Shown here one piece after another: positions 1 to 64,000 of a stretch of 64,000 bases of DNA. The stretch covers positions 12,888,124 to 12,952,123 of the forward strand of contig CM119265.1 of NCBI GenBank assembly GCA_051294375.1, read 5' to 3'. Source of the stretch: Paraspadella gotoi (Eukaryota > Animalia > Chaetognatha). Position numbers and translations under genes: made by a program. The notes under the pieces were generated by a model that made no database searches, was not told the origin of the DNA, and was given only the letters and a program-made list of their open reading frames with translations. Numbering within the stretch: position 1 is the first letter of the stretch; every line of letters begins with the position of its first letter.

Positions 1-65
1 ATTTTCTAATTTATGTTATATAAAACAATACACCACATCAAAAGGTGTGATAATAGTTATTTCAC

Positions 66-313
66 CGTAACGGAGAGTTCCTTTTTGAACTGTTAAAATT
101 GTCTTGGGTGGCTCGGGTTGTTCGGGTGGCCTAAGATCTGTTCGATCTGCATTGACTGCTTCGTCCTTGTGGTTTAAAATGATCAAGAAGTAAAATTTAG
201 TAAAATTTTAGATGTAATTTCATTTGAAAGGTCAATTTAAGCCAGTGGTTAATAAAAAAGTGAGAATATGGACCGAAATCAATTTTTTTACGTACCTCTT
301 CTGAATCCTGCAT
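66..313 (-). CDS. Possible first two coding exons of an unidentified gene running off the left edge, divergent from centrobin
   Basis: ATG at 313 gives MQDSEE, then a GTACGT donor at 295. A CAAG acceptor opens exon 165-66 (DEAVNADRTDLRPPEQPEPPKTILTVQKGTLRY), ending at a GTGAAA donor. Phases are compatible, but I recognise no homology. Confidence 0.35.
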
Positions 314-422
314 TTTCGTTCCCAGAATGCCCTAAAGGTTAATTAAGACGACAAGCTGGAACTCTTTAAATACTTTTTAAATAACATTAATAAGTGCCAA
401 TTAAAGTGGCTAATCTTGCTTG

Positions 423-3400
423 ATGGCTAAGGTCGCTGTTCATTTGAAATCCATAATACAGAAACTGGTAGAGACTCAAATTGGTTCGAAACAAGAAACA
501 AAATCCTACAGTGATTTTGGCGGAACATCTGCTGACAAAAACGACCCTGTAACTATGGCAATCGAAGACTCGGTCTGCTGATGATGACGCGTTCATAAGA
601 AATATGTACACTAATACCCGCGATGGCAAGCTGTGACTCTCATTCCCAGGCTCAAGTTTCCGAAACTGACACGGAAGAACTCATTGAGGAAGTAGAAAAG
701 GAGAAATCGCGCGTGAATGAAGAAAAGGTAAGAAGAACATACGGCGTAGAATAAATCCTCCTCGCGTTATTAATTTTTTATCTTTGCCTTGAAGATACGT
801 CTTCCGCCCCTTTGTTTGCCTCCCTGTCCATCCATTGATGGAACCGACACTTTGTGCGGGTCCGCGGCTAGCCAGCGTTCGGTGGATACCGTCAGCGTCC
901 TTGCGGCCCAATCGTACAATGAAAAAAATAACCAACTAGTTTGGATAGAGACCCGACCCTCAGACGCAGAAGAGAAAAGAACCGCCTCCATGAGTGCCAC
1001 GGAGCCACTGCAACAAGAGGACACACCCAGATTGCTGGAACGCGTCAAAGCCATCGTCACTCCACAAATAACAGTAAGGTTTAAAAAAAAAATAATAAAT
1101 GATAGTCTCGCATTTATTAATATCTTAACGTCAGGTCCCTGCGGGGATATCAACAACGAAAAACGACACCTTACGTTTTAATACTAAATTGGCGAAAGAC
1201 GTTCGAATATTGGAAAAAAATACAGGGGAGCAGGCGGCGAGACACTGGATTCAAGCCCACTTTCCTTCCGAAGAAAGAATGGAACTTGATCGTGGAATTA
1301 GCCAGACAAAGTCTAAGAAAAACATTGTTTCGCCCTCTTCCTACGGGGTTCTTAAATCCCACTCTGCTCCGAATTCTCCCTCAAAGTCCGTGACGTTTGC
1401 CAAAAAATTATCAACTGCAAAGCCAGCCATCGTCGCTGTTACAAAACCTAATAATTCGGAACGATTCCAAAATTATAGTAAAACGAATGAAGAATTCTAT
1501 ATGAATCAAACGACCGGCGAGGTCGCCGAAAAAGAATGCAATCAAAGACCATCACTACATCAACTGAAACGACCTGATTTAGCTTTTCCAATGAACTTTG
1601 CTGACGATTTTGGCGGGAATTTGCTACATTTTGAAGATTTGGAAGAGAGTATTTCGTCAATACATATTGCAACGCCGTTATCCTCTATCGTTGGCCCTAC
1701 AAAGCGACAAGGAGACTCTGGGATGGAAAGTGCGTCATCAGCAAGAGTCAAGAAATCAACGTTTGGTACAGGTAAACTGGATATTTTTGTTTAATTAATT
1801 AATAATCAGTAATGATCTTAATCTTAATATTTTGACTATGTTGACGTAATTTCAAGCGTCGATTTCTGAAATTTTCAGATGCTGTCGCGAAAACGGATTT
1901 GGAAGTAAAGCTTTTGAGCGAATCCACCGACCGTGACGCTGGAGATTCCATCCTCGATGACCTTTCCGACGCCAATGACGTCTCGGTCGCTTTTTCTGAT
2001 AAATATGAAATGCCAAAGACTACTATTACGAAGCCAAAATGGATTAGTCCGCAAAGCGATGATGTTAGAATCAAATCAAAGAAAAAACCTGATTTGGTTC
2101 TGAATGACGGAAAAGAAAAAAAAGAAACTGATTTAATAATTCCGAAGTTAAACTTCAAACAGGAACTCCGAAATGAAGAATCAAAATCTATGCTCTCTCA
2201 AACAAAAGAAGATAAGGCTCAATTTCTGTCCAAAACTAAGAGAAAGACCGAATCTACAGAACAGGACAATGTGAATTGTAGCAGTGCTTGCAGTACTAAT
2301 AGTGCTTCGAATTTTTCCTTTGATTCCAAACATTTTTTGACATCCACGCGAGTGCCAACCTTGGATGGATTAAACCGGTTAACTCCCGTAAAGCCAAAGA
2401 TTCAAGTCGATAAAATTCAAAATGAAGTTATAAAACAAACTAATAAACAAAGCTGCACCAATTCAGAAGGCCAGAGTTATCTAATGAACTTCACTACGGA
2501 TTTTAATTCTCCAGAAGCATCTATACAATCAACGCAACGAGAAGCTCTCCCTATACCTCGTCAATCTAAACAATTGGAATTGGATAATGACCCCGAAACT
2601 AAAGACTTTTCTGGAAGTCAATTAGGAGAAAACATTTCAATTCATTCCTATTCGAAAAAGCACGATTTAATCACACCGGTGGAACGAGATATATTAATTT
2701 CAACTAACACTGATCAACAGGCGACTCAAGTAACTGAAATGGAGAAAATGCGTGAATGTTTGCAACACATAATGAAGATGTCTGAGCATAACGGTGCAGA
2801 TACAACACCAAGAGAAAATCTTCCATCGGAAAACGGATCTGAAATTCAACCCCACTACGTAACAGAAATATTCCCAGAGATCACTTTGCAAAACGTTATT
2901 GGTGAATCAAAATATGATTTGCTCACCTATCCTTCACTACCCGCTCAAAGGTAACAAAAATAAATTAAGTAAAGGCCAACTAGATTTGTCAGATTTAAAA
3001 TATATTAATGGTTTCGCGGAAAGCACGAGGAAAAATAATAGGAATAAGGTTTATTTTATAAACAAATTTATGAGCAATGGCAATATGTGCCACCAGTTCT
3101 TTTTGCTTACCTCATTGCTAGGCTATTGCTGTTTATTGATTAAAAATCTTCATTTATTCAATTGCCTCTTTTAATATAGTAATATATATTTATGGCGTTA
3201 ATCCTTTTTTGTTGCACAGTTGCTGTCTGCGAAACATTATTATTATTATTATTGAAAATGTTTAAAATATATAGTATTTCCGCGATACCTACATATTATA
3301 TTGGCTTTACCAATCCCTTGTGTACTTTTTGCTCTAGATCGCAGAAAATCAATGGAGGATTGGATGCTGGGCAACTCGTTGAAGCATTGGAAAAAGAAGC

Positions 3401-5999
3401 CTACAAACGTAAACATTGCATTGATCAAATACAAGACCTACAAGAGAAGCTACTCGAGGCACAACAGCAACTGGCAGTGGCTGTTTCGGTAGACCGCAAA
3501 AAAGACGGAATGATTGACCAACTGGACAAAACGTTGAAGCGCCTGGTGGACGGGTGGAAACGGCAAGAGGCCCAAAGACAAAGAACGATTTTCGAATCAG
3601 AACAACAAAAGAATCTAGCTGAGAAACACTTGACTGACGAACGCCAGCGTTCCCGCGAATCAAAAGCCGAGTATGAGAAGATTGAGGGACAGCTCAAATT
3701 ACAACTTCAACTGATGAATCAGAAAGAAATTGAAAGAGCTCAAGATATTGAGCGGCTTAAAATCGAAAACATGCAGATGAAAAGGGAAGTTGAGTCAGAA
3801 AAGAAAAAAAATTTGATCTTATGTTCAGAGAGAGACGCAGCCCTACTCGAGCTGGAAAGGAAAAAGAAAGAAAATAACGAGGGAGCCAGGGAGAAAGAAG
3901 AAATGCAAAAACAATTTGAAGAAAATCTAAAACGAGAAAGGTAATATGATTAATTTTCTTCAGTACATATTGAGTAAAAGACAGTTACTTCAAAACTTTA
4001 ATTCATTCAATAGATTTGTTATGTTTTTACTTTAGAGATGAATTTCAATTGATGGAACACAATTTGAGTCAAGAAATGCAAAACGTCATTAATCAATTAG
4101 AGCGAAAACTCGAAGAAGAACAAAGGACGACCGAAAAGAATTACGAAGAGCTGGAGAAAAATGGAAAAGAAGTGGCGATTTTGGAAATGGATTTGGACTC
4201 TGCGTTGAGAACGAAAGAATCGCTAAAGGTAAGGCGAGTTTTTTATCTTTATTTTTAATTTGTTAACAATTGTTTTCCAAAATTACCAACATTGATAACA
4301 TTGATTACCATTTCATAATTTCCAGGATTGATTCGCTTACAAAATATCTTTTATGCTTTAGGATTTATAAATTTATTTTGAAACTGTATAATAAAAATAG
4401 GTATTATTATTAACTACCAAACTCTGAAATATGCCCCTATCCAAGTTAAAAAAAAACAGAAAAGTCAAATTAGTGATTAGACCGCTTGCGTTCATGTTCG
4501 TTTGTTTTTTAAGGTGGAATTGAATATACAAAGAGCTAAACATGAAGCAAATCTTAAAAGGATAAAATCAGAAACTGCAATTGAATATGAAAAAAAGATC
4601 GAAGAACAAACAAAGGAGTTCAAACTAAGGTTCATGGAAGACGAAAAAAGAAAACAAGATGAACACAAAAAACAACTCCAACAGGTGAGTATACAGTCAT
4701 GCAGTCATCGAACTATCAAACCAGAGCAGTAATCTATAAGAATACATTCGGTAATACAATATATACTATAATTAAGATATAATCTGCAATAGGAAACTAT
4801 TTAAAATTAATTCATTTTATTCTTTTTACCCGTTTCAGATAACACAGATTGCAGCGTCAGAGCAGAGTGAAATGCAAAAAATATTTGAAAAAGAACTAGA
4901 GAAAATGAAGGAAAATCTCAAGTCATCTAAAGATCAACTAGAAAGACAAGTAGAAGAAGCCAACAAGTTCATAGGAAAATTAATCGAAGAGAAGAAACTA
5001 ATGGAAAAAAGCCGCAATGATATGGTTGAAAAAATGCAGGTTTTGATGCAAAGCCACTGCAGCGAAACCCTGATGTTACTCGGCGATGGAAAGGTACCGC
5101 GATCTCAGGGAATGCTTGATTTTGATATGGCCGATAAGGGTGACCGTTTAGTATCTACTAAACCTCATAGTCATACAGATGAAAACGACAAGGATACACG
5201 TTTGTTCAAATCTCTTTTGTCCAAAAACTCAGAAAATCATGACATAAGGTCTCCCAGGGTTACTTGTCAGTCGGATCAATTTTATACGACTAGCATAACA
5301 AATGATCTCAGTCAAGATGTTGCTTTAGATCTCAGCTGCTTAAGTTTACGAAAAGATGATGGATTAAACCTTCCAAATCACGATAAAAAACAAACAAACG
5401 AAAACACATTTTGCATCCTCCAAAACGAGCTGCATCAAAAAGAACTGAAACATTTTATTAAGCTTCTTTTAAATAGATCTCCGGGAACACCCAATGAAGA
5501 TTTGTCCGAGTCACCACGACAAAAGGAAATTAGTATTGATATGATTTCACCTGTAAAGAAACCTACAACTTCAGAGGCCCCTTGCGATCAAATTAATAAT
5601 GTTCAACAGCCAAGAACGGTGGTGTCATCAAAGAACGCTACGACTCCCGTAGATTTAGAAACGGCTCGCCTTATTTCATCATATACTCCGGGAAGTGGCC
5701 AAGTTAAATTAAAAAGCGAATCTCAAAAACATCAAAAATCATTAACCTCCGAAAAAGACGTTTCTAACTCATTCTCTGCAACAGCAGATGAGGTCATTAA
5801 GTATTTAAAAGATATGGGCTCCAAACCCCTAATGTCAAGGGAGAATGTAATCTCACCTGAATTTGTAAAACAACATTTTTCGTTACCACCAAAAAAAGAA
5901 GAAAAAGACGTAAAAAAAATTAGAAAAACCGTCGTTTTTGCAAAAGGAACAAGTGCCATTTCTAAAGATGGGAAAGTAAACACCAAGCCTTGGAAATAA
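423..5999 (+). CDS. CNTROB: Centrobin-like centriolar coiled-coil protein (multi-exon)
   Basis: The exon at 3338-3940 encodes KRKHCIDQIQDLQEKLLEAQQQLAVAVSVDRKKDGMIDQLDKTLKRLVDGWKRQEAQR, matching the centrobin signature (RRKHCERHIQ..LQQQLAVAVAADRKKDTMIEQLDKTLARVVEGW). Phase-consistent GT-AG exons: 423-548 (uncertain; alternative ATG at 623), 650-727, 795-1073, 1135-1771, 1879-2950, 3338-3940, 4036-4228, 4514-4684, 4839-5999. Confidence 0.85.
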
Positions 6000-6194
6000 A
6001 CTTTCACATCAAAAACCGAATTTTTCCTCTATTCACACCGTGCCTTTTTCCAAGAGTATTATTTTTATACACTTTACCCTTATTTGTTATAAGCATGTTC
6101 ATTTCTACACAGCATATACCTAACTCAGATTATTAGTAATTTACATATTCGTTCTTAGTGTTTTTCGTTCCAGACTCATCGAATTGAACTAAAA

Positions 6195-9100
6195 ATGACG
6201 TCTTCTACAACGGAAGCTGAAGGCCGGGGCTTTCAAAGTTTCCTTGATATCGAAAATGACTGGGAGTTTGATCGCTTTGACGATGGATCGCAAAAACTCG
6301 TCGGAAAAATAACGCTCGAAAAGTACGGAAGCTTCTTGCGAGAGTATTCCAGTCAACTGAAAAACATCGTCGAGGCTGTTGATGACACACTGGGCGAAGC
6401 TTGGGAAGCTGAGTCAGATCCGATTGAGCTCCATTGCACCCCAATGGAACAGGCGGACTTTCAAGACATGCTGCAGGTAAGTCTTTCTTTGTTATTCCCA
6501 GAAATTAAGATTGACCGGAGCCGTCATTCATCGAGCTCTCGAAACATTTTGTGAAAATAAGCGTATTTTTGGAACAACAGAAAATTGTTAACAAACACAA
6601 GAAGGAAAAGCCGTGACAGAAAAAACTTTTTTTAATTATCCAATAACAATGATTCAGTCATCTTCCGAATCGGTCTCTCGAGTCCTTCTCGTCTTCGCAA
6701 CTCTGATCGAAGAAGTTCGTTTTCTTGAATCAGAAGCGGAAAAAAAATTTTTCGACGCATTAATCTTCTATGGGGAAGGTTAGCTTTCTATTTTATACAT
6801 TATGAATCATAAAATATATAGGACATATATTTACATTACAACTTAGCGTATTTTGACATACATTGGTGATTCGGTAAAACGGTAGAACACGAAAAAAATG
6901 TTTTGTATTTTTTTTAACAACATGTAAAATTTTCAAATATTTTTTTTTCTCTAATACCGCTATAACAATTTTTTGATATTGAGCACTTTTTTATTTATTA
7001 TTTAGGGATGCCTCAATCAGTTTCTACTGCTGCATCAGGAGTTGATAATCAAATGGCAATTTCAACGTTTTTGCCACTTTTAAAAGAATTAAATTCTTTT
7101 GTGTCTCGTTGTAACGTTGTGGCGAAAAATATCATTTGCCAAATGGCATATCTCTACAAACCTCAGTCAAAAGGATCAAAGGTTCTTTATTAGCGTGCAA
7201 TGAAAAATTTTTGCCCAAACAATTTTTTCTTTCATGATATTGCAGATGGTATTGGACGTTTCACAAATACATTTCCGACCAGTTGTAAATTCTCTGAGCA
7301 AGCTCTTGACGATTTTGATCACCCTGGATGAAATTATAGATGCTCAGTGCACACTAAGAGAACATTGGACACTTTTCAAACGTATGATAAAAAGTGTAAG
7401 CATGGATCCAACCAAATTTAACACCACCGATGCGGATCTAAAACCTTTTGAAAAGTTGTTAATGATGCTAGAGGGTCGTTTGTTGGACGGGATGATATTT
7501 CAAAACTGTGTGGAACAAGTCTTCGATGACGTATTGGATTCCTCATTGAGTAAAAACACAGTATTAGCTGAGGAAATAATGACCGATATCAAACGAATTT
7601 TTCAAGACTACGAAACGAGACCAAACTCATCGAAAGAACTGTTGGGCGTTTGTGGCCTTTTTGTGCTACACTTCCAGATTTTTCGTCAGATGGACAAAAA
7701 ATTCTTCAAACAACTTTGGGACTCCCACCGGAGATTTCCCGGAGCTACTGCTTGGGGCAACGTGTTTTTTCTTCCAAATGAATTTCTTTTGGCGAAGCTT
7801 CCGCAATTCCACAGTGTTCTAGATAAAAAGGCAAAATCGCAATTGTTAACGAATAGAGACACTTACATACAAAACAAGGTAAACATGTTGGCGAAAGAAA
7901 CACAAATGTTACACTTTCAAATAAGCACTTGGATGATACATATGGAGCGAAACCTCGGAACGTCGTCGGAAGAAGCGGCTATCAAATCAGAAACTCCTTT
8001 AACGGAGCAATTAGAAGAACGAGGCGATCTCCTCCTTAGAGGTTTGAACCATGCTAGAATTCTAGGCCACGGAATTCGAACCACAATGAATATGTTTGTA
8101 ACTTTATCACGCCCAATGACAAAAGCTACAGTTCTTTCACTATGTCGCCTTCTGGAGCTTCTTAAGGCGGTTCAATACACATACCATCGCTATTCTCTAC
8201 AGATTCATAAAAGCCTTAATCATGTGATAAGGCATTTAACCATGCAGACGACGTCGATTGTGACTAAAGCTCTTACGCGTGCCAAGTCAGAAAAGCGCAT
8301 CTCACAACGAAATAGCGAAGCACTTGCCGCGTTAGAAATACTCGACACTCTGCTCAAGGATGGTGTAAAGGGAACTGACAAAAGGAAGACGGTAGTTGCC
8401 CTGACGACTTCCATACTGCAAAATAGTAAACACGTAAAAGATGAGGAAATGAATCAATTACTTAATATTATTTCCTGGATAGAATCGACATCTACCATTT
8501 TCTTCCACGTTCGCGAGGCTTGTGACTGTGCCTTCATGTACTGGCATCGTGCTATTTTTCCAGTTTATCTCGTTGATATTTTTCATTCTGGTGCCGAAGG
8601 TAACGGAAGCGCGGACGCCTACAGAATGCGTTACATTTTTGGTACATTAAGAGATTGCTTAATGCCCATATCTTCCTCAAAGCACTTAGCTGATAACAAG
8701 CTTTTAAGGACGTCGTTCGAGAAAGAAGTCGAAGGAATGGTTAAAGAGCACTTGTTAGATCCGCTATGCCAACACATCGAAACGGATCTTCGACTTAGCA
8801 TTCACTCTCATTTACAACTCGATGACCGCAACCCATTCAATGTCGGACTTTCCGATTTAGCTCCTTTTATTCAAATGAAGCCTATGAAGTTCAACGATTT
8901 ATGGATTAATATCAAAGCTCATGTTGAACACTATCTTGACGCTACCTTTTACAACTTGACTACGGTTGCCCTTCATGATTGGAAGACCTACGGCGACATG
9001 AAACATCTGGCCTTAAATAAATACGGCCTTCATCTCATAGAAGCTGACCTTCCTTCTCAAACTCTAGAACAAGGTCTAGACGTTCTTGAGATCATGCGAA

Positions 9101-12100
9101 ATATCCACTTGTTCGTCTCAAAATACCTCTACAATCTTAATAATCAAATATTCATAGAAAAATCATCTAACAACAAGTATTTGAACACCATCAATATTCG
9201 CCATATTGCAAACTCTATTCGCACACATGGCATCGGAATTATGAACACTACCGTCAACTTTACTTTTCAATTTCTCGGAAAAAAATTCAAGATTTTTTCT
9301 GAATTTCTCTTTGATGAGCATATCAAGTCTAAGTTGGTAAAAGATATCCGATTCTTTCGTGAACATCATGCCAAATCCGATCAGAAGTTTCCCTTTGACC
9401 GAGCTGAGCGTTTCAACCGGGCAATCAGGAAGCTCGGAGTGATGGAAGATGGTTCATCGTAAGTTCTACTGATATTTACTGAAATTATAGATTACTTGAT
9501 TGCTTCTTTTTAACTTAAAAAATGTATTAACTATATTATTTCCAAAATTGGTTAATAATAAATTAGAATATAAGAAAAACATTAAGACGTTGTGGCAGCG
9601 CGACTGAAAGCTGCCTCACTGCTGTCCGTCCTCAGCCTTGTCTCAATGTCTGAGCAGGCTAAATTATCTCTTTCAACCATGCGTCCAGGCTTCAACCCCT
9701 GGGGATCCCGGTTCTGGCTTAAATGCGACGGAGCCGGTTTAAATATGCCAGTGACAGGAAGCGGTCACTGAGGGTCCGCAATCCTCCCGTTGCCATAATA
9801 TTAATTTTTGAGTCAGCAGATGATGGTCAATTGGTCATGTTAAAGGAAAACTATATTCATATTGATTCATATTCATAATATTATTCATACTGCTTAGATT
9901 AAAAAAAAGTCGTTGAATTTGTTTCAAATTTTTACTTTTTTTTCACTTTTTTAGCTATTTGGACAAATTCCGCGAGGTGGTCACGCAAATTGGTAACGCG
10001 ATGGGCTATATTAGAATGATTAGATCCGGAGGTCTTCATTGCGTTGCAAACGCGATACAATTCATTCCGAGCGATGCCGAACTCCCTATGACGGATGAAA
10101 TCCCCGGCGAGGATGGCAGCAATGGGTAAGTTTAGAGATGTTAAGGAAATTTTTGCAATGAAAATTTGGCTATTAAGGGTTGTCACCATATCCAAGTTAA
10201 TGTTGTCCAATGACTATTTTTTAGATTCTTCCATAAGCTGGTGGAGTCTGCTAATTTATCGAAGGAGACCTCTAAAGCTGCCTGCAACCTTGATGAGGTC
10301 GTCGCAAATTTGGTAAGAAATTTCGCCGAAGGCACCGAATATTTCAAAATGCTGGTCGATGTTTTCCATACGTCGATGAAGCAGCATTCGCACCTGAACA
10401 ACTTCTGGATTATCGTCCCGCCTCTTATGATGAATTTTGTTGAACACATGCTGAACGCTAAAGAAAAGCTGAACAAAAAGAACAAGAGTAAGTCGGTATG
10501 AGTGACTTAATTATAAACAAAGGCATTTCCGTATTTTTTTTTTTCAGTTGGAGCGGCCTTCACGGACGACGGATTCGTTATGGGAATCGCATTTATTCTT
10601 AAACTTCTTGATCAGTACACTGACTTTGACTCGCTCCATTGGTTTCAATCTGTTGCCGATCATTACGAAGGAAAAAAGAAAACTGTTCATGTAAGTAACT
10701 GAGATCGGATATTGTAGTCGTTATTAAAGTTTAAACACGTTTTTCACCCAAGTCTGCACTGCACTACAACCACTTAAAATGCACGTGCTCGATGAAAAAG
10801 ACTGGTGGACCATGCTTATTGCTCAATAGTCAATATTCATTAACTATCATTTCATCACTACTTATTTAGTTTATTACTGGATTATGTATATGACAAAATG
10901 TTCCCTTAATAGGCGCTATACACTATACACTAATATACAGTCATGTGGAAAAAAATCGCGCCACTTTATTTCCGACTTTAAAAATCACCCTATACTATAG
11001 ACTAATTAAAAAATTTAAAGATTTAAAAATAAATTAAAGTTTATTAAAAAATCTTAAAAGTATAGCGATCTCGGCAGACGTTAATATCAAAGAAAATTAA
11101 TGAAAAAATCCATCTGGCGAAATAAAAATGTTTAAGTTTAACATAAATTTTATTAAAATTAAACCATCTGTTTAAAAACAATACTTTTTAAAATTTTTTA
11201 CTACAAAGCTCAACGTGAAAGAATATGATAGATTTAAGATTAATCTTTTTTCTTATAATATTTTGAATTCCTTATAATAGATTAAAAATGGAAGAATAAT
11301 TAAATAACTGGATAAACCCAGATCCATAAATAATAATTTAGATATGATGAATGATAGGTCCATAATTCTGAAGCTTTTAGATAAAAATCGATTTTCCCAT
11401 AATTTTAAAATATTTAAGTTTAAAAAATCATCTTTTAAAACATTTAACAGATTATAATAAAATTTAAATATATTAATTTGTTTTTAAATTTTTTTTATTA
11501 GGAAAAAACAGTTTTTGTTTGACAACGATTTATTTGACACAATTTAGTCAGACATGTTTCGGCTCATTCATTTAGAGCCTTCATCAGTGTTTGACAATCA
11601 ATATTTTGTCTCTGTTGAAGTAAGTTTTTGAGAGAGAGAAAGAGAGAGAGAGAGAGAGAAATTGAGGGAGAGTTTCCAACAAAGAATAAGGTAAGGGACA
11701 GTGGTCAGATCTGAGGACAGCTGAAGGTGAGGAGAGGGAAGAAGTAAGTCTTTGAAAAATGAAATGAGAGTGGGAGAGAGAGAGAGAGAGAGAGAGCAAA
11801 GCAAAAATTTTTAAACAATACATTTAGCAATGTACAACAGAGATAAAATGCATAAAATCTAAACATAAACTGAAATTAATGTTAACAATAGAAATTAATA
11901 AGTTAGTAGAATAAAGTGAAATTTGAAATAGAAAATAAGTGGTGAGGGATAGATAAGTGAAGAAAAGTGAAAGTAAGTAAAAGAAAGAGCTCAAAAATGA
12001 GCTGGCCCCCCCCGGCCGGGCAAATGGAGGACGTTGACGATAAAGTCGGGTCATTGGCCTGTCATAGGTTGCGAGGGTATACTTGTAGAGTTTGATATGC

Positions 12101-13784
12101 TTGGATCCGGAAGAGATCCGCTTGGGAAAATGCCAAGTGCTACTCGTATATCCCTTTGGCCTGATAAGCCTGCCGACAGCCCTCCTCTCACCTGACGGTG
12201 AGGCAGGCAGTTGCCTGTTCTGGCCTGTTTTGCTACAGGAGATACAGACTCCTCTCCCTCCTCCTGTAGCCGTCGTTTTGGGCGACGCTCAGCGCGAGGA
12301 GAGTCGCGCCAAGTTGCTACAGGTTCAGGAAAGGTATCGGACGTCCATTGCCTGCTGAGAGGTCTCCGCCTGATCCGTTGAGTGGGAACAGGGGAACATT
12401 GTGCGGTTGGGGTGGCTCTGGGCGTTCCACCACCATTTGGATGAGCGAATCATAGCTTGGAGGGAGGTCGAATCGTCCTCCATACGGTTCAGAGAGGGTT
12501 CGAGAGCTTTGATGTAGATTGCCTCTCTAATACCTCTAGAAAACCAGTTTTGGTCATGGGACAGCACGAGACAGTCAGTTTCTCTGAACAGATGGCCAGA
12601 ATTTGCCGTGTGCTCGGCAATGGCCGATAAGTAATGACCACGTGGGTCCCGATATGGCTTTGTGTGCTGCTTGAACGATCTGTCAGAGACTTTTCTGTCT
12701 CGCCCACGTATGCTGCTGTGCAGGGTTGGTTGCCCTTCCCTGCACAGGCCGCCCAGTAGACGGTCCTGATGTTTTCGGTCTGGGGATTTTGTCTTTCGGT
12801 TTCACCAATTGCTCACGTAAGGAGCCGCGGGTCGTCACTGCACTGGATATCCCCTGCTTTGCCAGCACCCGAAATTTCACTTTATTCTACTAACTTATTA
12901 ATTTCTATTGTTAACATTAATTTCAGTTTATGTTTAGATTTTATGCATTTTATCTCTGTTGTACATTGCTAAATGTATTGTTTAAAAATTTTTGCTTTGC
13001 TCTCTCTCTCTCTCTCTCTCTCCACTCTCATTTCATTTTTCAAAGACTTACTTCTTCCCTCTCCTCACCTTCAGCTGTCCTCAGATCTGACCACTGTCCC
13101 TTACCTTATTCTTTGTTGGAAACTCTCCCTCAATTTCTCTTCTCTCTTCTCTCTTTCTCTCTCTCAAAAACTTACTTCAACAGAGACAAAATATTGATTG
13201 TCAAACACTGATGAAGGCTCTAAAGAATGACCGAAACATGTCTGACTAAATTGTGTCAAATAAATCGTTGTCAAACAAAAACTGTTTTTTCTAATACCTC
13301 AAAAACAACGAAAGGAGAGTATATACATAATTTTTTTTATATAATTTTTAAAAATATTTTAATAGATTGTTTAGAATTTAAAGATATGTGCAAAAAAATG
13401 CGCCACTTTATAAATGTACTGTACCTTTTTATTATTAATTTTTTTTTTTATCAGAATAAGCTAAATTGATATAGAGGCGAATAATAACGATACGGTACTA
13501 AATAGATATAAATTAGTGCTTTTTTGTATATGAGTGTACTGTAACTTTTAAATTATTGATTTTTTTTACAGGAACAACAAGCCAAATTGATATCAGGAAG
13601 CGCTAAACCCGACGAAAAATTGCAACAATCAATGAATTTAACAGTGAGGAGGCTCGATACCTATCAAAGAGAATTCCAATTATTAGATTTCTCCCTCAGT
13701 AGCGCTAGAATTTTTTTTCGCGCTGACAAAACGGCGGCAGAAGAAAAGGAGGAGAAAGAAGAAAAAGACAATTCTTCTAGTTAA
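6195..13784 (+). CDS. WASHC4: WASH complex subunit 4 (SWIP / KIAA1033)
   Basis: Conserved motifs [90 protein letters not shown] and [10 protein letters not shown]. Exons: 6195-6476, 6658-6778, 7006-7181, 7246-9458, 9955-10125, 10225-10487, 10548-10690, 13572-13784, all GT-AG and in phase. Confidence 0.96.
9588..9800 (+). other. GC-rich, highly self-complementary ~210-nt island in a WASHC4 intron (structured RNA or retroelement-derived repeat)
   Basis: Sharp GC contrast with the AT-rich intron. The ends pair (TTGTGGCAGCG / CGTTGCCATAA). Internal hairpins: AGCCT..AGGCT, CCAGG..CCTGG, CCGGTTCTG..CGGAGCCGG, AGTGAC..GTCACT. Confidence 0.45.
11545..11592 (-). ncRNA. Minimal type I hammerhead ribozyme of the PLE pseudo-LTR
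   Basis: The - strand reads CA-CTGATGA-A-GGCTC-TAAATGAAT-GAGCC-GAAA-CAT-GTC-TG: conserved CUGAUGA and GAAA cores, 5-bp stem II, palindromic minimal stem III (ACAUGU) and a GUC cleavage triplet. Stem I is short. Confidence 0.8.
13203..13247 (+). ncRNA. Second, damaged hammerhead copy in the inverted pseudo-LTR
   Basis: CTGATGAAGGCTCTAAAGAATGACCGAAACATGTC. The core is intact but one G of stem II (GAGCC to GACC) and one loop T are missing. Confidence 0.65.
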
Positions 13785-14023
13785 ATGAGAAGCTTAGAAA
13801 CACTTGAACTTTTTTTACTATGGGTTTTCGGTTCCATTATTTCCATTAAATGTGTCCCCAAAATATTTTTTAGATCATCCATGATTCATTGATTGGTTCT
13901 GTCCACTTTTATATTTAAAATTTTATTATATTATTGGTGCTACAATTTTTTTATTCTTGAAATAACCTCATGAAGAGACAGTAATTATTGATAAGTGTTA
14001 ATGACAGAACCGTTTAATATAAG

Positions 14024-14172
14024 CAGTCCCTGAGCTTCGGATCAGGCTGTAACACCATGTTACAGGCGGGTTAAGCGCCCCGTCCCTCTTAACTGCCAGA
14101 GGACCACCGGGCTAGAACCCCGGACCTTTGGGTTGGGAGGCGAATGACTTGCCTCAGGCACCAATGGCCGCT
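14024..14172 (-). mobile_element. tRNA-derived SINE (tRNA-Gly-like head)
   Basis: The - strand reads GCGGCCATTGGTGCCTGAGGCAAGTCATTCGCCTCCCAACCCAAAGGTCCGGGGTTCTAGCCCGG, with A-box-like and B-box-like (GGTTCTAGCCC) motifs and CGCCTCCCA as in tRNA-Gly(CCC). The anticodon stem does not pair, and a tRNA-unrelated body follows. Confidence 0.6.
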
Positions 14173-14717
14173 GATGAACGGTTGGTGGATTTTAGTCGAT
14201 TGTTAGTCGATAGATATTGGTAAAGTCAAGAAAAAGGTTCACTTTGAGCGACTTTAAATGGTTATTGTTAAACAATTTTTTAAATTTCTAATTCTTCTCA
14301 TGATGTCGTCTTAGTCCATCGAAATCACCACATCCGACTTATAAGCAAGTTTCTTAAGACGATATATTGACAAAAAAGATCCATCGCTCACTTAACCTTT
14401 AGTTAATAACTGATTGAAATCGAAACTGCCTAATTCTTACTCGTGATAGAAATAATTCCATAGATAACAATTTTATTTTTATAAAACTCAAACAATAGTG
14501 GCAGCCTTGAACAAGGCTTTTTGGCCTACACTAATAATTTGTATTATAATTTTAGAAAGGCACTTGGGCTTTACAAATCCAATCATTACATTGAGGAAAG
14601 CGATTAATTCAAATTTATTTCTCTTTAAATTTAAAATGTGATAAAAATCAGGTGCAAGAACAATTAAAACAACAAAGCTGGATAAAAAGAACTATTTACA
14701 TCAGATAATTTTAGTTC

Positions 14718-15140
14718 TCAGCCCTCAGTTTTTTCCTGGTCAAGTTTATCGAAAGATTCTTCAGGGATTATCCTTCTGGAGTTAGATCTTATGGTGGTCA
14801 GCAATTTTTCAGCTCGTCGAAGTCTTTTCAATCGCTCCGTCGAATTTTTGGCTTTATTTTTGGCACAGTATATTAACGAAGGAGTTTCTTTCGCAGCCGA
14901 GATGGAGTCCACTTTTGCTGGACATTCTGGCGATACAGTTTTACCCATAATTTGCTCTTGGTCAGCAATGACAACCTTCACGCTTTTTAGATTCTGCAAC
15001 TCATGTTGGCAGCGCTTTCGCGTCAAGCGCGTGACAAATCTTTGACCATTGAGGCGCCGCTTGCCAGTGCGTTTAAGTACTTTCTCGTACTTTTGAAAGG
15101 CGACTCCGAGTTCTTCTTCGCAATTAGGCTGATGATCCAT
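14718..15140 (-). CDS. Orphan single-exon basic protein (~140 aa), unknown function
   Basis: ATG at 15140 in GCCATGG context. The K/R-rich ORF has exon-like GC content against AT-rich flanks and starts 230 bp downstream of the TGS1 stop. Confidence 0.5.
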   Translation of the reverse strand: MDHQPNCEEELGVAFQKYEKVLKRTGKRRLNGQRFVTRLTRKRCQHELQNLKSVKVVIADQEQIMGKTVSPECPAKVDSISAAKETPSLIYCAKNKAKNSTERLKRLRRAEKLLTTIRSNSRRIIPEESFDKLDQEKTEG

Positions 15141-15370
15141 GGCGAACAATAAAGTCGAATGAAAGAAATTAGATCCCACGGAGAAACACCGCGGGATTGT
15201 TTCAGTTTAGATCGATCGGGAAGGAATCGAATTAGTTTTTATTTCATTCATTTTCATCTGTTTAATATAATTTTCTTTGAAACTAAAATGAAGGCAACAT
15301 TAAAAATTTTCATTTAAAAAACTTAACAGGCAACCTGAATAAATAGGAAGTTATTCAATAATAAAAACAT

Positions 15371-18383
<3,013 letters not shown>

Positions 18384-19029
18384 TGATTGATAATGAAATT
18401 GAGAGAAAGAATCTTCACTTCATAAACGGACTGAGTTTGCCTGCATTTAAAAATAATTGTCAAAGGGAAACTAAACGATTTCGAGAAAAAAGTGGCTACA
18501 CTTCTTCTAAATGCAATATTAAACGTACGGGCAAGACAGAATATCACAAGCTCAATTATGAATTAGAAATAATACGAACAAATTTTTAAGAAACCATAGC
18601 AAAATTAATGATAAAAACTAAAAACGTAATGACATTTAGAATGTAAAATAACTTAAGAAAATATTTCATGACATGGGAGAATAAACTAAACAAAAATTAT
18701 ATAAACATGATTGATTAGAAAACTTACTAGTATAAATATACAATACAATCCGCCAAATTACAAGTGAATAAAAACTCCGCATAATCTAAGTTCAATAAGC
18801 AGATATAGCGGGTGGACCGGGCTAATGTCAACGAACACATACAGTTAATCGCACTATGATGAAAATGCAATTCTAAGGCACGATATATATTATATATAGC
18901 AACGAAACGCGTTTTACGGGTTTTACCAACGATTTATTTCAGTTCCACTCGCAACACCGTCGAGATGCGTCTTTTTTAAAATTTTTTTTATTCCGTTTTT
19001 CGTGCAGATCCGTTAAAATTTATTTTCAA

Positions 19030-22000
19030 TCAATTAAGGAATTTTCTGCATTTTTTTGAGCCGCAATAACAAGGTATTTTGACGTCTTCCTTAGGGAACT
19101 TGTAATCGTAAGTTAGTTCTTCGCCGGGCAGAATCCGTCGCTGAGCAAAAATGACGATGTGTTCAAGTCCCTCGGGGCCGCGAATGACTCGGGAGAAACA
19201 GTTAGGTTCGCAAGAATGGTTGATAAAACGGGCTGTGGGATTATGGATAAAATGAAATTGAGGAAAAAAGCTTCAGCATACGCAAAAACAAATGAAATAA
19301 CCAAACAAATTTGATATCTCAATCTCACCGGCGTTGCCGTGCATTGTCGCGTCAATGACGGTATCCGGGTCGATTCTGAACATATAGCATCCGATTCCTT
19401 TAGATTCGTATTTCATTTCACGGGCGTCGGTGAGAAAAGAGCGAATGAGCTGTCCCGCGTATTCGATGATCATTTCTCCTTCTTCGATGGTGCGCTTGCA
19501 AAATAAGCCTCGACCGTGAATTCGCGATCGGTACACGCCAACCGCTTCTTTGGCAGTCTGAAAAGGAAATCATTTTAGTTAGTCACGACTTGGGTAAAAA
19601 TTCCAAAATCACTTCTGACCTGTTTGAGGAACCGAAACCTCATTCCCAATGGAAGATGTAAGCAGGCAGTGGCGCGTTTGGCGGCCGCCGTCACCAGCGA
19701 TTCCTCCGATTCGGGAACGGGCGGAACGGGAGGTAGGCGACGATGAACAGAGGCTAGAAAGTCGAACATGTCGAAATCCGAGCGAGAAGCGTATGGTTCC
19801 GAACGACAGCATCCTGACAAAAAGAAAGTTATTTAATAAAAAATAACCAATTACTTAGTCTTCCTTGAATTTTATTCATATGAGTTCAAGCGCTAACCAG
19901 AATGACTTTCTTCAATGTGGTCGTCTTCTTCGTTTACCCGCGCCGCGTGCGAAAACCAAAATTTGTACAGTTTGAGCCTACTTCTTCCTTTCAGTTGTTC
20001 CAAGATGTAAACGATAGACGCTCGATCGAGGCCAAACATAGCTACTCCTGAACGAGCACCCACGAATGACAGCGGATTCAGCCCTAACAATTTTCGTCCT
20101 GCAGAGAAAATTATGAAGGCACTAAAAGTCGGATAAACAGAGTGGCTTAAAAAAAAAATTGACAAAAATAAGATTTCCGAAAATGTCAGGTTTTCACTCA
20201 CCACATTGAATTTTTGCCGTGATATTTATCCAAGCATCGTCGATGTTTTCGCTCTCCATAAAGAACCCGTCATCACTTCGGATCCGAAACACAATCTTGC
20301 TCTCCACCTTCTTCTCTTTTTTTCTGGGTGAACCGCTCTCTCCGACTGTTGATTTGGGCCTTACTAATCTCGTTACGGGACGTAAACCACCTCGGCGACA
20401 CGTCCAACTGTCTCCCGGGACCGAATAGTCCATAGCAGGGATCTGATTTTCGTTGCTTTCGTCAACCTCTTCCTTTTCTTTCCAAGGATCGACAGGCAGT
20501 CGCGTCGTTTTTGATGGAGATCGGATCAAACCCTCAACGCATCGCTTTTTCGAAGGCGTCGGACCGGATATCGCGAAAGATTTTGACAGGGTCGGGGAAT
20601 CGCCTTCCCAGTCCATCTGCAGCGGAAGGCCGCCCGCGCCCTTTTGCTGCATCCGCTGTTGCATCCAGGATGTTATTTGCTTCTCGTTAAGTCCAGTCTT
20701 GACCATGAGTTTATCAACGTCGCTGTTAGTTAACACAGGATTGGGAGAGCCGCTCAGAGTCAACGGGCCGCGATGGTGAGTTTCGAACCAATGTTCCAAG
20801 ATAGCCGTTTGAATGTCTGAAACAAGGCAGGTCTGCATCTTTTCAACCTTGGTCCTCCGTCGATTTTTGCACCATTCGAGAATAAACTCTCGGGACTTGT
20901 TAGTTGACTTGACAAGCTTATAAATTTCGCGACTCGTAGGGAATCCCGTTTTGTGATTCACGAACCACTTTTCCAAAAACGTAACATAGTTCGACTTTTC
21001 CTGATGTGACGAAGTGGCGCTGTTTTCGTCGAAACGTTGGCCAAGAATTTGTTTTCGACCGTGTTGCTTCCGTTGGTTCTCCAATTTTGGCTCCTCCTTG
21101 ACAATGTTCTTTTTGATGGGCTTTTTGTGATGATGATCGTGGTCTTCCTCGCTTTTTTTCTTTTGATTTACCGTCGACATTTGACGGCGCACTGCGAACC
21201 AATCTTGCGTTGTCTTCATCGGGATTCCAACCTGCGAACTGATTGCTTCCACCTCGGCCGACGAGGGAATTTCATCCAGCTCGTCGTAGCCTTGCATCTC
21301 GAACCACCGTTCCAACGTTTCCATGATCCTATTTGCATGCTCATCCATCGTTCGAGAGGAAGGACTTGGTTTTCCTGTCATTATAGACGAGCGGATTGCT
21401 TCAAAACGACTGCGTCTGAAAAATAAAGGTCATTTTGAATTACACAGTAAATAATTGAACGACAAAGAAATGAAAATTTTCAAATTACTTGTTTCACTAT
21501 TTTCTATTTTTATATTTTATGAAGGATTTAGTATTTGATTTATATTGTTTAAAGTTTTAAACAATATATATTGCTTTCTTTCTTACTAATCTTACTAATC
21601 ATTATATCTAATAACTCAATTTGGGAAGGGGAAGTCAGAGTTGTCATCTGGAAATAGAGGGAGCATCTATACAACACAAGGTTAAATTACAATCTGTCCT
21701 AGTTTTCTAACAGATATCACACATCATTTCTGTTAGAAAGTCATTAATAAAAAATCCTAATATGAAATTGGTACAACCAATATAAAAATTATCCATTCAT
21801 TTAATAAATAAGCTATCTTGCCCCTGACTGATAATATATAAGAGGCTGAACAGAAAGGGGTAGGAATGGATAATTTTTTGAGGGGGGACCAAAGTTATAT
21901 GTGATTTTTTTTACCAATAGGGGCACCTTTATGTCATGAATATAATTTTAAAATACTTTAATGAAAATTATATTTTTTCTTTATCCTATTTTTAATTATT

Positions 22001-25000
22001 TCTTTTTTTGAATATTTTTTATTTTTAATGTTTATTCAATGGGAAAGTCATCAGTTGGGAAACTATACCCTTCATGGATTTCGGCTCTTTAATCCCAATA
22101 TCCAGGTATAGGCGAGCCATCACCAAATGGTGATCCTTCATTGTTATCTTATATTTTAAAGGTATATTTTGAATGTATAATTTAAACAGACCAAAGCCCT
22201 AGTATCACAGCTTTATTAATTTTAGGGAAATTTATTAAGGTTTTGTAATAATTTGTAAATGAATTAAATAAGTTAAATAATTAATTAAATATTAAGTAAA
22301 TAATCAAGGGTATGTTAATGTAAAGTTAACATTAAGTTAATTAATAAAAGTTAAAAAATAAGTTAAATAAGTTTTTTAACTAATATTGTTGATGTTATTA
22401 TTATTATTATTTAAAGTGGTTTAATTTTGTTATTTTTACCTTATTATTTCTATTAGGAATTATCATGTATAATCTTTTTCGAAAATAGATTAATATCATT
22501 AATTTTATTGTTTACAAACAACGATTTTTTTTATCAATAACTACATGTTTATTGTTAAAGCCTTGCTTTTGCAATGCTTTATCAGCGCAATTTTCATAAT
22601 TCGGGGTAATTCGGAACACTTTTGGAAGTAATCCAATTTTCGCATACTAAATTTATTAATTTTTTTTTCTGGTGATATATCTTGGAAAGTGTCCCCGCTT
22701 AAGGTATTCGTTTTATCCTGCGGTCACAAGGGGCCGCATTTTTAAAACAAGAACGGTGATTCTAATGTGTTGCGCCGCAGTGACTTTATTTATTTATTTT
22801 CCCTTTGATCACATGATATGATTTGACATGACATGAGTAAAAAGCATTCTTAGCCCTTGTATTTATGATATGCACTGCATCGAGTGTTTTATTTATTCCT
22901 CAATCCTCATAGTTTAAAGATTTCCTGAGAAAGGCGCTAGCAGTCCCTTAGTTGCTTCGCGAGTACTCGCGCCGCGACTAAAAATAGAACACCTAATATA
23001 ATATGTATACATTTTTATAATATTACAGAAAATAATAACTAAAACACTTAATAAGAGCATAAAGCCTTTCATTAATGTTTTATGTATCAGTTTTGCAGTT
23101 TTTCAAAATTATAGAATCGTTGTACTACCTAACAAAATAAACTTTTGTTTTCGCTAATCCCTAAAACAACGAAAAGAGAGAAAATAACACAAAATATATT
23201 TGTAATAATATTCTTATAAAATAGTAAATTTTAAAAATAATTTTTTTAAAACTTTTAATAAAGATTCAGATTTTTCATAAAAAGTTGAATCAAAAATATA
23301 AAACGTGTTATCAAAAATTATGTCATCTTCAGCGCTTAAAACGGAAAAAAGGGTGAAAATTCTTAACTTTTTTATTCTCTGTAGTAGAAACTTATATATG
23401 TTAAAAAGTTTTAGTCATTTTTTGTGATCCAAACATTAAAATATCGTATAAAATATTTTTTAAGTTTCTTAATTTTTTACGGTGAATCCAAATCTGTTCT
23501 TAAAAATAAAAAAAATATTATTTTGAAATTTAACGATTTAATAAAGATATTACTACATAAATAATTGAATTTACTACACTGTTATGCTAAAAAAAATTTT
23601 AAAAGGATTTAAAATTCATTAATCACATGTCCATAGGCAGCAAAAAAATATTGTTCAATCACTCAATCTTTTCATCACAATGCATAGTTCGTACATCTCT
23701 CAGACTTATTTTGCTGTACCTCATAGATCGATCTCAGAGGTCATGGTTAATACTAATAGCTAAAGAAAAACGTCACTCACCGATAAGTCAGCGTTGACCT
23801 CTTGTTCTGGAACCACTTATTCACTTTCTTTGCTGGGACGTTACTGAGTTTTGCGAGTTCCATGATTTGCTCTTTTGTAGGTTCGTAGTTTCCGGTTTTT
23901 TTAAGAAACTGGACGAGAATTTCTCGGCGCTCAGATTCGGGCACAATAAATCGGTCTTGTCGGCGCGCCTTGTCGGGCGAATTAACGACCGAAGACGATG
24001 GCGTTGAAGAGGGCGTAGCGGAAGTTGAAGTCGGCAAAGAGTCAGTCTCACGTTTTATGGAAAGATCAAGCGGGGAATTTGAATGACTACGAAGAGCGGG
24101 GTCTACAAAGATGGGTGCCGCGGATGCCATTTTATATTCCAGAGCCTCTTGTGGCACCGTGACGCCTCGTTCGTTTGTTTGATCGATTCCAACGGGATCT
24201 TCTTCTTCCGTCCCTTCGACACCCAATGATCCCGTCAACGAAAGTAAAGTTTCTGCAGCCTGCTGCAAAAAGTCTGTCTCTTCCGCGGCAGAAATTCCTT
24301 CGTCAAGGTCAGCGACACCACTGCCAAACAAAGCGCCCGAGGTAGGTGTGGCGTTTCCGCCAGAGGCGACGGAGCTATTATTTTCGCGAAGGACGCTGTC
24401 AAAAAGCGACTCGTCGGCGGCAGCGAATCTCGACGATTCGTTTGGTGACGCGATTTCCTCGGCGGTAGCTTTTCCTGTATCATTGGGCAAGTCAGCCTTA
24501 ACACGAACGTCGAGGGTGAACCCATCTTCAGTCCGAGTGAATTGGTCCATAGGGCTCGGGCTCCGAATGACGCGACTTTCGGCGACGTCCTCCCAACAGG
24601 AATTCGATTCGTTCCCAACCGTTTCCACTTTCATTACCGTCGTCGATTCAGACGCCATTTTCCTTTTTCGTCCATAGGTCTTTTTCCCTGAATCAGTAAA
24701 TCGCGAATTCAAGAATTCGCATGCGTCATCGCCCTGCATCGAAGAAATTAACGTTATGCTTGACTCATTCGGCGATGGTACGCCCCCGCGATTTACGTAA
24801 ACCGTTTTGTTATTGATGGAAGTCATTGAGGCCGACAAAAGCGGCGGAGAGGGTCTAAATGTTTCGCTCTCATCGGCGTCTTCTATGTCGTTGTTCAAAA
24901 AATAAGTAGGAGATTCTTTTTTCGTTGCGAGTGAGAAAAGATCAGAATTGACTGTGGTTATAGGACCGTTGGTCCAGTTCGATATGAGCTGGTTCGTGTC

Positions 25001-28000
25001 TTTCTTTTCTTCAACCAATTCTGAGTTGGTGTCTTGATAACTTTTCGAGGACAATGAATTTTCTAAAAGATCGTCTTTAACTTTGGGGCAGATTACGTAA
25101 TGCTTACGCAAGGCGCTGTAGTCTTTGCAAACGATTCCGCAACCGTAACAGTTTTGTTCGTTTGTTGGACAAAATCTGGTGTGTTTAGCCAAACCCTGTT
25201 TACCAAAGCAGCCCTGTCCGCACTTCGGGCACTCGATCAAAGCCTTGTCATTACCAGAATCCAAAGGAACGGAATGAGTTTCTTTGGAGTCGATGCGAAT
25301 GCGTTGGTTGGTACAAACCAGGAGATGATCCTCTCTCGATTCCTCGGGAGAGAAAACTTTGTCACAACCGCAGCAAACTTCCATCTTTGGGCAAATCGGT
25401 AAATGTCGATTGAGATCTTTTAATCCCTCAAAGACTGCTTCACATTGATTGCAAACCTGAGGGCCAGGGGGAGGGGGCGGCGTAGGAAGTGTTCGACCTT
25501 TGGTTAATGCCTTCAGAGTTTTTGGATTCAAATTGGAGAACCCAATATTCGGTGATGGCTCTGCTGAATGAGACACTTTTACGTTACTCTTAGAGGAAAT
25601 AACGGTCGAGGAAGTAAGAATTGCGGAAGGCACTGCTCGCGTATTGGCGATTGAGGATGAAACGGATGGTGAATTAAATTCGACAGAAGCAGCAGTTGAT
25701 ATCGGCTCGACTTTCTTGAAAACGATTTTAGAATTCATTTCTGCATTTTTTGTCATACGACGGTTGGCAAACCACATGTTAATGCTTGCCTTAAGTAATC
25801 CAGTAGCGACCATTAGCTGCATTACCTGAATATTGTTAGGTGAATCAGAAGTATTTTGAAAAAAGTCTTCGAGAATTTCTCTATTCTTTTTAGTGTTGGC
25901 GAGAATGTCTGTGGTTAATGGTAATGATTTAGAAGTTTCATCGTTTGATGGCGGTGCAGGAGTGATGGAGACGGATTCGATAGGCGAGAATGATCCTTCC
26001 CCAATATTAGTGTCAAATTTCATAGTATCATGGCTCAATCCTCCTACAGCGTGCTTGACTGGAACAATCTGCGGATTGGTACTTATTGGATGCGGACTAT
26101 TAATTTTAGAGATTGATTCATTCAATCCAGATGGAGAGAGAGAAACAGACGATACACTAAGATCAGCTGAGGTTGGCCCATTAATTGATGACGATAAAGC
26201 TCGGTTTACATTTGTGATAGATTGAGCATTTTGACTACCAGTAACTGACGACTGTTTTGTTTGTAATTGCAATTGTGGTATTTGGTTAAAAAATTTTAGT
26301 TGCCCATTGACATTTATGGCGATAGGGGCCTGTGATGGCTGCGAAGATATCATGTTAAATGCATCTAAGTTTGAGGAACTGGATTTAGGCCCAAATCCGG
26401 TTATTTGATTGGCAGAAGCAGAAGCATTTATAGAATTTGCTATAGATAACAGTTGAGCCGTATTAACAAAAATTGGAGGTTGGGACGGTAAAACGGGAGA
26501 TGAAAATGGTTGCTGAACTTGAACATACGTTTGTGGCGAAGTTTCGAGTTTAGGAAATATTTGAGTTTGCCTAGCATAAACAAAATGCGGATGATTTGGT
26601 TCTTGCTTCATGATTAATTGTTGAGGTGTTTGAGATTGAACTAATGGTTTGTTAACGTTTTTATTTTGATTTTCGAAAATAGTCCTTTCGAGCTGCTGCT
26701 GTTTCTGTCGTTCCTTGAAAGACGCCTTAGCAGTTGCCTTTTCTTTTTGTTTGACAAGAGGACAATACCTGAGTAAATGACTCCGTAAACCATTTTCACC
26801 CCAAAAGTTATTTTTGCAGTGGGGACACTGCTTAGTAGCCGGCGCAATACTGGAAGTAACTTTCTTGTTGAAACCTGTCTGAACAGTTGGGGCTTCCTTT
26901 AATTGTTCTGAGACTACCGAATTCTCCTGCATTGTCAAGGCATTAACAGCTGCAGCAGCCTCATCATGCATCGGAATAGGAATTCCTTCTTTCCGATTTT
27001 TGAATTGTCTCGTTTGACATGTCAAAGTTTGCTGATGGGACTGAATGCTTTGACCCTTCTTTAGAACCATCCCACACAGATTACATTTGTAACCAGCATC
27101 AGCCAGACATTTCGTTCTATGCTTTCCATAAGTCCATCTGCTGGAAAAAACAATTTGACAAATGTCGCATCTTTTTGGACCTTTACTCGGACTTTTTTTA
27201 TTTCCACTAATGCCTGGAGCAGGAAGAGTAGCGGTAGGGGTGGGAACATTTTCTGATTGAGGTGAACAATACTGAACAGGATTAAAATTGGCACTAACGG
27301 CGTTAATGGCACCCGAAGGTCGCATCAAACTAGATTGAGCAACGGAGACGTCCGTAGCGGCTGGTGTCCGCATCTTACAACCGCCACCTAACTGATGTTC
27401 CTTCAAGCTGCAGTCGTTGGGAAATTCCCCCATACAATACTGGCAAAATTTATTAGATCCTTGATGCAATAGATGACGCTGGAAGCTGCTCAGATCGTAA
27501 AAGGTATTGTCACAATAACGGCAAAAAACAGAGTGTAGGGGAGCAGCGAGAGTATCGTACTTAAGTCGGCAATTTCGCAGATGACCCAAAAGTTGCTTCA
27601 TGGTATTAAACTTGGTACGACAATGGGCACAAAGTTCGGGTGTGTTACCGAGTTTGGCTTCGCTCACCTTCTGTTTTTCTAGTGCAATTTTGGAGCACAT
27701 CGAATTAGATGTTGGCTTAAGATGATCTTTAAGTTTTTCCTCCGAGTCAAAACAATGGGAACAATTCACGCACTCGAAACAACCACCAGGCCCATGAACG
27801 CATCGTTTTGAATCTAAGTCGAGAGAGACATCGGATTTAATCGGAGCATCTCGAGATTTTGAAACCACCGCCTTCTGTAAGGGCAAAACCCTAGACGACA
27901 AAAAATTTGGCTGTTCACCGATGGAGCCAGATGTTTCCACGAGTGAGAGTGGAAGAGACTGAGGCATTAGAGGAAACGGTTCTGGAACGTTAAACTCGTT

Positions 28001-31000
28001 GACTACATCCGGGGCATCTACAGGAAGATTCTCCGCCAGAGATTCTACATCGATTTTCTCTCCCGGAGCCAATATGGAGCTTTCCTCCAGATTGTAGGAA
28101 AATTGAAATTCCGAACCTGCAACGTCAGGACTTCCAACGGGAGTCACGATCGGGGACAGGCCAGATTCGGCAGTCAGGGTAGAGAAGGACGATGCAACAG
28201 ACTCTTGGGTAGCTTCGTCGTCAGTTTCGACGTCTCTGACCTTGAGCAAAACGTTGATACGATCCACAGAGTTTTCTGAACACGAAGCCAGGGCCTCGTC
28301 ATCTCCGACATAAACCACCTCTTTCTTAGATGTTTTTTTGTATTTTGTTTTTAAGATATCTATTACATCTTCGGGCGCGACGTATGTCGGAGCTTGTGAA
28401 TCGCGATGATCGAATGTCACGTCGGCATTAGGATAAGATGACGCGGCGACGTTCGGACGAACTTCAACGATGGTGCAAGTGTAAACACAACGTTGGCCAG
28501 GACGAATGGCGCTCCAAAAGACTCGAGAGACGCTGTATCCGATCGGGTAAAGGCACTCTTTAGTCTCCGAGACACGGTGGAGTTCGCCCCAGGAAGCGAC
28601 GGTCAGAGATCCAACGAGCAAGCGGAGTTGCTGAGGCTGAAGCCCTAAAAAAGGGAAAAAAATATCTTACATTTTGTTCGATTGAAAAACTGGTACATGC
28701 TGAAGTAATCTGCGAAATACGAATTCGAAACTATTTTTAAATACTTAGGTATGTAGTTTTTAAAATATCAACGTATTACTTTGTACGTACGTTATAACAG
28801 GAAATTTGTCAAAAAAAAATTCTGTCAACATCTCACCTTCCTTCCAGTTTCTTTTCAACCGATCCTCCGTCAGAGCTCTCAAGTTGATAAACAGCCTCCG
28901 ACGGTTGACAAAATCCTGCACCAATTCCTCGTGACGGTTCGATCTGTCGTCTTCTTTGGCGGCGTGTGAAGGACAGAGGACGCGCTTGGCGCAATGAAGC
29001 CCCAACAGAAATGCACAGCCTGTTAGTCTGGCGCACATAAAGTGGTATATAGCGGTGCAACCGTTTACGTGACAAGCGACGGAAGCTCCAGATTCCCGGC
29101 AACAATCGCAGCGAAAATTTTCGGCATCCTTAAGAAAGTTTGCGGCATAAAGAAGGCCGCCGCCGCCGTCCTCGAAAACTCCGGCACTCCATAGGACGCA
29201 GTTGGCGTGGAGCCAGTCGTCTTGACCGGCATAGAGGAGGCGTCCTTCGTCGGATGGTTGGCCTTCACCGTAAATAGAACAAAGACGACATTGGCGAGAG
29301 TCGTTGTCTCCCTTAATCGCGGACGGGTTTCCAGACGTCGAAGACGACTTCGTTTCCATCGAGGCGGTTTTGGGGCCGAAAAAGGCGTAAATGTGATCGC
29401 TACTTTCAGGCTGTCTCGTCGGAATGATAGACGGTTTTTCCGGCGTCACGTTGTGCTTCTTGATTCGCAGCTTTTCCGCTTTTCGCGATGAACAGGAAGA
29501 AAGAGATTCGTCATCGCTTTCACCTCCGAGCATCTTTTTTGCGTCGAACCAAGGAAACTGCTTCTCGATTTGCTGACTGAGAACGCGTACAACGTTGACT
29601 CCGTGCTCTTTGAAAGAATTATCCGAGGGCCCCGACGAAACGTTCGTGACAAAAGTGATGATGCGAAGGACGTCCTTGACGAATTCTGTGACGGATGTAT
29701 ACTTTCCTCCCTCGAACTTGGACTTGATCTCCAGGAGATTTCTAGGAAACCCGTTGTTTTGAAGATCCCACCCCGAGGTTAACTGTTCTTCGGCGATCCA
29801 TTCAGGAGATGTAGGATTGAGTTGAATAAGAAGCGAAGAACTCGGAGCATCGAGAAGTTTCACCAAAACGGCCATTATTCCTTTATGAAAAGTAAAGAAA
29901 ATAAATATATCGATAAATACAAAAATCGATTTCAATTCTTTTTCTAATATACCTGAACTCATCTCTTCCCAGAGAGCGAATTGCCACGGTGCTGGTCTTT
30001 TAGTCAAACACGTAACGCAAAGGTATGGGATGTTGTCGGGCAATACAGAAAGAATCTCATACATTTCATCCGACAGTTTTTCGCACTCGGCATGAACCCA
30101 CATGTTGCATCTCCCACACTGTACCATTTTTGAGGAGTAGTCCGATTCGTCGTACCTAGATAATTCAATTCATATTATCGATTATAATTTTTAAATTATT
30201 ATCACTATTCTTATAATTGAAGAATGAATGTTAAGGTCCCAAAAAATTGACAAGAACAAGTATAATTAATCGATCTCACAAGGCAACAGATAATAATTCC
30301 ATGGGTTCAATAATTCGATAGGTTTAAATTTATAAAAAAAATTAAAAACCAAATTCTATACTTACTACTTTTTATACTATTATCTTAAACTTATAATTTT
30401 AAATTGCCAAAAACGATACCCCTAAAATGAGACCCATAAAACCTAATTATGCCAAAAACATTGATTTACCATTTGTGACAAAGCGGGCAACAGCTTCCTT
30501 GGTCCATCAACTTTCCGCACTGGGCACAAAGCGAAAAGTCGTGCGTCCATTTGGCACCAAACGGGCCCGGAGTTGTCGCCCCGCAGTTCTTGCACTTCAC
30601 GCACGCGGTACACATCCAGACGCCATTTTTAGATTTCTTCTTAGCGTAGTTTGAACCGCCAACACACAGAGCGTGAAATGTACGGTGACAACCGTTGCAA
30701 GATAGAACGTCCTTTTGAAGGCCGCAAATCTCGCAGTACCTGCATTTGTTGCAGACCCAATTCTCGATGAGCTTGAAAGACGTCTTCAAAGGAGTAGCTG
30801 ACTTGAAATTTTCCGATTCTGGGCGCACTAAGGAAGATGGAAGACCGTTGTCGTTAGAGTCTGGAGAAGAAGGTGAAACTTCTTGCATGAAGGGACGCTC
30901 GCTCGGAGGCAAACAAAACACGTGAAACGGTTCGCAGCACACGTTGCAATAGATTAGAGCGTTCATATCCACTCCAATGCTCCCACACAGGAAGCACGCG

Positions 31001-34000
31001 GCGTTAACAGGAATGGCTTCAGAAGATGCGAGCGTCCAGCCGCATTTCCAGAGGGTGCCTCCAGAAAAGTCGTGAATGACTTCATGAGCGACTTTTAGCG
31101 AATGAATTGGGGACAATTTTTTCGCCGGTGTCACATTTTGCTGAAGTCCGTAACCGGCCGCGGGAGCATAGGTTGTGATGGCTTTGAGGTCTTTTATCGA
31201 GGTCGGATTAGGTTTATGACGAACAATAAGGTCGCTCAGAGCGGGGTCCTTAGCGTTTTTAAAAAAGCTGCGTTGCATGGTGGCTCGATCGCGGAGGCGG
31301 TACTGCCGAGAAGGATGTTTATTTGCGTGTTGCTTTCCCGATGCAGGAGCTGAAACGTCTAACTGCTTGTGCAGCTGTTTGTCCTGCTTTTGTTGCAACT
31401 GTCGATGTGCAGCCTTGCTAAGTTTTTGTGCTGCGCTAAGCGCTGCGCTGACAGGAGTGTGGGGTTTGCGGAAGGGAGATTTCTTGAGAGTTGGATTACG
31501 AGATGGGGTCAGGGGAGATACAGAAGAAACCGCCTTCGAGTAGGATCTTACTGGCAATTCATCCTGAACGAGATTCTCCTCCTCGCCTTCATCGTCGGAG
31601 CCAAAGTAACGAACCTCGTCGTCCTCTTCCTCAAATTCGACCAATTGCTTAAGAATGTTGGGCGTGAGTTTAGCCAATTCCGGATATAGGGACAAACATC
31701 GACGAAAAATACAACCGCGTATTTTCTTTTTTCTTCCGTTACTTCGCTTGTTATCCGACCGTTTGCGCTGGATACAAAAAATACACTCATCGCAATTCGG
31801 GGCCAAACATCCCGCGCATTCGTTGCAACGAACACGAGATACGAATGGTCTCCGAGATGATGGCGGTGTGACGGGTGGAGAACTAAAGGTGGGCGAGGTT
31901 ATCGCGGCTACACTAGGGGGCAATGAATCATCCTCATTTTTCAGAGCTTCAGTATTGGATGCTCCCTCCTCAAGCTCATTGCTAACATTTTTCTCCCCGT
32001 CGTTGTCCAATAAAAAGCTTTCGCCCAGTAAAGTGTCTGCATTTTCTAGGTGGTTACTGGCATTATCGTCACTCGGAAAAATTTCATCGTCATTGGAAAC
32101 AACGAGATGATTTGAATCCCCTTCACTGACAATATCCTCATCCGTATCGTTTGCATCATCTTCATGTGCATCTGTATCGTCATCCGTCGCAGTCTCACTA
32201 TCTGCATCTTCCTCACAGACAGTCTCATTGTCACTTCTATCGATTTTGGTGAGCTCTTCGTCCTCACTGATGATGTCTTCGTCGTCGTCTGTAGAAACCA
32301 ACTCGTAAAGATCAGGAAGAGTTTTTTCATCCGATTGTTTCATGCGAATTTTCAGTTTCATCATGGCCGACTTGGGCCTCGACATTGTTTCTTCTTTACT
32401 TCCATTGCCTTTGACAATTTCATTATCCTTATAATTAAAATCATGGAAATCTGCACCGCCGACTTCTTTCTCCTCCAAAATTTCTTCCTTAGTGGGAATC
32501 TCATTCTCAACTAGATTCGACAAACTTACCATGCATTCTTTCATATCAAATGGTTTAAAGGGTGATCGAAGTGAAGATTTTGACTTAACCGCACTATCTT
32601 CTTTCAGGTTTGGAACTCTCACGATTAAGTTTTTGTCATATTCTTGAGTTTTTAAATTGCTATCTCTCATTTTAGATTTTATAACAGTATTTGTATTCAT
32701 AAAGTCAGATCCTTCCACTACCGAGGACATAAATTCTTCGTCGGTTTTTTCGGAAGAGATAGAATCTTCTAGAGCTGTATTACCTTTACAAACATCTTCC
32801 GTTCCATAACTTGGAACATCGTCAGAGTTTGAAACTTCGTCTTCTCGTGCTTCAGGGTTTAAAACCTTAGAATTAAAAACATCGTCTTCTTTCATTTCTA
32901 AGTTTAAAACGTCTTCGCCATCTTCAGAGAACAAGACATTAACATTTGTTTCTTCTACTGCTTTCAAGTTTGAAACTTGGTCTAACTTCTCTTCAGTATT
33001 TAAAACATGCTTTATTATTTCAGAGCTAAAAACTTTGTTTTCTCTGTGTCCAGAGTTTGAATTTCCACAATTACAGTCCAAAACATCCCCCCTTATTTCA
33101 GAGTTTGAAATGTCATCTGTCGCTTTTGAATTCGAAAGTTTGTTTGTTTTCGTAACAGAGTTGGAAACGATTTCTTCTTTCATTTCAGAGGTCAAAACCT
33201 CATCTGTTGTCGTAGAGTTAGAAACATCGACTTCTTTCCTTTTGGAGAACAAGACATCCTTTTTAGATTGCAAAATCTCTTCTTTTGCTGAGGGCAAACA
33301 AAGTGTTTCAGAGTTTATAAAATTATCTGAATGACAGTTTGTGTGACTATATTGTGAAATATAGGAGTTACTTTTTAACTTGAAGACTTTTGAGGCTTTT
33401 GAACATAAGACCTTGTACTTTTTCGTCCCAAATGCTTCCACCATTTTGTACACTTTTTGCAAATACAGTCGTCGGGCGAAAATTCTACGTTGCGGCCCGA
33501 TCCATCGGCCGCTGCCATCACGCATTGGATTAGCAAGAAAGTGTGCCACATTCCAAATTGGTCCGAAATATCGCACCGAACGCCAGTTGGGCGTTGTAAT
33601 ATCGAGATTCCAACCGCCTCTATTCTGTTCTTTTGTGTTCTGTTTACCGCTTTTTTTGGATGCATCCCCATGGTTACCTCCGTCATTTTTTTTAGTACCG
33701 CCGAAACCTCCGATACCGCCTCCGCCATTTTCTCTTTCTGAACCACCACTCCCAAGCCCATTATCACCCCCCATTGGCGGTGGTGGGGTCGGCGTCCGTC
33801 CTCTTTTTTGTACTTTGTTGTTCCCATGAACGTTTTCTTTCTGGAGCTTTCTGCATCTGCGTCTCACGCATCTTTGCCGCAAAATTTGGCGGCCTCCGTT
33901 GCGCGCGGAATCCAAGCAGAAAAGGCAAGAGTCACAATTAGGAGCACGACATCCATCGCAGTCATTGCAACGGCCGACGAGAAAGTCCTGTTCCATGGGA

Positions 34001-37000
34001 TCCTTGTCGGTCTTGGAGACGAGTTTTTTCTCTCGTGTACCTTTTTTCCCTAAGATTACCTTGGGTCTCCAACGAGTTTTTTTCAATTTATTATTTCGTT
34101 CTTTTCGCTGCATCCAGGACTGCCGTCGGTGGGTGGCGACCAGCGCTTCATCGGCCATTTCGTTGGTGTTTTTTATAAGCTCATCAAACGTTAATCCTTC
34201 CGAGTCTGAGTTCCGGACGTTTGCTTCCTCGATGGCTTTAGTCTTTTCATCGGAAGGAAGGGCTGAAAGGCGTACGAAATCGACGCTGGATTCGGATCCA
34301 ACGCTCGACGTGGCGTCGTCGTCCGCGGCATCCAGTTTCGAAAAGGGCGGAACATCGTTACCTAGGGATATTGACGCAAGAGAACCGCACTTGGCGGGAC
34401 TACCTTGCCGTTTGGCGACGGAGGCCTTCCGACACACATGCTTTATTCGAGGTCCTTTTACTTCGTCGACCGAATCATCAAAGACTTCTAGCGGTAATTC
34501 ATGATTTTCCTCCGTAAATTTTGAATCTGATACGAAAAGCCCGGCCTTCGTTTCCTCTTCGGCGTGTGAGGATATTGAATTGTTGTTCCCCTCGCCAGCG
34601 TCGCCATTGTCGACGCCGACGCCGAACGAGGGCGAAGGTGCAGGAAATTTCGGTCTCTTTCCGCCGGCCTTGCCAAGACCCTCTTGGGGACCGTTAAAGG
34701 AGGACGACGACGTGGTGGACGGTCCGTCATCATGTATGCCGACTGGAGATGTCGGAGAAGAAGCGCTCAAGCTGAACAGAGGATAAAAATAATGCAACTT
34801 ATTGTAACTATTTCGTTTATTTCAGGAACTTGTGTAATGTGTATTCTTACCGTCTCAGTTTAGGCGGCGGCGACTTCTGTACGCGACAGGCATCGCACCT
34901 CGCGTTTCCGTGATCGAAGCTGACGCCGCATTTGGAGGAGATATGTTTGGGGGAGTGAGAGCCAGGTCCATGTGTCCATGATGTAGGCGCGCAACCGGAG
35001 CAAACGGCTGATTTGTCTGATTAAACGAAATTAAATTATATACAAGAGCAAAATTACGTTGTTTAAATTAAGGTTTAAATAACGAACTTTCATCACCGTC
35101 AACGTGTTCTCGACATATGACACAAACTCGTTCTCTCTCGCTATCCGTGAGTTTTCGGTTTTCGCCAGTGCTGTTATCGTAAAGTAAAAAGGTTAATGCG
35201 GTCTTTCAACAAATAAAGGAAGATAAAAACTAACACAGAATACCTGTCTCGCATAACAGAAAGTAAAGAATCAAGTTGAGGCGATTCATCGAGAGGTTTA
35301 GGAGAAAGCAAACCTCCGGTGATGCATTCGATTCTATACGTAAATTAAAATAAAAAATTCAAGACGTTTTCTCGCCATGAAATGGACAAGTTCGTTATTT
35401 CCTTACTTTGAGGAAGAGTTATGATCGTTTTTGGTCGTCATTCCAGTGGATCGTCTTGTTACGGTTTTTTTTTCATCCTCACGAATCTATCATTGATCAG
35501 AGGGAGAAATTAAAACTTTATACGTTTTTTATCGTCAACTTTGAAAACATACCCAAGTTTCACTAAATTTCCCAGGGCCAAGTTTTGATGAGGCCCTAGC
35601 AACATCTGCCAGGGCGCCTTTTCGTGGTTTCCAAATGAGAGATTGATCGGAGGACGTGTGCCCCTTGCCTTTTGGAGATATCTCATTCGACGATGGTTCA
35701 ATCGATCGATTGGGGGAAACTGAAAAACCTGAAAAAATGTTGTACGACTTTCGTAGAGGGGCTTGATCGGGAAGTAGAACTAGATAGACTTAAAAGAAAC
35801 AACCAAGATTAGTTACCTGGAATGGTCGGAACACTGACACCCTCGGCCATGTACCACTTCAACTTGTTGGAAATCTTCCTCTCGCGTTTGCCCGAAAGTA
35901 TCGTTGTCTTATCTAAAAGCGCCGAGTTTTCCTCCACCCATTCCATCGCCCAACCTTTAGATTTGGAACGGGGCGATTGCGGGTCGCTACGCCGCGTTTC
36001 AGGAGGAACAAACTTGGGTGGCGCGATCACAGGCTTTTTAGAACAATGCCAATCTAGACGAATAGACGAAAAATATAATATCTTAGCAAGTATTTTTCAT
36101 TATTGTATGATTTTAAGTGGTTAGGGATAAGATACCTGGTTTATTCATATCTTTGGCAGGGCTCGAGCTCACGGACGAAGGAAGAGAAATCAGATCCCTA
36201 TAGTCGTCGCTCGTGGAACTTCGAAAAGAAATAATACGTTATCAATCATCCCAGCTTTCAGTTACCGTCAGAGAGCTGAACGACCTGGCTAACCTGGGGG
36301 ACGAGTCGAGGCCGGATGAAAGAAAAGTAGATTTTCCAACGGATGAAACGGAAGAGGCGCCGGTCGAGGCCGCCGACGACGTGGTGGAGTCTCCAGCGTC
36401 TGAAGGGCAGGGAGAAGGTAGTCGATGCGGGTGTCTCCGATCCAATGATCTCCTGATGAATATTAACATCATTATTTTAACTAAGATAAAAGGAGAGAGA
36501 CAGTTAATAAGAATCTTACCTAGAGGATCTTCTCATTTCTTCGTCTATGATCAATGGAGGCGTCGGAGATTTGGAAATGAAATCCCTTTCGCTGACGGCC
36601 CGCGATTCGATCTTTTTTCCTTTAGTCAACGAGGAAGTTTTGTTCCTTTGGCTCTCGTTCGCGGAAGAAGAAGACATGGGAGAAGAGTCACGACTTGCTT
36701 TAGTTTTGACCCTTTCTGACGTCAAGCTCTTCAAAGTAGCATCAATCATCTCGGATGCCACCGTCGTTTTTCTCGCTTTATCCTTGTCGCAAGGTAATTG
36801 GGAACGCTTGGAAAACTCCGGGCTTGTTTTCGTAAGTGGCTTTTCCGCGGGTTTCGAGGCGGCAGCTTCCGTTTTATTAGATTGATTGGGCAACGATTTT
36901 TCTGGCTTGTTTTTGAGGGATCGCGAGGAAACTACACGAGAAACGGTAGATGTCAAGGGTGAAGATTTGGATTTTTGTTTTTTGTCGCCAGATTTCGTCG

Positions 37001-37645
37001 AGTCGGTAATTTTAATTTCGTTTTTCGGCGTCCCTTTAGAAAGACTCTTCTGCCTAGAATCGCCGCCTCCAGAAGGTTTTTGCTTGTTATTGTAAAACAA
37101 TTTGTTGCTAGGATCTCCAACGGGCTTGGAATTTCCTTTGCTATTCTTAGATTCGTTTTTAATTTGAGGCATTACTCCCGGGGGCATTTCCACGTCCGAT
37201 TTTTTTGAGGAAGAGTTTTGTTTAGACTGGGCAGTGGAGGAAATCGGCACAGAATGCTTTGGGGTGACACTACCCTTTAATCCACTAACAGTACTGTTCC
37301 CTTGGTCTTCTTCAAAAGCATCGAGAAAAGCGGCGTCGAAATCCGTTTCCGACTTATCGACTTCCGAGCAAGAAAATCCATCAAAGTCGTCCACGGATGA
37401 GTCATCGCTTAGAGATCCACCGAAAATGCTGTATGCGTATTCAAAGCAAAACGTTAAAAATTTATATAATATTGCTTTTAATAGTATAGTATTTATTATA
37501 CGAACCTGTGAAAACCTTCGATGCTCTTTTTCAATTTTCCGAGGGCCTGTCCGAGGGCTTCAGGCATATCAGGTTTAGTCTGGGGTAAGCGCGCCCGTCC
37601 AGCGCGATGTCCCGGTCGCGCCGGAAAGCGTGGACGCGCAGCCAT
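19030..37645 (-). CDS. KMT2A: KMT2A/B (MLL1/Trithorax)-type histone H3K4 methyltransferase with extra CXXC, CCHC zinc fingers and homeodomains
   Basis: N-terminal menin-binding [12 protein letters not shown] (ATG 37645). CXXC at ~33850-33975 and ~31695-31835; PHD1-3 ~31000-30000; bromo-like and ePHD 29880-28840. FYRN ([30 protein letters not shown]) at ~28640-28470 and FYRC at ~20300-19960. Win-like SGCCRSE, SET ([39 protein letters not shown]) and post-[16 protein letters not shown], with stop at 19030. About 19 GT-AG exons. Confidence 0.95.
21761..21828. repeat. 68-bp dispersed repeat (probable 3' tail of a second PLE family)
   Basis: TATGAAATTGGTACAACCAATATAAAAATTATCCATTCATTTAATAAATAAGCTATCTTGCCCCTGAC is essentially identical to 62126-62193 and 62451-62518. 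A partial inverted copy lies at 63648-63672. Confidence 0.8.
22900..23620. mobile_element. Degraded AT-rich MITE-like remnant in a KMT2 intron, related to the element at 60647-61765
   Basis: Shares an inverted TTTCCTGA..GGCGCTAGCA motif (22921-22942 vs 60781-60802) and the internal inverted pair GATTCAGATT / GAATCCAAATC. I found no intact TIRs. Confidence 0.35.
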
Positions 37646-37796
37646 GTCGACGCGCTTCTGGCAGACGCCAGACGTCGAGAGAGGGTAAAAAAACCAACTC
37701 AATTATTCATAGAACCTGAAATCAATTCGGTTGTAAAACGGCAATGACAAAAAAAAAACATTAACACGCGCGAATCACTAGTTTATGATCAACTAA

Positions 37797-40700
37797 TCAA
37801 CGATTTCTTTTCTTTTTGTTCATCTTTTCTCTGTATAACTGATAACTCTTTTTCGCGTCTTTTTTCAATCTAGTTTTTAGAATATTCTCTTTCGATTTTA
37901 ATCCGTCGCCGAGGTTCGCCTTCGCAGCGTCGTTCTTCGAGTGCCATTTCCGTCTGAATCCCATCGCCGGGTTGACGTTCGGGGGAGCTCGCGATTTCGG
38001 CGAATCGATCTCTCCGTCTTCACCTTCCTCCCTATTGAGAGCCTCCGCTTTGCTAACCTTCTTCCACTTGGCGTATCTGTCAGTCTTGTACGACGCGGTG
38101 ATCCACTGGCCACTTTCGTTTTTGATTTTTTTTCCGGCCTTCACCTGCTTCTCGTTGACGCCGACAAACTTCATCTTCTTCCGATCCCAGCGCTTTCTTT
38201 TCAGAAGATCCCGTTGACGACGCATGGCATCATCGTCGTCGCCAGTGAGGTCCATGGTAACCCCTTTGGCTTCAAACTCGAACGAGTTGGAGCTGGAGAC
38301 CTCAAGACCCCTCTCCGAATGAAAATCCTTGGCGAGGGAAGGCACGTAAAATTGGTCATCCTTAAAACTCTTCGCTTCGTTTTTTCGACTTTTCTTTGCC
38401 TCTATTTTTTTGAAAAAAGCGTCGGTACGATTCTTAGGAGCGATGATGTTGGCGCCGAAAGTATCGGCGATGTCAGCGCCGGAGGCTTCGTCGAAAGAAA
38501 CTTCGGTGCCGTCGACCGTTTCGACATGTGACATATTGACGTTGGCGTTTCCATCGGTTTCTAACTTTCGTCGCTTCTTAACGACAATCTCATCATGGGT
38601 CTGCCGCTTTTGTTTCATAACCGCCACCGCTTCCGTTTGTTTCGATTTATTGATTTCGAAAATTGTAGCTTGGGGACGGAAAGATTTCATATCCGACAGT
38701 AATTGTTGCAAAGGCTGTTTTCAATAGAGGATAAGAAGTAAAATAATCTTTAAGGATATTAAACGGTACTGTAAGAGTTACTTTTCCACACCTCGGCGGC
38801 ATCCCCATCCGATACTAGACATGGATGGGGTGCGATAGTTGAAGAGGCAAGATTCATCAATTTTAGTCGCTTCGAACTTTCCGTCGACGCGACCGGTCGG
38901 GATTTGATGTACATTTTGTAAGCGTTTGTTGTTACCTACGTGCGTCAAGATTAGACGTTAATATGAAAAATAAGCTTAAATTAATTTCATTTCCATTTTC
39001 CATTTTACCTTGACCAGATTGCTGACTTCGGCCGAATCCGTAACAAAACGGTTTAGAGAATCTCCTTCGCGATCCAGGATTGACTGTGGAACGCCACCTA
39101 CGAGGCCGTCTTCGTCGGAGGCAGAATTCGGCTGAGCGAAGGTAAGGGTTCGACCGAGAAAAAGGTGGAGATCCAGCAAGTGAGCGAATTCGTCCGAGGA
39201 AACGAGGGAGTAGGCGGTACCAGTGGCGCCCGCACGTGCCACTCGCCCGACACGATGAACGAAAACTGACAAATTAAACATTGACGTGTAAAATTTAGCG
39301 TTAAATTAAATTAAAATAAATTATTATTAAATTATTTTCGGTAAAAATTTCTTTCAGCTAAAATACAATTTAGCATAATTTTTCACTAACCTTTTGCCTT
39401 TGCGGGGAAATGAAAATTTATGACGTTGTCCAACAAAGGGATGTCAATTCCTCGAGCTGCCACGTCCGTAACTATCATCACCTTTTTGTTATAATAACCA
39501 AATTAAATTAGGATATATTAATATTTTTTCCAATACAATCAAGACCATTACCTTGGCCTTTTTCAATCGGAATTTGGCCACCTCTATCTTCCGGGCTACT
39601 TGATCAAGAGCAGAGTAACAAAACGCAACCTCAAAACCAGCGAGAGTCAAAATCTCCCGAAGGAATTCAACGTGATGCTTCGTGGCGACAAAAACAAGAG
39701 TTTGCGCGTCTGCGGCGACGACTTGACGCAAAAAGTGCAAGAGCAGCGCAACCTTGTCCTCTTGACGTACGTAGAGGAAAGACGTCTGGAGATTTTCGCT
39801 TAACTTCGTCTCGACGTCCAGGCGAATCAAAGTAGGATCCTTAAACGTTGAATAAAATTTTCGGTAGGATAATAAGCCAGGTTTGCACCAAAACTTACCT
39901 TTAGGCCGGCTTTGGCAAAGTCTACCAGCATTTTGGGCAAGGTTGCGGAGAACAGTAGCGTTTGTCTCCTAGAGTCATTTGGAAGGCGATCCAGGATTTG
40001 ACGCATTTGGTCAGCAAAGCCGAGCTCGAATAAGCGGTCTGCCTCGTCGAAGACAATGTACCTGCAATTAATGTCTACTACTACTAATCGCTTTTAAAAA
40101 TTTTAAAACTTAAGGACTGTCAATTCGATTTCATTTCTCGTCTTCCTTGACCAATGAGCTATTCGCAACTAATCAAGTAAAAAATGAGGGAATCCTCGGA
40201 CCTTACTCGACGGAATTGAGGTTAAGATTCATTTCCAAAGTGACATGAAGAAACCTTCCCGGTGTGGCAAGAATCACATCGGGGTTGGTATGAATGGCTG
40301 CGAACTGATCCTCGATCTTCTCTCCCCCGAGAATGACGACGGCTTGAAGACCAACGAAGCGACCCAACTCCTTAGTGAATTTCAAAGTTTGTAAGGCGAG
40401 CTCGCGCGTGGGCGAAAGGATCAGGGCACGGACGCCTGTAGCGATAAGAAAAGGATAATGGAATTTGCGGCTAAATTTTACTTTCGCCGACCGATGTTTT
40501 GGCGTATTTTTATAAACTATTTAAAAATATTTATGTTAACAAAATTTTTTTTAAAAAATTATTACCTAATTACGCTAACCCTCAACCCTCTTAACCCTAA
40601 CCACCCCTAACCCTAAACCACCCTTAACCGTAACCCCCCATAACTCTGGTCGTCTAAAGTAAAATGAACCCGAATTGCTATCAAATCACGAATAAACAGG

Positions 40701-41366
40701 GTGGGAAAACAACCAACCCGCCATGGCACTCCTCGCTCGTAGACGTTGAAACATTGGAACCAAGAAAGCCGCCGTTTTGCCACTACCCGTCCGCGCCATC
40801 GCCACGCAGTCACGTCCTTCCAGCAGCAAAGGAATGCACTTGCGCTAAAATATCAAGGTATATAAATAATAGTAAACCAGGGAAAAAGAGAAAAATAAAT
40901 CTTTTATCCTGTACCTGGATGGGTGTCGGCTGCTTATATCCTTTCTTAGTTATGCCTTTAAAGACATTTGGATTAAGGCCCATAGACAAAAAACCACCAC
41001 TTTTTTTATGTTTTCTATTTTGTTCTCGGACCAATGAATGGTAGTCTTCCACTTCATTATTATCGTCATCGCTAGCGTAAAACAAAAAATCTTGAGGAAA
41101 TTTCAAGCTACCAACTGATACAGTACAAGCTGCTGCTTGTATTGTATCAGTTGGCAGCTTGAAATTTCCCATATAGTTCACAATCAATATTTCATACATA
41201 CCTATTAATTTGGTTGTTAGAACTTCCATCGCCAACTGCAGATTTCACTTCTTCAAAGTTGTTTTCATCCATTTTTGAAAGTTCTTTTCGAAATATACCG
41301 CCCTTCTGTTTCTGAGAGTTTACTTTTTTCCGTACCTCGGCTTTGGAATTTGCTTTTTTCTTCATG
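37797..41366 (-). CDS. DDX54: DEAD-box RNA helicase DDX54/Dbp10
   Basis: [81 protein letters not shown], and the C-terminal DBP10[26 protein letters not shown]. About 10 exons. Confidence 0.96.
40577..40645 (+). repeat. Degenerate (TAACCC)n telomere-like tract in a DDX54 intron
   Basis: TAACCCTCAACCCTCTTAACCCTAACCACCCCTAACCCTAAACCACCCTTAACCGTAACCCCCC. Confidence 0.6.
41096..41169. repeat. 74-nt near-perfect palindrome (35-bp arms) inside the first DDX54 coding intron
   Basis: GGAAATTTCAAGCTACCAACTGATACAGTACAAGC-TGCT-GCTTGTATTGTATCAGTTGGCAGCTTGAAATTTCC, with 2 non-Watson-Crick positions. Confidence 0.9.
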
Positions 41367-41481
41367 GTCTCAATTTTAGAAGTTTAAATACTTCCAAAAA
41401 AAATCAAAAATGAAAGAAAGGATAATCTCACTTTTACCATAAAAAATATTAGTTGTATTCTATTACAAACGTGTATATATA

Positions 41482-42830
41482 TTAGCTTATAGAAGCTATA
41501 TCAAAGTATATTAAACAATTTCTTGGAAGGATATACCAAGACGGGGTAATTTCGTCGAAGACAAGATTTGATTGGGATTCGATGAGTCCAACAAGCGCGC
41601 CACTAATCTGCGCGAGAATCCTCTGCGCAGATCCAGACCTGGCATCGAAGCATGAATCACGAACGAAGAGAACCAACCACGACAAAAGGCACTTGAAACT
41701 GCCAACATTCGAAATTTGAAATAATGCGAAATACAGTATAATAAAATATATTTCAAGGATGTAAATTACATTATTAAATAACGCTAATAAAAAAAAATAG
41801 GAAAACTGTTTAGAACAGTGTACAATAAGCATTCTCACAATAAAAATTTCGAACGAGTCAATTCATTTCTTGATAGTAGCTTTTGAAGAGTTCATTTTTT
41901 CCTACCATATCATATTCAGCTTATGAAAATAATATTGGGTGACCAGCAGTCTTTACACGAAATAAAGGAATGATAACATACTTTACAGTAAAATGATTAA
42001 TCCAATAATAGTTATCAAGAGAACCCGTCAAGTGATCAACTTGCTATTTTGACGGCGGTCTGTTGATATGTACTCACTTCTTTTAAAATCAAATTCTCGT
42101 GATATTCTATTGAGTGGCTCACGCTTTATTTTCAAGGTTTACATTTTACTTTTAATTTCTTTCAAGACAGTTCTTATGAGCTGGATTAATAAATAATTAT
42201 CATTATTTACATTAAAATATGTTATGCGATCAATTTTTAAAGGCGCATGATGACCGAACCTCGCGATGAGGAAAATCAAGCGAAGGCTTCCAACATTTGC
42301 TTTGGACCAAGATATTATTAGGATAAGCAGTTACCATGAAAAATCTAGCTTTATCGATAAGCTAGTTTTAAGCCTCTCGAATTCTTTTTTTATCACACTT
42401 AAAACATAATTATCACCTGAATACCTAAATTTAAAAATGGTAAAATTAACCAAGATGTAGTAAAATACATATCAATAATTTTAATATCCATTGAAAAAAG
42501 GATCAAATACAGCAAACAGTGAATCAATCCGAAAATTAAAATACATTTTCTTATTTACATTGCATAGAATTTTGTACTGACTATATACTACGCCAGACTG
42601 CATATGGCATTTTGGGCATAAAATATCTTTCAATTTCGGGTTCATCGAGTATTCGAAATGACGCCATAAACTAAATGGGTCCAACGAACAATAAGTCATC
42701 TCGGAAGAAATGGAAAGCTGGGTCAAGCTGGGCAGAAGAGATCGATATGGGCGCTTAGCAAACATGATAATGTGTGACGGTCATCATTCAAGAAACTCGG
42801 TGGCATGGAATGAATTTAATTGCATGATTC
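41482..42830 (-). pseudogene. Possible decayed multi-exon gene between SIN3 and DDX54
   Basis: Several exon-like blocks bounded by AG/GT sites (about 42830-42560, 42415-42335, 42180-42079, 41697-41482). Their translations look protein-like but are interrupted by stops, e.g. LIRTVLKEIKSKM*TLKIKREPLNRISREFDFKR. Confidence 0.3.
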
Positions 42831-43013
42831 CAACGATATAACGTTAACTGCCCTTTTTCATTAAACTATAAATAAAAAAATAATGGCACCAGATACTCCC
42901 AAAACAAAATTATCCCCCCAAATTTTCTACATCTGATATCACAGACACTATCATAAACAAATGACGCCTTCGATTACAAAACCAGAGCTTCATAACACAG
43001 TGAAGGCCCTTTG

Positions 43014-46000
43014 CTAAGACGTCTTCCCCGAAACTGCGGATGCAGACGACAAAGAGGAAGCAGGTGTCGACTGCGGAGTCCTCTGGGATATCGCTAAGGT
43101 CGGAGGTGGCAAAAAAGCCACAGAAAAACGGCGGTACGGGTGGTATGGCGTTGCCTCTGAAGATTCAATGGAAGAGACATGAGTTCTGCAGAGTTTCTGA
43201 CCATCTTTGGAGAGTCCAGCGCCCGTGAGCCAGTCTTCAATTTGCTTGGCGGAAGATTTGGTCACGTGCTCTTTAGTCCACTCGTCGTAAAAGCGGAGAA
43301 AGCGATGATAGAGACGAAGCGAGACTCGTTTGTGCGACTAAGAAAGTTAAACAAGAGATGTTTATGTTTATGTACTTTTTTAAAACGTAAAATTTCGACA
43401 AACAAAACACTTACCCTCTTGGCCTTTAGCAGACTGGAATGCTTGTAAAGGTAGCTTTCACTGTTGACTACATAGAGCATCTTGAAGTTTCCAAGACTAA
43501 ATTTGCACTCGATATCATCGGTGACGGTCAGGTCCGAGAGATTTATTCGCGAGGCGGACGACGTTGCTGTCGCCGGAGCAGTCGAAGACGTCATCAGCGG
43601 CGCGGACGAGGAAACTGTCCTTGGTTCTTCCTTCTTTCTTTGATCCACTCGATCACTAACGCCGCTCCGAGTTCCTCCACCCGATCGTCTCTTTATTCTC
43701 GACCTCCACCGGCGGATATTCCGCGATAGGAAGACCGGCTTCCTTTTGAGATGATCCCGAAGCTCAACACCGACGTCGTCGTCGATGCCTCCGGCCCCGA
43801 TTAGAGAGAGAAGCGCCGCCTCGGATGAAGCGAGGGGCCCCATTTGGCACTCGTCAGTGGCAGAAGACGGATTAGTAGTTCCTTTTTCTTCTTTTGGTTT
43901 AGCGTCGCCAATGTAGTTGTCAACGTAGTTGCTCCACTTTTCCGCCTCGGCGACTTCTTCTTGACCCGAGTTCGTTTCGCTTTCTGTCACGAGCATTTCG
44001 ATTGAGATGTTCATAGATTTGTTGTGCTGAAAAGATAGGAAAATGGAATTTAGGAAACTTCAATTGTCATCTTAAAAATGAGTTAGATAGAATGGATCAC
44101 TTACTGTTATGACTTTGTAGCAGTTTTCTTCGGCTAAGGCTTGCTCGACCTTTTTCTGGTAGGCAGCTTCGTGACTTAAATTGCCGATTGCGGAAGCAGC
44201 GGAAGCGCGATGAAGAACGCGAGACTCTTTAAACGCCTCAGTCACCATTACACAAGGGTCGTCTTGAACCAGATGTTGCAACTAGAAAATATGTATGTAG
44301 ATATTAGATAAATATGTCATCGAAGGTATTAATTTGAAAGTAAATTAAAAAGCACGTACAACAAAAAATTGTAATATACAGGGTAGTGATTCAAAACTTA
44401 GAAAATTAAAATGTTACTGCAGCTGAAATCTTTTTTTTTCAGCTGTGTACAATGCCTTTTGTTACATCCATGCATAATAACCCCAGGACTATTGGCTCTT
44501 TATACCTGAGAACAATATATAGTAGACTGCAGCAATGGATTTTTGCAAAAGTATTTTTCTTTCATCTGATGCTGCAGTAGATTACATTAAGCGATTTACT
44601 TGATATTTTACACAGAGATTCCCAACTACATCAGTTATTGATTTCATAAGCGCACAGAATGGCACTTAACCAGAGTGGCTGATACAGTGTGAACTTAAGA
44701 AATAAAATAAATTTTTACAGCATATTAAAATTGCTTTTATTAATTAAGGTTAAAATAGGTCCTATTAAACTGGGGAAGTTAAATGGCCATAGGATAATAA
44801 AGATAAGATGTTCCAGTAAATATTTCTAAATAGAGTTATTTTCTTTCTTTAGAATTTTCCTTTTAGCATAGAATTAATCTACGAGCGTGCATGTCAGGAA
44901 CAAACTCTTGTGGAATCTCGATTGGAACTTTGTGGAAATCCGTATAAACATTTGTGGATTTAATTAATTCATTGATTGTCTTATTTAATTAAAGATTCAT
45001 TGATTATTCATTCTTACGTCATTGATAATTATTTAATTGATTCATTACTATTTTTCCCCTCAGCTATCATGAGTTAATGATTAATATTTTATAGCAGAGG
45101 TGTTGGGTACTTAGTGTTTTCTTAGTGATCCCTTTGTGCTCACTAAGCTGTGGTTACTGATCCATTGTGTCCTTTCTTGATATACAATATTACAGTGTAG
45201 TGACTCTGGGCTAGTGAAACTGTTGACGCCCTGCTGCCCGCGTCTAGTGGCATACGAGCAACGCTGAGACTCTTTAAGCTGCCCCTTTGGTCTGCAGCCA
45301 CCCGTTGACATTGTTGGTTTGGGGTATGCTACAATTGTTACCTGCAGCATCCTTATAAATGGCCCTAATCAACTCGGGCTTGAGTTATTATGAATAGTAG
45401 TTATTCCTATTCTGAATAGCCTTCTTAATAATATAACATACTGCTAGTCGTGGTTTTAAGCTCAAAACCGGCGAAAAGCAAATTCGACAAATGTTGCATT
45501 CTTTTTAGTAGCGCAGCGTATTGTAACTGTAAGAGCATGAAAAAAATAAAACCTATATCAGAAAGAGAAAACGTCGGTGATTATTTTAGTATATTATAAA
45601 AAGACAATAACTTTTTGCCTATAAAATATGATGGTAAATACTATTCTAAGTTTTGATTCACTACCCTGTAGGTCCTAAAAATTGAAGACTTGGCATTTTT
45701 TAGGTCTCTATGAGCGAAATAATTTATATTATTGATTGAAATTTAATACATTAACTTAGTTTTTTAATATAACGGTGTTGGACATAAACTCTCGTCGTAA
45801 TCCATCGATCTTATTTATCTTGAGAATTTATTTATTTATTTATTTATTTTGAGAAATTTATTTATTTTGAAAAAACTGCAACCTCTTCACAACCATTGAA
45901 CCGTAATTCAAGTGAACAAAAGTACTCACTTGCCGGACGCAATTGGCGACAACCTTGTCAAGGGTGAAGGCAACGTAGGCATGGATGCCAAACATTTCCC

Positions 46001-49000
46001 TCAGCATGTCTTCAAAGGCAGACGATTCCATGTTTCCGTCTAGGAGATTCTTAACCATATCCAAAAATCCAACGTAGTACTCGTCAGGTTGAAATTCGAC
46101 TGTTGTAGGAATGAAGAGCAGTCAAAATAAGAATTTAAAAGCCAAATAAAATTCAAAGTTACTAACGAGGAGTTTTCAAGCGGAGGGCGATGGCGGCGGA
46201 CTCCTTGCGCTCGGACTTGTCGAAACCCTCTGTTTGCACGATCCTTTGGGCACGGAGGAAAATCTTATGGAGTCGCTCGCAGAGAATGTGATGTAGTCGG
46301 AAAAACAGGTACCAGTTGTTATTACAGAAGAAGAGGTTGGAGGCATCATCGGGCTGGTAAAAGAGTTGGGGAGGTAAATGTGTAAATGAAATAAGTTTGA
46401 TCGAAGACCGCTCATATGGTAGAAACCAGCTTACCTCCTCGATCTTCTCCTGTTTGACAACGAAATCTGCCCTGGACTCCCTCGTTCTCTTCGTCTCTTT
46501 GAAGTTCTTTCCATCCTCCCGTTTGGTCTCTTTCCCGTCGCTCTTATCTTTGGCGTTTCTAAAACCAGGCCCGCTACCATTGTGTCCAACCTCGTTCCCG
46601 TTTTTGCCAGTTTTTTCTTTTTCGTCAGCGGCGTCTTTTCTGCTACCGCTTCTCTTATTTTTATCGTCAGCGGCGCCACTGTCGCCCTCTTTGTCTATGG
46701 CGTCGTCCCCGGGCTCCGCTTCGTCGTCGCTGAGTTCGCCGCGAGGGGCAAATAAGAGATCGGGAACAAACTGACGGAGAAGAAACTTGATCTTTTGCTT
46801 GTCTTCTTTGTTGATGCCTGAGGTTTCAAAAGAAAAGAAAATTTTCTACCCTATCCTCATTGTTGAGAAAAATAAAAAATCTGAAATTACATCTTACCAG
46901 TCTGTCGCTTGACATGATGTACCAAGAGACCAGCAGCATCAGCAAAGATGTCTCTATTGTAAAACTGGAGGTTTAGATGGGGGCCAGAGGTAGGCACCGG
47001 ACCGGCGGATAAACTTTGCCCAACGTTTTTAGATTTGGCTGGATTGACAGCGGCGCCGTTCGAAGAGGGACCGCCACCGGTCTCCGATGCCTCTAAAGCT
47101 TCGTGGCGCTCGTCAAAAAGCGCCTCTATTTCGTTTAGCAAGCTTTTGGATCGCATATTGCGAGTGTCGCTTTGCTTGAACGAAATTCCTGTCGTAAGAC
47201 ATGGTAGAAAAAAAAAATCATGATCGAATTATTCAAGGGCAAAAGGGTATGAATCACGGCTCACCCTGATGGTCCAAGGACTTGAGGTAATACTTTTCGT
47301 TCTCCTCTCGCCATCTTTTATTGAATCCCTTCTGCGCCTCTCGCCATTCCTCCTCTTTGGCCTTCAGTCGGCGGAGAACTAAGGGTACGGCGACGGCGGG
47401 GTTCTTTTTGAGACCCTCGACAATATCTGCCGCTTTGTCGCCATAAATGCGTTGAATCGCTTTGCGATGAGTCACCTCGCTTGTTCCACCTTTTTGAAAG
47501 CATAGATAATTGATACCTGTATAATATACAGGGTATAACCCACTTACACTATAGAAAATACCCACCGAGCGAACTGTCGAGCCTGAACTTAGCGGCGTCT
47601 TCCTGAGACATCCTTGACAACTTGCGCTGGACGGCCTCGAGGGCTTTGATGGCGGAGAGGTTTGTCTCCAAGACTACGTCAAGCTCAAACCTCTCGTCCT
47701 CGCACTTGTAAATGTGTTCCTCGTACTGCGTCTTTCTCGAAGTGACGAACGTCGAATCTTCGGACCAGGAGGGAAACGAGACCCAAGTGTCGTTCAAAAC
47801 CTAATAGTAAATAAACAAATAATAAACATTAACTCTCGTTGTAGTTCGTCGCTCTTAATTTCCTTTTGTAAACGTGTTTAAAAATATAAAAAGCGTTATT
47901 GATACTCTCAGAAGGGTGAGCAAGAGACGACAAACCCGCTCACCAATAGAACCAATTGGTAATTAGAGAACTGAAGACGGGCAAAAAGATTTAGACAAAA
48001 TTGGGGCGTTCGTCCAAATATTTTAAAGTTTAAAGTTTTTTTAAATCACATACACGCACTGAAACTACTAATTATACTATTAACTTCCACTAATTATAAA
48101 GTAATCGTTAATTATTTTAAAAATTATTTTGCTGCTTTCTTCATATAATCAGAGTGCACGATGAAAATTTTTAATTGTAAAATAATTACCTCCTTGCAGA
48201 GAGACGTTCTGCCAGAGCACTTTGGCTGATGTGCCAACTTCGGTAATGCTCGGTATGAAGCGCCACAGCGCTTACACGATGAAAAATCTGCATTAATAAG
48301 GAAAATAAAGAATATTGGTAAAACAATCACAACATATTAGACAAGAGTTAGTATAAAAGGGTTATCGTTATAATATCATGGAGATGAGCACTCAGTTACC
48401 AATACAATTAATGCCGTGTTCATGTCGCGTTTGAAGAGGAAACTAACCGATCTCAGAGGTGTGTTCGACGCCTGATTTTTCAGCCTGAATACGGGCGACA
48501 TTCCCGGGTACGACATCAACAATTTGTCCCGACTCCTTGTATCCAAGAAAATCTTTGAACCACTTGAAAAGCTCAGCAAATTTTCCGAGGAAGGGTGCAA
48601 CCAGTTGGATAAGTTCCGCACGGGACACGATCTCTTGGTTAAATAGCAGTAGGCAGCGCAGAAAATTTTCGTAAACTTCTTGGTTTTTCAGCGCTTTTCG
48701 GACCTAAGGAGATAGTAATGCAGCTGTACTTACTAAAATTAAAGGATGGTCATTATACGACTGATAATGAGGTAAGTTCACTAATTTTTTGAGAGCATTA
48801 TTTAAAGAATTTTCTTACTTTGTCAAAAAAGGCGAATTCGTTGAGCGATCCGTGCTTTCCTGCTTCGATCAAAGACACGTTTTTTATCGTCCCCGATTTG
48901 GCCTTTTTAGGCGCCGGACCAGCCGCAGGCGCGTTAATGGGTCGGCGCATTTGGTTAGTAGACCCTTGTTTTTTGGTGGACCCAGTAGCGGCGGAACCGG

Positions 49001-52000
49001 GGGTCGCAGATCCAGCTGATTTGCTATCAATGGGAGTAAATCCGCGTTCTTCGCCAATGCCGCCTGAGGCAACCGGCGGGGTTGGCTTCGATTTCGTTGC
49101 AGTTGGAAGGTCGCGGAAAACTTCCCGGTCCAGAGGTGCCAGGGGACTCTGAGAAAAAACGGATTTTCATAAAATCTAGTGTTGTTTAATTAGGCAAAAT
49201 TAGGACAAGGACATTATTCGTTCTCGTTACTTTGGGGGACGCAGCCTCACTCGCTACCATTTCGCTGTTAAGACCCTCCGGTAACGTCATGGGCGTCGTT
49301 ATAAATTACTATCAAAATAGTTAATAGTAATGTTTATTTATAAGAAATGCTATTATTCTATTGGTTTTCTCTCTCTATCTTTATCTCTTAATTCTCGCAA
49401 ACGTTTTAGCTCTTTTTCTTTTAATAAAGCTTATCAAAACGTTGTCATTTTTATTCTAACGAAAATAATCATTTCCTCATTGACTGTAAAGAGAAAAAAT
49501 CCTCTTCATTAGACATCTACAAATAAGTATGTGGCAGTATTTTCAATCTTAATGGCTCTGAGGGTGAACGCACCATCCCAACCACAGTCCTAATGACTTG
49601 CCTCTGTGTTGCCAAAGCAAGACCGTTCTAGGGTAAGCGCGCCAGTGGCAGGCGGCGCCTCTTATGGTCGGAAGCCCCTTAAGCCAACAGCGAGATGCCC
49701 CATCCGAATGGGCTTCAACGGCAACCCGGCTGTTACTATAATAACTTTTAAAAATTTTACTTACTGATTTAAAGATCGTCAAAAGCGTGCAAAAACATTA
49801 CCAAGATTGCAGGATTTTTACCAAGATGTCCAAACAAAAACATTAAACAACAAAACACGAAGAGTTATCATCTCGAAATTTGGTCTGCATGCGCCCCCAC
49901 GACAAATCTCGGGATCCTTTAAAATACTATTATATCGTCTGACGCACTTTATTTACGAACCTGATGAAACATGGTGGAATTGGTACTGCCAGACTGCCCC
50001 TGGGCGGCGTCTGGAAGAAACTGACCAAATTCCGACAACAAATCCTCCTGATGCTGAAAGAGTTCGGCGACGCGCCCGTAGACTTCGGACTCGGTGAGGG
50101 TGAAACCCGAGCCAACGCCTTCCTTTAAATTTCTCTGCTCCTTTTGGTATGTGTGAAGAATTTCCAGGAACGCCTTATAAATTTCGGGTTGACTCTGGAA
50201 GCGATTCTTTATTTTGTTGACGTAGTTGATGGCGTGGTTGAACTCGACGGGTTGCTGTCCAGCCGCGGGAATTTGCCCAGCGACGGCGGCGGCAACTGAC
50301 ACGGCAGTGGCGGCAGAGACCGCGGCAACTGCGGCGGCGTTAGCAGTTAGCGAGGCGGTAGGTTGAGACTGGGCGAGAGTCGTTATCAGAGGAGCCTGTG
50401 CGGCCGAGAGAGGTCCGACGCCAGGGGCAGAAGAGGCAGAAGCATCACTGGACAGCGATACCGAGGGCGGAACGACGAGCGATTGAGGAGAATGCGAGGC
50501 CACAGTGTTGACAGGTGCCAATCGGATCGTTGGCGATGGAGGATGAGGTTGAATCAGGTACGAATGCTAAAAGAATCATGGAGAATTAACCCTGGAGGTT
50601 ATTTTACGTACCATCGTATAATTACTGATTAATGCTAAGAAATAATATTAAAAAAAGTCCTTCATTCATCCATTCATCCATGTATAAAATTAAAATTTTA
50701 GCGGTACCTGATTACTAAAATAATTTGAAGACATTAAATAAAGTTCTTGAGCTAACCTGCGACGTAGCAAGGTGAGACTGCAGAGGAACAGGGGTCTGAA
50801 CATGTTGCCCAGAAGGAGGTTGTGCCGTGACTGGAGCGGGCGGCCCGATGTGCGTGGCGCAAGCCGAAAGAACCGACGACGTAGCAATGTTGTTATTGTT
50901 TAACGGTATCTGTCCTCCCGGGTGGGCAGAGCCACCGGTACCTTGACCCACTCCCAGAACACCCGTGGTTACTACGCCCGCCGACGTCGTTGGCTGCGTC
51001 AGCGGCCGTCGGCGAAACGAGTTGGGCGTCACGGTGTGGACGTTGTATCCCATTTGGTTTTCGGTGGTGCTCTCAACTTCGATCTTGTATCCAGGAGGCA
51101 GAAAAGTATTGAAGCCGATTATGAGGTCGGGATGACCCTTAAATAACTTCGAGACTCGATTGATGACTCCTGGCGTATCGATGCTGAGAGAGAAAATAGA
51201 AATGAAATAAAATCTGTTATTTCACAGCGCACATTCGAAAAATAGTTACCTTTGCGACTTGAATTCCTTCATGATGTCCAAGAAATCATTGTAGACCTGC
51301 GGCTGATTCCCGAACTGTAGCTTCACCTGGTCCAAGTACGACAGCGCGTCCTCGACTTTCAACCTTTGAAATTGTTGTTGTTGCTGTTGCCCGGCACTGG
51401 GAGCTGTGCGAACTGGCTGGTTGACTTGCGGAACGTGAGTGGCCGAGGGTGCTCCGGCACCAATGTGATTGGATTGCGAGTGCGGAGCAGAAGGTGGTCG
51501 ATGATTTGGTGGAGCGAGGATATGAGCGTGACCAGCTACAAGGTGAGGCGCTGGTGACTGACTCGGGTGACCCACAGAAGATGTCATAGTCTTTCCCTCT
51601 GTCGACAATAGATTCAGGGGAGTGGATTGCGAAGCGTGAACGGCGGCGGCGGCGGCGGCGACAGCGCCGCCGCCGCCAGTCGAATGCAGTAACTGACTGG
51701 ATAAAGAAGGCGCCGGGGTGTGACCGAGTGGTAAATGGGATGGGGGAATCACGTGGGGGGTTCCCGCAGTTGGCGTTTGAATGTGAGTGATTTGAGCATT
51801 ACTCGTCAATGTGTTCTGAAGGTACTGATTGAATGTGTCTTGGAACTGTTTGTTGTCATTTTTATTCTGGAGGGAAGAAAAAAGGGGCCGGAGAAAAAAT
51901 TAAAATGAGTTAATTAAAGTCAGATATTCTCTGATTTAAGAAAAAATAAGTATTTCGCCGCAAAAAATGTGATAAAAATTCGTAAGAATTAACGTAATAT

Positions 52001-52814
52001 TCAAACTGGTTTTGAGATAAGGAAATTGAACGGTGGTCTCGAGAAATTTATGCCGCGGAATTCACGAGAGTTGGAGAAGGCTCCAGCTGACGGCGGAACC
52101 GGATTGGCGGAGTAAGAAATGTTTCCGAGACGTTCATTGGACAAACGAACCATACTATCCTCTGGCCCAGGCGAGGGAAAGAGGCACAATGCAAAGCTGA
52201 AGCTCGGAGCAGTGTGTTCGGGTTTGTCCAGCAGTACCAGCGGCAGGAGCGACGGCAGCATGCTACGTCCAAGAACCTTGCACGCAACAGAAAAAAACGC
52301 TTGAAAACGTTTCGATTGAAAATAAGCAGATTTTAAAAATTAAATTCAGTCTCAACATATAAGCATTAATTCACTTTGAATCATCGAAAATTAGATCATC
52401 AGGCGTGGGACTCGAAAGGAAGGAAAAAGGCATACATCCTTTACTAAAGGCAATCGGAGAGGCAAGCATCGAAGGCGGGTTATTAAAGTAGGCGGTCGTG
52501 GTATCACGAGTGAGATTTCGGCTGGAAGGCTGTCAAGGCGCTAAGAAAAGAAAGAAGGAAATTCTAGGACAGGCACTGGGATACCAGGATCCTTAGCTCG
52601 ATTCAACGAAGAATGATCCTCTCTTCATGCAACTCTGCGTTTGATTATAAAACGTGCATCGCTGAAAACAAAAATTAGCTGGTTTAAATCTAAAGAAATA
52701 GACCAATGAACTTAAAAGTGAACAAACAGATTGAATTGAACGGTACTATTAAATTGTCCACAAAATTGGGAAAAAAATAATTACTAAGAGTAACGTAATC
52801 TTTTATTTTAAAAA

Positions 52815-52845
<31 letters not shown>

Positions 52846-53568
52846 AAAATAATTACTAAGAGTAACGTAATCTTTTATTTTTTCTTTTGTAATAGTGACT
52901 GAAATTTCTTTGCATGATGTAAGAAAATACAATGTTTCACAAGTTATCGAATTCAATTGTAAGAGTGTCTCATTAACGAAAACGTAAATTAATTTATTTA
53001 AAATTTTGACAGCTATTTAGTTTCAGTGGAGAATTTCCCTTCTTTTAGCAATTCATCCACAACATCAAAATTCAAACAATTTCACCAAAACCTTTTCGAA
53101 ACAGAACCAAGGGATTGACAATTTGGTCGGACCATCACATTTTCTTTTAAATCATTTTTGAAATCTATAGAGATTATCTACGGTACATAAGTTATATTTA
53201 GAACCAAAATTTAGTTATGAGACTCAATGGTAAGTTAAGATAGTGAAGAAGCTTACCACTCTGACGGCTTGTATGTGCTGTGTCTGGATCGGCGGGTGTT
53301 GCAAAGCGACGTGATGACCAGGGGGTGGCAGGGCAATCCTATCGGGTTGCGTTGGAGGTTGAGTCCCCACAGACACCGGATGACCATGCGGAGAGTGCGT
53401 GGCGAGGCGGGAAGACGCGCTGACGCCGATCGGAACGTGTAGTGGTACCGTCGGCGTAGGAGCGCTCGGAGAATGAGTTATGTTGAGAGCAGCATTGTTA
53501 GTCGTTGGCGCAGAGTATCCCGAAGAAAACAGAGGGGTGCTGCCCGTAGGAAGTTTGTTCGACGCCAT
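43014..53568 (-). CDS. SIN3A: Paired amphipathic helix co-repressor SIN3
   Basis: PAH1 [37 protein letters not shown] and PAH2 [38 protein letters not shown]3 ..[78 protein letters not shown]-terminal [21 protein letters not shown] and [11 protein letters not shown] at 53568, stop at 43014. Confidence 0.96.
44379..45668. mobile_element. Non-autonomous Tc1/mariner-type element (MITE) in a SIN3 intron
   Basis: 25-bp TIRs CAGGGTAGTGA(T/A)TCAAAACTTAGAA with 1 mismatch, TA on both sides and no transposase ORF. Confidence 0.85.
52772..52880 (+). repeat. Local ~36-bp direct duplication separated by a (TAA)n microsatellite
   Basis: AAAAATAATTACTAAGAGTAACGTAATCTTTTATTT occurs twice, flanking (AAT)7. 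Confidence 0.8.
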
Positions 53569-54529
53569 TTTCAGCACGAAATAAAAACCCACTCTCGCTC
53601 CTAGTGAAAGAGAATACCCACAAACGGGAGTTTGAATCTCCGGCTAAAATAAACACTTTTCTTCAAAATTGGCGTATTTTGTCGAAGAAAAGATGACGTC
53701 TCATCCGTTAAATCGAAGGAGGAAGCCGTTCTTCGCTCGCCGATTGCGAGTGGAGTCCATTGGGCGATATAGATTCTGTCATAGGGAAAGGTCAATAAAT
53801 TTTATAAATAAAGTCTAAGTATGGTCTCTTGGCGATTGAAGACGAAAAATCATCTGCTTCCTGATTAAAATTTAATGCGAGAATTCAGCGAAATGTGTCG
53901 ATTATTACTTTTAAAACGTCGGCTAAGAGTGAAAGAAAAAAAGGGGCCGAGGGTCGCTTTTTTTACTTTTTCTCAGCGAGGGAATCCTTGAGGCATCTGT
54001 CCGCCGCACACAACCAACGTATAACTAAATTGAAATCCGACGGCAGCCTCAGCCGCCGCTGCGGCGGGAGCGACGGATGCCTCTGCCGACACCACCACCG
54101 CGTCCGCTAACTGGTTGCCTGCTTTGCAACGTATGCAACGAGCCAGGTCGTGCTCTCCCTCCTTCCCTCCATCACGGGCAAAGTCTACCCCCCCATATTA
54201 GCCCATTCAAAATGAAAATTTTACGATTTATGTATAATATATAAACAAATATTAATTATAAAATAATAATCGAGACTACTAATTTTATAGGTTAGTAGAA
54301 ATATTTTTTTTTCCTAACAAGGGCCCGCTTACATTTCAGGCCACAACTTGTCTTAAAAGCTAAACATCTAATACCAAATAATTAAGAATATTTTAAAGGT
54401 ATGAATACAATAGTTGGCTAGGTAGGGCACACGAAAAAAAATCCTTACCCAAGAAATTTTCACCGCAATACTTCTTTACGTCTTAAAATAAAACTAACCA
54501 TAAAAAATGTAATACAATAGTAGAATCCA

Positions 54530-54765
54530 GCCGACGTGACGCTTATCGACGCGAAATTCGAAGAAGAAATGTCAGATTTAGCAAAATTATTTCAGTTAAT
54601 TAACAGGGACGAAGAAGGATGCGCCAAGATCAGGTACCATGACGTCAAAGTCTCGGGCTGTTTGGGCAAATGGACCAATCGGAGATCAGTATTGTTTTGG
54701 CCAATCAAAGTGAAGTTAAGGGAGATGAGGCCATTCATCGCCGCCGCAAGTAAATGGCGCTAAAT
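54530..54765. promoter_or_regulatory. Promoter/enhancer motif cluster upstream of SIN3
   Basis: Full CRE TGACGTCA (54640), half-CRE TGACG (54537), two CCAATC boxes (54674, 54701) and a YY1-like AAATGGCG (54752) in a GC-elevated island. A second GC-rich block lies at 54040-54180. Confidence 0.55.
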
Positions 54766-57700
54766 TCGTTGCCGATCACTGGTTTTCTCGCGGTTTGCGC
54801 AAAGTAATTGATATTATCTACATCTGATATTATATCAGGCTAAGTTAAAAAACTAAACTCGTCGAAAGGCTATCTTATCTGGAAATTAAATCGCAAAAGT
54901 AACGAGATTATTACACACAAAACATTCATAATCTAAAACTTATTTGACAGTGAAATTTTAAAACGATTATAAATGAGAAATGCACATTAAAATTTAAACT
55001 TATATCCTTACAATGAAAAGCGAAAAAATAAAAATAAGTTATGATTCAAAAATATATATTCATTTTCAAAATATCAAGGCAATATGTAAAACAACTAGCT
55101 AGTGGGCATGTACGTATTATGGAAAAAAGAACTGAAGTAATATGAACTAGCTCAAGTATATGAATTACTCCTGGGCAATACTAATGTCATGAGATAAGTA
55201 CATGGATCAATTTCAAGATATTGTATATTCATTAATGCAGTTGGTACGCAGCACAAGGAAAATTACATTTGCAAGACAATTAGTTATAGTGACCAAGAAC
55301 AGCTGAAACACATGGGCAACAATTAAAAGTTATATTTACTTAACGAAAGACGTTAAGTATCAACCAGAACTAGCATCAATTTATAGCAATTTAACGTCAA
55401 CATTTTTATTAAATTTTAATCATACAAATACATACTTTTGGAAAAAAAAAACAAAAAAAACTTTGATTGCATTTTCAATTCGATAAAGTCATCGAAAAGT
55501 AGGTTTTCCCATACCACGTATACTACTGTATTAGGAGATTTTGACATAGCAAAGAAACATTTCTTCCCATTCCTTCTTCCTTATAAAAGCGAAAGTCTAA
55601 TTGTGAACATGTGGTAGATAGCGCATGAGCGGACTTGCCCAGTGACAGAACTGATTGATCAGACGCTTTGTCAGCTCACAATCAAAGATGCCAATTTTAA
55701 CTCTGAGGTAATCGATATTGAGCGCTTTTAGCTTTTTTTTAAAAAAAGGGGGAAAAAAGGCAAATCATATCAGCTAGCAAAGTATGGAAGAAAGGCTCAT
55801 AAACATTATACAAGATCACAGCTGCACCAAGTTGGATTTATATAGTTTTGAAAACTAATTCCACTCGATATATTTAAGTTAATGAGAAATATTTTAATAA
55901 AAAAAATCTAAAGCATGAACGATCGTGTGTCAAGTCCTCTGAGATATTATAAGACATTTAAGCATATTTTAGCAGCATTAAGTTTTTTAATGACGGCTTC
56001 CATTATTGCAGATGACTGCAAAAAATTAAGATAACCGTACGAGACAAAATTGAATAAAGAAAGAACCATGCATCATTCATAAACGGTCCAAGGCGTATTA
56101 TAAACAATTTTTCTTAATCTAAGCACAATTTAAAAATTCGAATGCGTCAGAAATACGTGTCAGGAATTTTAAACAGTGGCATTTATAATAACTAAGACTT
56201 GTAGATCAACAGTGGATATGACAGTCTCCAATCGCAATGTAAAAGGATCGAAACTATCTAGAATTTTAACAAACTACTATAGATTCTCTCAATTCAAATG
56301 AGTATAAATATAAAATTTGTTGTGTGATGAAAACGTGTTTCAACTGCACTTGGTCGAATTTCTAAACAAAGTTACGATCAGGATGAAAAGTGGGAGAAAC
56401 GGTGAAAAATAATGCAAACCTTGGCATTGGACCATAAAATAAAGTTCATCATGTGAGACCCCATCTATCTAAGGTAACGAACTAGAAAAACCGGAATTTC
56501 AAAAATCTAACGGGATTTTCGACCGGCTAAATTTTTAAATGCGTTATGCAATATGTGATCGTTATTTCGATAAAGACATCAACTGAGTATAAATTGAATA
56601 TGCATAGGCCAAAAAACCACAAGTAATACAGACATCTGTGATGATTTGATGTTTACTCTACGCTATAAATGATTTGCGATACACGGTTGGTTAATTCGGT
56701 GAGGATTTTATCTTTTTAGCAAAACTTGAGACTATAATAATCTAATTAAAAATACTAAAATGTACATTATTTACTATAACGAAAGATTAAAAATCTTAAC
56801 AAAGCAACAAAAGATCGTTTTACAATTTTTTAAACTTTTTAACGTGGGAAGAATAAATTAGCAAACAATGATTCTTAAACAAGTGAAATAATATCAAAGA
56901 TACTGCAGCATATCACTTATGTTGTTCAATATGATTACACACGAGAAAAATCATGGATACGTAACGTGGCAATCTTTTACAAATATCAATACGATGCACA
57001 AACTTTAAAATCAATTGTTATCATATATACCATAACAGTGAAAATAGGGATTTCACATGACAACATTTCGTATAGACTGAAATAAAACTTATTTGTGTAC
57101 AGCAAGCAAATCCACAAAGGCAAGCTAGGAGCAAACTTAAAGTTCAGTCAGTAATTAGCAAACCAAATGACAATTTTTTACTTGTCTATAGCATGAAAGA
57201 ACAAGAAATGATTATATTTGCTAACACCAGAATTTGTGTGTAAAGATTTCAAAATTAATTCAATGGCGAACACAAATACGTGAGACATTACCAGCCTTAA
57301 GATATAATACTGGTTAATATAATATGATTTTACTTATTTTTAATTTTCTACTGAGTAAATATCAACTCGCATCAACTATTATAAATTTTAGATCTTGTTT
57401 TGAAATCATAAAGCCAAAAGCATACTATCCTGAGTATTGTTAAAATCCTTGGAGAAAAGCATGAGAACTAGGACACAGGGCCCAAGACATGTAAATATTA
57501 ACTAACATTTTAACATATAGGGGAGATTTCATTTTACCAATAATCTTGTAAGGCAGAAAAATAATATCGGACAGAAGTTATAAAATAAGGTGATATTGAG
57601 GTAAGATGACAATTCTGGTGCAACTACCAAGACTATATTCTACTAAGAAAAAAAAATACCAAAACTGCATGCTAATCATGTAGTGTTTGTGTAAATTCAA

Positions 57701-60281
57701 AACTACCCTAAAAAGTAGATTTGAAAGATATGGATAAGTGGGAAATTAACTGACGTCAGCAACCACACAAGAGGCTAAATTTCAGCAAACGGAACGGTCC
57801 AACAAATCTTTACGAGGTCTTTCGAATTAATGGATTCACTATCCATTCTAATATGACGATGTTTAGTTTCAAAAAAATTGAAATATTTACGAACGCAGCA
57901 GGGCAAAAAGAGTTCCATAAAGAAAAACTCGCAAATCCATGTCACAAATTAAAAATTTAGAATAAGATCAGCCTTGTAACTATTTTGCAGTAAAGCGAAA
58001 TTATAGTTGTTTTAACGGCGCAATTGGAAAAATAAAAACTGCTTCATCGAAGCGACATTAAAACGATATTACAAAGGAGGCAATAAATACAAAAACTTAA
58101 TTACAAAATTACTGCTCACAGTAATAGCAATCTAGTCAAACTCGTTAAATATAATCCGGTTAATATTTGAAACATTTTAAGTCTCCGCTTGATAAAAGCT
58201 TTGATCATTTAATTAATGTGCAAAATTGAAACAACACAAGTTTTTCGATAAAAGAATTGCACGGGGATCATGAAATGTGGCATGGTGCAAGATGACGTGA
58301 CACATTTTTTTTCTGGCTAAGAGCGGGAGATGGTAAGTCTAGAAGCCAATAAACATTTCAAAACCTAGGCAGATCTCCCCAGTTCAATGATAGTTAGGTT
58401 TTCAAAGTAATTTCTTCTAAAACAAAATATTGAGAATGCAAGAAAAGTGAAATTTAGTGACTACATAATGACAGCCTTTCGAGGCATAAATTAACCTTTA
58501 CAATTTAAAGTAACAACAAAGAAAATACCGAAATAAAAAATTCGAGAGCAACCAGTGAAAAATACCTAAATCGAAAAATATGTCAAACAAAGATTGCAAA
58601 AAAAAAAGAAAAAAAAAAAGACGTGTTGAAAATGAGCATTACTTACAGTGTACATGAGCAGTTACATACATTGCAAAAAGTTGCTAATTCCGGCTTACGT
58701 CTCATATATTTACGGTTGAATGAATACTTGACATAAACCGACAAAGGCAAACTTTCACAATGTGAATAAACAGAGTTTACTCCATACGTAATGTTCGCTT
58801 TTAACAGAAAAACCGCGCTTGTATTAACTCTTAGCAATTACGAAAAATTCATTGGTAATGGTAGGAAGAATCTGGTACTTTGGCAAGGTTTCGCAATTAT
58901 GATCATGCAATCAAATTATTGTTATTATTGTTATTAACCACTGAGAAGAGGCAACAGCAAATCAAGACTACGTTATAATGGTGTGAAGAAAACGATGGCT
59001 CTGAGGTCATATTTAAGAACATCTCATCAACAACATCGACACACAATTATGCAGCTTAATTGCGGAAAAGGTTTACAAAAATTGACAAATCGGTACGATA
59101 ATAAAATTTTGACTAGATATGATTCGAATAAAAATTTATATTTGTGAACAATCTAGAGCAAATAATCTAAACGACAGCATATAAAATTCAGTTCAATGCA
59201 GCACAAAATCTTTTTCTAAAGCTTCTCGTGGATTTACATACAATGGTTCAATCGATTGTTTTTATTTTTAACTGTGAGCAAACATGTTTTTGATTGATGT
59301 TTGTGTGGTTTCATATACTATTTCTGCAAAGATTTTATCATTAAAGTACGTGGCTTAGAAACAAGGTACATTGGGACGATCATCAAGTTAGAGAATAGGA
59401 GCAGTACCCATAAACGCCCAGTGGGGGGCATAAGGAAGAACGAGTTGAATTAACGAAAGAATCTTTAGAGGCATCAGTGATGATTATTTTAAATCAAAGC
59501 TAAACATATGCAAATCAATCAGCAGTTGGAAAGTTAGTGTTCAGCAAATTTTCTATGTCTTAATTTGATGTTATCACAGCTTTTCATCATACTTCATGGT
59601 GAATAGAAACTGTCGTAAAATACAAAGCATTCGGAAAGATTGAGAGGTGACAGATACATACAAAACAGAGCGCATTATCCTTTAAAACATTTGGCAGCCT
59701 CGAGAATGTTAAGCAGACAACGAAGTAAGAAAACTAGTTTTCACGATTCCCAACGTTTCTTCCTGTGAGGTATCAATATGTACGCCGGCATTACAAACCT
59801 GTTAAATGCTGTTGCCGGAGTTTATGTGGTTTTTTTCCAAGAACAATTGAAAGGCCTAAATATCATTGAGCTCGAGTTCTTCTCTACAAAAAATTCATAT
59901 TAATGAATAATGCGATAATTGGACTTGCCTCTGCTGCTAATCGAAAGATAATGTTGGTGTTCTTTTAGCTTAAACTAAACAGGCAGAAAAAAGCTACGAT
60001 TTACAGTAGACGGGGCAGGAAAACACTTAACACCTCTTTCATTTTAGATAAAAAAAAACACTATAAATTCAAATAAAGTCTAAATTAAAATAGGGGAAGT
60101 ACGAAAAAACCAAAAAGGGAGGACGAAACCAGACAGCCATCACGAATGTCCAGCTAGGAGAAAACGAAATCGCGAATCAGGTGGGATTTGGGATTCCACT
60201 GGCTTCCGACGGGGGATTCCGGGAGTCTGGGTTGGTGGTGCTGGGGGGCGAGGCTCTGGTCAGGGGCCTCGTGACCTCACA

Positions 60282-63200
60282 CTACTGACCCTGAGTAGGC
60301 CACTGGCCCCAATGTTGCCAGCCCTGGGGGGCCGTGGCCGCAGGGGCTGCCTGGCCCCAGCCTTGAGGAGCGCCGGGAACGCCACCTTGAGGCTGTTGGC
60401 CCCAGCCCTGAGGGGCCTGGGCTTGCTGAGCCCCGCCCTGCGCTTGTGGAGAGTTGGTAGTCGGTGGCTGCGGAGCCGCTGCCGCCGCCTGTGGGTCTCC
60501 GCCTGCGTTGGGTGTTTGCTGTTGCTAGAGGGACAAAAATTAAAAAAACATTTGTAATCATAAGCCTTGAACATTGAACAATTCCCTTACAGTTACACTG
60601 ACGATGGAGTGAATAAAAAGGGTAAAGAGGGTAACGTTTAATGCTACCCCGTGAGCCAAATCCACTGACACGAAACAAATAATTCCCATGGTTTACTGCA
60701 TCGGTCACTTTTAGGTCGGTCAGTCCCACTTACGTTAAAAATGTATATAATTCTCTTATTATTGTTCAAATATAAGTGTCTGCTAGCGCCGCCTTCAGGA
60801 AATCCAAATACTATAAAGAATAAAAGACGGAATACTAATAGTAAGATATTGTTTTCTTTTAAAGTTGTTTCAATAAAATATTGTGACCAATAAGGTGAAG
60901 TGAAAGTTTGGAATCAAAATTTAGCAGTTATATCTTGAAAACTATTATATTAATGAATACTAATTTATAGTTATTTTTTTTTTATAAATATAGTATCCCA
61001 GTCAGCTTATTTTCTATATAGTACTACCCTTATATAATGTCAAAATTTCAAAATGTTTATTTTTAAATTCTGAGAACAGATTCAGATTCCTTGTTAAAAG
61101 TTGTTAAAAGAAAATATAAATCTTTTTTAAAAATTATGTCATTAAGTAGGTTAAAATTATAAAAAACCATATTTTTAAGCTCGAAATTAAAAATAGGCAT
61201 CTTAAATATAGTTTTTAGATTTTTTACCAACTTAATATATGAAAGTATAATTCTTTTTTAAAAATTCTTTCATTAACTTTTTACAAGGAATCCAAATCCA
61301 ATCTTAAATTTTGAAATTTTAACCATTATATACTTATTACTATATATAAATGTAGCTCACTGGTGCCCACTAATGTATGAAATTAAAAAATAAATTTACT
61401 AAAGTATTTTTAATGATTTTTATTTTTACGTTTTATATGCTAAATTTTAAATTTCTAAAATTTTATCATTTTCACATAACTCTAGTGACCAATACAGCAC
61501 AACATCAACTGCATAATTTTTTTGTTACAAAAAGAATCAGGTCAAGTTTTAACAGGTCACATATGAATTTTTTTTTAATAAGTCTTGCAACCTATTTTAA
61601 ACCATGTTTTTAACATTTTAAAAACGTCAATGATTTATAAAAAATTGCAAGGTTACTTGTTTTACTAAATTAGACTTGTGTAATATGTTGTGATCAAATT
61701 CTCTTAATGATTGGTAGGTCACATTATAAATTCTTACTTCGTGTCAGTGGATTTGGCTCACGGGGAATTATTAAGAAAAATACAGTGCGTCCCAATGGTA
61801 CTGTCGGCTAACTTTTACATATTGTGCGGAACTGTGATATTAAATCTTATTTCTGAGATAACAAAGTTCTTACCATTTATGATACTACATTTCGAATTCA
61901 ATTTTTATCAATTTTTCTTTGCAGAACATTTTATTTAAATGAGTGATCATTTCTCACTTTTTAAAATTTTTAATAATTTTTTTATATTTTAAAATAAATT
62001 TTATTAAACAAATTACATAAAAACAATTTTAAATAGATATAAATTATTTAGATTTAAATTTGTATAAAATAAGTTAATAAATAAAAAGAAATAAACAAAT
62101 ATTAAAAAAAATTTACTAATTGCTTTATGAAATTGGTACAACCAATATAAAAATTATCCATTCATTTAATAAATAAGCTATCTTACCCCTGACTTTGGAC
62201 AGGCTTTGGTGGTTTAAGGCCTCCATCACTCTTACAAGATAATGACATAGCAGGTCCCTGCAAGCTTTCAATCAAGACTCTCTCACAGTCTCGTTTATTC
62301 ACTCCCAGAGTACCTGGCTTTCCTATCAATGAAGTGGTATAATATTTCAAAGAATGTTTCAATTGTATGAAAAGACCACTCCCTTAAGTATTAGATCGGG
62401 GAATACTTATTGTACTCCGCACTAGCATCAAAATACAAGGAGCTGAATTTTATGAAATTGGTACAACCAATATAAAAATTATCCATTCATTTAATAAATA
62501 AGCTATCTTGCCCCTGACCCCTGTAATAACTACAGTAGTTTGCTTTGTTCAATTTTAAAAATTTAGGTATCCTATAAAATGGTCCATACTTGTGCGCATG
62601 CTAATTATAATGAATTAAAGTTTTTCGATCTGGTATAGGAGCAGTAAGCTTTTCTTAACAGACAGTACCATTGGGACACACTGTATTAAAATAATTATTT
62701 AAAAATCATAACTAGTTTCCGGTATAAAATATTGAATAAAACTTACCATGCGCTGTAGATTTTGGGCGTGCTGCTGCATTATAAGCTCAGCGTAGTAATG
62801 GTTCCCCTGTTGCCTGTAATACTCGGCCCATGCCAAGCTGTAGTCAGGTTGGCCGCCCGCTCCGGTCGTGGCTCCAGCCTGGGCATTCATGGTGGCTGGA
62901 AATAAAACGCATTATATATATATATATATAAATAAAAATAAAAAAAATAAAAAAAAAACCGAGAAAATTTGGACAAATTTTAAACTTGGTAAAAACCTGG
63001 TTCAGCTGGGTTCGAGGTTTGCTGTCCTCCCCATTGGCCATTGGCTTGTTGTCCACCCCATTGGCCATTTGTCTGTTGTCCTCCCCACTGTCCACTGTTA
63101 ATTTGGCCGGTCCCATTGGCGGCCGGTGCTCCCCACTGGCCACCAGGTGCGGCCGGGCCGGAGGCCTGCATGTTACCCCATCCGCCGGCCGCCGGCGCCG

Positions 63201-63940
63201 CCATCTGTCCGGACCCCTGGGCTCCCTGACCCTGAGGACTGCCCCACATTCCAGGCCCACCCATTCCACCTTGCGGACCTTGTTGACCGGCGCCTGTAAA
63301 GCAAACAATATTAAAGGGAAAAATGCCTGTAATCAAACAATATTAAAGGGAAAAAATTGAAGGCAAAATGCAAGGAGATTCTTACCTCCGCCCATGGGCG
63401 AGGTTGCCAACCCAATCTTCTCAGAAATCATTCTTTGGGCTGTTTGAATCTGATCCCCGTTCCCGCGAATGATGAACAATTTCTCAGAAGGGTTGGGCGG
63501 TGGAGCACGACTCAACTCCACGTGGGCGCCGGACATGTTCTTTATTTCTCGGATAGTCTCGCCGCCTGGGATTAATCCGTGATACAAAATTAAAAAACGA
63601 TTAAAGTTTGAAAATATTAAGACGAGGAATATAAAACAAACATAACATTATATTGGTTGTACCAATTTCATAATATTATTACCTTTCCCAATGACGAGGC
63701 CACACTTGTCGGCCGGGACGGGGAACTGCACTTCGTCTTGATAACCACCTGCACCGCCGTTGACTTGGCCAGCGCCGCCCATCCAGCCACCTCCTTGACC
63801 GCCGCCCCCTTGCCGTCCGCCGGGACCGCGCCCGCCGTCCCTGGCTTTGGCTTGGGCGATCAGGTCCTGAATGATGCTGGTTGCCATTTGTATCGAATCA
63901 GGAGTACCGCTAATTGTGCATAGACGCTCGGGGGAAGTTC
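60282..63940 (-). CDS. Far upstream element-binding protein family (FUBP/KHSRP/Psi), 3' exons; the gene continues beyond the window
   Basis: KH domain VQFPVPADKCGLVIGKGGETIREIKNMSGAHVELSRAPPPNPSEKLFIIRGNGDQIQTA and the DUF1897 motif QPDYSLAWAEYYRQQG. Exons about 63940-63683, 63564-63386, 63293-62997, 62896-62748, 60524-60282. Confidence 0.92.
60647..61765. mobile_element. MITE with perfect 28-bp TIRs in the last FUBP intron
   Basis: CCCCGTGAGCCAAATCCACTGACACGAA at 60647-60674 and its exact reverse complement at 61738-61765. The interior is AT-rich with internal inverted repeats. The TSD is unclear. Confidence 0.85.
61783..62683. mobile_element. Tc1/mariner-type MITE carrying a nested insertion
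   Basis: TA-CAGTGCGTCCCAATGGTACTGTC ... GACAGTACCATTGGGACACACTG-TA: 23-bp TIR with 1 mismatch and a TA TSD. Confidence 0.88.
62126..62518 (-). mobile_element. ~390-bp element bounded by 68-bp direct repeats, probably a PLE pseudo-LTR remnant with a degenerate hammerhead
   Basis: Direct repeats at 62126-62193 and 62451-62518. On -, GTGATGGAGGCCTTAAACCACCAAAGCCTGTC lies just before the terminal repeat and resembles a mutated CTGATGAAGGCC..GGCCGAAAGCTTGTC core. Confidence 0.5.
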
Positions 63941-64000
63941 CTGAGAGAGCATAGTGGGCAAGGATTACGAGTTTACATTTACTACTGTTGTAATTCGAGA

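Follow-up and report, generated by a model that had tools for sequence, protein, structure and literature searches.

It has long been asked how Trithorax/MLL complexes locate the genes they act on; the known routes are indirect, through menin/LEDGF, CXXC fingers, histone readers and partner transcription factors. From the 64,000-nucleotide stretch of Paraspadella gotoi DNA analysed here (the window), a first-pass annotation had proposed a lineage-specific, self-targeting H3K4 methyltransferase carrying five homeodomains (HD1 to HD5) between FYRN and FYRC. This locus raises the question of whether these homeodomains belong to the enzyme, and whether they might guide it.

A KMT2A/B gene and its transcript

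The minus-strand gene is the KMT2A/B (Trx/MLL1-2) gene of P. gotoi. Its model contained no internal stop and showed the following features outside the FYRN-FYRC linker:

19030..37645, minus strand: KMT2A/B (Trx/MLL1-2) gene, 19 coding exons, 4,855 aa
37613..37636, minus strand: menin-binding-type motif RPRFPARP (aa 4-11), by sequence match
37374..37385, minus strand: LEDGF-binding-type FxGF motif DDFDGF (aa 62), aligning with DEFDGF of P0125
33853..33969, minus strand: CXXC finger 1 (Pfam zf-CXXC, two stretches, E 1e-8)
31696..31827, minus strand: CXXC finger 2, a duplicate (sequence comparison and Pfam zf-CXXC)
28964..30996, minus strand: PHD1-3, bromo-like domain and extended PHD (Pfam PHD; Bromodomain, weak, E 0.025; zf-HC5HC2H)
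28463..28618, minus strand: FYRN (Pfam FYRN, E 3e-15)
19956..20295, minus strand: FYRC, split by one intron (Pfam halves of 13.2 and 26.4 bits; KMT2A alignment)
19048..19900, minus strand: WIN-like motif GCCRSE, SET and post-SET (comparison with KMT2A)

KMT2A/KMT2B and Drosophila Trithorax share with this protein the order menin - LEDGF - CXXC - PHD1-3 - bromo - ePHD - FYRN - long linker - FYRC - WIN - SET (domain order as outlined in an excerpt of PMC8022399). Here, PHD1-3, bromo and ePHD precede FYRN, and 1,935 aa separate FYRN from FYRC. The menin-type motif matched RWRFPARP of vertebrates (P0209 and P0178) and RLRFPGRP of Lineus (P0125), and the LEDGF-type motif satisfied the consensus D/ExExFxGF, as given in the same excerpt (PMC8022399), in its FxGF core only. 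At the C-terminal end, the nearest relatives of SET and post-SET were KMT2A/B. Over 315 aa, the SET region shared 56% identity with vertebrate KMT2A; the SET exon was 72-80% identical to the matches listed, and FYRC-SET was equally close to hits from deuterostomes and protostomes (~53-58% identity). SET was intact, with a 17-residue stretch and the post-SET cysteines kept. The WIN motif aligned with GSARAE and retained the WDR5-binding arginine; GCCRAE and GCARSE were found among the hits. A COMPASS-type H3K4 methyltransferase activity is likely, as predicted from these domains.

The five units lay in frame on the minus strand where the first-pass annotation had placed them, as coordinates and profile scans agreed. 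HD1 and HD2 share the open exon 28644-23781 with FYRN, and HD3 to HD5 share exon 21415-20202 with the start of FYRC. The joining intron had been called phase-correct, with no nested gene, and so it proved:

21416..23780, minus strand: repeat-rich GT-AG intron of 2,365 bp between HD2 and HD3, removed exactly in the X9 contig

As a matter of fact, one spliced 15,244-nt contig of the public run X9, judged to be of RNA type from its spliced joints, joined FYRN, all five homeodomains, FYRC and SET. It ran from CXXC to SET, and the exons listed showed 0 mismatches. Ten of the 18 introns were listed as its joints; the other eight, at the 5' end, were placed from the contig record coordinates, GT-AG borders and an open frame. 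Runs X10 and X11, from other organisms, gave short SET and PHD pieces alone, with no match on the homeodomain exons.

Homeodomains and fingers of the linker

The homeodomains, with their Pfam scores when scanned singly (Homeodomain cut-off 22.9 bits) and key residues, were:

25736..25918, minus strand: HD1, Pfam Homeodomain 33.4 bits; W48 F49 A50 N51 R53
23783..23962, minus strand: HD2, Pfam Homeodomain 28.7 bits; R5 W48 F49 Q50 N51 R53
21163..21360, minus strand: HD3, Pfam Homeodomain 20.8 bits (E 3e-4); six-residue loop insertion
20836..21021, minus strand: HD4, Homeobox_KN 15.9 bits (E 0.012); W48 C49 K50 N51 R53
20629..20844, minus strand: HD5, Pfam 17.4 bits, Homeobox_KN 18.4 bits; 12-residue insertion

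HD1 and HD2 cleared the cut-off. HD3 to HD5 remained below it singly, yet a homeodomain family was the best match of each, and their exon taken whole exceeded it (30.2 bits). With our own homeodomain profile, the five units scored 17-26 bits, while 200 shuffled versions of the linker never exceeded 0.5 bits; this profile was built from 40 units of unrelated multi-homeodomain proteins and is partly circular for HD3 to HD5, whose exon had been used to find the sources.

AlphaFold2 models of HD2, HD3, HD4 and HD5 folded as homeodomains, that is, as three-helix bundles (pLDDT 87-89 for the three helices of HD2). The HD4 model aligned with the Meis2 homeodomain (Z 9.5, rmsd 1.3 over 54 residues), HD3 with a homeodomain (Z 8.1) and HD5 with the second homeodomain of ZHX3 (Z 6.0), bearing in mind that Z values below ~13 can reflect an arrangement common to helical bundles. 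In Foldseek, neither the HD2 model nor the HD3-5 model had a match at E<=0.001; the matches listed for HD2 were homeodomain proteins (best E 0.016). In the ESM Atlas, the best clusters (0.76-0.80) were of homeobox type, which we take as a lead only. A predicted continuous helix joined HD4 to HD5 (residues 157-196 of the model).

HD1 and HD2 had all of W48, F49, N51 and R53; HD4 lacked F49, replaced by Cys, and had no obvious basic N-terminal arm; HD3 lacked N51, and HD5 kept W48 only. The claim that Asn51 persists in three units was therefore correct, for HD1, HD2 and HD4. Every unit had an insertion, with 1, 2, 6, 2 and 12 extra loop residues in HD1 to HD5. Despite the Homeobox_KN hits, we rejected the TALE class, as no unit had three extra loop residues separating helices 1 and 2.

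The linker also contained ten zinc-finger-like motifs, found by pattern scan and overlooked in the first-pass annotation, and two short motifs:

26762..27631, minus strand: zinc-finger-like cluster 1, six motifs, five of them Cys-ending (pattern scan; Pfam zf-C2H2_4, 29.1 bits summed over the exon)
25088..25453, minus strand: zinc-finger-like cluster 2, four C-x2-C-x12-H-x3-C motifs (pattern scan; Pfam zf-C2H2, 27.9 bits summed over the exon)
24236..24271, minus strand: 12-residue motif with a 12-residue counterpart in P0143, the region being otherwise divergent; a putative motif resembling the Sin3-interaction AAxxL type
24047..24082, minus strand: 12-residue motif with a 12-residue counterpart in P0143; its PLDLS and IKRE are putative CtBP-type and SUMO-type sites, respectively

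These were not classical C2H2 fingers: 9/10 ended in Cys and 6/10 fitted C-x2-C-x12-H-x3-C exactly. A long linker with one finger of this C2HC type, and without homeodomain, was already present in 18 lophotrochozoan KMT2A/B orthologues (17 molluscs and Lineus). Hence the linker fingers may be a local expansion. No segment of those linkers aligned with the window linker at E<=0.05, and the window fingers scored 0.5-8.1 against the lophotrochozoan finger while control C2H2 fingers scored 0.6-16.7. The conserved lophotrochozoan finger also means that the linker is not free of structure in all other KMT2A/B.

Compared with KMT2A/KMT2B and Trithorax, the window protein adds five homeodomains, ten finger motifs and a second CXXC, and it had no match to the AT-hook (RGRP), Taspase or DIMDFV activation-motif patterns. 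Taspase-1 sites in the linker are a vertebrate feature. The pattern, with 0 matches in the window, was present in 115/147 whole linkers of KMT2 hits but absent from the lophotrochozoan linkers and from all 20 named invertebrate linkers, and its absence is thus neither special nor family-defining. Several lophotrochozoan KMT2A/B (molluscs) carry an N-terminal nuclear-receptor-type C4 finger, which sets a precedent for a transcription-factor-type DNA-binding domain in Trx. At the matching place (aa 641-693), the window protein had a degenerate cysteine pattern, and a profile test for a nuclear-receptor finger there was not significant.

The homeodomains had been attributed to capture of a ZHX/ZFH/ZEB/TSHZ-like module. 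ZF-class homeobox proteins act as free transcription factors; their fingers are of the C2H2 type, and they are not known to contain SET. They resemble the window linker in having fingers interleaved with several divergent homeodomains, and presumably in the PLDLS motif; the window fingers differ in being mostly Cys-ending. Weak best matches pointed to ZHX1, ZHX2, ZHX3 and ATBF1 domains, HD1 having ZHX1 as its best PDB sequence match (E 0.0034) and HD2 matching ATBF1/ZFHX3 (E 0.0035) and, alike, DUX4 and PBX1. The weak PDB matches were shared with DUX4, PBX1, POU and MATalpha2 and singled out no class. ZHX-, HOP- and CerS-type homeodomains, which are not classic sequence readers, were among the structure matches. 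A homeodomain tree, which included no named ZF-class sequence, had 8 of 48 branches supported. The capture proposal thus finds weak hints and is at most a possibility.

Conservation and distribution

Four homologue clusters, representing at least three other gene copies, kept HD2 to HD5 in order, and two of them ran into FYRC. These close homologues were fragments, none of which reached SET or covered HD1 or the fingers. HD2 and HD3 lay together in one open frame in P0127/P0143, and HD2, HD3, HD4 and HD5 each had position-specific orthology with P0126-P0128. Identity to P0127 was 39/57, 29/57, 31/46 and 22/22 for HD2 to HD5, respectively, and 73/152 between the homeodomain blocks. At the HD4-HD5 junction, 30/30, 29/30 and 30/30 residues were identical in P0126-P0128. 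N51/R53 were kept across species in exactly HD2 and HD4: HD2 kept R5/Q50/N51/R53 in every sequence compared, and W48, C49, K50, N51 and R53 of HD4 were invariant in four sequences. In every species compared, HD3 and HD5 lacked N51, and HD5 also lacked R53.

In contrast, neither PF00046 nor PF05920 was found in 240 other KMT2 hits (120 + 120 listed; 147 with a whole linker, mostly vertebrates), and our own profile gave at most 0.3 bits on them. Full Pfam scans at E<=0.5 of ten hits, invertebrates included, showed no homeodomain, and a PHD-region search among proteins of 2,541-5,000 aa gave two hits, neither with a homeodomain. The JGI metagenome contigs scanned held no related locus. The HD2-HD5 layout is common to a few relatives, and homeodomains are absent from the named family members examined, in line with the lineage restriction first proposed. 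Our literature search turned up no description of a KMT2 with a homeobox; in those papers, 'homeodomain' mostly meant 'plant homeodomain'. PRRX1::KMT2D was rejected as a human analogue; in the excerpt of PMC12967484, that fusion loses the homeobox.

A proposed built-in DNA-reading module

We consider it somewhat probable that this protein is a standard H3K4 methyltransferase with a DNA-reading module built into the FYRN-FYRC linker, beside the catalytic end. By analogy with the family, FYRN would pair with FYRC, the WIN-like arginine and SET would associate with WDR5/RbBP5/ASH2L, and broad promoter tethering would come from menin/LEDGF, CXXC and PHDs. Judging from residues and models, HD2 (Q50/N51/R53 with R5), the best candidate for DNA binding, and HD4 (K50/N51/R53) might contact DNA via their third helices and bias the enzyme toward particular sites, 385 and ~190 residues before FYRC. 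HD3 and HD5 would serve as spacers or protein-contact surfaces, HD5 being locked onto HD4 by the invariant shared helix. Since no Taspase-type site was recognisable, the module would stay on the SET chain; even after a cut further upstream, HD2 to HD5 would travel with the SET half. For human MLL1, an excerpt of PMC6647185 describes cleavage as leaving the SET half without known binding domains.

Because the menin motif, the LEDGF-type motif, both CXXC fingers and the PHD readers are all retained, the homeodomains would add to the usual tethers and not replace them, and 'self-targeting' is at most a possible description. Against the DNA-reading module speak the sub-cut-off scores of HD3 to HD5, the Cys at position 49 and the missing basic arm of HD4, the loop insertions, the modest Foldseek and Z values, and the ZHX-, HOP- and CerS-type homeodomains among the structure matches. 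The kept tethers also argue against it to some extent, as homeodomain targeting may be secondary.

They also fit a rival reading, which we hold possible though rather doubtful, that the homeodomains serve to contact proteins or to grip DNA or nucleosomes with low specificity, as in ZHX, HOPX and similar atypical homeodomains, with targeting left to menin/LEDGF, CXXC, PHDs and partner transcription factors. The absence of N51 from HD3 and HD5 in all species points the same way, as do the ZHX1 and ZHX3 matches of HD1 and of the HD5 model, and the fact that conservation peaks in the helix between HD4 and HD5 and not only on the recognition face. However, R5/W48/F49/Q50/N51/R53 of HD2 and K50/N51/R53 of HD4 do not change in any of the sequences, unlike the corresponding positions of HD3 and HD5, which drift.

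It is improbable that the linker acts as a built-in transcription factor of repressor type, making the protein a switchable activator/repressor or being cut out to act apart. Fingers, homeodomain and PLDLS are the layout of ZEB/zfh-1 repressors, and P0143 retains the PLDLS and AAxxL-type motifs in an otherwise divergent region. Yet the CtBP-/Sin3-type labels are putative, KMT2A linkers of vertebrates likewise contain a string resembling PxDLS, no Taspase-type site was found, and no separate short transcript appeared among the contigs, which drop rare forms. Finally, an artefact of the assembly or of the gene model, or a separate homeobox gene lying nearby or nested, has practically no chance of being true: high-copy repeats fill the joining intron, and no DNA contig among those listed spans it, but the spliced X9 contig crosses it, the flanking exons are open into FYRN and FYRC, and in other species HD2-HD5 lie in one frame and HD5-FYRC in one frame, which refutes this reading.

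The DNA-reading module has a working parallel in PRDM proteins, in which a SET-type domain and a sequence-reading array sit on one chain (PR/SET plus zinc fingers, in an excerpt of PMC4760075). PRDM9, which has an H3K4me3 role, is the foremost example. PRDM proteins belong to another SET subfamily, read DNA by a C2H2 array instead of homeodomains and lack the COMPASS/FYR architecture. Within the window, CpG was not depleted (o/e 1.16), so that, speculatively, CXXC fingers that read unmethylated CpG would be poor markers of promoters, a possible driver. A bolder and rather unlikely version is a PRDM9-like writer in one animal lineage, in which an array of the Q50 HD2 and a rigid K50 HD4-HD5 pair on the SET chain would direct H3K4 methylation to specific DNA motifs. 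This would make up for a CXXC signal that carries no information where CpG is undepleted and apparently unmethylated.

The homeodomain-SET architecture is new relative to the searches made here. It marks the supposedly disordered FYRN-FYRC linker as a site of domain gain, of a kind that homeobox catalogues and Pfam cut-offs would partly miss. A natural KMT2 with homeodomains beside SET, conserved over several species, is well suited to asking whether H3K4 methylation can be steered by reading the DNA sequence directly.

The KMT2A/B gene and its surroundings

The minus strand of the window carries a large animal gene, and the homeodomain units reported by the first-pass annotation sit in two of its long open frames. 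Pfam placed the following features:

34821-30469, minus: two CXXC and PHDs
30169-28763, minus: PHD/bromo/ePHD
28644-23781, minus: exon with FYRN, two Homeodomain stretches and C2H2-type fingers
21415-20202, minus: exon with homeodomain families
20225-19893, minus: FYRC

As judged from its predicted protein, this gene is a KMT2A/B (Trx/MLL1-2) member. The N-terminal motifs RPRFPARP (aa 4) and FxGF (aa 62) precede two CXXC, PHD1-3, bromo, ePHD, FYRN, a linker of 1,935 aa, FYRC, GCCRSE, SET and post-SET, an order matching that of MLL1 in the available text of PMC8022399. Identity of FYRC-SET to vertebrate KMT2A was 56%, and the catalytic motifs are intact. The pattern of a Taspase-type site was absent from the window protein; among the KMT2 matches described below it was found in 115 of 147 whole linkers and in none of 20 named invertebrate linkers. 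The two CXXC fingers (33969-33853 and 31827-31696, minus) lie ~700 aa apart, whereas four full-length lophotrochozoan orthologues have one CXXC stretch each by Pfam. A cysteine pattern, C-x2-C...C-x2-C...C...C-x2-C-R-x2-K, at 35124-34885 (minus) corresponds in position to the nuclear-receptor-type C4 finger of molluscan orthologues and is probably a degenerate copy of it, the likeness to such a finger being not significant by profile.

SIN3-, DDX54-, KMT2- and TGS1-like genes (named from reading of translations) stand head to tail on one strand (15000-53600, minus). The DDX54-KMT2 and KMT2-TGS1 pairs almost touch, and acceptor-like TTTCAG/TGCAG lies directly ahead of the KMT2 and TGS1 5' ends, ending at 37716 and 18441. 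On this spacing and these sites, the genes could form operons with trans-splicing. Between the WASHC4-like and TGS1-like genes (11800-12800, minus), short frames hold 'YVGET...' (GIY-YIG-like) and 'IREAIYIK', strings that we take to resemble a retroelement end.

Five homeodomain units between FYRN and FYRC

Scanned singly with Pfam, HD1 (33.4 bits) and HD2 (28.7 bits) scored over the PF00046 cut-off of 22.9 bits, and HD3 (20.8), HD4 (Homeobox_KN, 15.9) and HD5 (17.4; KN 18.4) under it, with no family fitting HD3-HD5 better than the homeodomain families. A custom homeodomain profile, built on 40 units drawn from 13 unrelated multi-homeodomain proteins, gave all five 17-26 bits, against a top score of 0.5 bits in 200 linker shuffles; because its source proteins had been retrieved with the HD3-5 exon, this profile is independent only for HD1-2. 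AlphaFold2 with a 5-row alignment folded HD3-5 into three three-helix bundles (mean pLDDT 71.6, with low values confined to the spacer and HD5 loop), and HD2 was likewise modelled as a three-helix homeodomain-type fold. Foldseek returned nothing at E<=0.001 for the HD3-5 model, every row listed being a homeodomain-containing protein. In a wide structural search, the HD4 model matched Meis2 (Z 9.5, rmsd 1.3, 54 residues), HD3 matched PDF2 (Z 8.1) and HD5 matched ZHX3 (Z 6.0). The claim of five in-frame homeodomain units was thus borne out, HD3-5 being homeodomain-like in predicted models; the proposed Pfam and AlphaFold check was passed on score by HD1 and HD2 and on fold by HD2-HD5, and HD3-5 stayed under the cut-off.

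HD2 is 385 and HD5 124 residues upstream of FYRC. Ten finger motifs, of which nine terminate in Cys, form two clusters flanking HD1. Midway along the same linker, 18 lophotrochozoan orthologues (molluscs and a nemertean: P0124, P0125, P0151-P0163, P0165, P0171, P0258) bear a single conserved C2HC finger, missing from Pfam's precomputed domains and preceded by a conserved helix-like segment (FKCPTCKRLYRT...H...C); a profile test established no tie between it and the window's fingers.

Homologues and origin of the architecture

With the HD3-5/FYRC exon as HMMER query, a full scan of 1.84 billion representatives gave 17 matches. Thirteen (P0130-P0142) are unrelated multi-homeodomain proteins with no relation to KMT2 by any test applied; they have 2-9 tandem homeodomains each, mostly of Homeobox_KN type, and P0138 combines C2H2 fingers with six homeodomains. 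The other four (proteins from ENA, E 3e-60 to 1e-32) are true homologues, all fragments, none reaching SET. One frame of P0127/P0143 holds HD2-HD3-HD4 and the beginning of HD5, P0128 covers HD3 up to the beginning of HD5, and P0126 and P0129 continue from HD4/HD5 into FYRC, with alignments that stop at the window's own exon end. Since identities are 69-81% mutually (true overlaps only) and 53-62% to the window, they represent at least three other gene copies. Against P0127, the blocks of HD2-HD5 are more conserved (39/57, 29/57, 31/46 and 22/22) than the spacers (73/152). The 30 residues from the third helix of HD4 to the first helix of HD5 are identical at 30/30, 29/30 and 30/30 positions in P0126-P0128 and form a single helix in the AlphaFold2 model, by which HD4-HD5 is a predicted rigid double homeodomain. 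The HD2-HD3 intron (21500-23700), a patchwork of very high-copy repeats where contig depth adds up to thousands of times that of single-copy sequence, is missing in P0127/P0143.

No homeodomain family was listed in 120 SET matches of no more than 2,000 aa (out of 221) or in 120 full-length KMT2 matches (out of 1,077). The custom profile gave none of these 240, of which 147 have the whole linker, more than 0.3 bits, and ten invertebrate or unassigned KMT2 matches rescanned with Pfam at E<=0.5 gave no homeodomain. Because vertebrates make up most of the sample, with molluscs, one nemertean and a few arthropods besides (non-bilaterians, tunicates and echinoderms essentially missing), 'lineage-restricted' is valid only against this background. 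The architecture had been called lineage-specific: the 240 other matches agree with this against the background sampled, and four homologue clusters keep units of HD2-HD5. In the accessible parts of the full-text literature, including PMC8022399, PMC6647185, PMC10658182, PMC8141815 and PMC12967484, no homeobox-bearing KMT2 appears among the matches listed; 'homeo' occurs 0 times in the available main text of bioRxiv 2021.11.30.470311 (KMT2 architectures, 172 genomes), and PMC6125248 never mentions MLL, trithorax or methyltransferase.

The best PDB sequence matches were weak for HD1 (ZHX1, E 0.0034), and weak and mixed for HD2 (DUX4, ATBF1, PBX1) and HD4 (POU6F1, Oct-1, MATalpha2). A TALE class was rejected, as loop lengths do not fit. 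The unit closest to HD1 is HD5 (36%), and in a tree each of HD2-HD5 clusters with its own counterpart in other species. Capture of a whole zinc-finger-homeobox gene, or local gain and duplication, may be the origin.

Proposed DNA reading, rival explanations and expression

Homeodomain numbering and the roles of residues such as N51 and R53 are well established. Asn51 had been claimed in three units, and we recovered it in HD1 (A50, N51, R53), HD2 (R5, W48, F49, Q50, N51, R53) and HD4 (W48, K50, N51, R53; Cys at 49). We lean towards a conventional WRAD-dependent H3K4 methyltransferase, to which a DNA-reading module has been added. Menin/LEDGF, CXXC and PHDs would still tether it; HD2 and HD4 would touch DNA bases, HD1 and the fingers perhaps too, and HD3/HD5 would have a supporting role. 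The proposal that this Trithorax is sequence-specific and self-targeting via its homeodomains appears doubtful. In human MLL1, cleavage parts SET from all known binding domains (available text of PMC6647185), whereas the SET end of the window protein carries its own predicted binding domains. CpG observed/expected is 1.16 across the window and 1.14-1.30 in large exons, without depletion, which suggests little methylation-driven CpG loss; CXXC would therefore be weakened as a promoter signal. That undepleted CpG drove the gain of the module is a guess.

N51 is missing from HD3 and HD5 in all sequences aligned, and it is conceivable, if rather unlikely, that the homeodomains are protein-contact or non-specific modules; HD2 and HD4 keep the residues listed. 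The linker also contains PLDLS-IKRE and a 12-residue motif (24236-24271, minus), kept in P0143, which may be CtBP-, SUMO- and Sin3-type motifs; that the linker is an embedded repressor seems improbable beside the DNA-reading module that we prefer.

That the architecture is an artefact can be dismissed, given the transcript: a single spliced contig of 15,244 nt from X9, a public sequencing run, extends from the 5' exons to the 3' UTR, with zero mismatches to the window in the pieces listed. At least 10 splice joints are among the rows listed, all ten GT-AG, and joint 23781/21415 takes out exactly the 2,365-bp intron (23780-21416) across which FYRN-HD-FYRC-SET had been said to form one gene, as it indeed does. 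DNA contigs from other runs span both flanks with introns retained. The resulting gene model comprises 19 exons and encodes 4,855 aa with no internal stop, eight 5' introns being placed by inference from the contig's record coordinates, with three close alternatives each. Since contigs lose rare isoforms, a minor exon-skipping isoform is possible. The homeodomain-bearing KMT2A/B gives a well-known enzyme a new architecture, one that is genuine, expressed and conserved.

Follow-up and report, generated by a model that had tools for sequence, protein, structure and literature searches.

Eleven zinc fingers, nearly all CCHC, and five homeodomains in the FYRN–FYRC spacer of a transcribed KMT2A/B-type gene of Paraspadella gotoi

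Within the stretch of Paraspadella gotoi DNA analyzed here (64,000 nucleotides, which we call the window), a KMT2A/B-type gene encodes a block of eleven zinc fingers and five homeodomains in the spacer that separates FYRN from FYRC. The architecture is real, transcribed and partly conserved, and we see in it a variant of a known enzyme with a putative targeting mechanism. What are so many fingers doing inside a Trithorax-type methyltransferase, and how did they come to be there?

The gene, which lies on the minus strand from about 37645 to 19033 of the window (Table 1), sits in gene-dense animal sequence with short GT-AG introns. With its SET segment, human KMT2A gives 124 bits and KMT2B 117, but KMT2C only 64, and so we assign the gene to the KMT2A/B or Trithorax type. 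The layout of the Trx family is present—CXXC, PHD cassette, extended PHD, FYRN, a long spacer, FYRC and SET—and at the likely N-terminus stands an RFPARP peptide that we take to recall the human menin-binding motif; a PDB search using the 46-aa first exon did not recover that motif. In a tree of the FYRC-SET region, the window protein falls, with low support, among the Trx-type loci, while L012, of KMT2C/D type, stands well apart, and the window protein groups with L017, L023 and L030 at 86/79; the tree has 19 rows (14 of 33 loci were omitted as short, along with duplicates), and it yields no conclusion about lineage.

Table 1. Features of the KMT2A/B-type gene, in window positions
Feature	Position	Strand	Basis
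Likely first exon, RFPARP peptide at its start	37505..37645	-	sequence
Two CXXC domains	33835-33978 and 31684-31836	-	Pfam PF02008, 2 stretches
PHD fingers, bromo-like region and extended PHD (three exons)	28837..31030	-	Pfam PHD, zf-HC5HC2H, weak Bromodomain
Large coding exon: FYRN, all 11 fingers, HD1, HD2	23781..28643	-	transcript contig, open frame
FYRN	28442..28621	-	Pfam PF05964 E 3e-15
Finger cluster 1, F1-F7	26762..27772	-	pattern; weak zf-C2H2-type Pfam matches
F1	27695-27772	-	CX2C-X12-H pattern
F2	27569-27631	-	CX2C-X12-H pattern
F3, ends H-X2-H	27464-27523	-	CX2C-X12-H pattern
F4	27377-27445	-	CX2C-X12-H pattern
F5	27107-27169	-	CX2C-X12-H pattern
F6	27017-27085	-	CX2C-X12-H pattern
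F7	26762-26827	-	CX2C-X12-H pattern
HD1, W48 F49 A50 N51 R53	25727..25900 (about)	-	Pfam PF00046 E 7e-8
Finger cluster 2, F8-F11, two CCHC tandem pairs	25088..25453	-	pattern; homologues; models
F8	25391-25453	-	CX2C-X12-H pattern
F9	25313-25375	-	CX2C-X12-H pattern
F10	25169-25231	-	CX2C-X12-H pattern
F11	25088-25150	-	CX2C-X12-H pattern
HD2, W48 F49 Q50 N51 R53	23783..23959	-	Pfam PF00046 E 2e-6
HD3, HD4, HD5, divergent	20629..21354	-	Pfam E 5e-4, 0.013, 0.0014
FYRC, intron-split	19809..20295	-	Pfam PF05965 E 7.5e-6 on one exon; tblastn to other loci's FYRC
SET and post-SET, KMT2A/B type	19033..19557	-	bit scores to human KMT2s; Pfam SET

Some features lie outside the main argument. The two CXXC domains are ~700 aa apart, and human MLL1/2 are described with one. 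Upstream of them, small exons at 34851-35333 (minus strand) encode a Cys-rich stretch with four CxxC-like pairs and His; from its residues, this stretch may be a further zinc-binding domain, and the piece of it that was tested had no match in Pfam. The neighbors in the window carry WASHC4, cap-methyltransferase, DBP10-type helicase and Sin3 domains. Genes of chromatin and RNA adjoin KMT2A (37797-40000 and 43262-51899, minus strand), namely a DBP10/DDX54-type helicase gene, which ends ~150 bp upstream of the KMT2A start, and then a Sin3 gene; the cap-methyltransferase gene begins ~600 bp downstream.

The sequence-only reading had taken the fingers to be inserted in KMT2, and the obvious objection is that such a block might be spliced out of the mature mRNA. 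The objection fails: the fingers share one exon with FYRN, and that exon is retained in a spliced transcript, in frame with SET. Four sequencing runs were mapped on 18500-37900, of which three behave as DNA and one, X6, as RNA (the RNA nature of X6 is the tool's guess, but its GT-AG joints are absent from the three DNA runs). A 15,244-nt spliced contig of X6 keeps the large exon as a single piece and skips 12 stretches of the gene, all of them GT-AG on the minus strand, the joints that flank the finger exon (28643/28836 and 21415/23781) included. When the sequence is spliced accordingly, a single open frame of 4,285 aa runs from 35480 to the stop codon of SET, in a protein that the numbering of the record implies to be about 4,850 aa in total. 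The three DNA runs carry the finger block on long contigs continuous with the FYRN-side sequence, and the sole exon difference within the block is a change of Val to Ile just before F8 in one of them. Because the exon is kept and its junction to SET is in frame, splicing does not remove the finger block, nor is the block an assembly chimera. The transcript evidence is one assembly of one run from one study, and a rare isoform lacking the exon could have gone unseen, as rare variants are lost from contigs. The intron at 21416-23780 is AT-rich and 2.4 kb long, and it holds very high-copy short repeats whose depth reaches thousands of times that of the gene.

The array itself is much as it had been described. 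All eleven fingers are in place on the minus strand, in one open frame of 1629 aa (23780-28666) within the 4.86-kb exon, in two clusters around homeodomain 1, seven before it and four after. The unit that had been written for them, CX2C-X12-H-X3-8-C, holds for 10 of the 11; the CX2C-X12-H part is common to all, but F3 (CRYC) ends H-X2-H, below the stated spacing, and its fourth ligand is thus uncertain. The real block has ten copies of the CCHC pattern, whereas 5000 shuffles averaged 0.016 and never exceeded 1. There are four tandem pairs (F3-4, F5-6, F8-9 and F10-11) with linkers of 5-7 residues, whereas F1, F2 and F7 are single. In nine of eleven fingers the fourth residue past the second Cys, a core position of the classical fold, is Phe or Leu, and in two predicted models—F8-F11 from 5 rows (pLDDT 69) and F8-F9 from 6 rows (pLDDT 82, pTM 0.56)—each finger is a beta-hairpin with a helix. 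F8-F11 are classical beta-beta-alpha fingers by sequence and models, and F1-F7 by sequence alone. Just before F1 (27773-27800, minus strand) are an extra Cys, His and Cys, which could form an added zinc site, to judge from the residues.

What kind of fingers are these? Taken piece by piece, they match only generic profiles of zf-C2H2 type in Pfam, near the cut-off, and fold searches return classical fingers, none at E 0.001 and none with a Z of 5. A likeness to FOG and UBZ fingers had been claimed, and it did not survive: neither has a Pfam match at cut-off, and the hallmark residues are missing. For FOG, the CCHC_ZFPM2 profile (PF25445) reaches 15 bits on F3 against a cut-off of 27, and the other residues that we take to contact GATA factors are missing from the window fingers. 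UBZ fingers have a ubiquitin-binding Asp or Glu in the three positions after the His; none of the 11 window fingers has an acidic residue there, and the UBZ profile zf_UBZ (PF18439) gives no match at E up to 1 on 7 finger pieces. The H-X3-C-P linkers resemble those of TRAF-type fingers, but assignment to that type is unsupported, with no zf-TRAF match and with fold rows at Z 2.1-2.8 and rmsd of about 8-9 Å. Nor is this a canonical DNA-reading C2H2 array: none of the eleven has a TGEKP linker (as had been noticed), ten of them end in Cys rather than His, and never more than two fingers stand in tandem. Arg occupies helix position 6 in 2 of 11 fingers and position -1 or 3 in none. The net charges of the fingers run from -3 to +4, with F2, F5 and F10 basic (+3 to +4). 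F9, at -3, has Arg in place of the core Leu, and the Asp after its second Cys is invariant in 6 of 6 aligned rows; an invariant acidic helix with a core Arg fits a conserved surface rather than a canonical DNA-reading helix, and canonical DNA reading by F9 would appear, from its residues, to be argued against.

FYRN and FYRC start 1,987 aa apart, and the five homeodomains share this spacer with the fingers. HD3, HD4 and HD5 are each below the curated Pfam cut-off alone and above it when their exon is taken as a whole; HD4 retains W48, N51 and R53, HD3 lacks N51, and HD5 lacks F49, N51 and R53. Two of HD2-HD5 have loop insertions between helices 1 and 2. C2H2-like fingers and homeodomains in one protein answer to the description of a ZF-class homeobox protein, and the sequence-only reading had seen in the layout a likeness to ZEB and zfh. 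The resemblance is there, but it goes only part of the way: the best solved matches of HD1 are ZHX1 (E 0.001) and ZHX2 (E 0.009), both weak, and the homeodomains are five. By its consensus (Q-hydrophobic-D-G), a Taspase-like site is absent from the 4,285 aa of the window protein and present in five of the six comparators with a whole spacer.

Those comparators come from a set of 33 loci, several of them near-duplicates, found by a scan with the SET exon. The earlier claim that such arrays are not part of known MLL/Trx proteins held up, in that the array is absent from all six of the other KMT2A-type loci whose spacer could be seen whole: a lone CCHC finger is present in each of L027 and L029, fingers are absent from L001, L004, L007 and L009, and no homeodomain occurs in any of the six. 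(At L012 and L013, FYRN adjoins FYRC, and these are KMT2C/D-like.) Seven further loci gave partial views of the spacer. L005 has one CCHC finger; L023 has, at 2175-2657 (plus strand), two tandem KN-type homeodomains (Pfam E 9e-20) that share the strand of FYRC and precede it by ~6 kb, in an exon placed by genomic position, its splicing to the SET exons being an assumption; and L003, L006, L017, L021 and L030 show neither finger nor homeodomain. The single fingers (L027:642, L029:5848 and L005:232, plus strand) have the form CX2C-X12-H-X3-C and are not flagged by Pfam, and those of L027 and L029 come just after the Taspase-like site. The comparators' spacers have about 260 to 1,500 codons of genomic span, with content that varies widely. 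Thus the notion that fingers are foreign to the Trx spacer stands for the array but not for the finger as such, since three other invertebrate Trx-type loci have a single CCHC one. The finger array is not standard in KMT2A-type loci, and single fingers and homeodomains recur in the spacer.

The block is also not wholly private to this genome. When 1.84 billion representative sequences were scanned by HMMER with the finger block as query, 50 matches came back, four of them specific to cluster 2 (P0001, P0002, P0003 and P0007; E 6e-21 to 1e-9), with identities to F8-F11 of 54%, 57%, 41% and 32%, respectively; all four are fragments from short contigs of other organisms. P0001 and P0051 (a cluster mate of P0002) have, upstream of F8, the end of a homeodomain that includes a helix 3 like that of HD1, and the conservation of HD1 and F8-F11 together in other organisms suggests that the module is old. 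In F8-F9, all six aligned rows agree at all eight ligands and at seven positions besides, the Arg at position 6 of F8 and the E-S-R helix of F9 among them. No KMT2 domain is seen in the fragments P0001, P0002, P0051, P0003 and P0007, and their source may be either orthologous exons or a separate, stand-alone relative; P0003 has no convincing likeness to the window protein beyond the fingers. For cluster 1, the same scan gave no specific homologue, a weak blank because the library is poor in relatives of this lineage. The remaining 44 of the 50 matches are mostly ordinary C2H2 proteins, and the Atlas matches for cluster 1 are generic C2H2 proteins of low recognition value. P0004 and P0010 have dispersed CCHC fingers (24 and 10), none ending in His, and look like unrelated repeats. 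Run against proteins of 245-2000 aa, a profile of F8-F11 picked up 13 generic C2H2 proteins and, apart from these, only P0003, one of its own member sequences, and in metagenome contigs it found nothing; word-index searches of the finger exon against proteins of 2852-5000 aa (a weak method) gave no match, nor did ten window ORFs match any exact sequence in the protein collection. In none of these protein searches did a family-level match or a donor gene for the finger block appear.

How old, then, is the insertion? Of the 18 non-ligand positions, no two fingers have more than 5 in common, which argues against recent tandem duplication, and there is no sign of recent foreign insertion, the GC3 of the insert being 0.32-0.47 and that of the rest of the gene 0.42-0.55, with GC overlapping as well. 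Mutual divergence and overlapping composition together suggest an old event. Most likely the array grew long ago inside an insertion-tolerant spacer, one in which other invertebrates have a single finger or homeodomains; the data fit growth from a resident finger as well as they fit fusion with a ZF-class homeobox gene.

What might the block do? The sequence-only reading had proposed a platform for partner recruitment or DNA reading, of which recruitment and targeting are the best reading and canonical DNA reading by the fingers is unsupported. We would put at about even the chance that the block works as a platform for targeting: DNA would be contacted by the intact homeodomains and proteins, for the most part, by the finger pairs, with the FYR domain holding both close to SET. 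In human MLL, FYRN and FYRC are described as pairing into one domain after Taspase cleavage (PMC6647185). By analogy, they may pair here too, and given that pairing and a protein with no Taspase-like site, the finger–homeodomain block would hang as a loop beside SET on an uncut chain. HD1, HD2 and perhaps HD4, all of which keep N51 and R53, could read short AT-rich DNA sites. With no canonical linkers and few base-reading arginines, the CCHC pairs would mostly bind partner proteins or brace neighboring domains; fingers of the classical and CCHC kinds are known to use the helix, or the back of it, to bind proteins (PMC9226498). The block might act alongside the two CXXC domains and the PHD fingers to make the enzyme favor certain promoters or enhancers over others, and with fingers and homeodomains in the same message, the enzyme likely has targeting of its own and would be less reliant on partner transcription factors. 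Against the targeting platform, the invariant Arg6 of F8 and the basic F2, F5 and F10 would suit DNA, and the conserved fragments may come from a stand-alone gene. A bolder form of the idea, which we advance only tentatively and think rather more apt to be wrong than right, is that one lineage's Trithorax is a self-targeting, uncleaved H3K4 methyltransferase whose module of 11 fingers and 5 homeodomains finds targets by DNA sequence without recruiting factors, with F8-F9 as an undescribed tandem CCHC domain.

One might suppose instead that the fingers read DNA pairwise alongside the homeodomains, as if a ZF-class homeobox factor, or something like PRDM9, had been fused to the methyltransferase. 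The predicted fold is classical, the best neighbors in sequence and fold are DNA-binding C2H2 proteins, the Atlas look-alikes of HD1 with cluster 2 are ADNP, TSHZ, ZEB and zfh1 (0.87-0.90, leads only), and the short linkers of the four pairs and the Arg6 of F8 are compatible with such a role; but the missing TGEKP, the limit of two in tandem, the scarcity of Arg, Asn, Gln or His at -1, 3 and 6, and a model of F8-F9 that overlays DNA-bound pairs poorly (rmsd mostly 6-9 Å, TM at most 0.44) incline us to doubt it, although it is the most serious of the alternatives. That most of the block is cargo tolerated in a disordered spacer, with only F8-F11 and HD1 functional, seems to us unlikely: no relative of cluster 1 turned up in the scan, F3, HD3 and HD5 are degenerate, and spacers elsewhere vary in length and content, but ten fingers retain all four ligands despite their strong mutual divergence, and the blank for cluster 1 counts for little with so few relatives of the lineage in the library. 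Several UBZ fingers also have the CCHC ligand set, and there are weak fold rows to TAX1BP1 UBZ and optineurin-type fingers (E 0.46, Z 2.6). H2B ubiquitin, according to the abstract of PMC9499523, stimulates MLL1. One could imagine from this UBZ-like ubiquitin readers that hold the enzyme to H2B or H2A carrying ubiquitin, but the silent UBZ profile and the lack of an acidic residue just after the His make that quite improbable. Scarcely credible is an artefact, whether mis-assembly or a separate zinc-finger/homeobox gene or retroelement in an intron; the adjoining 2.4-kb intron is full of high-copy repeats, yet no support was found, and the DNA runs continuous with the FYRN side, the transcript contig in frame on both sides, and the single exon for FYRN and fingers all stand against it. 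The targeting platform remains our preferred reading.

Set beside known systems, the protein is familiar in its frame and strange in its filling. PRDM9 is an H3K4 methyltransferase with its own finger array, a PR/SET domain joined to a tandem C2H2 array of near-identical repeats with canonical linkers; the window fingers are divergent CCHC pairs instead. KMT2A and KMT2B (MLL1 and MLL2) and Drosophila Trithorax share the order of CXXC, PHDs, bromo-like region, extended PHD, FYRN, spacer, FYRC, SET and post-SET, from which the window protein differs in its two CXXC domains, its 11 fingers and 5 homeodomains in the spacer and its lack of a Taspase-like site. The domain list for MLL in PMC6647185 is without such fingers or homeodomains. 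Other invertebrate Trx-type loci have one finger (L005, L027, L029) or two KN-type homeodomains (L023), with no locus seen to have both, and L027 and L029 retain the Taspase-like site, unlike the window protein. ZF-class homeobox proteins (ZHX, ZFHX, ZEB, TSHZ, ADNP), for which PMC4901127 gives 2-23 fingers and 1-6 homeodomains, likewise combine several of each, but theirs are C2H2 fingers rather than CCHC, and here the block sits inside a methyltransferase. With FOG/U-shaped, the array shares the classical fold, CCHC ligands and dispersal along a long protein, and F7 adds a terminal Tyr-Cys and the H-X4-C spacing. A homeodomain within a cnidarian MLL1/2-type protein has reportedly been described, and so the homeodomain part may be partly known; our literature search did not retrieve that report, and the cnidarian protein is not known to us to have a finger array. 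The same search (of a library with few subscription papers) found no description of fingers or homeodomains in a KMT2A spacer, and we know of no report of such a finger array in KMT2A.

What does it mean? To our knowledge, no Trithorax/MLL enzyme has a means of reading specific DNA sequence other than CXXC and AT-hooks, which is why the choice of targets by these enzymes is a long-standing question. Natural homeodomains and a finger array near SET would provide a direct test case for hard-wired targeting. The FYRN–FYRC spacer appears to be a slot for modular insertions across invertebrates, the window protein suggests that Taspase cleavage can be lost, and its homeodomains are ones that homeobox surveys would miss or misfile.
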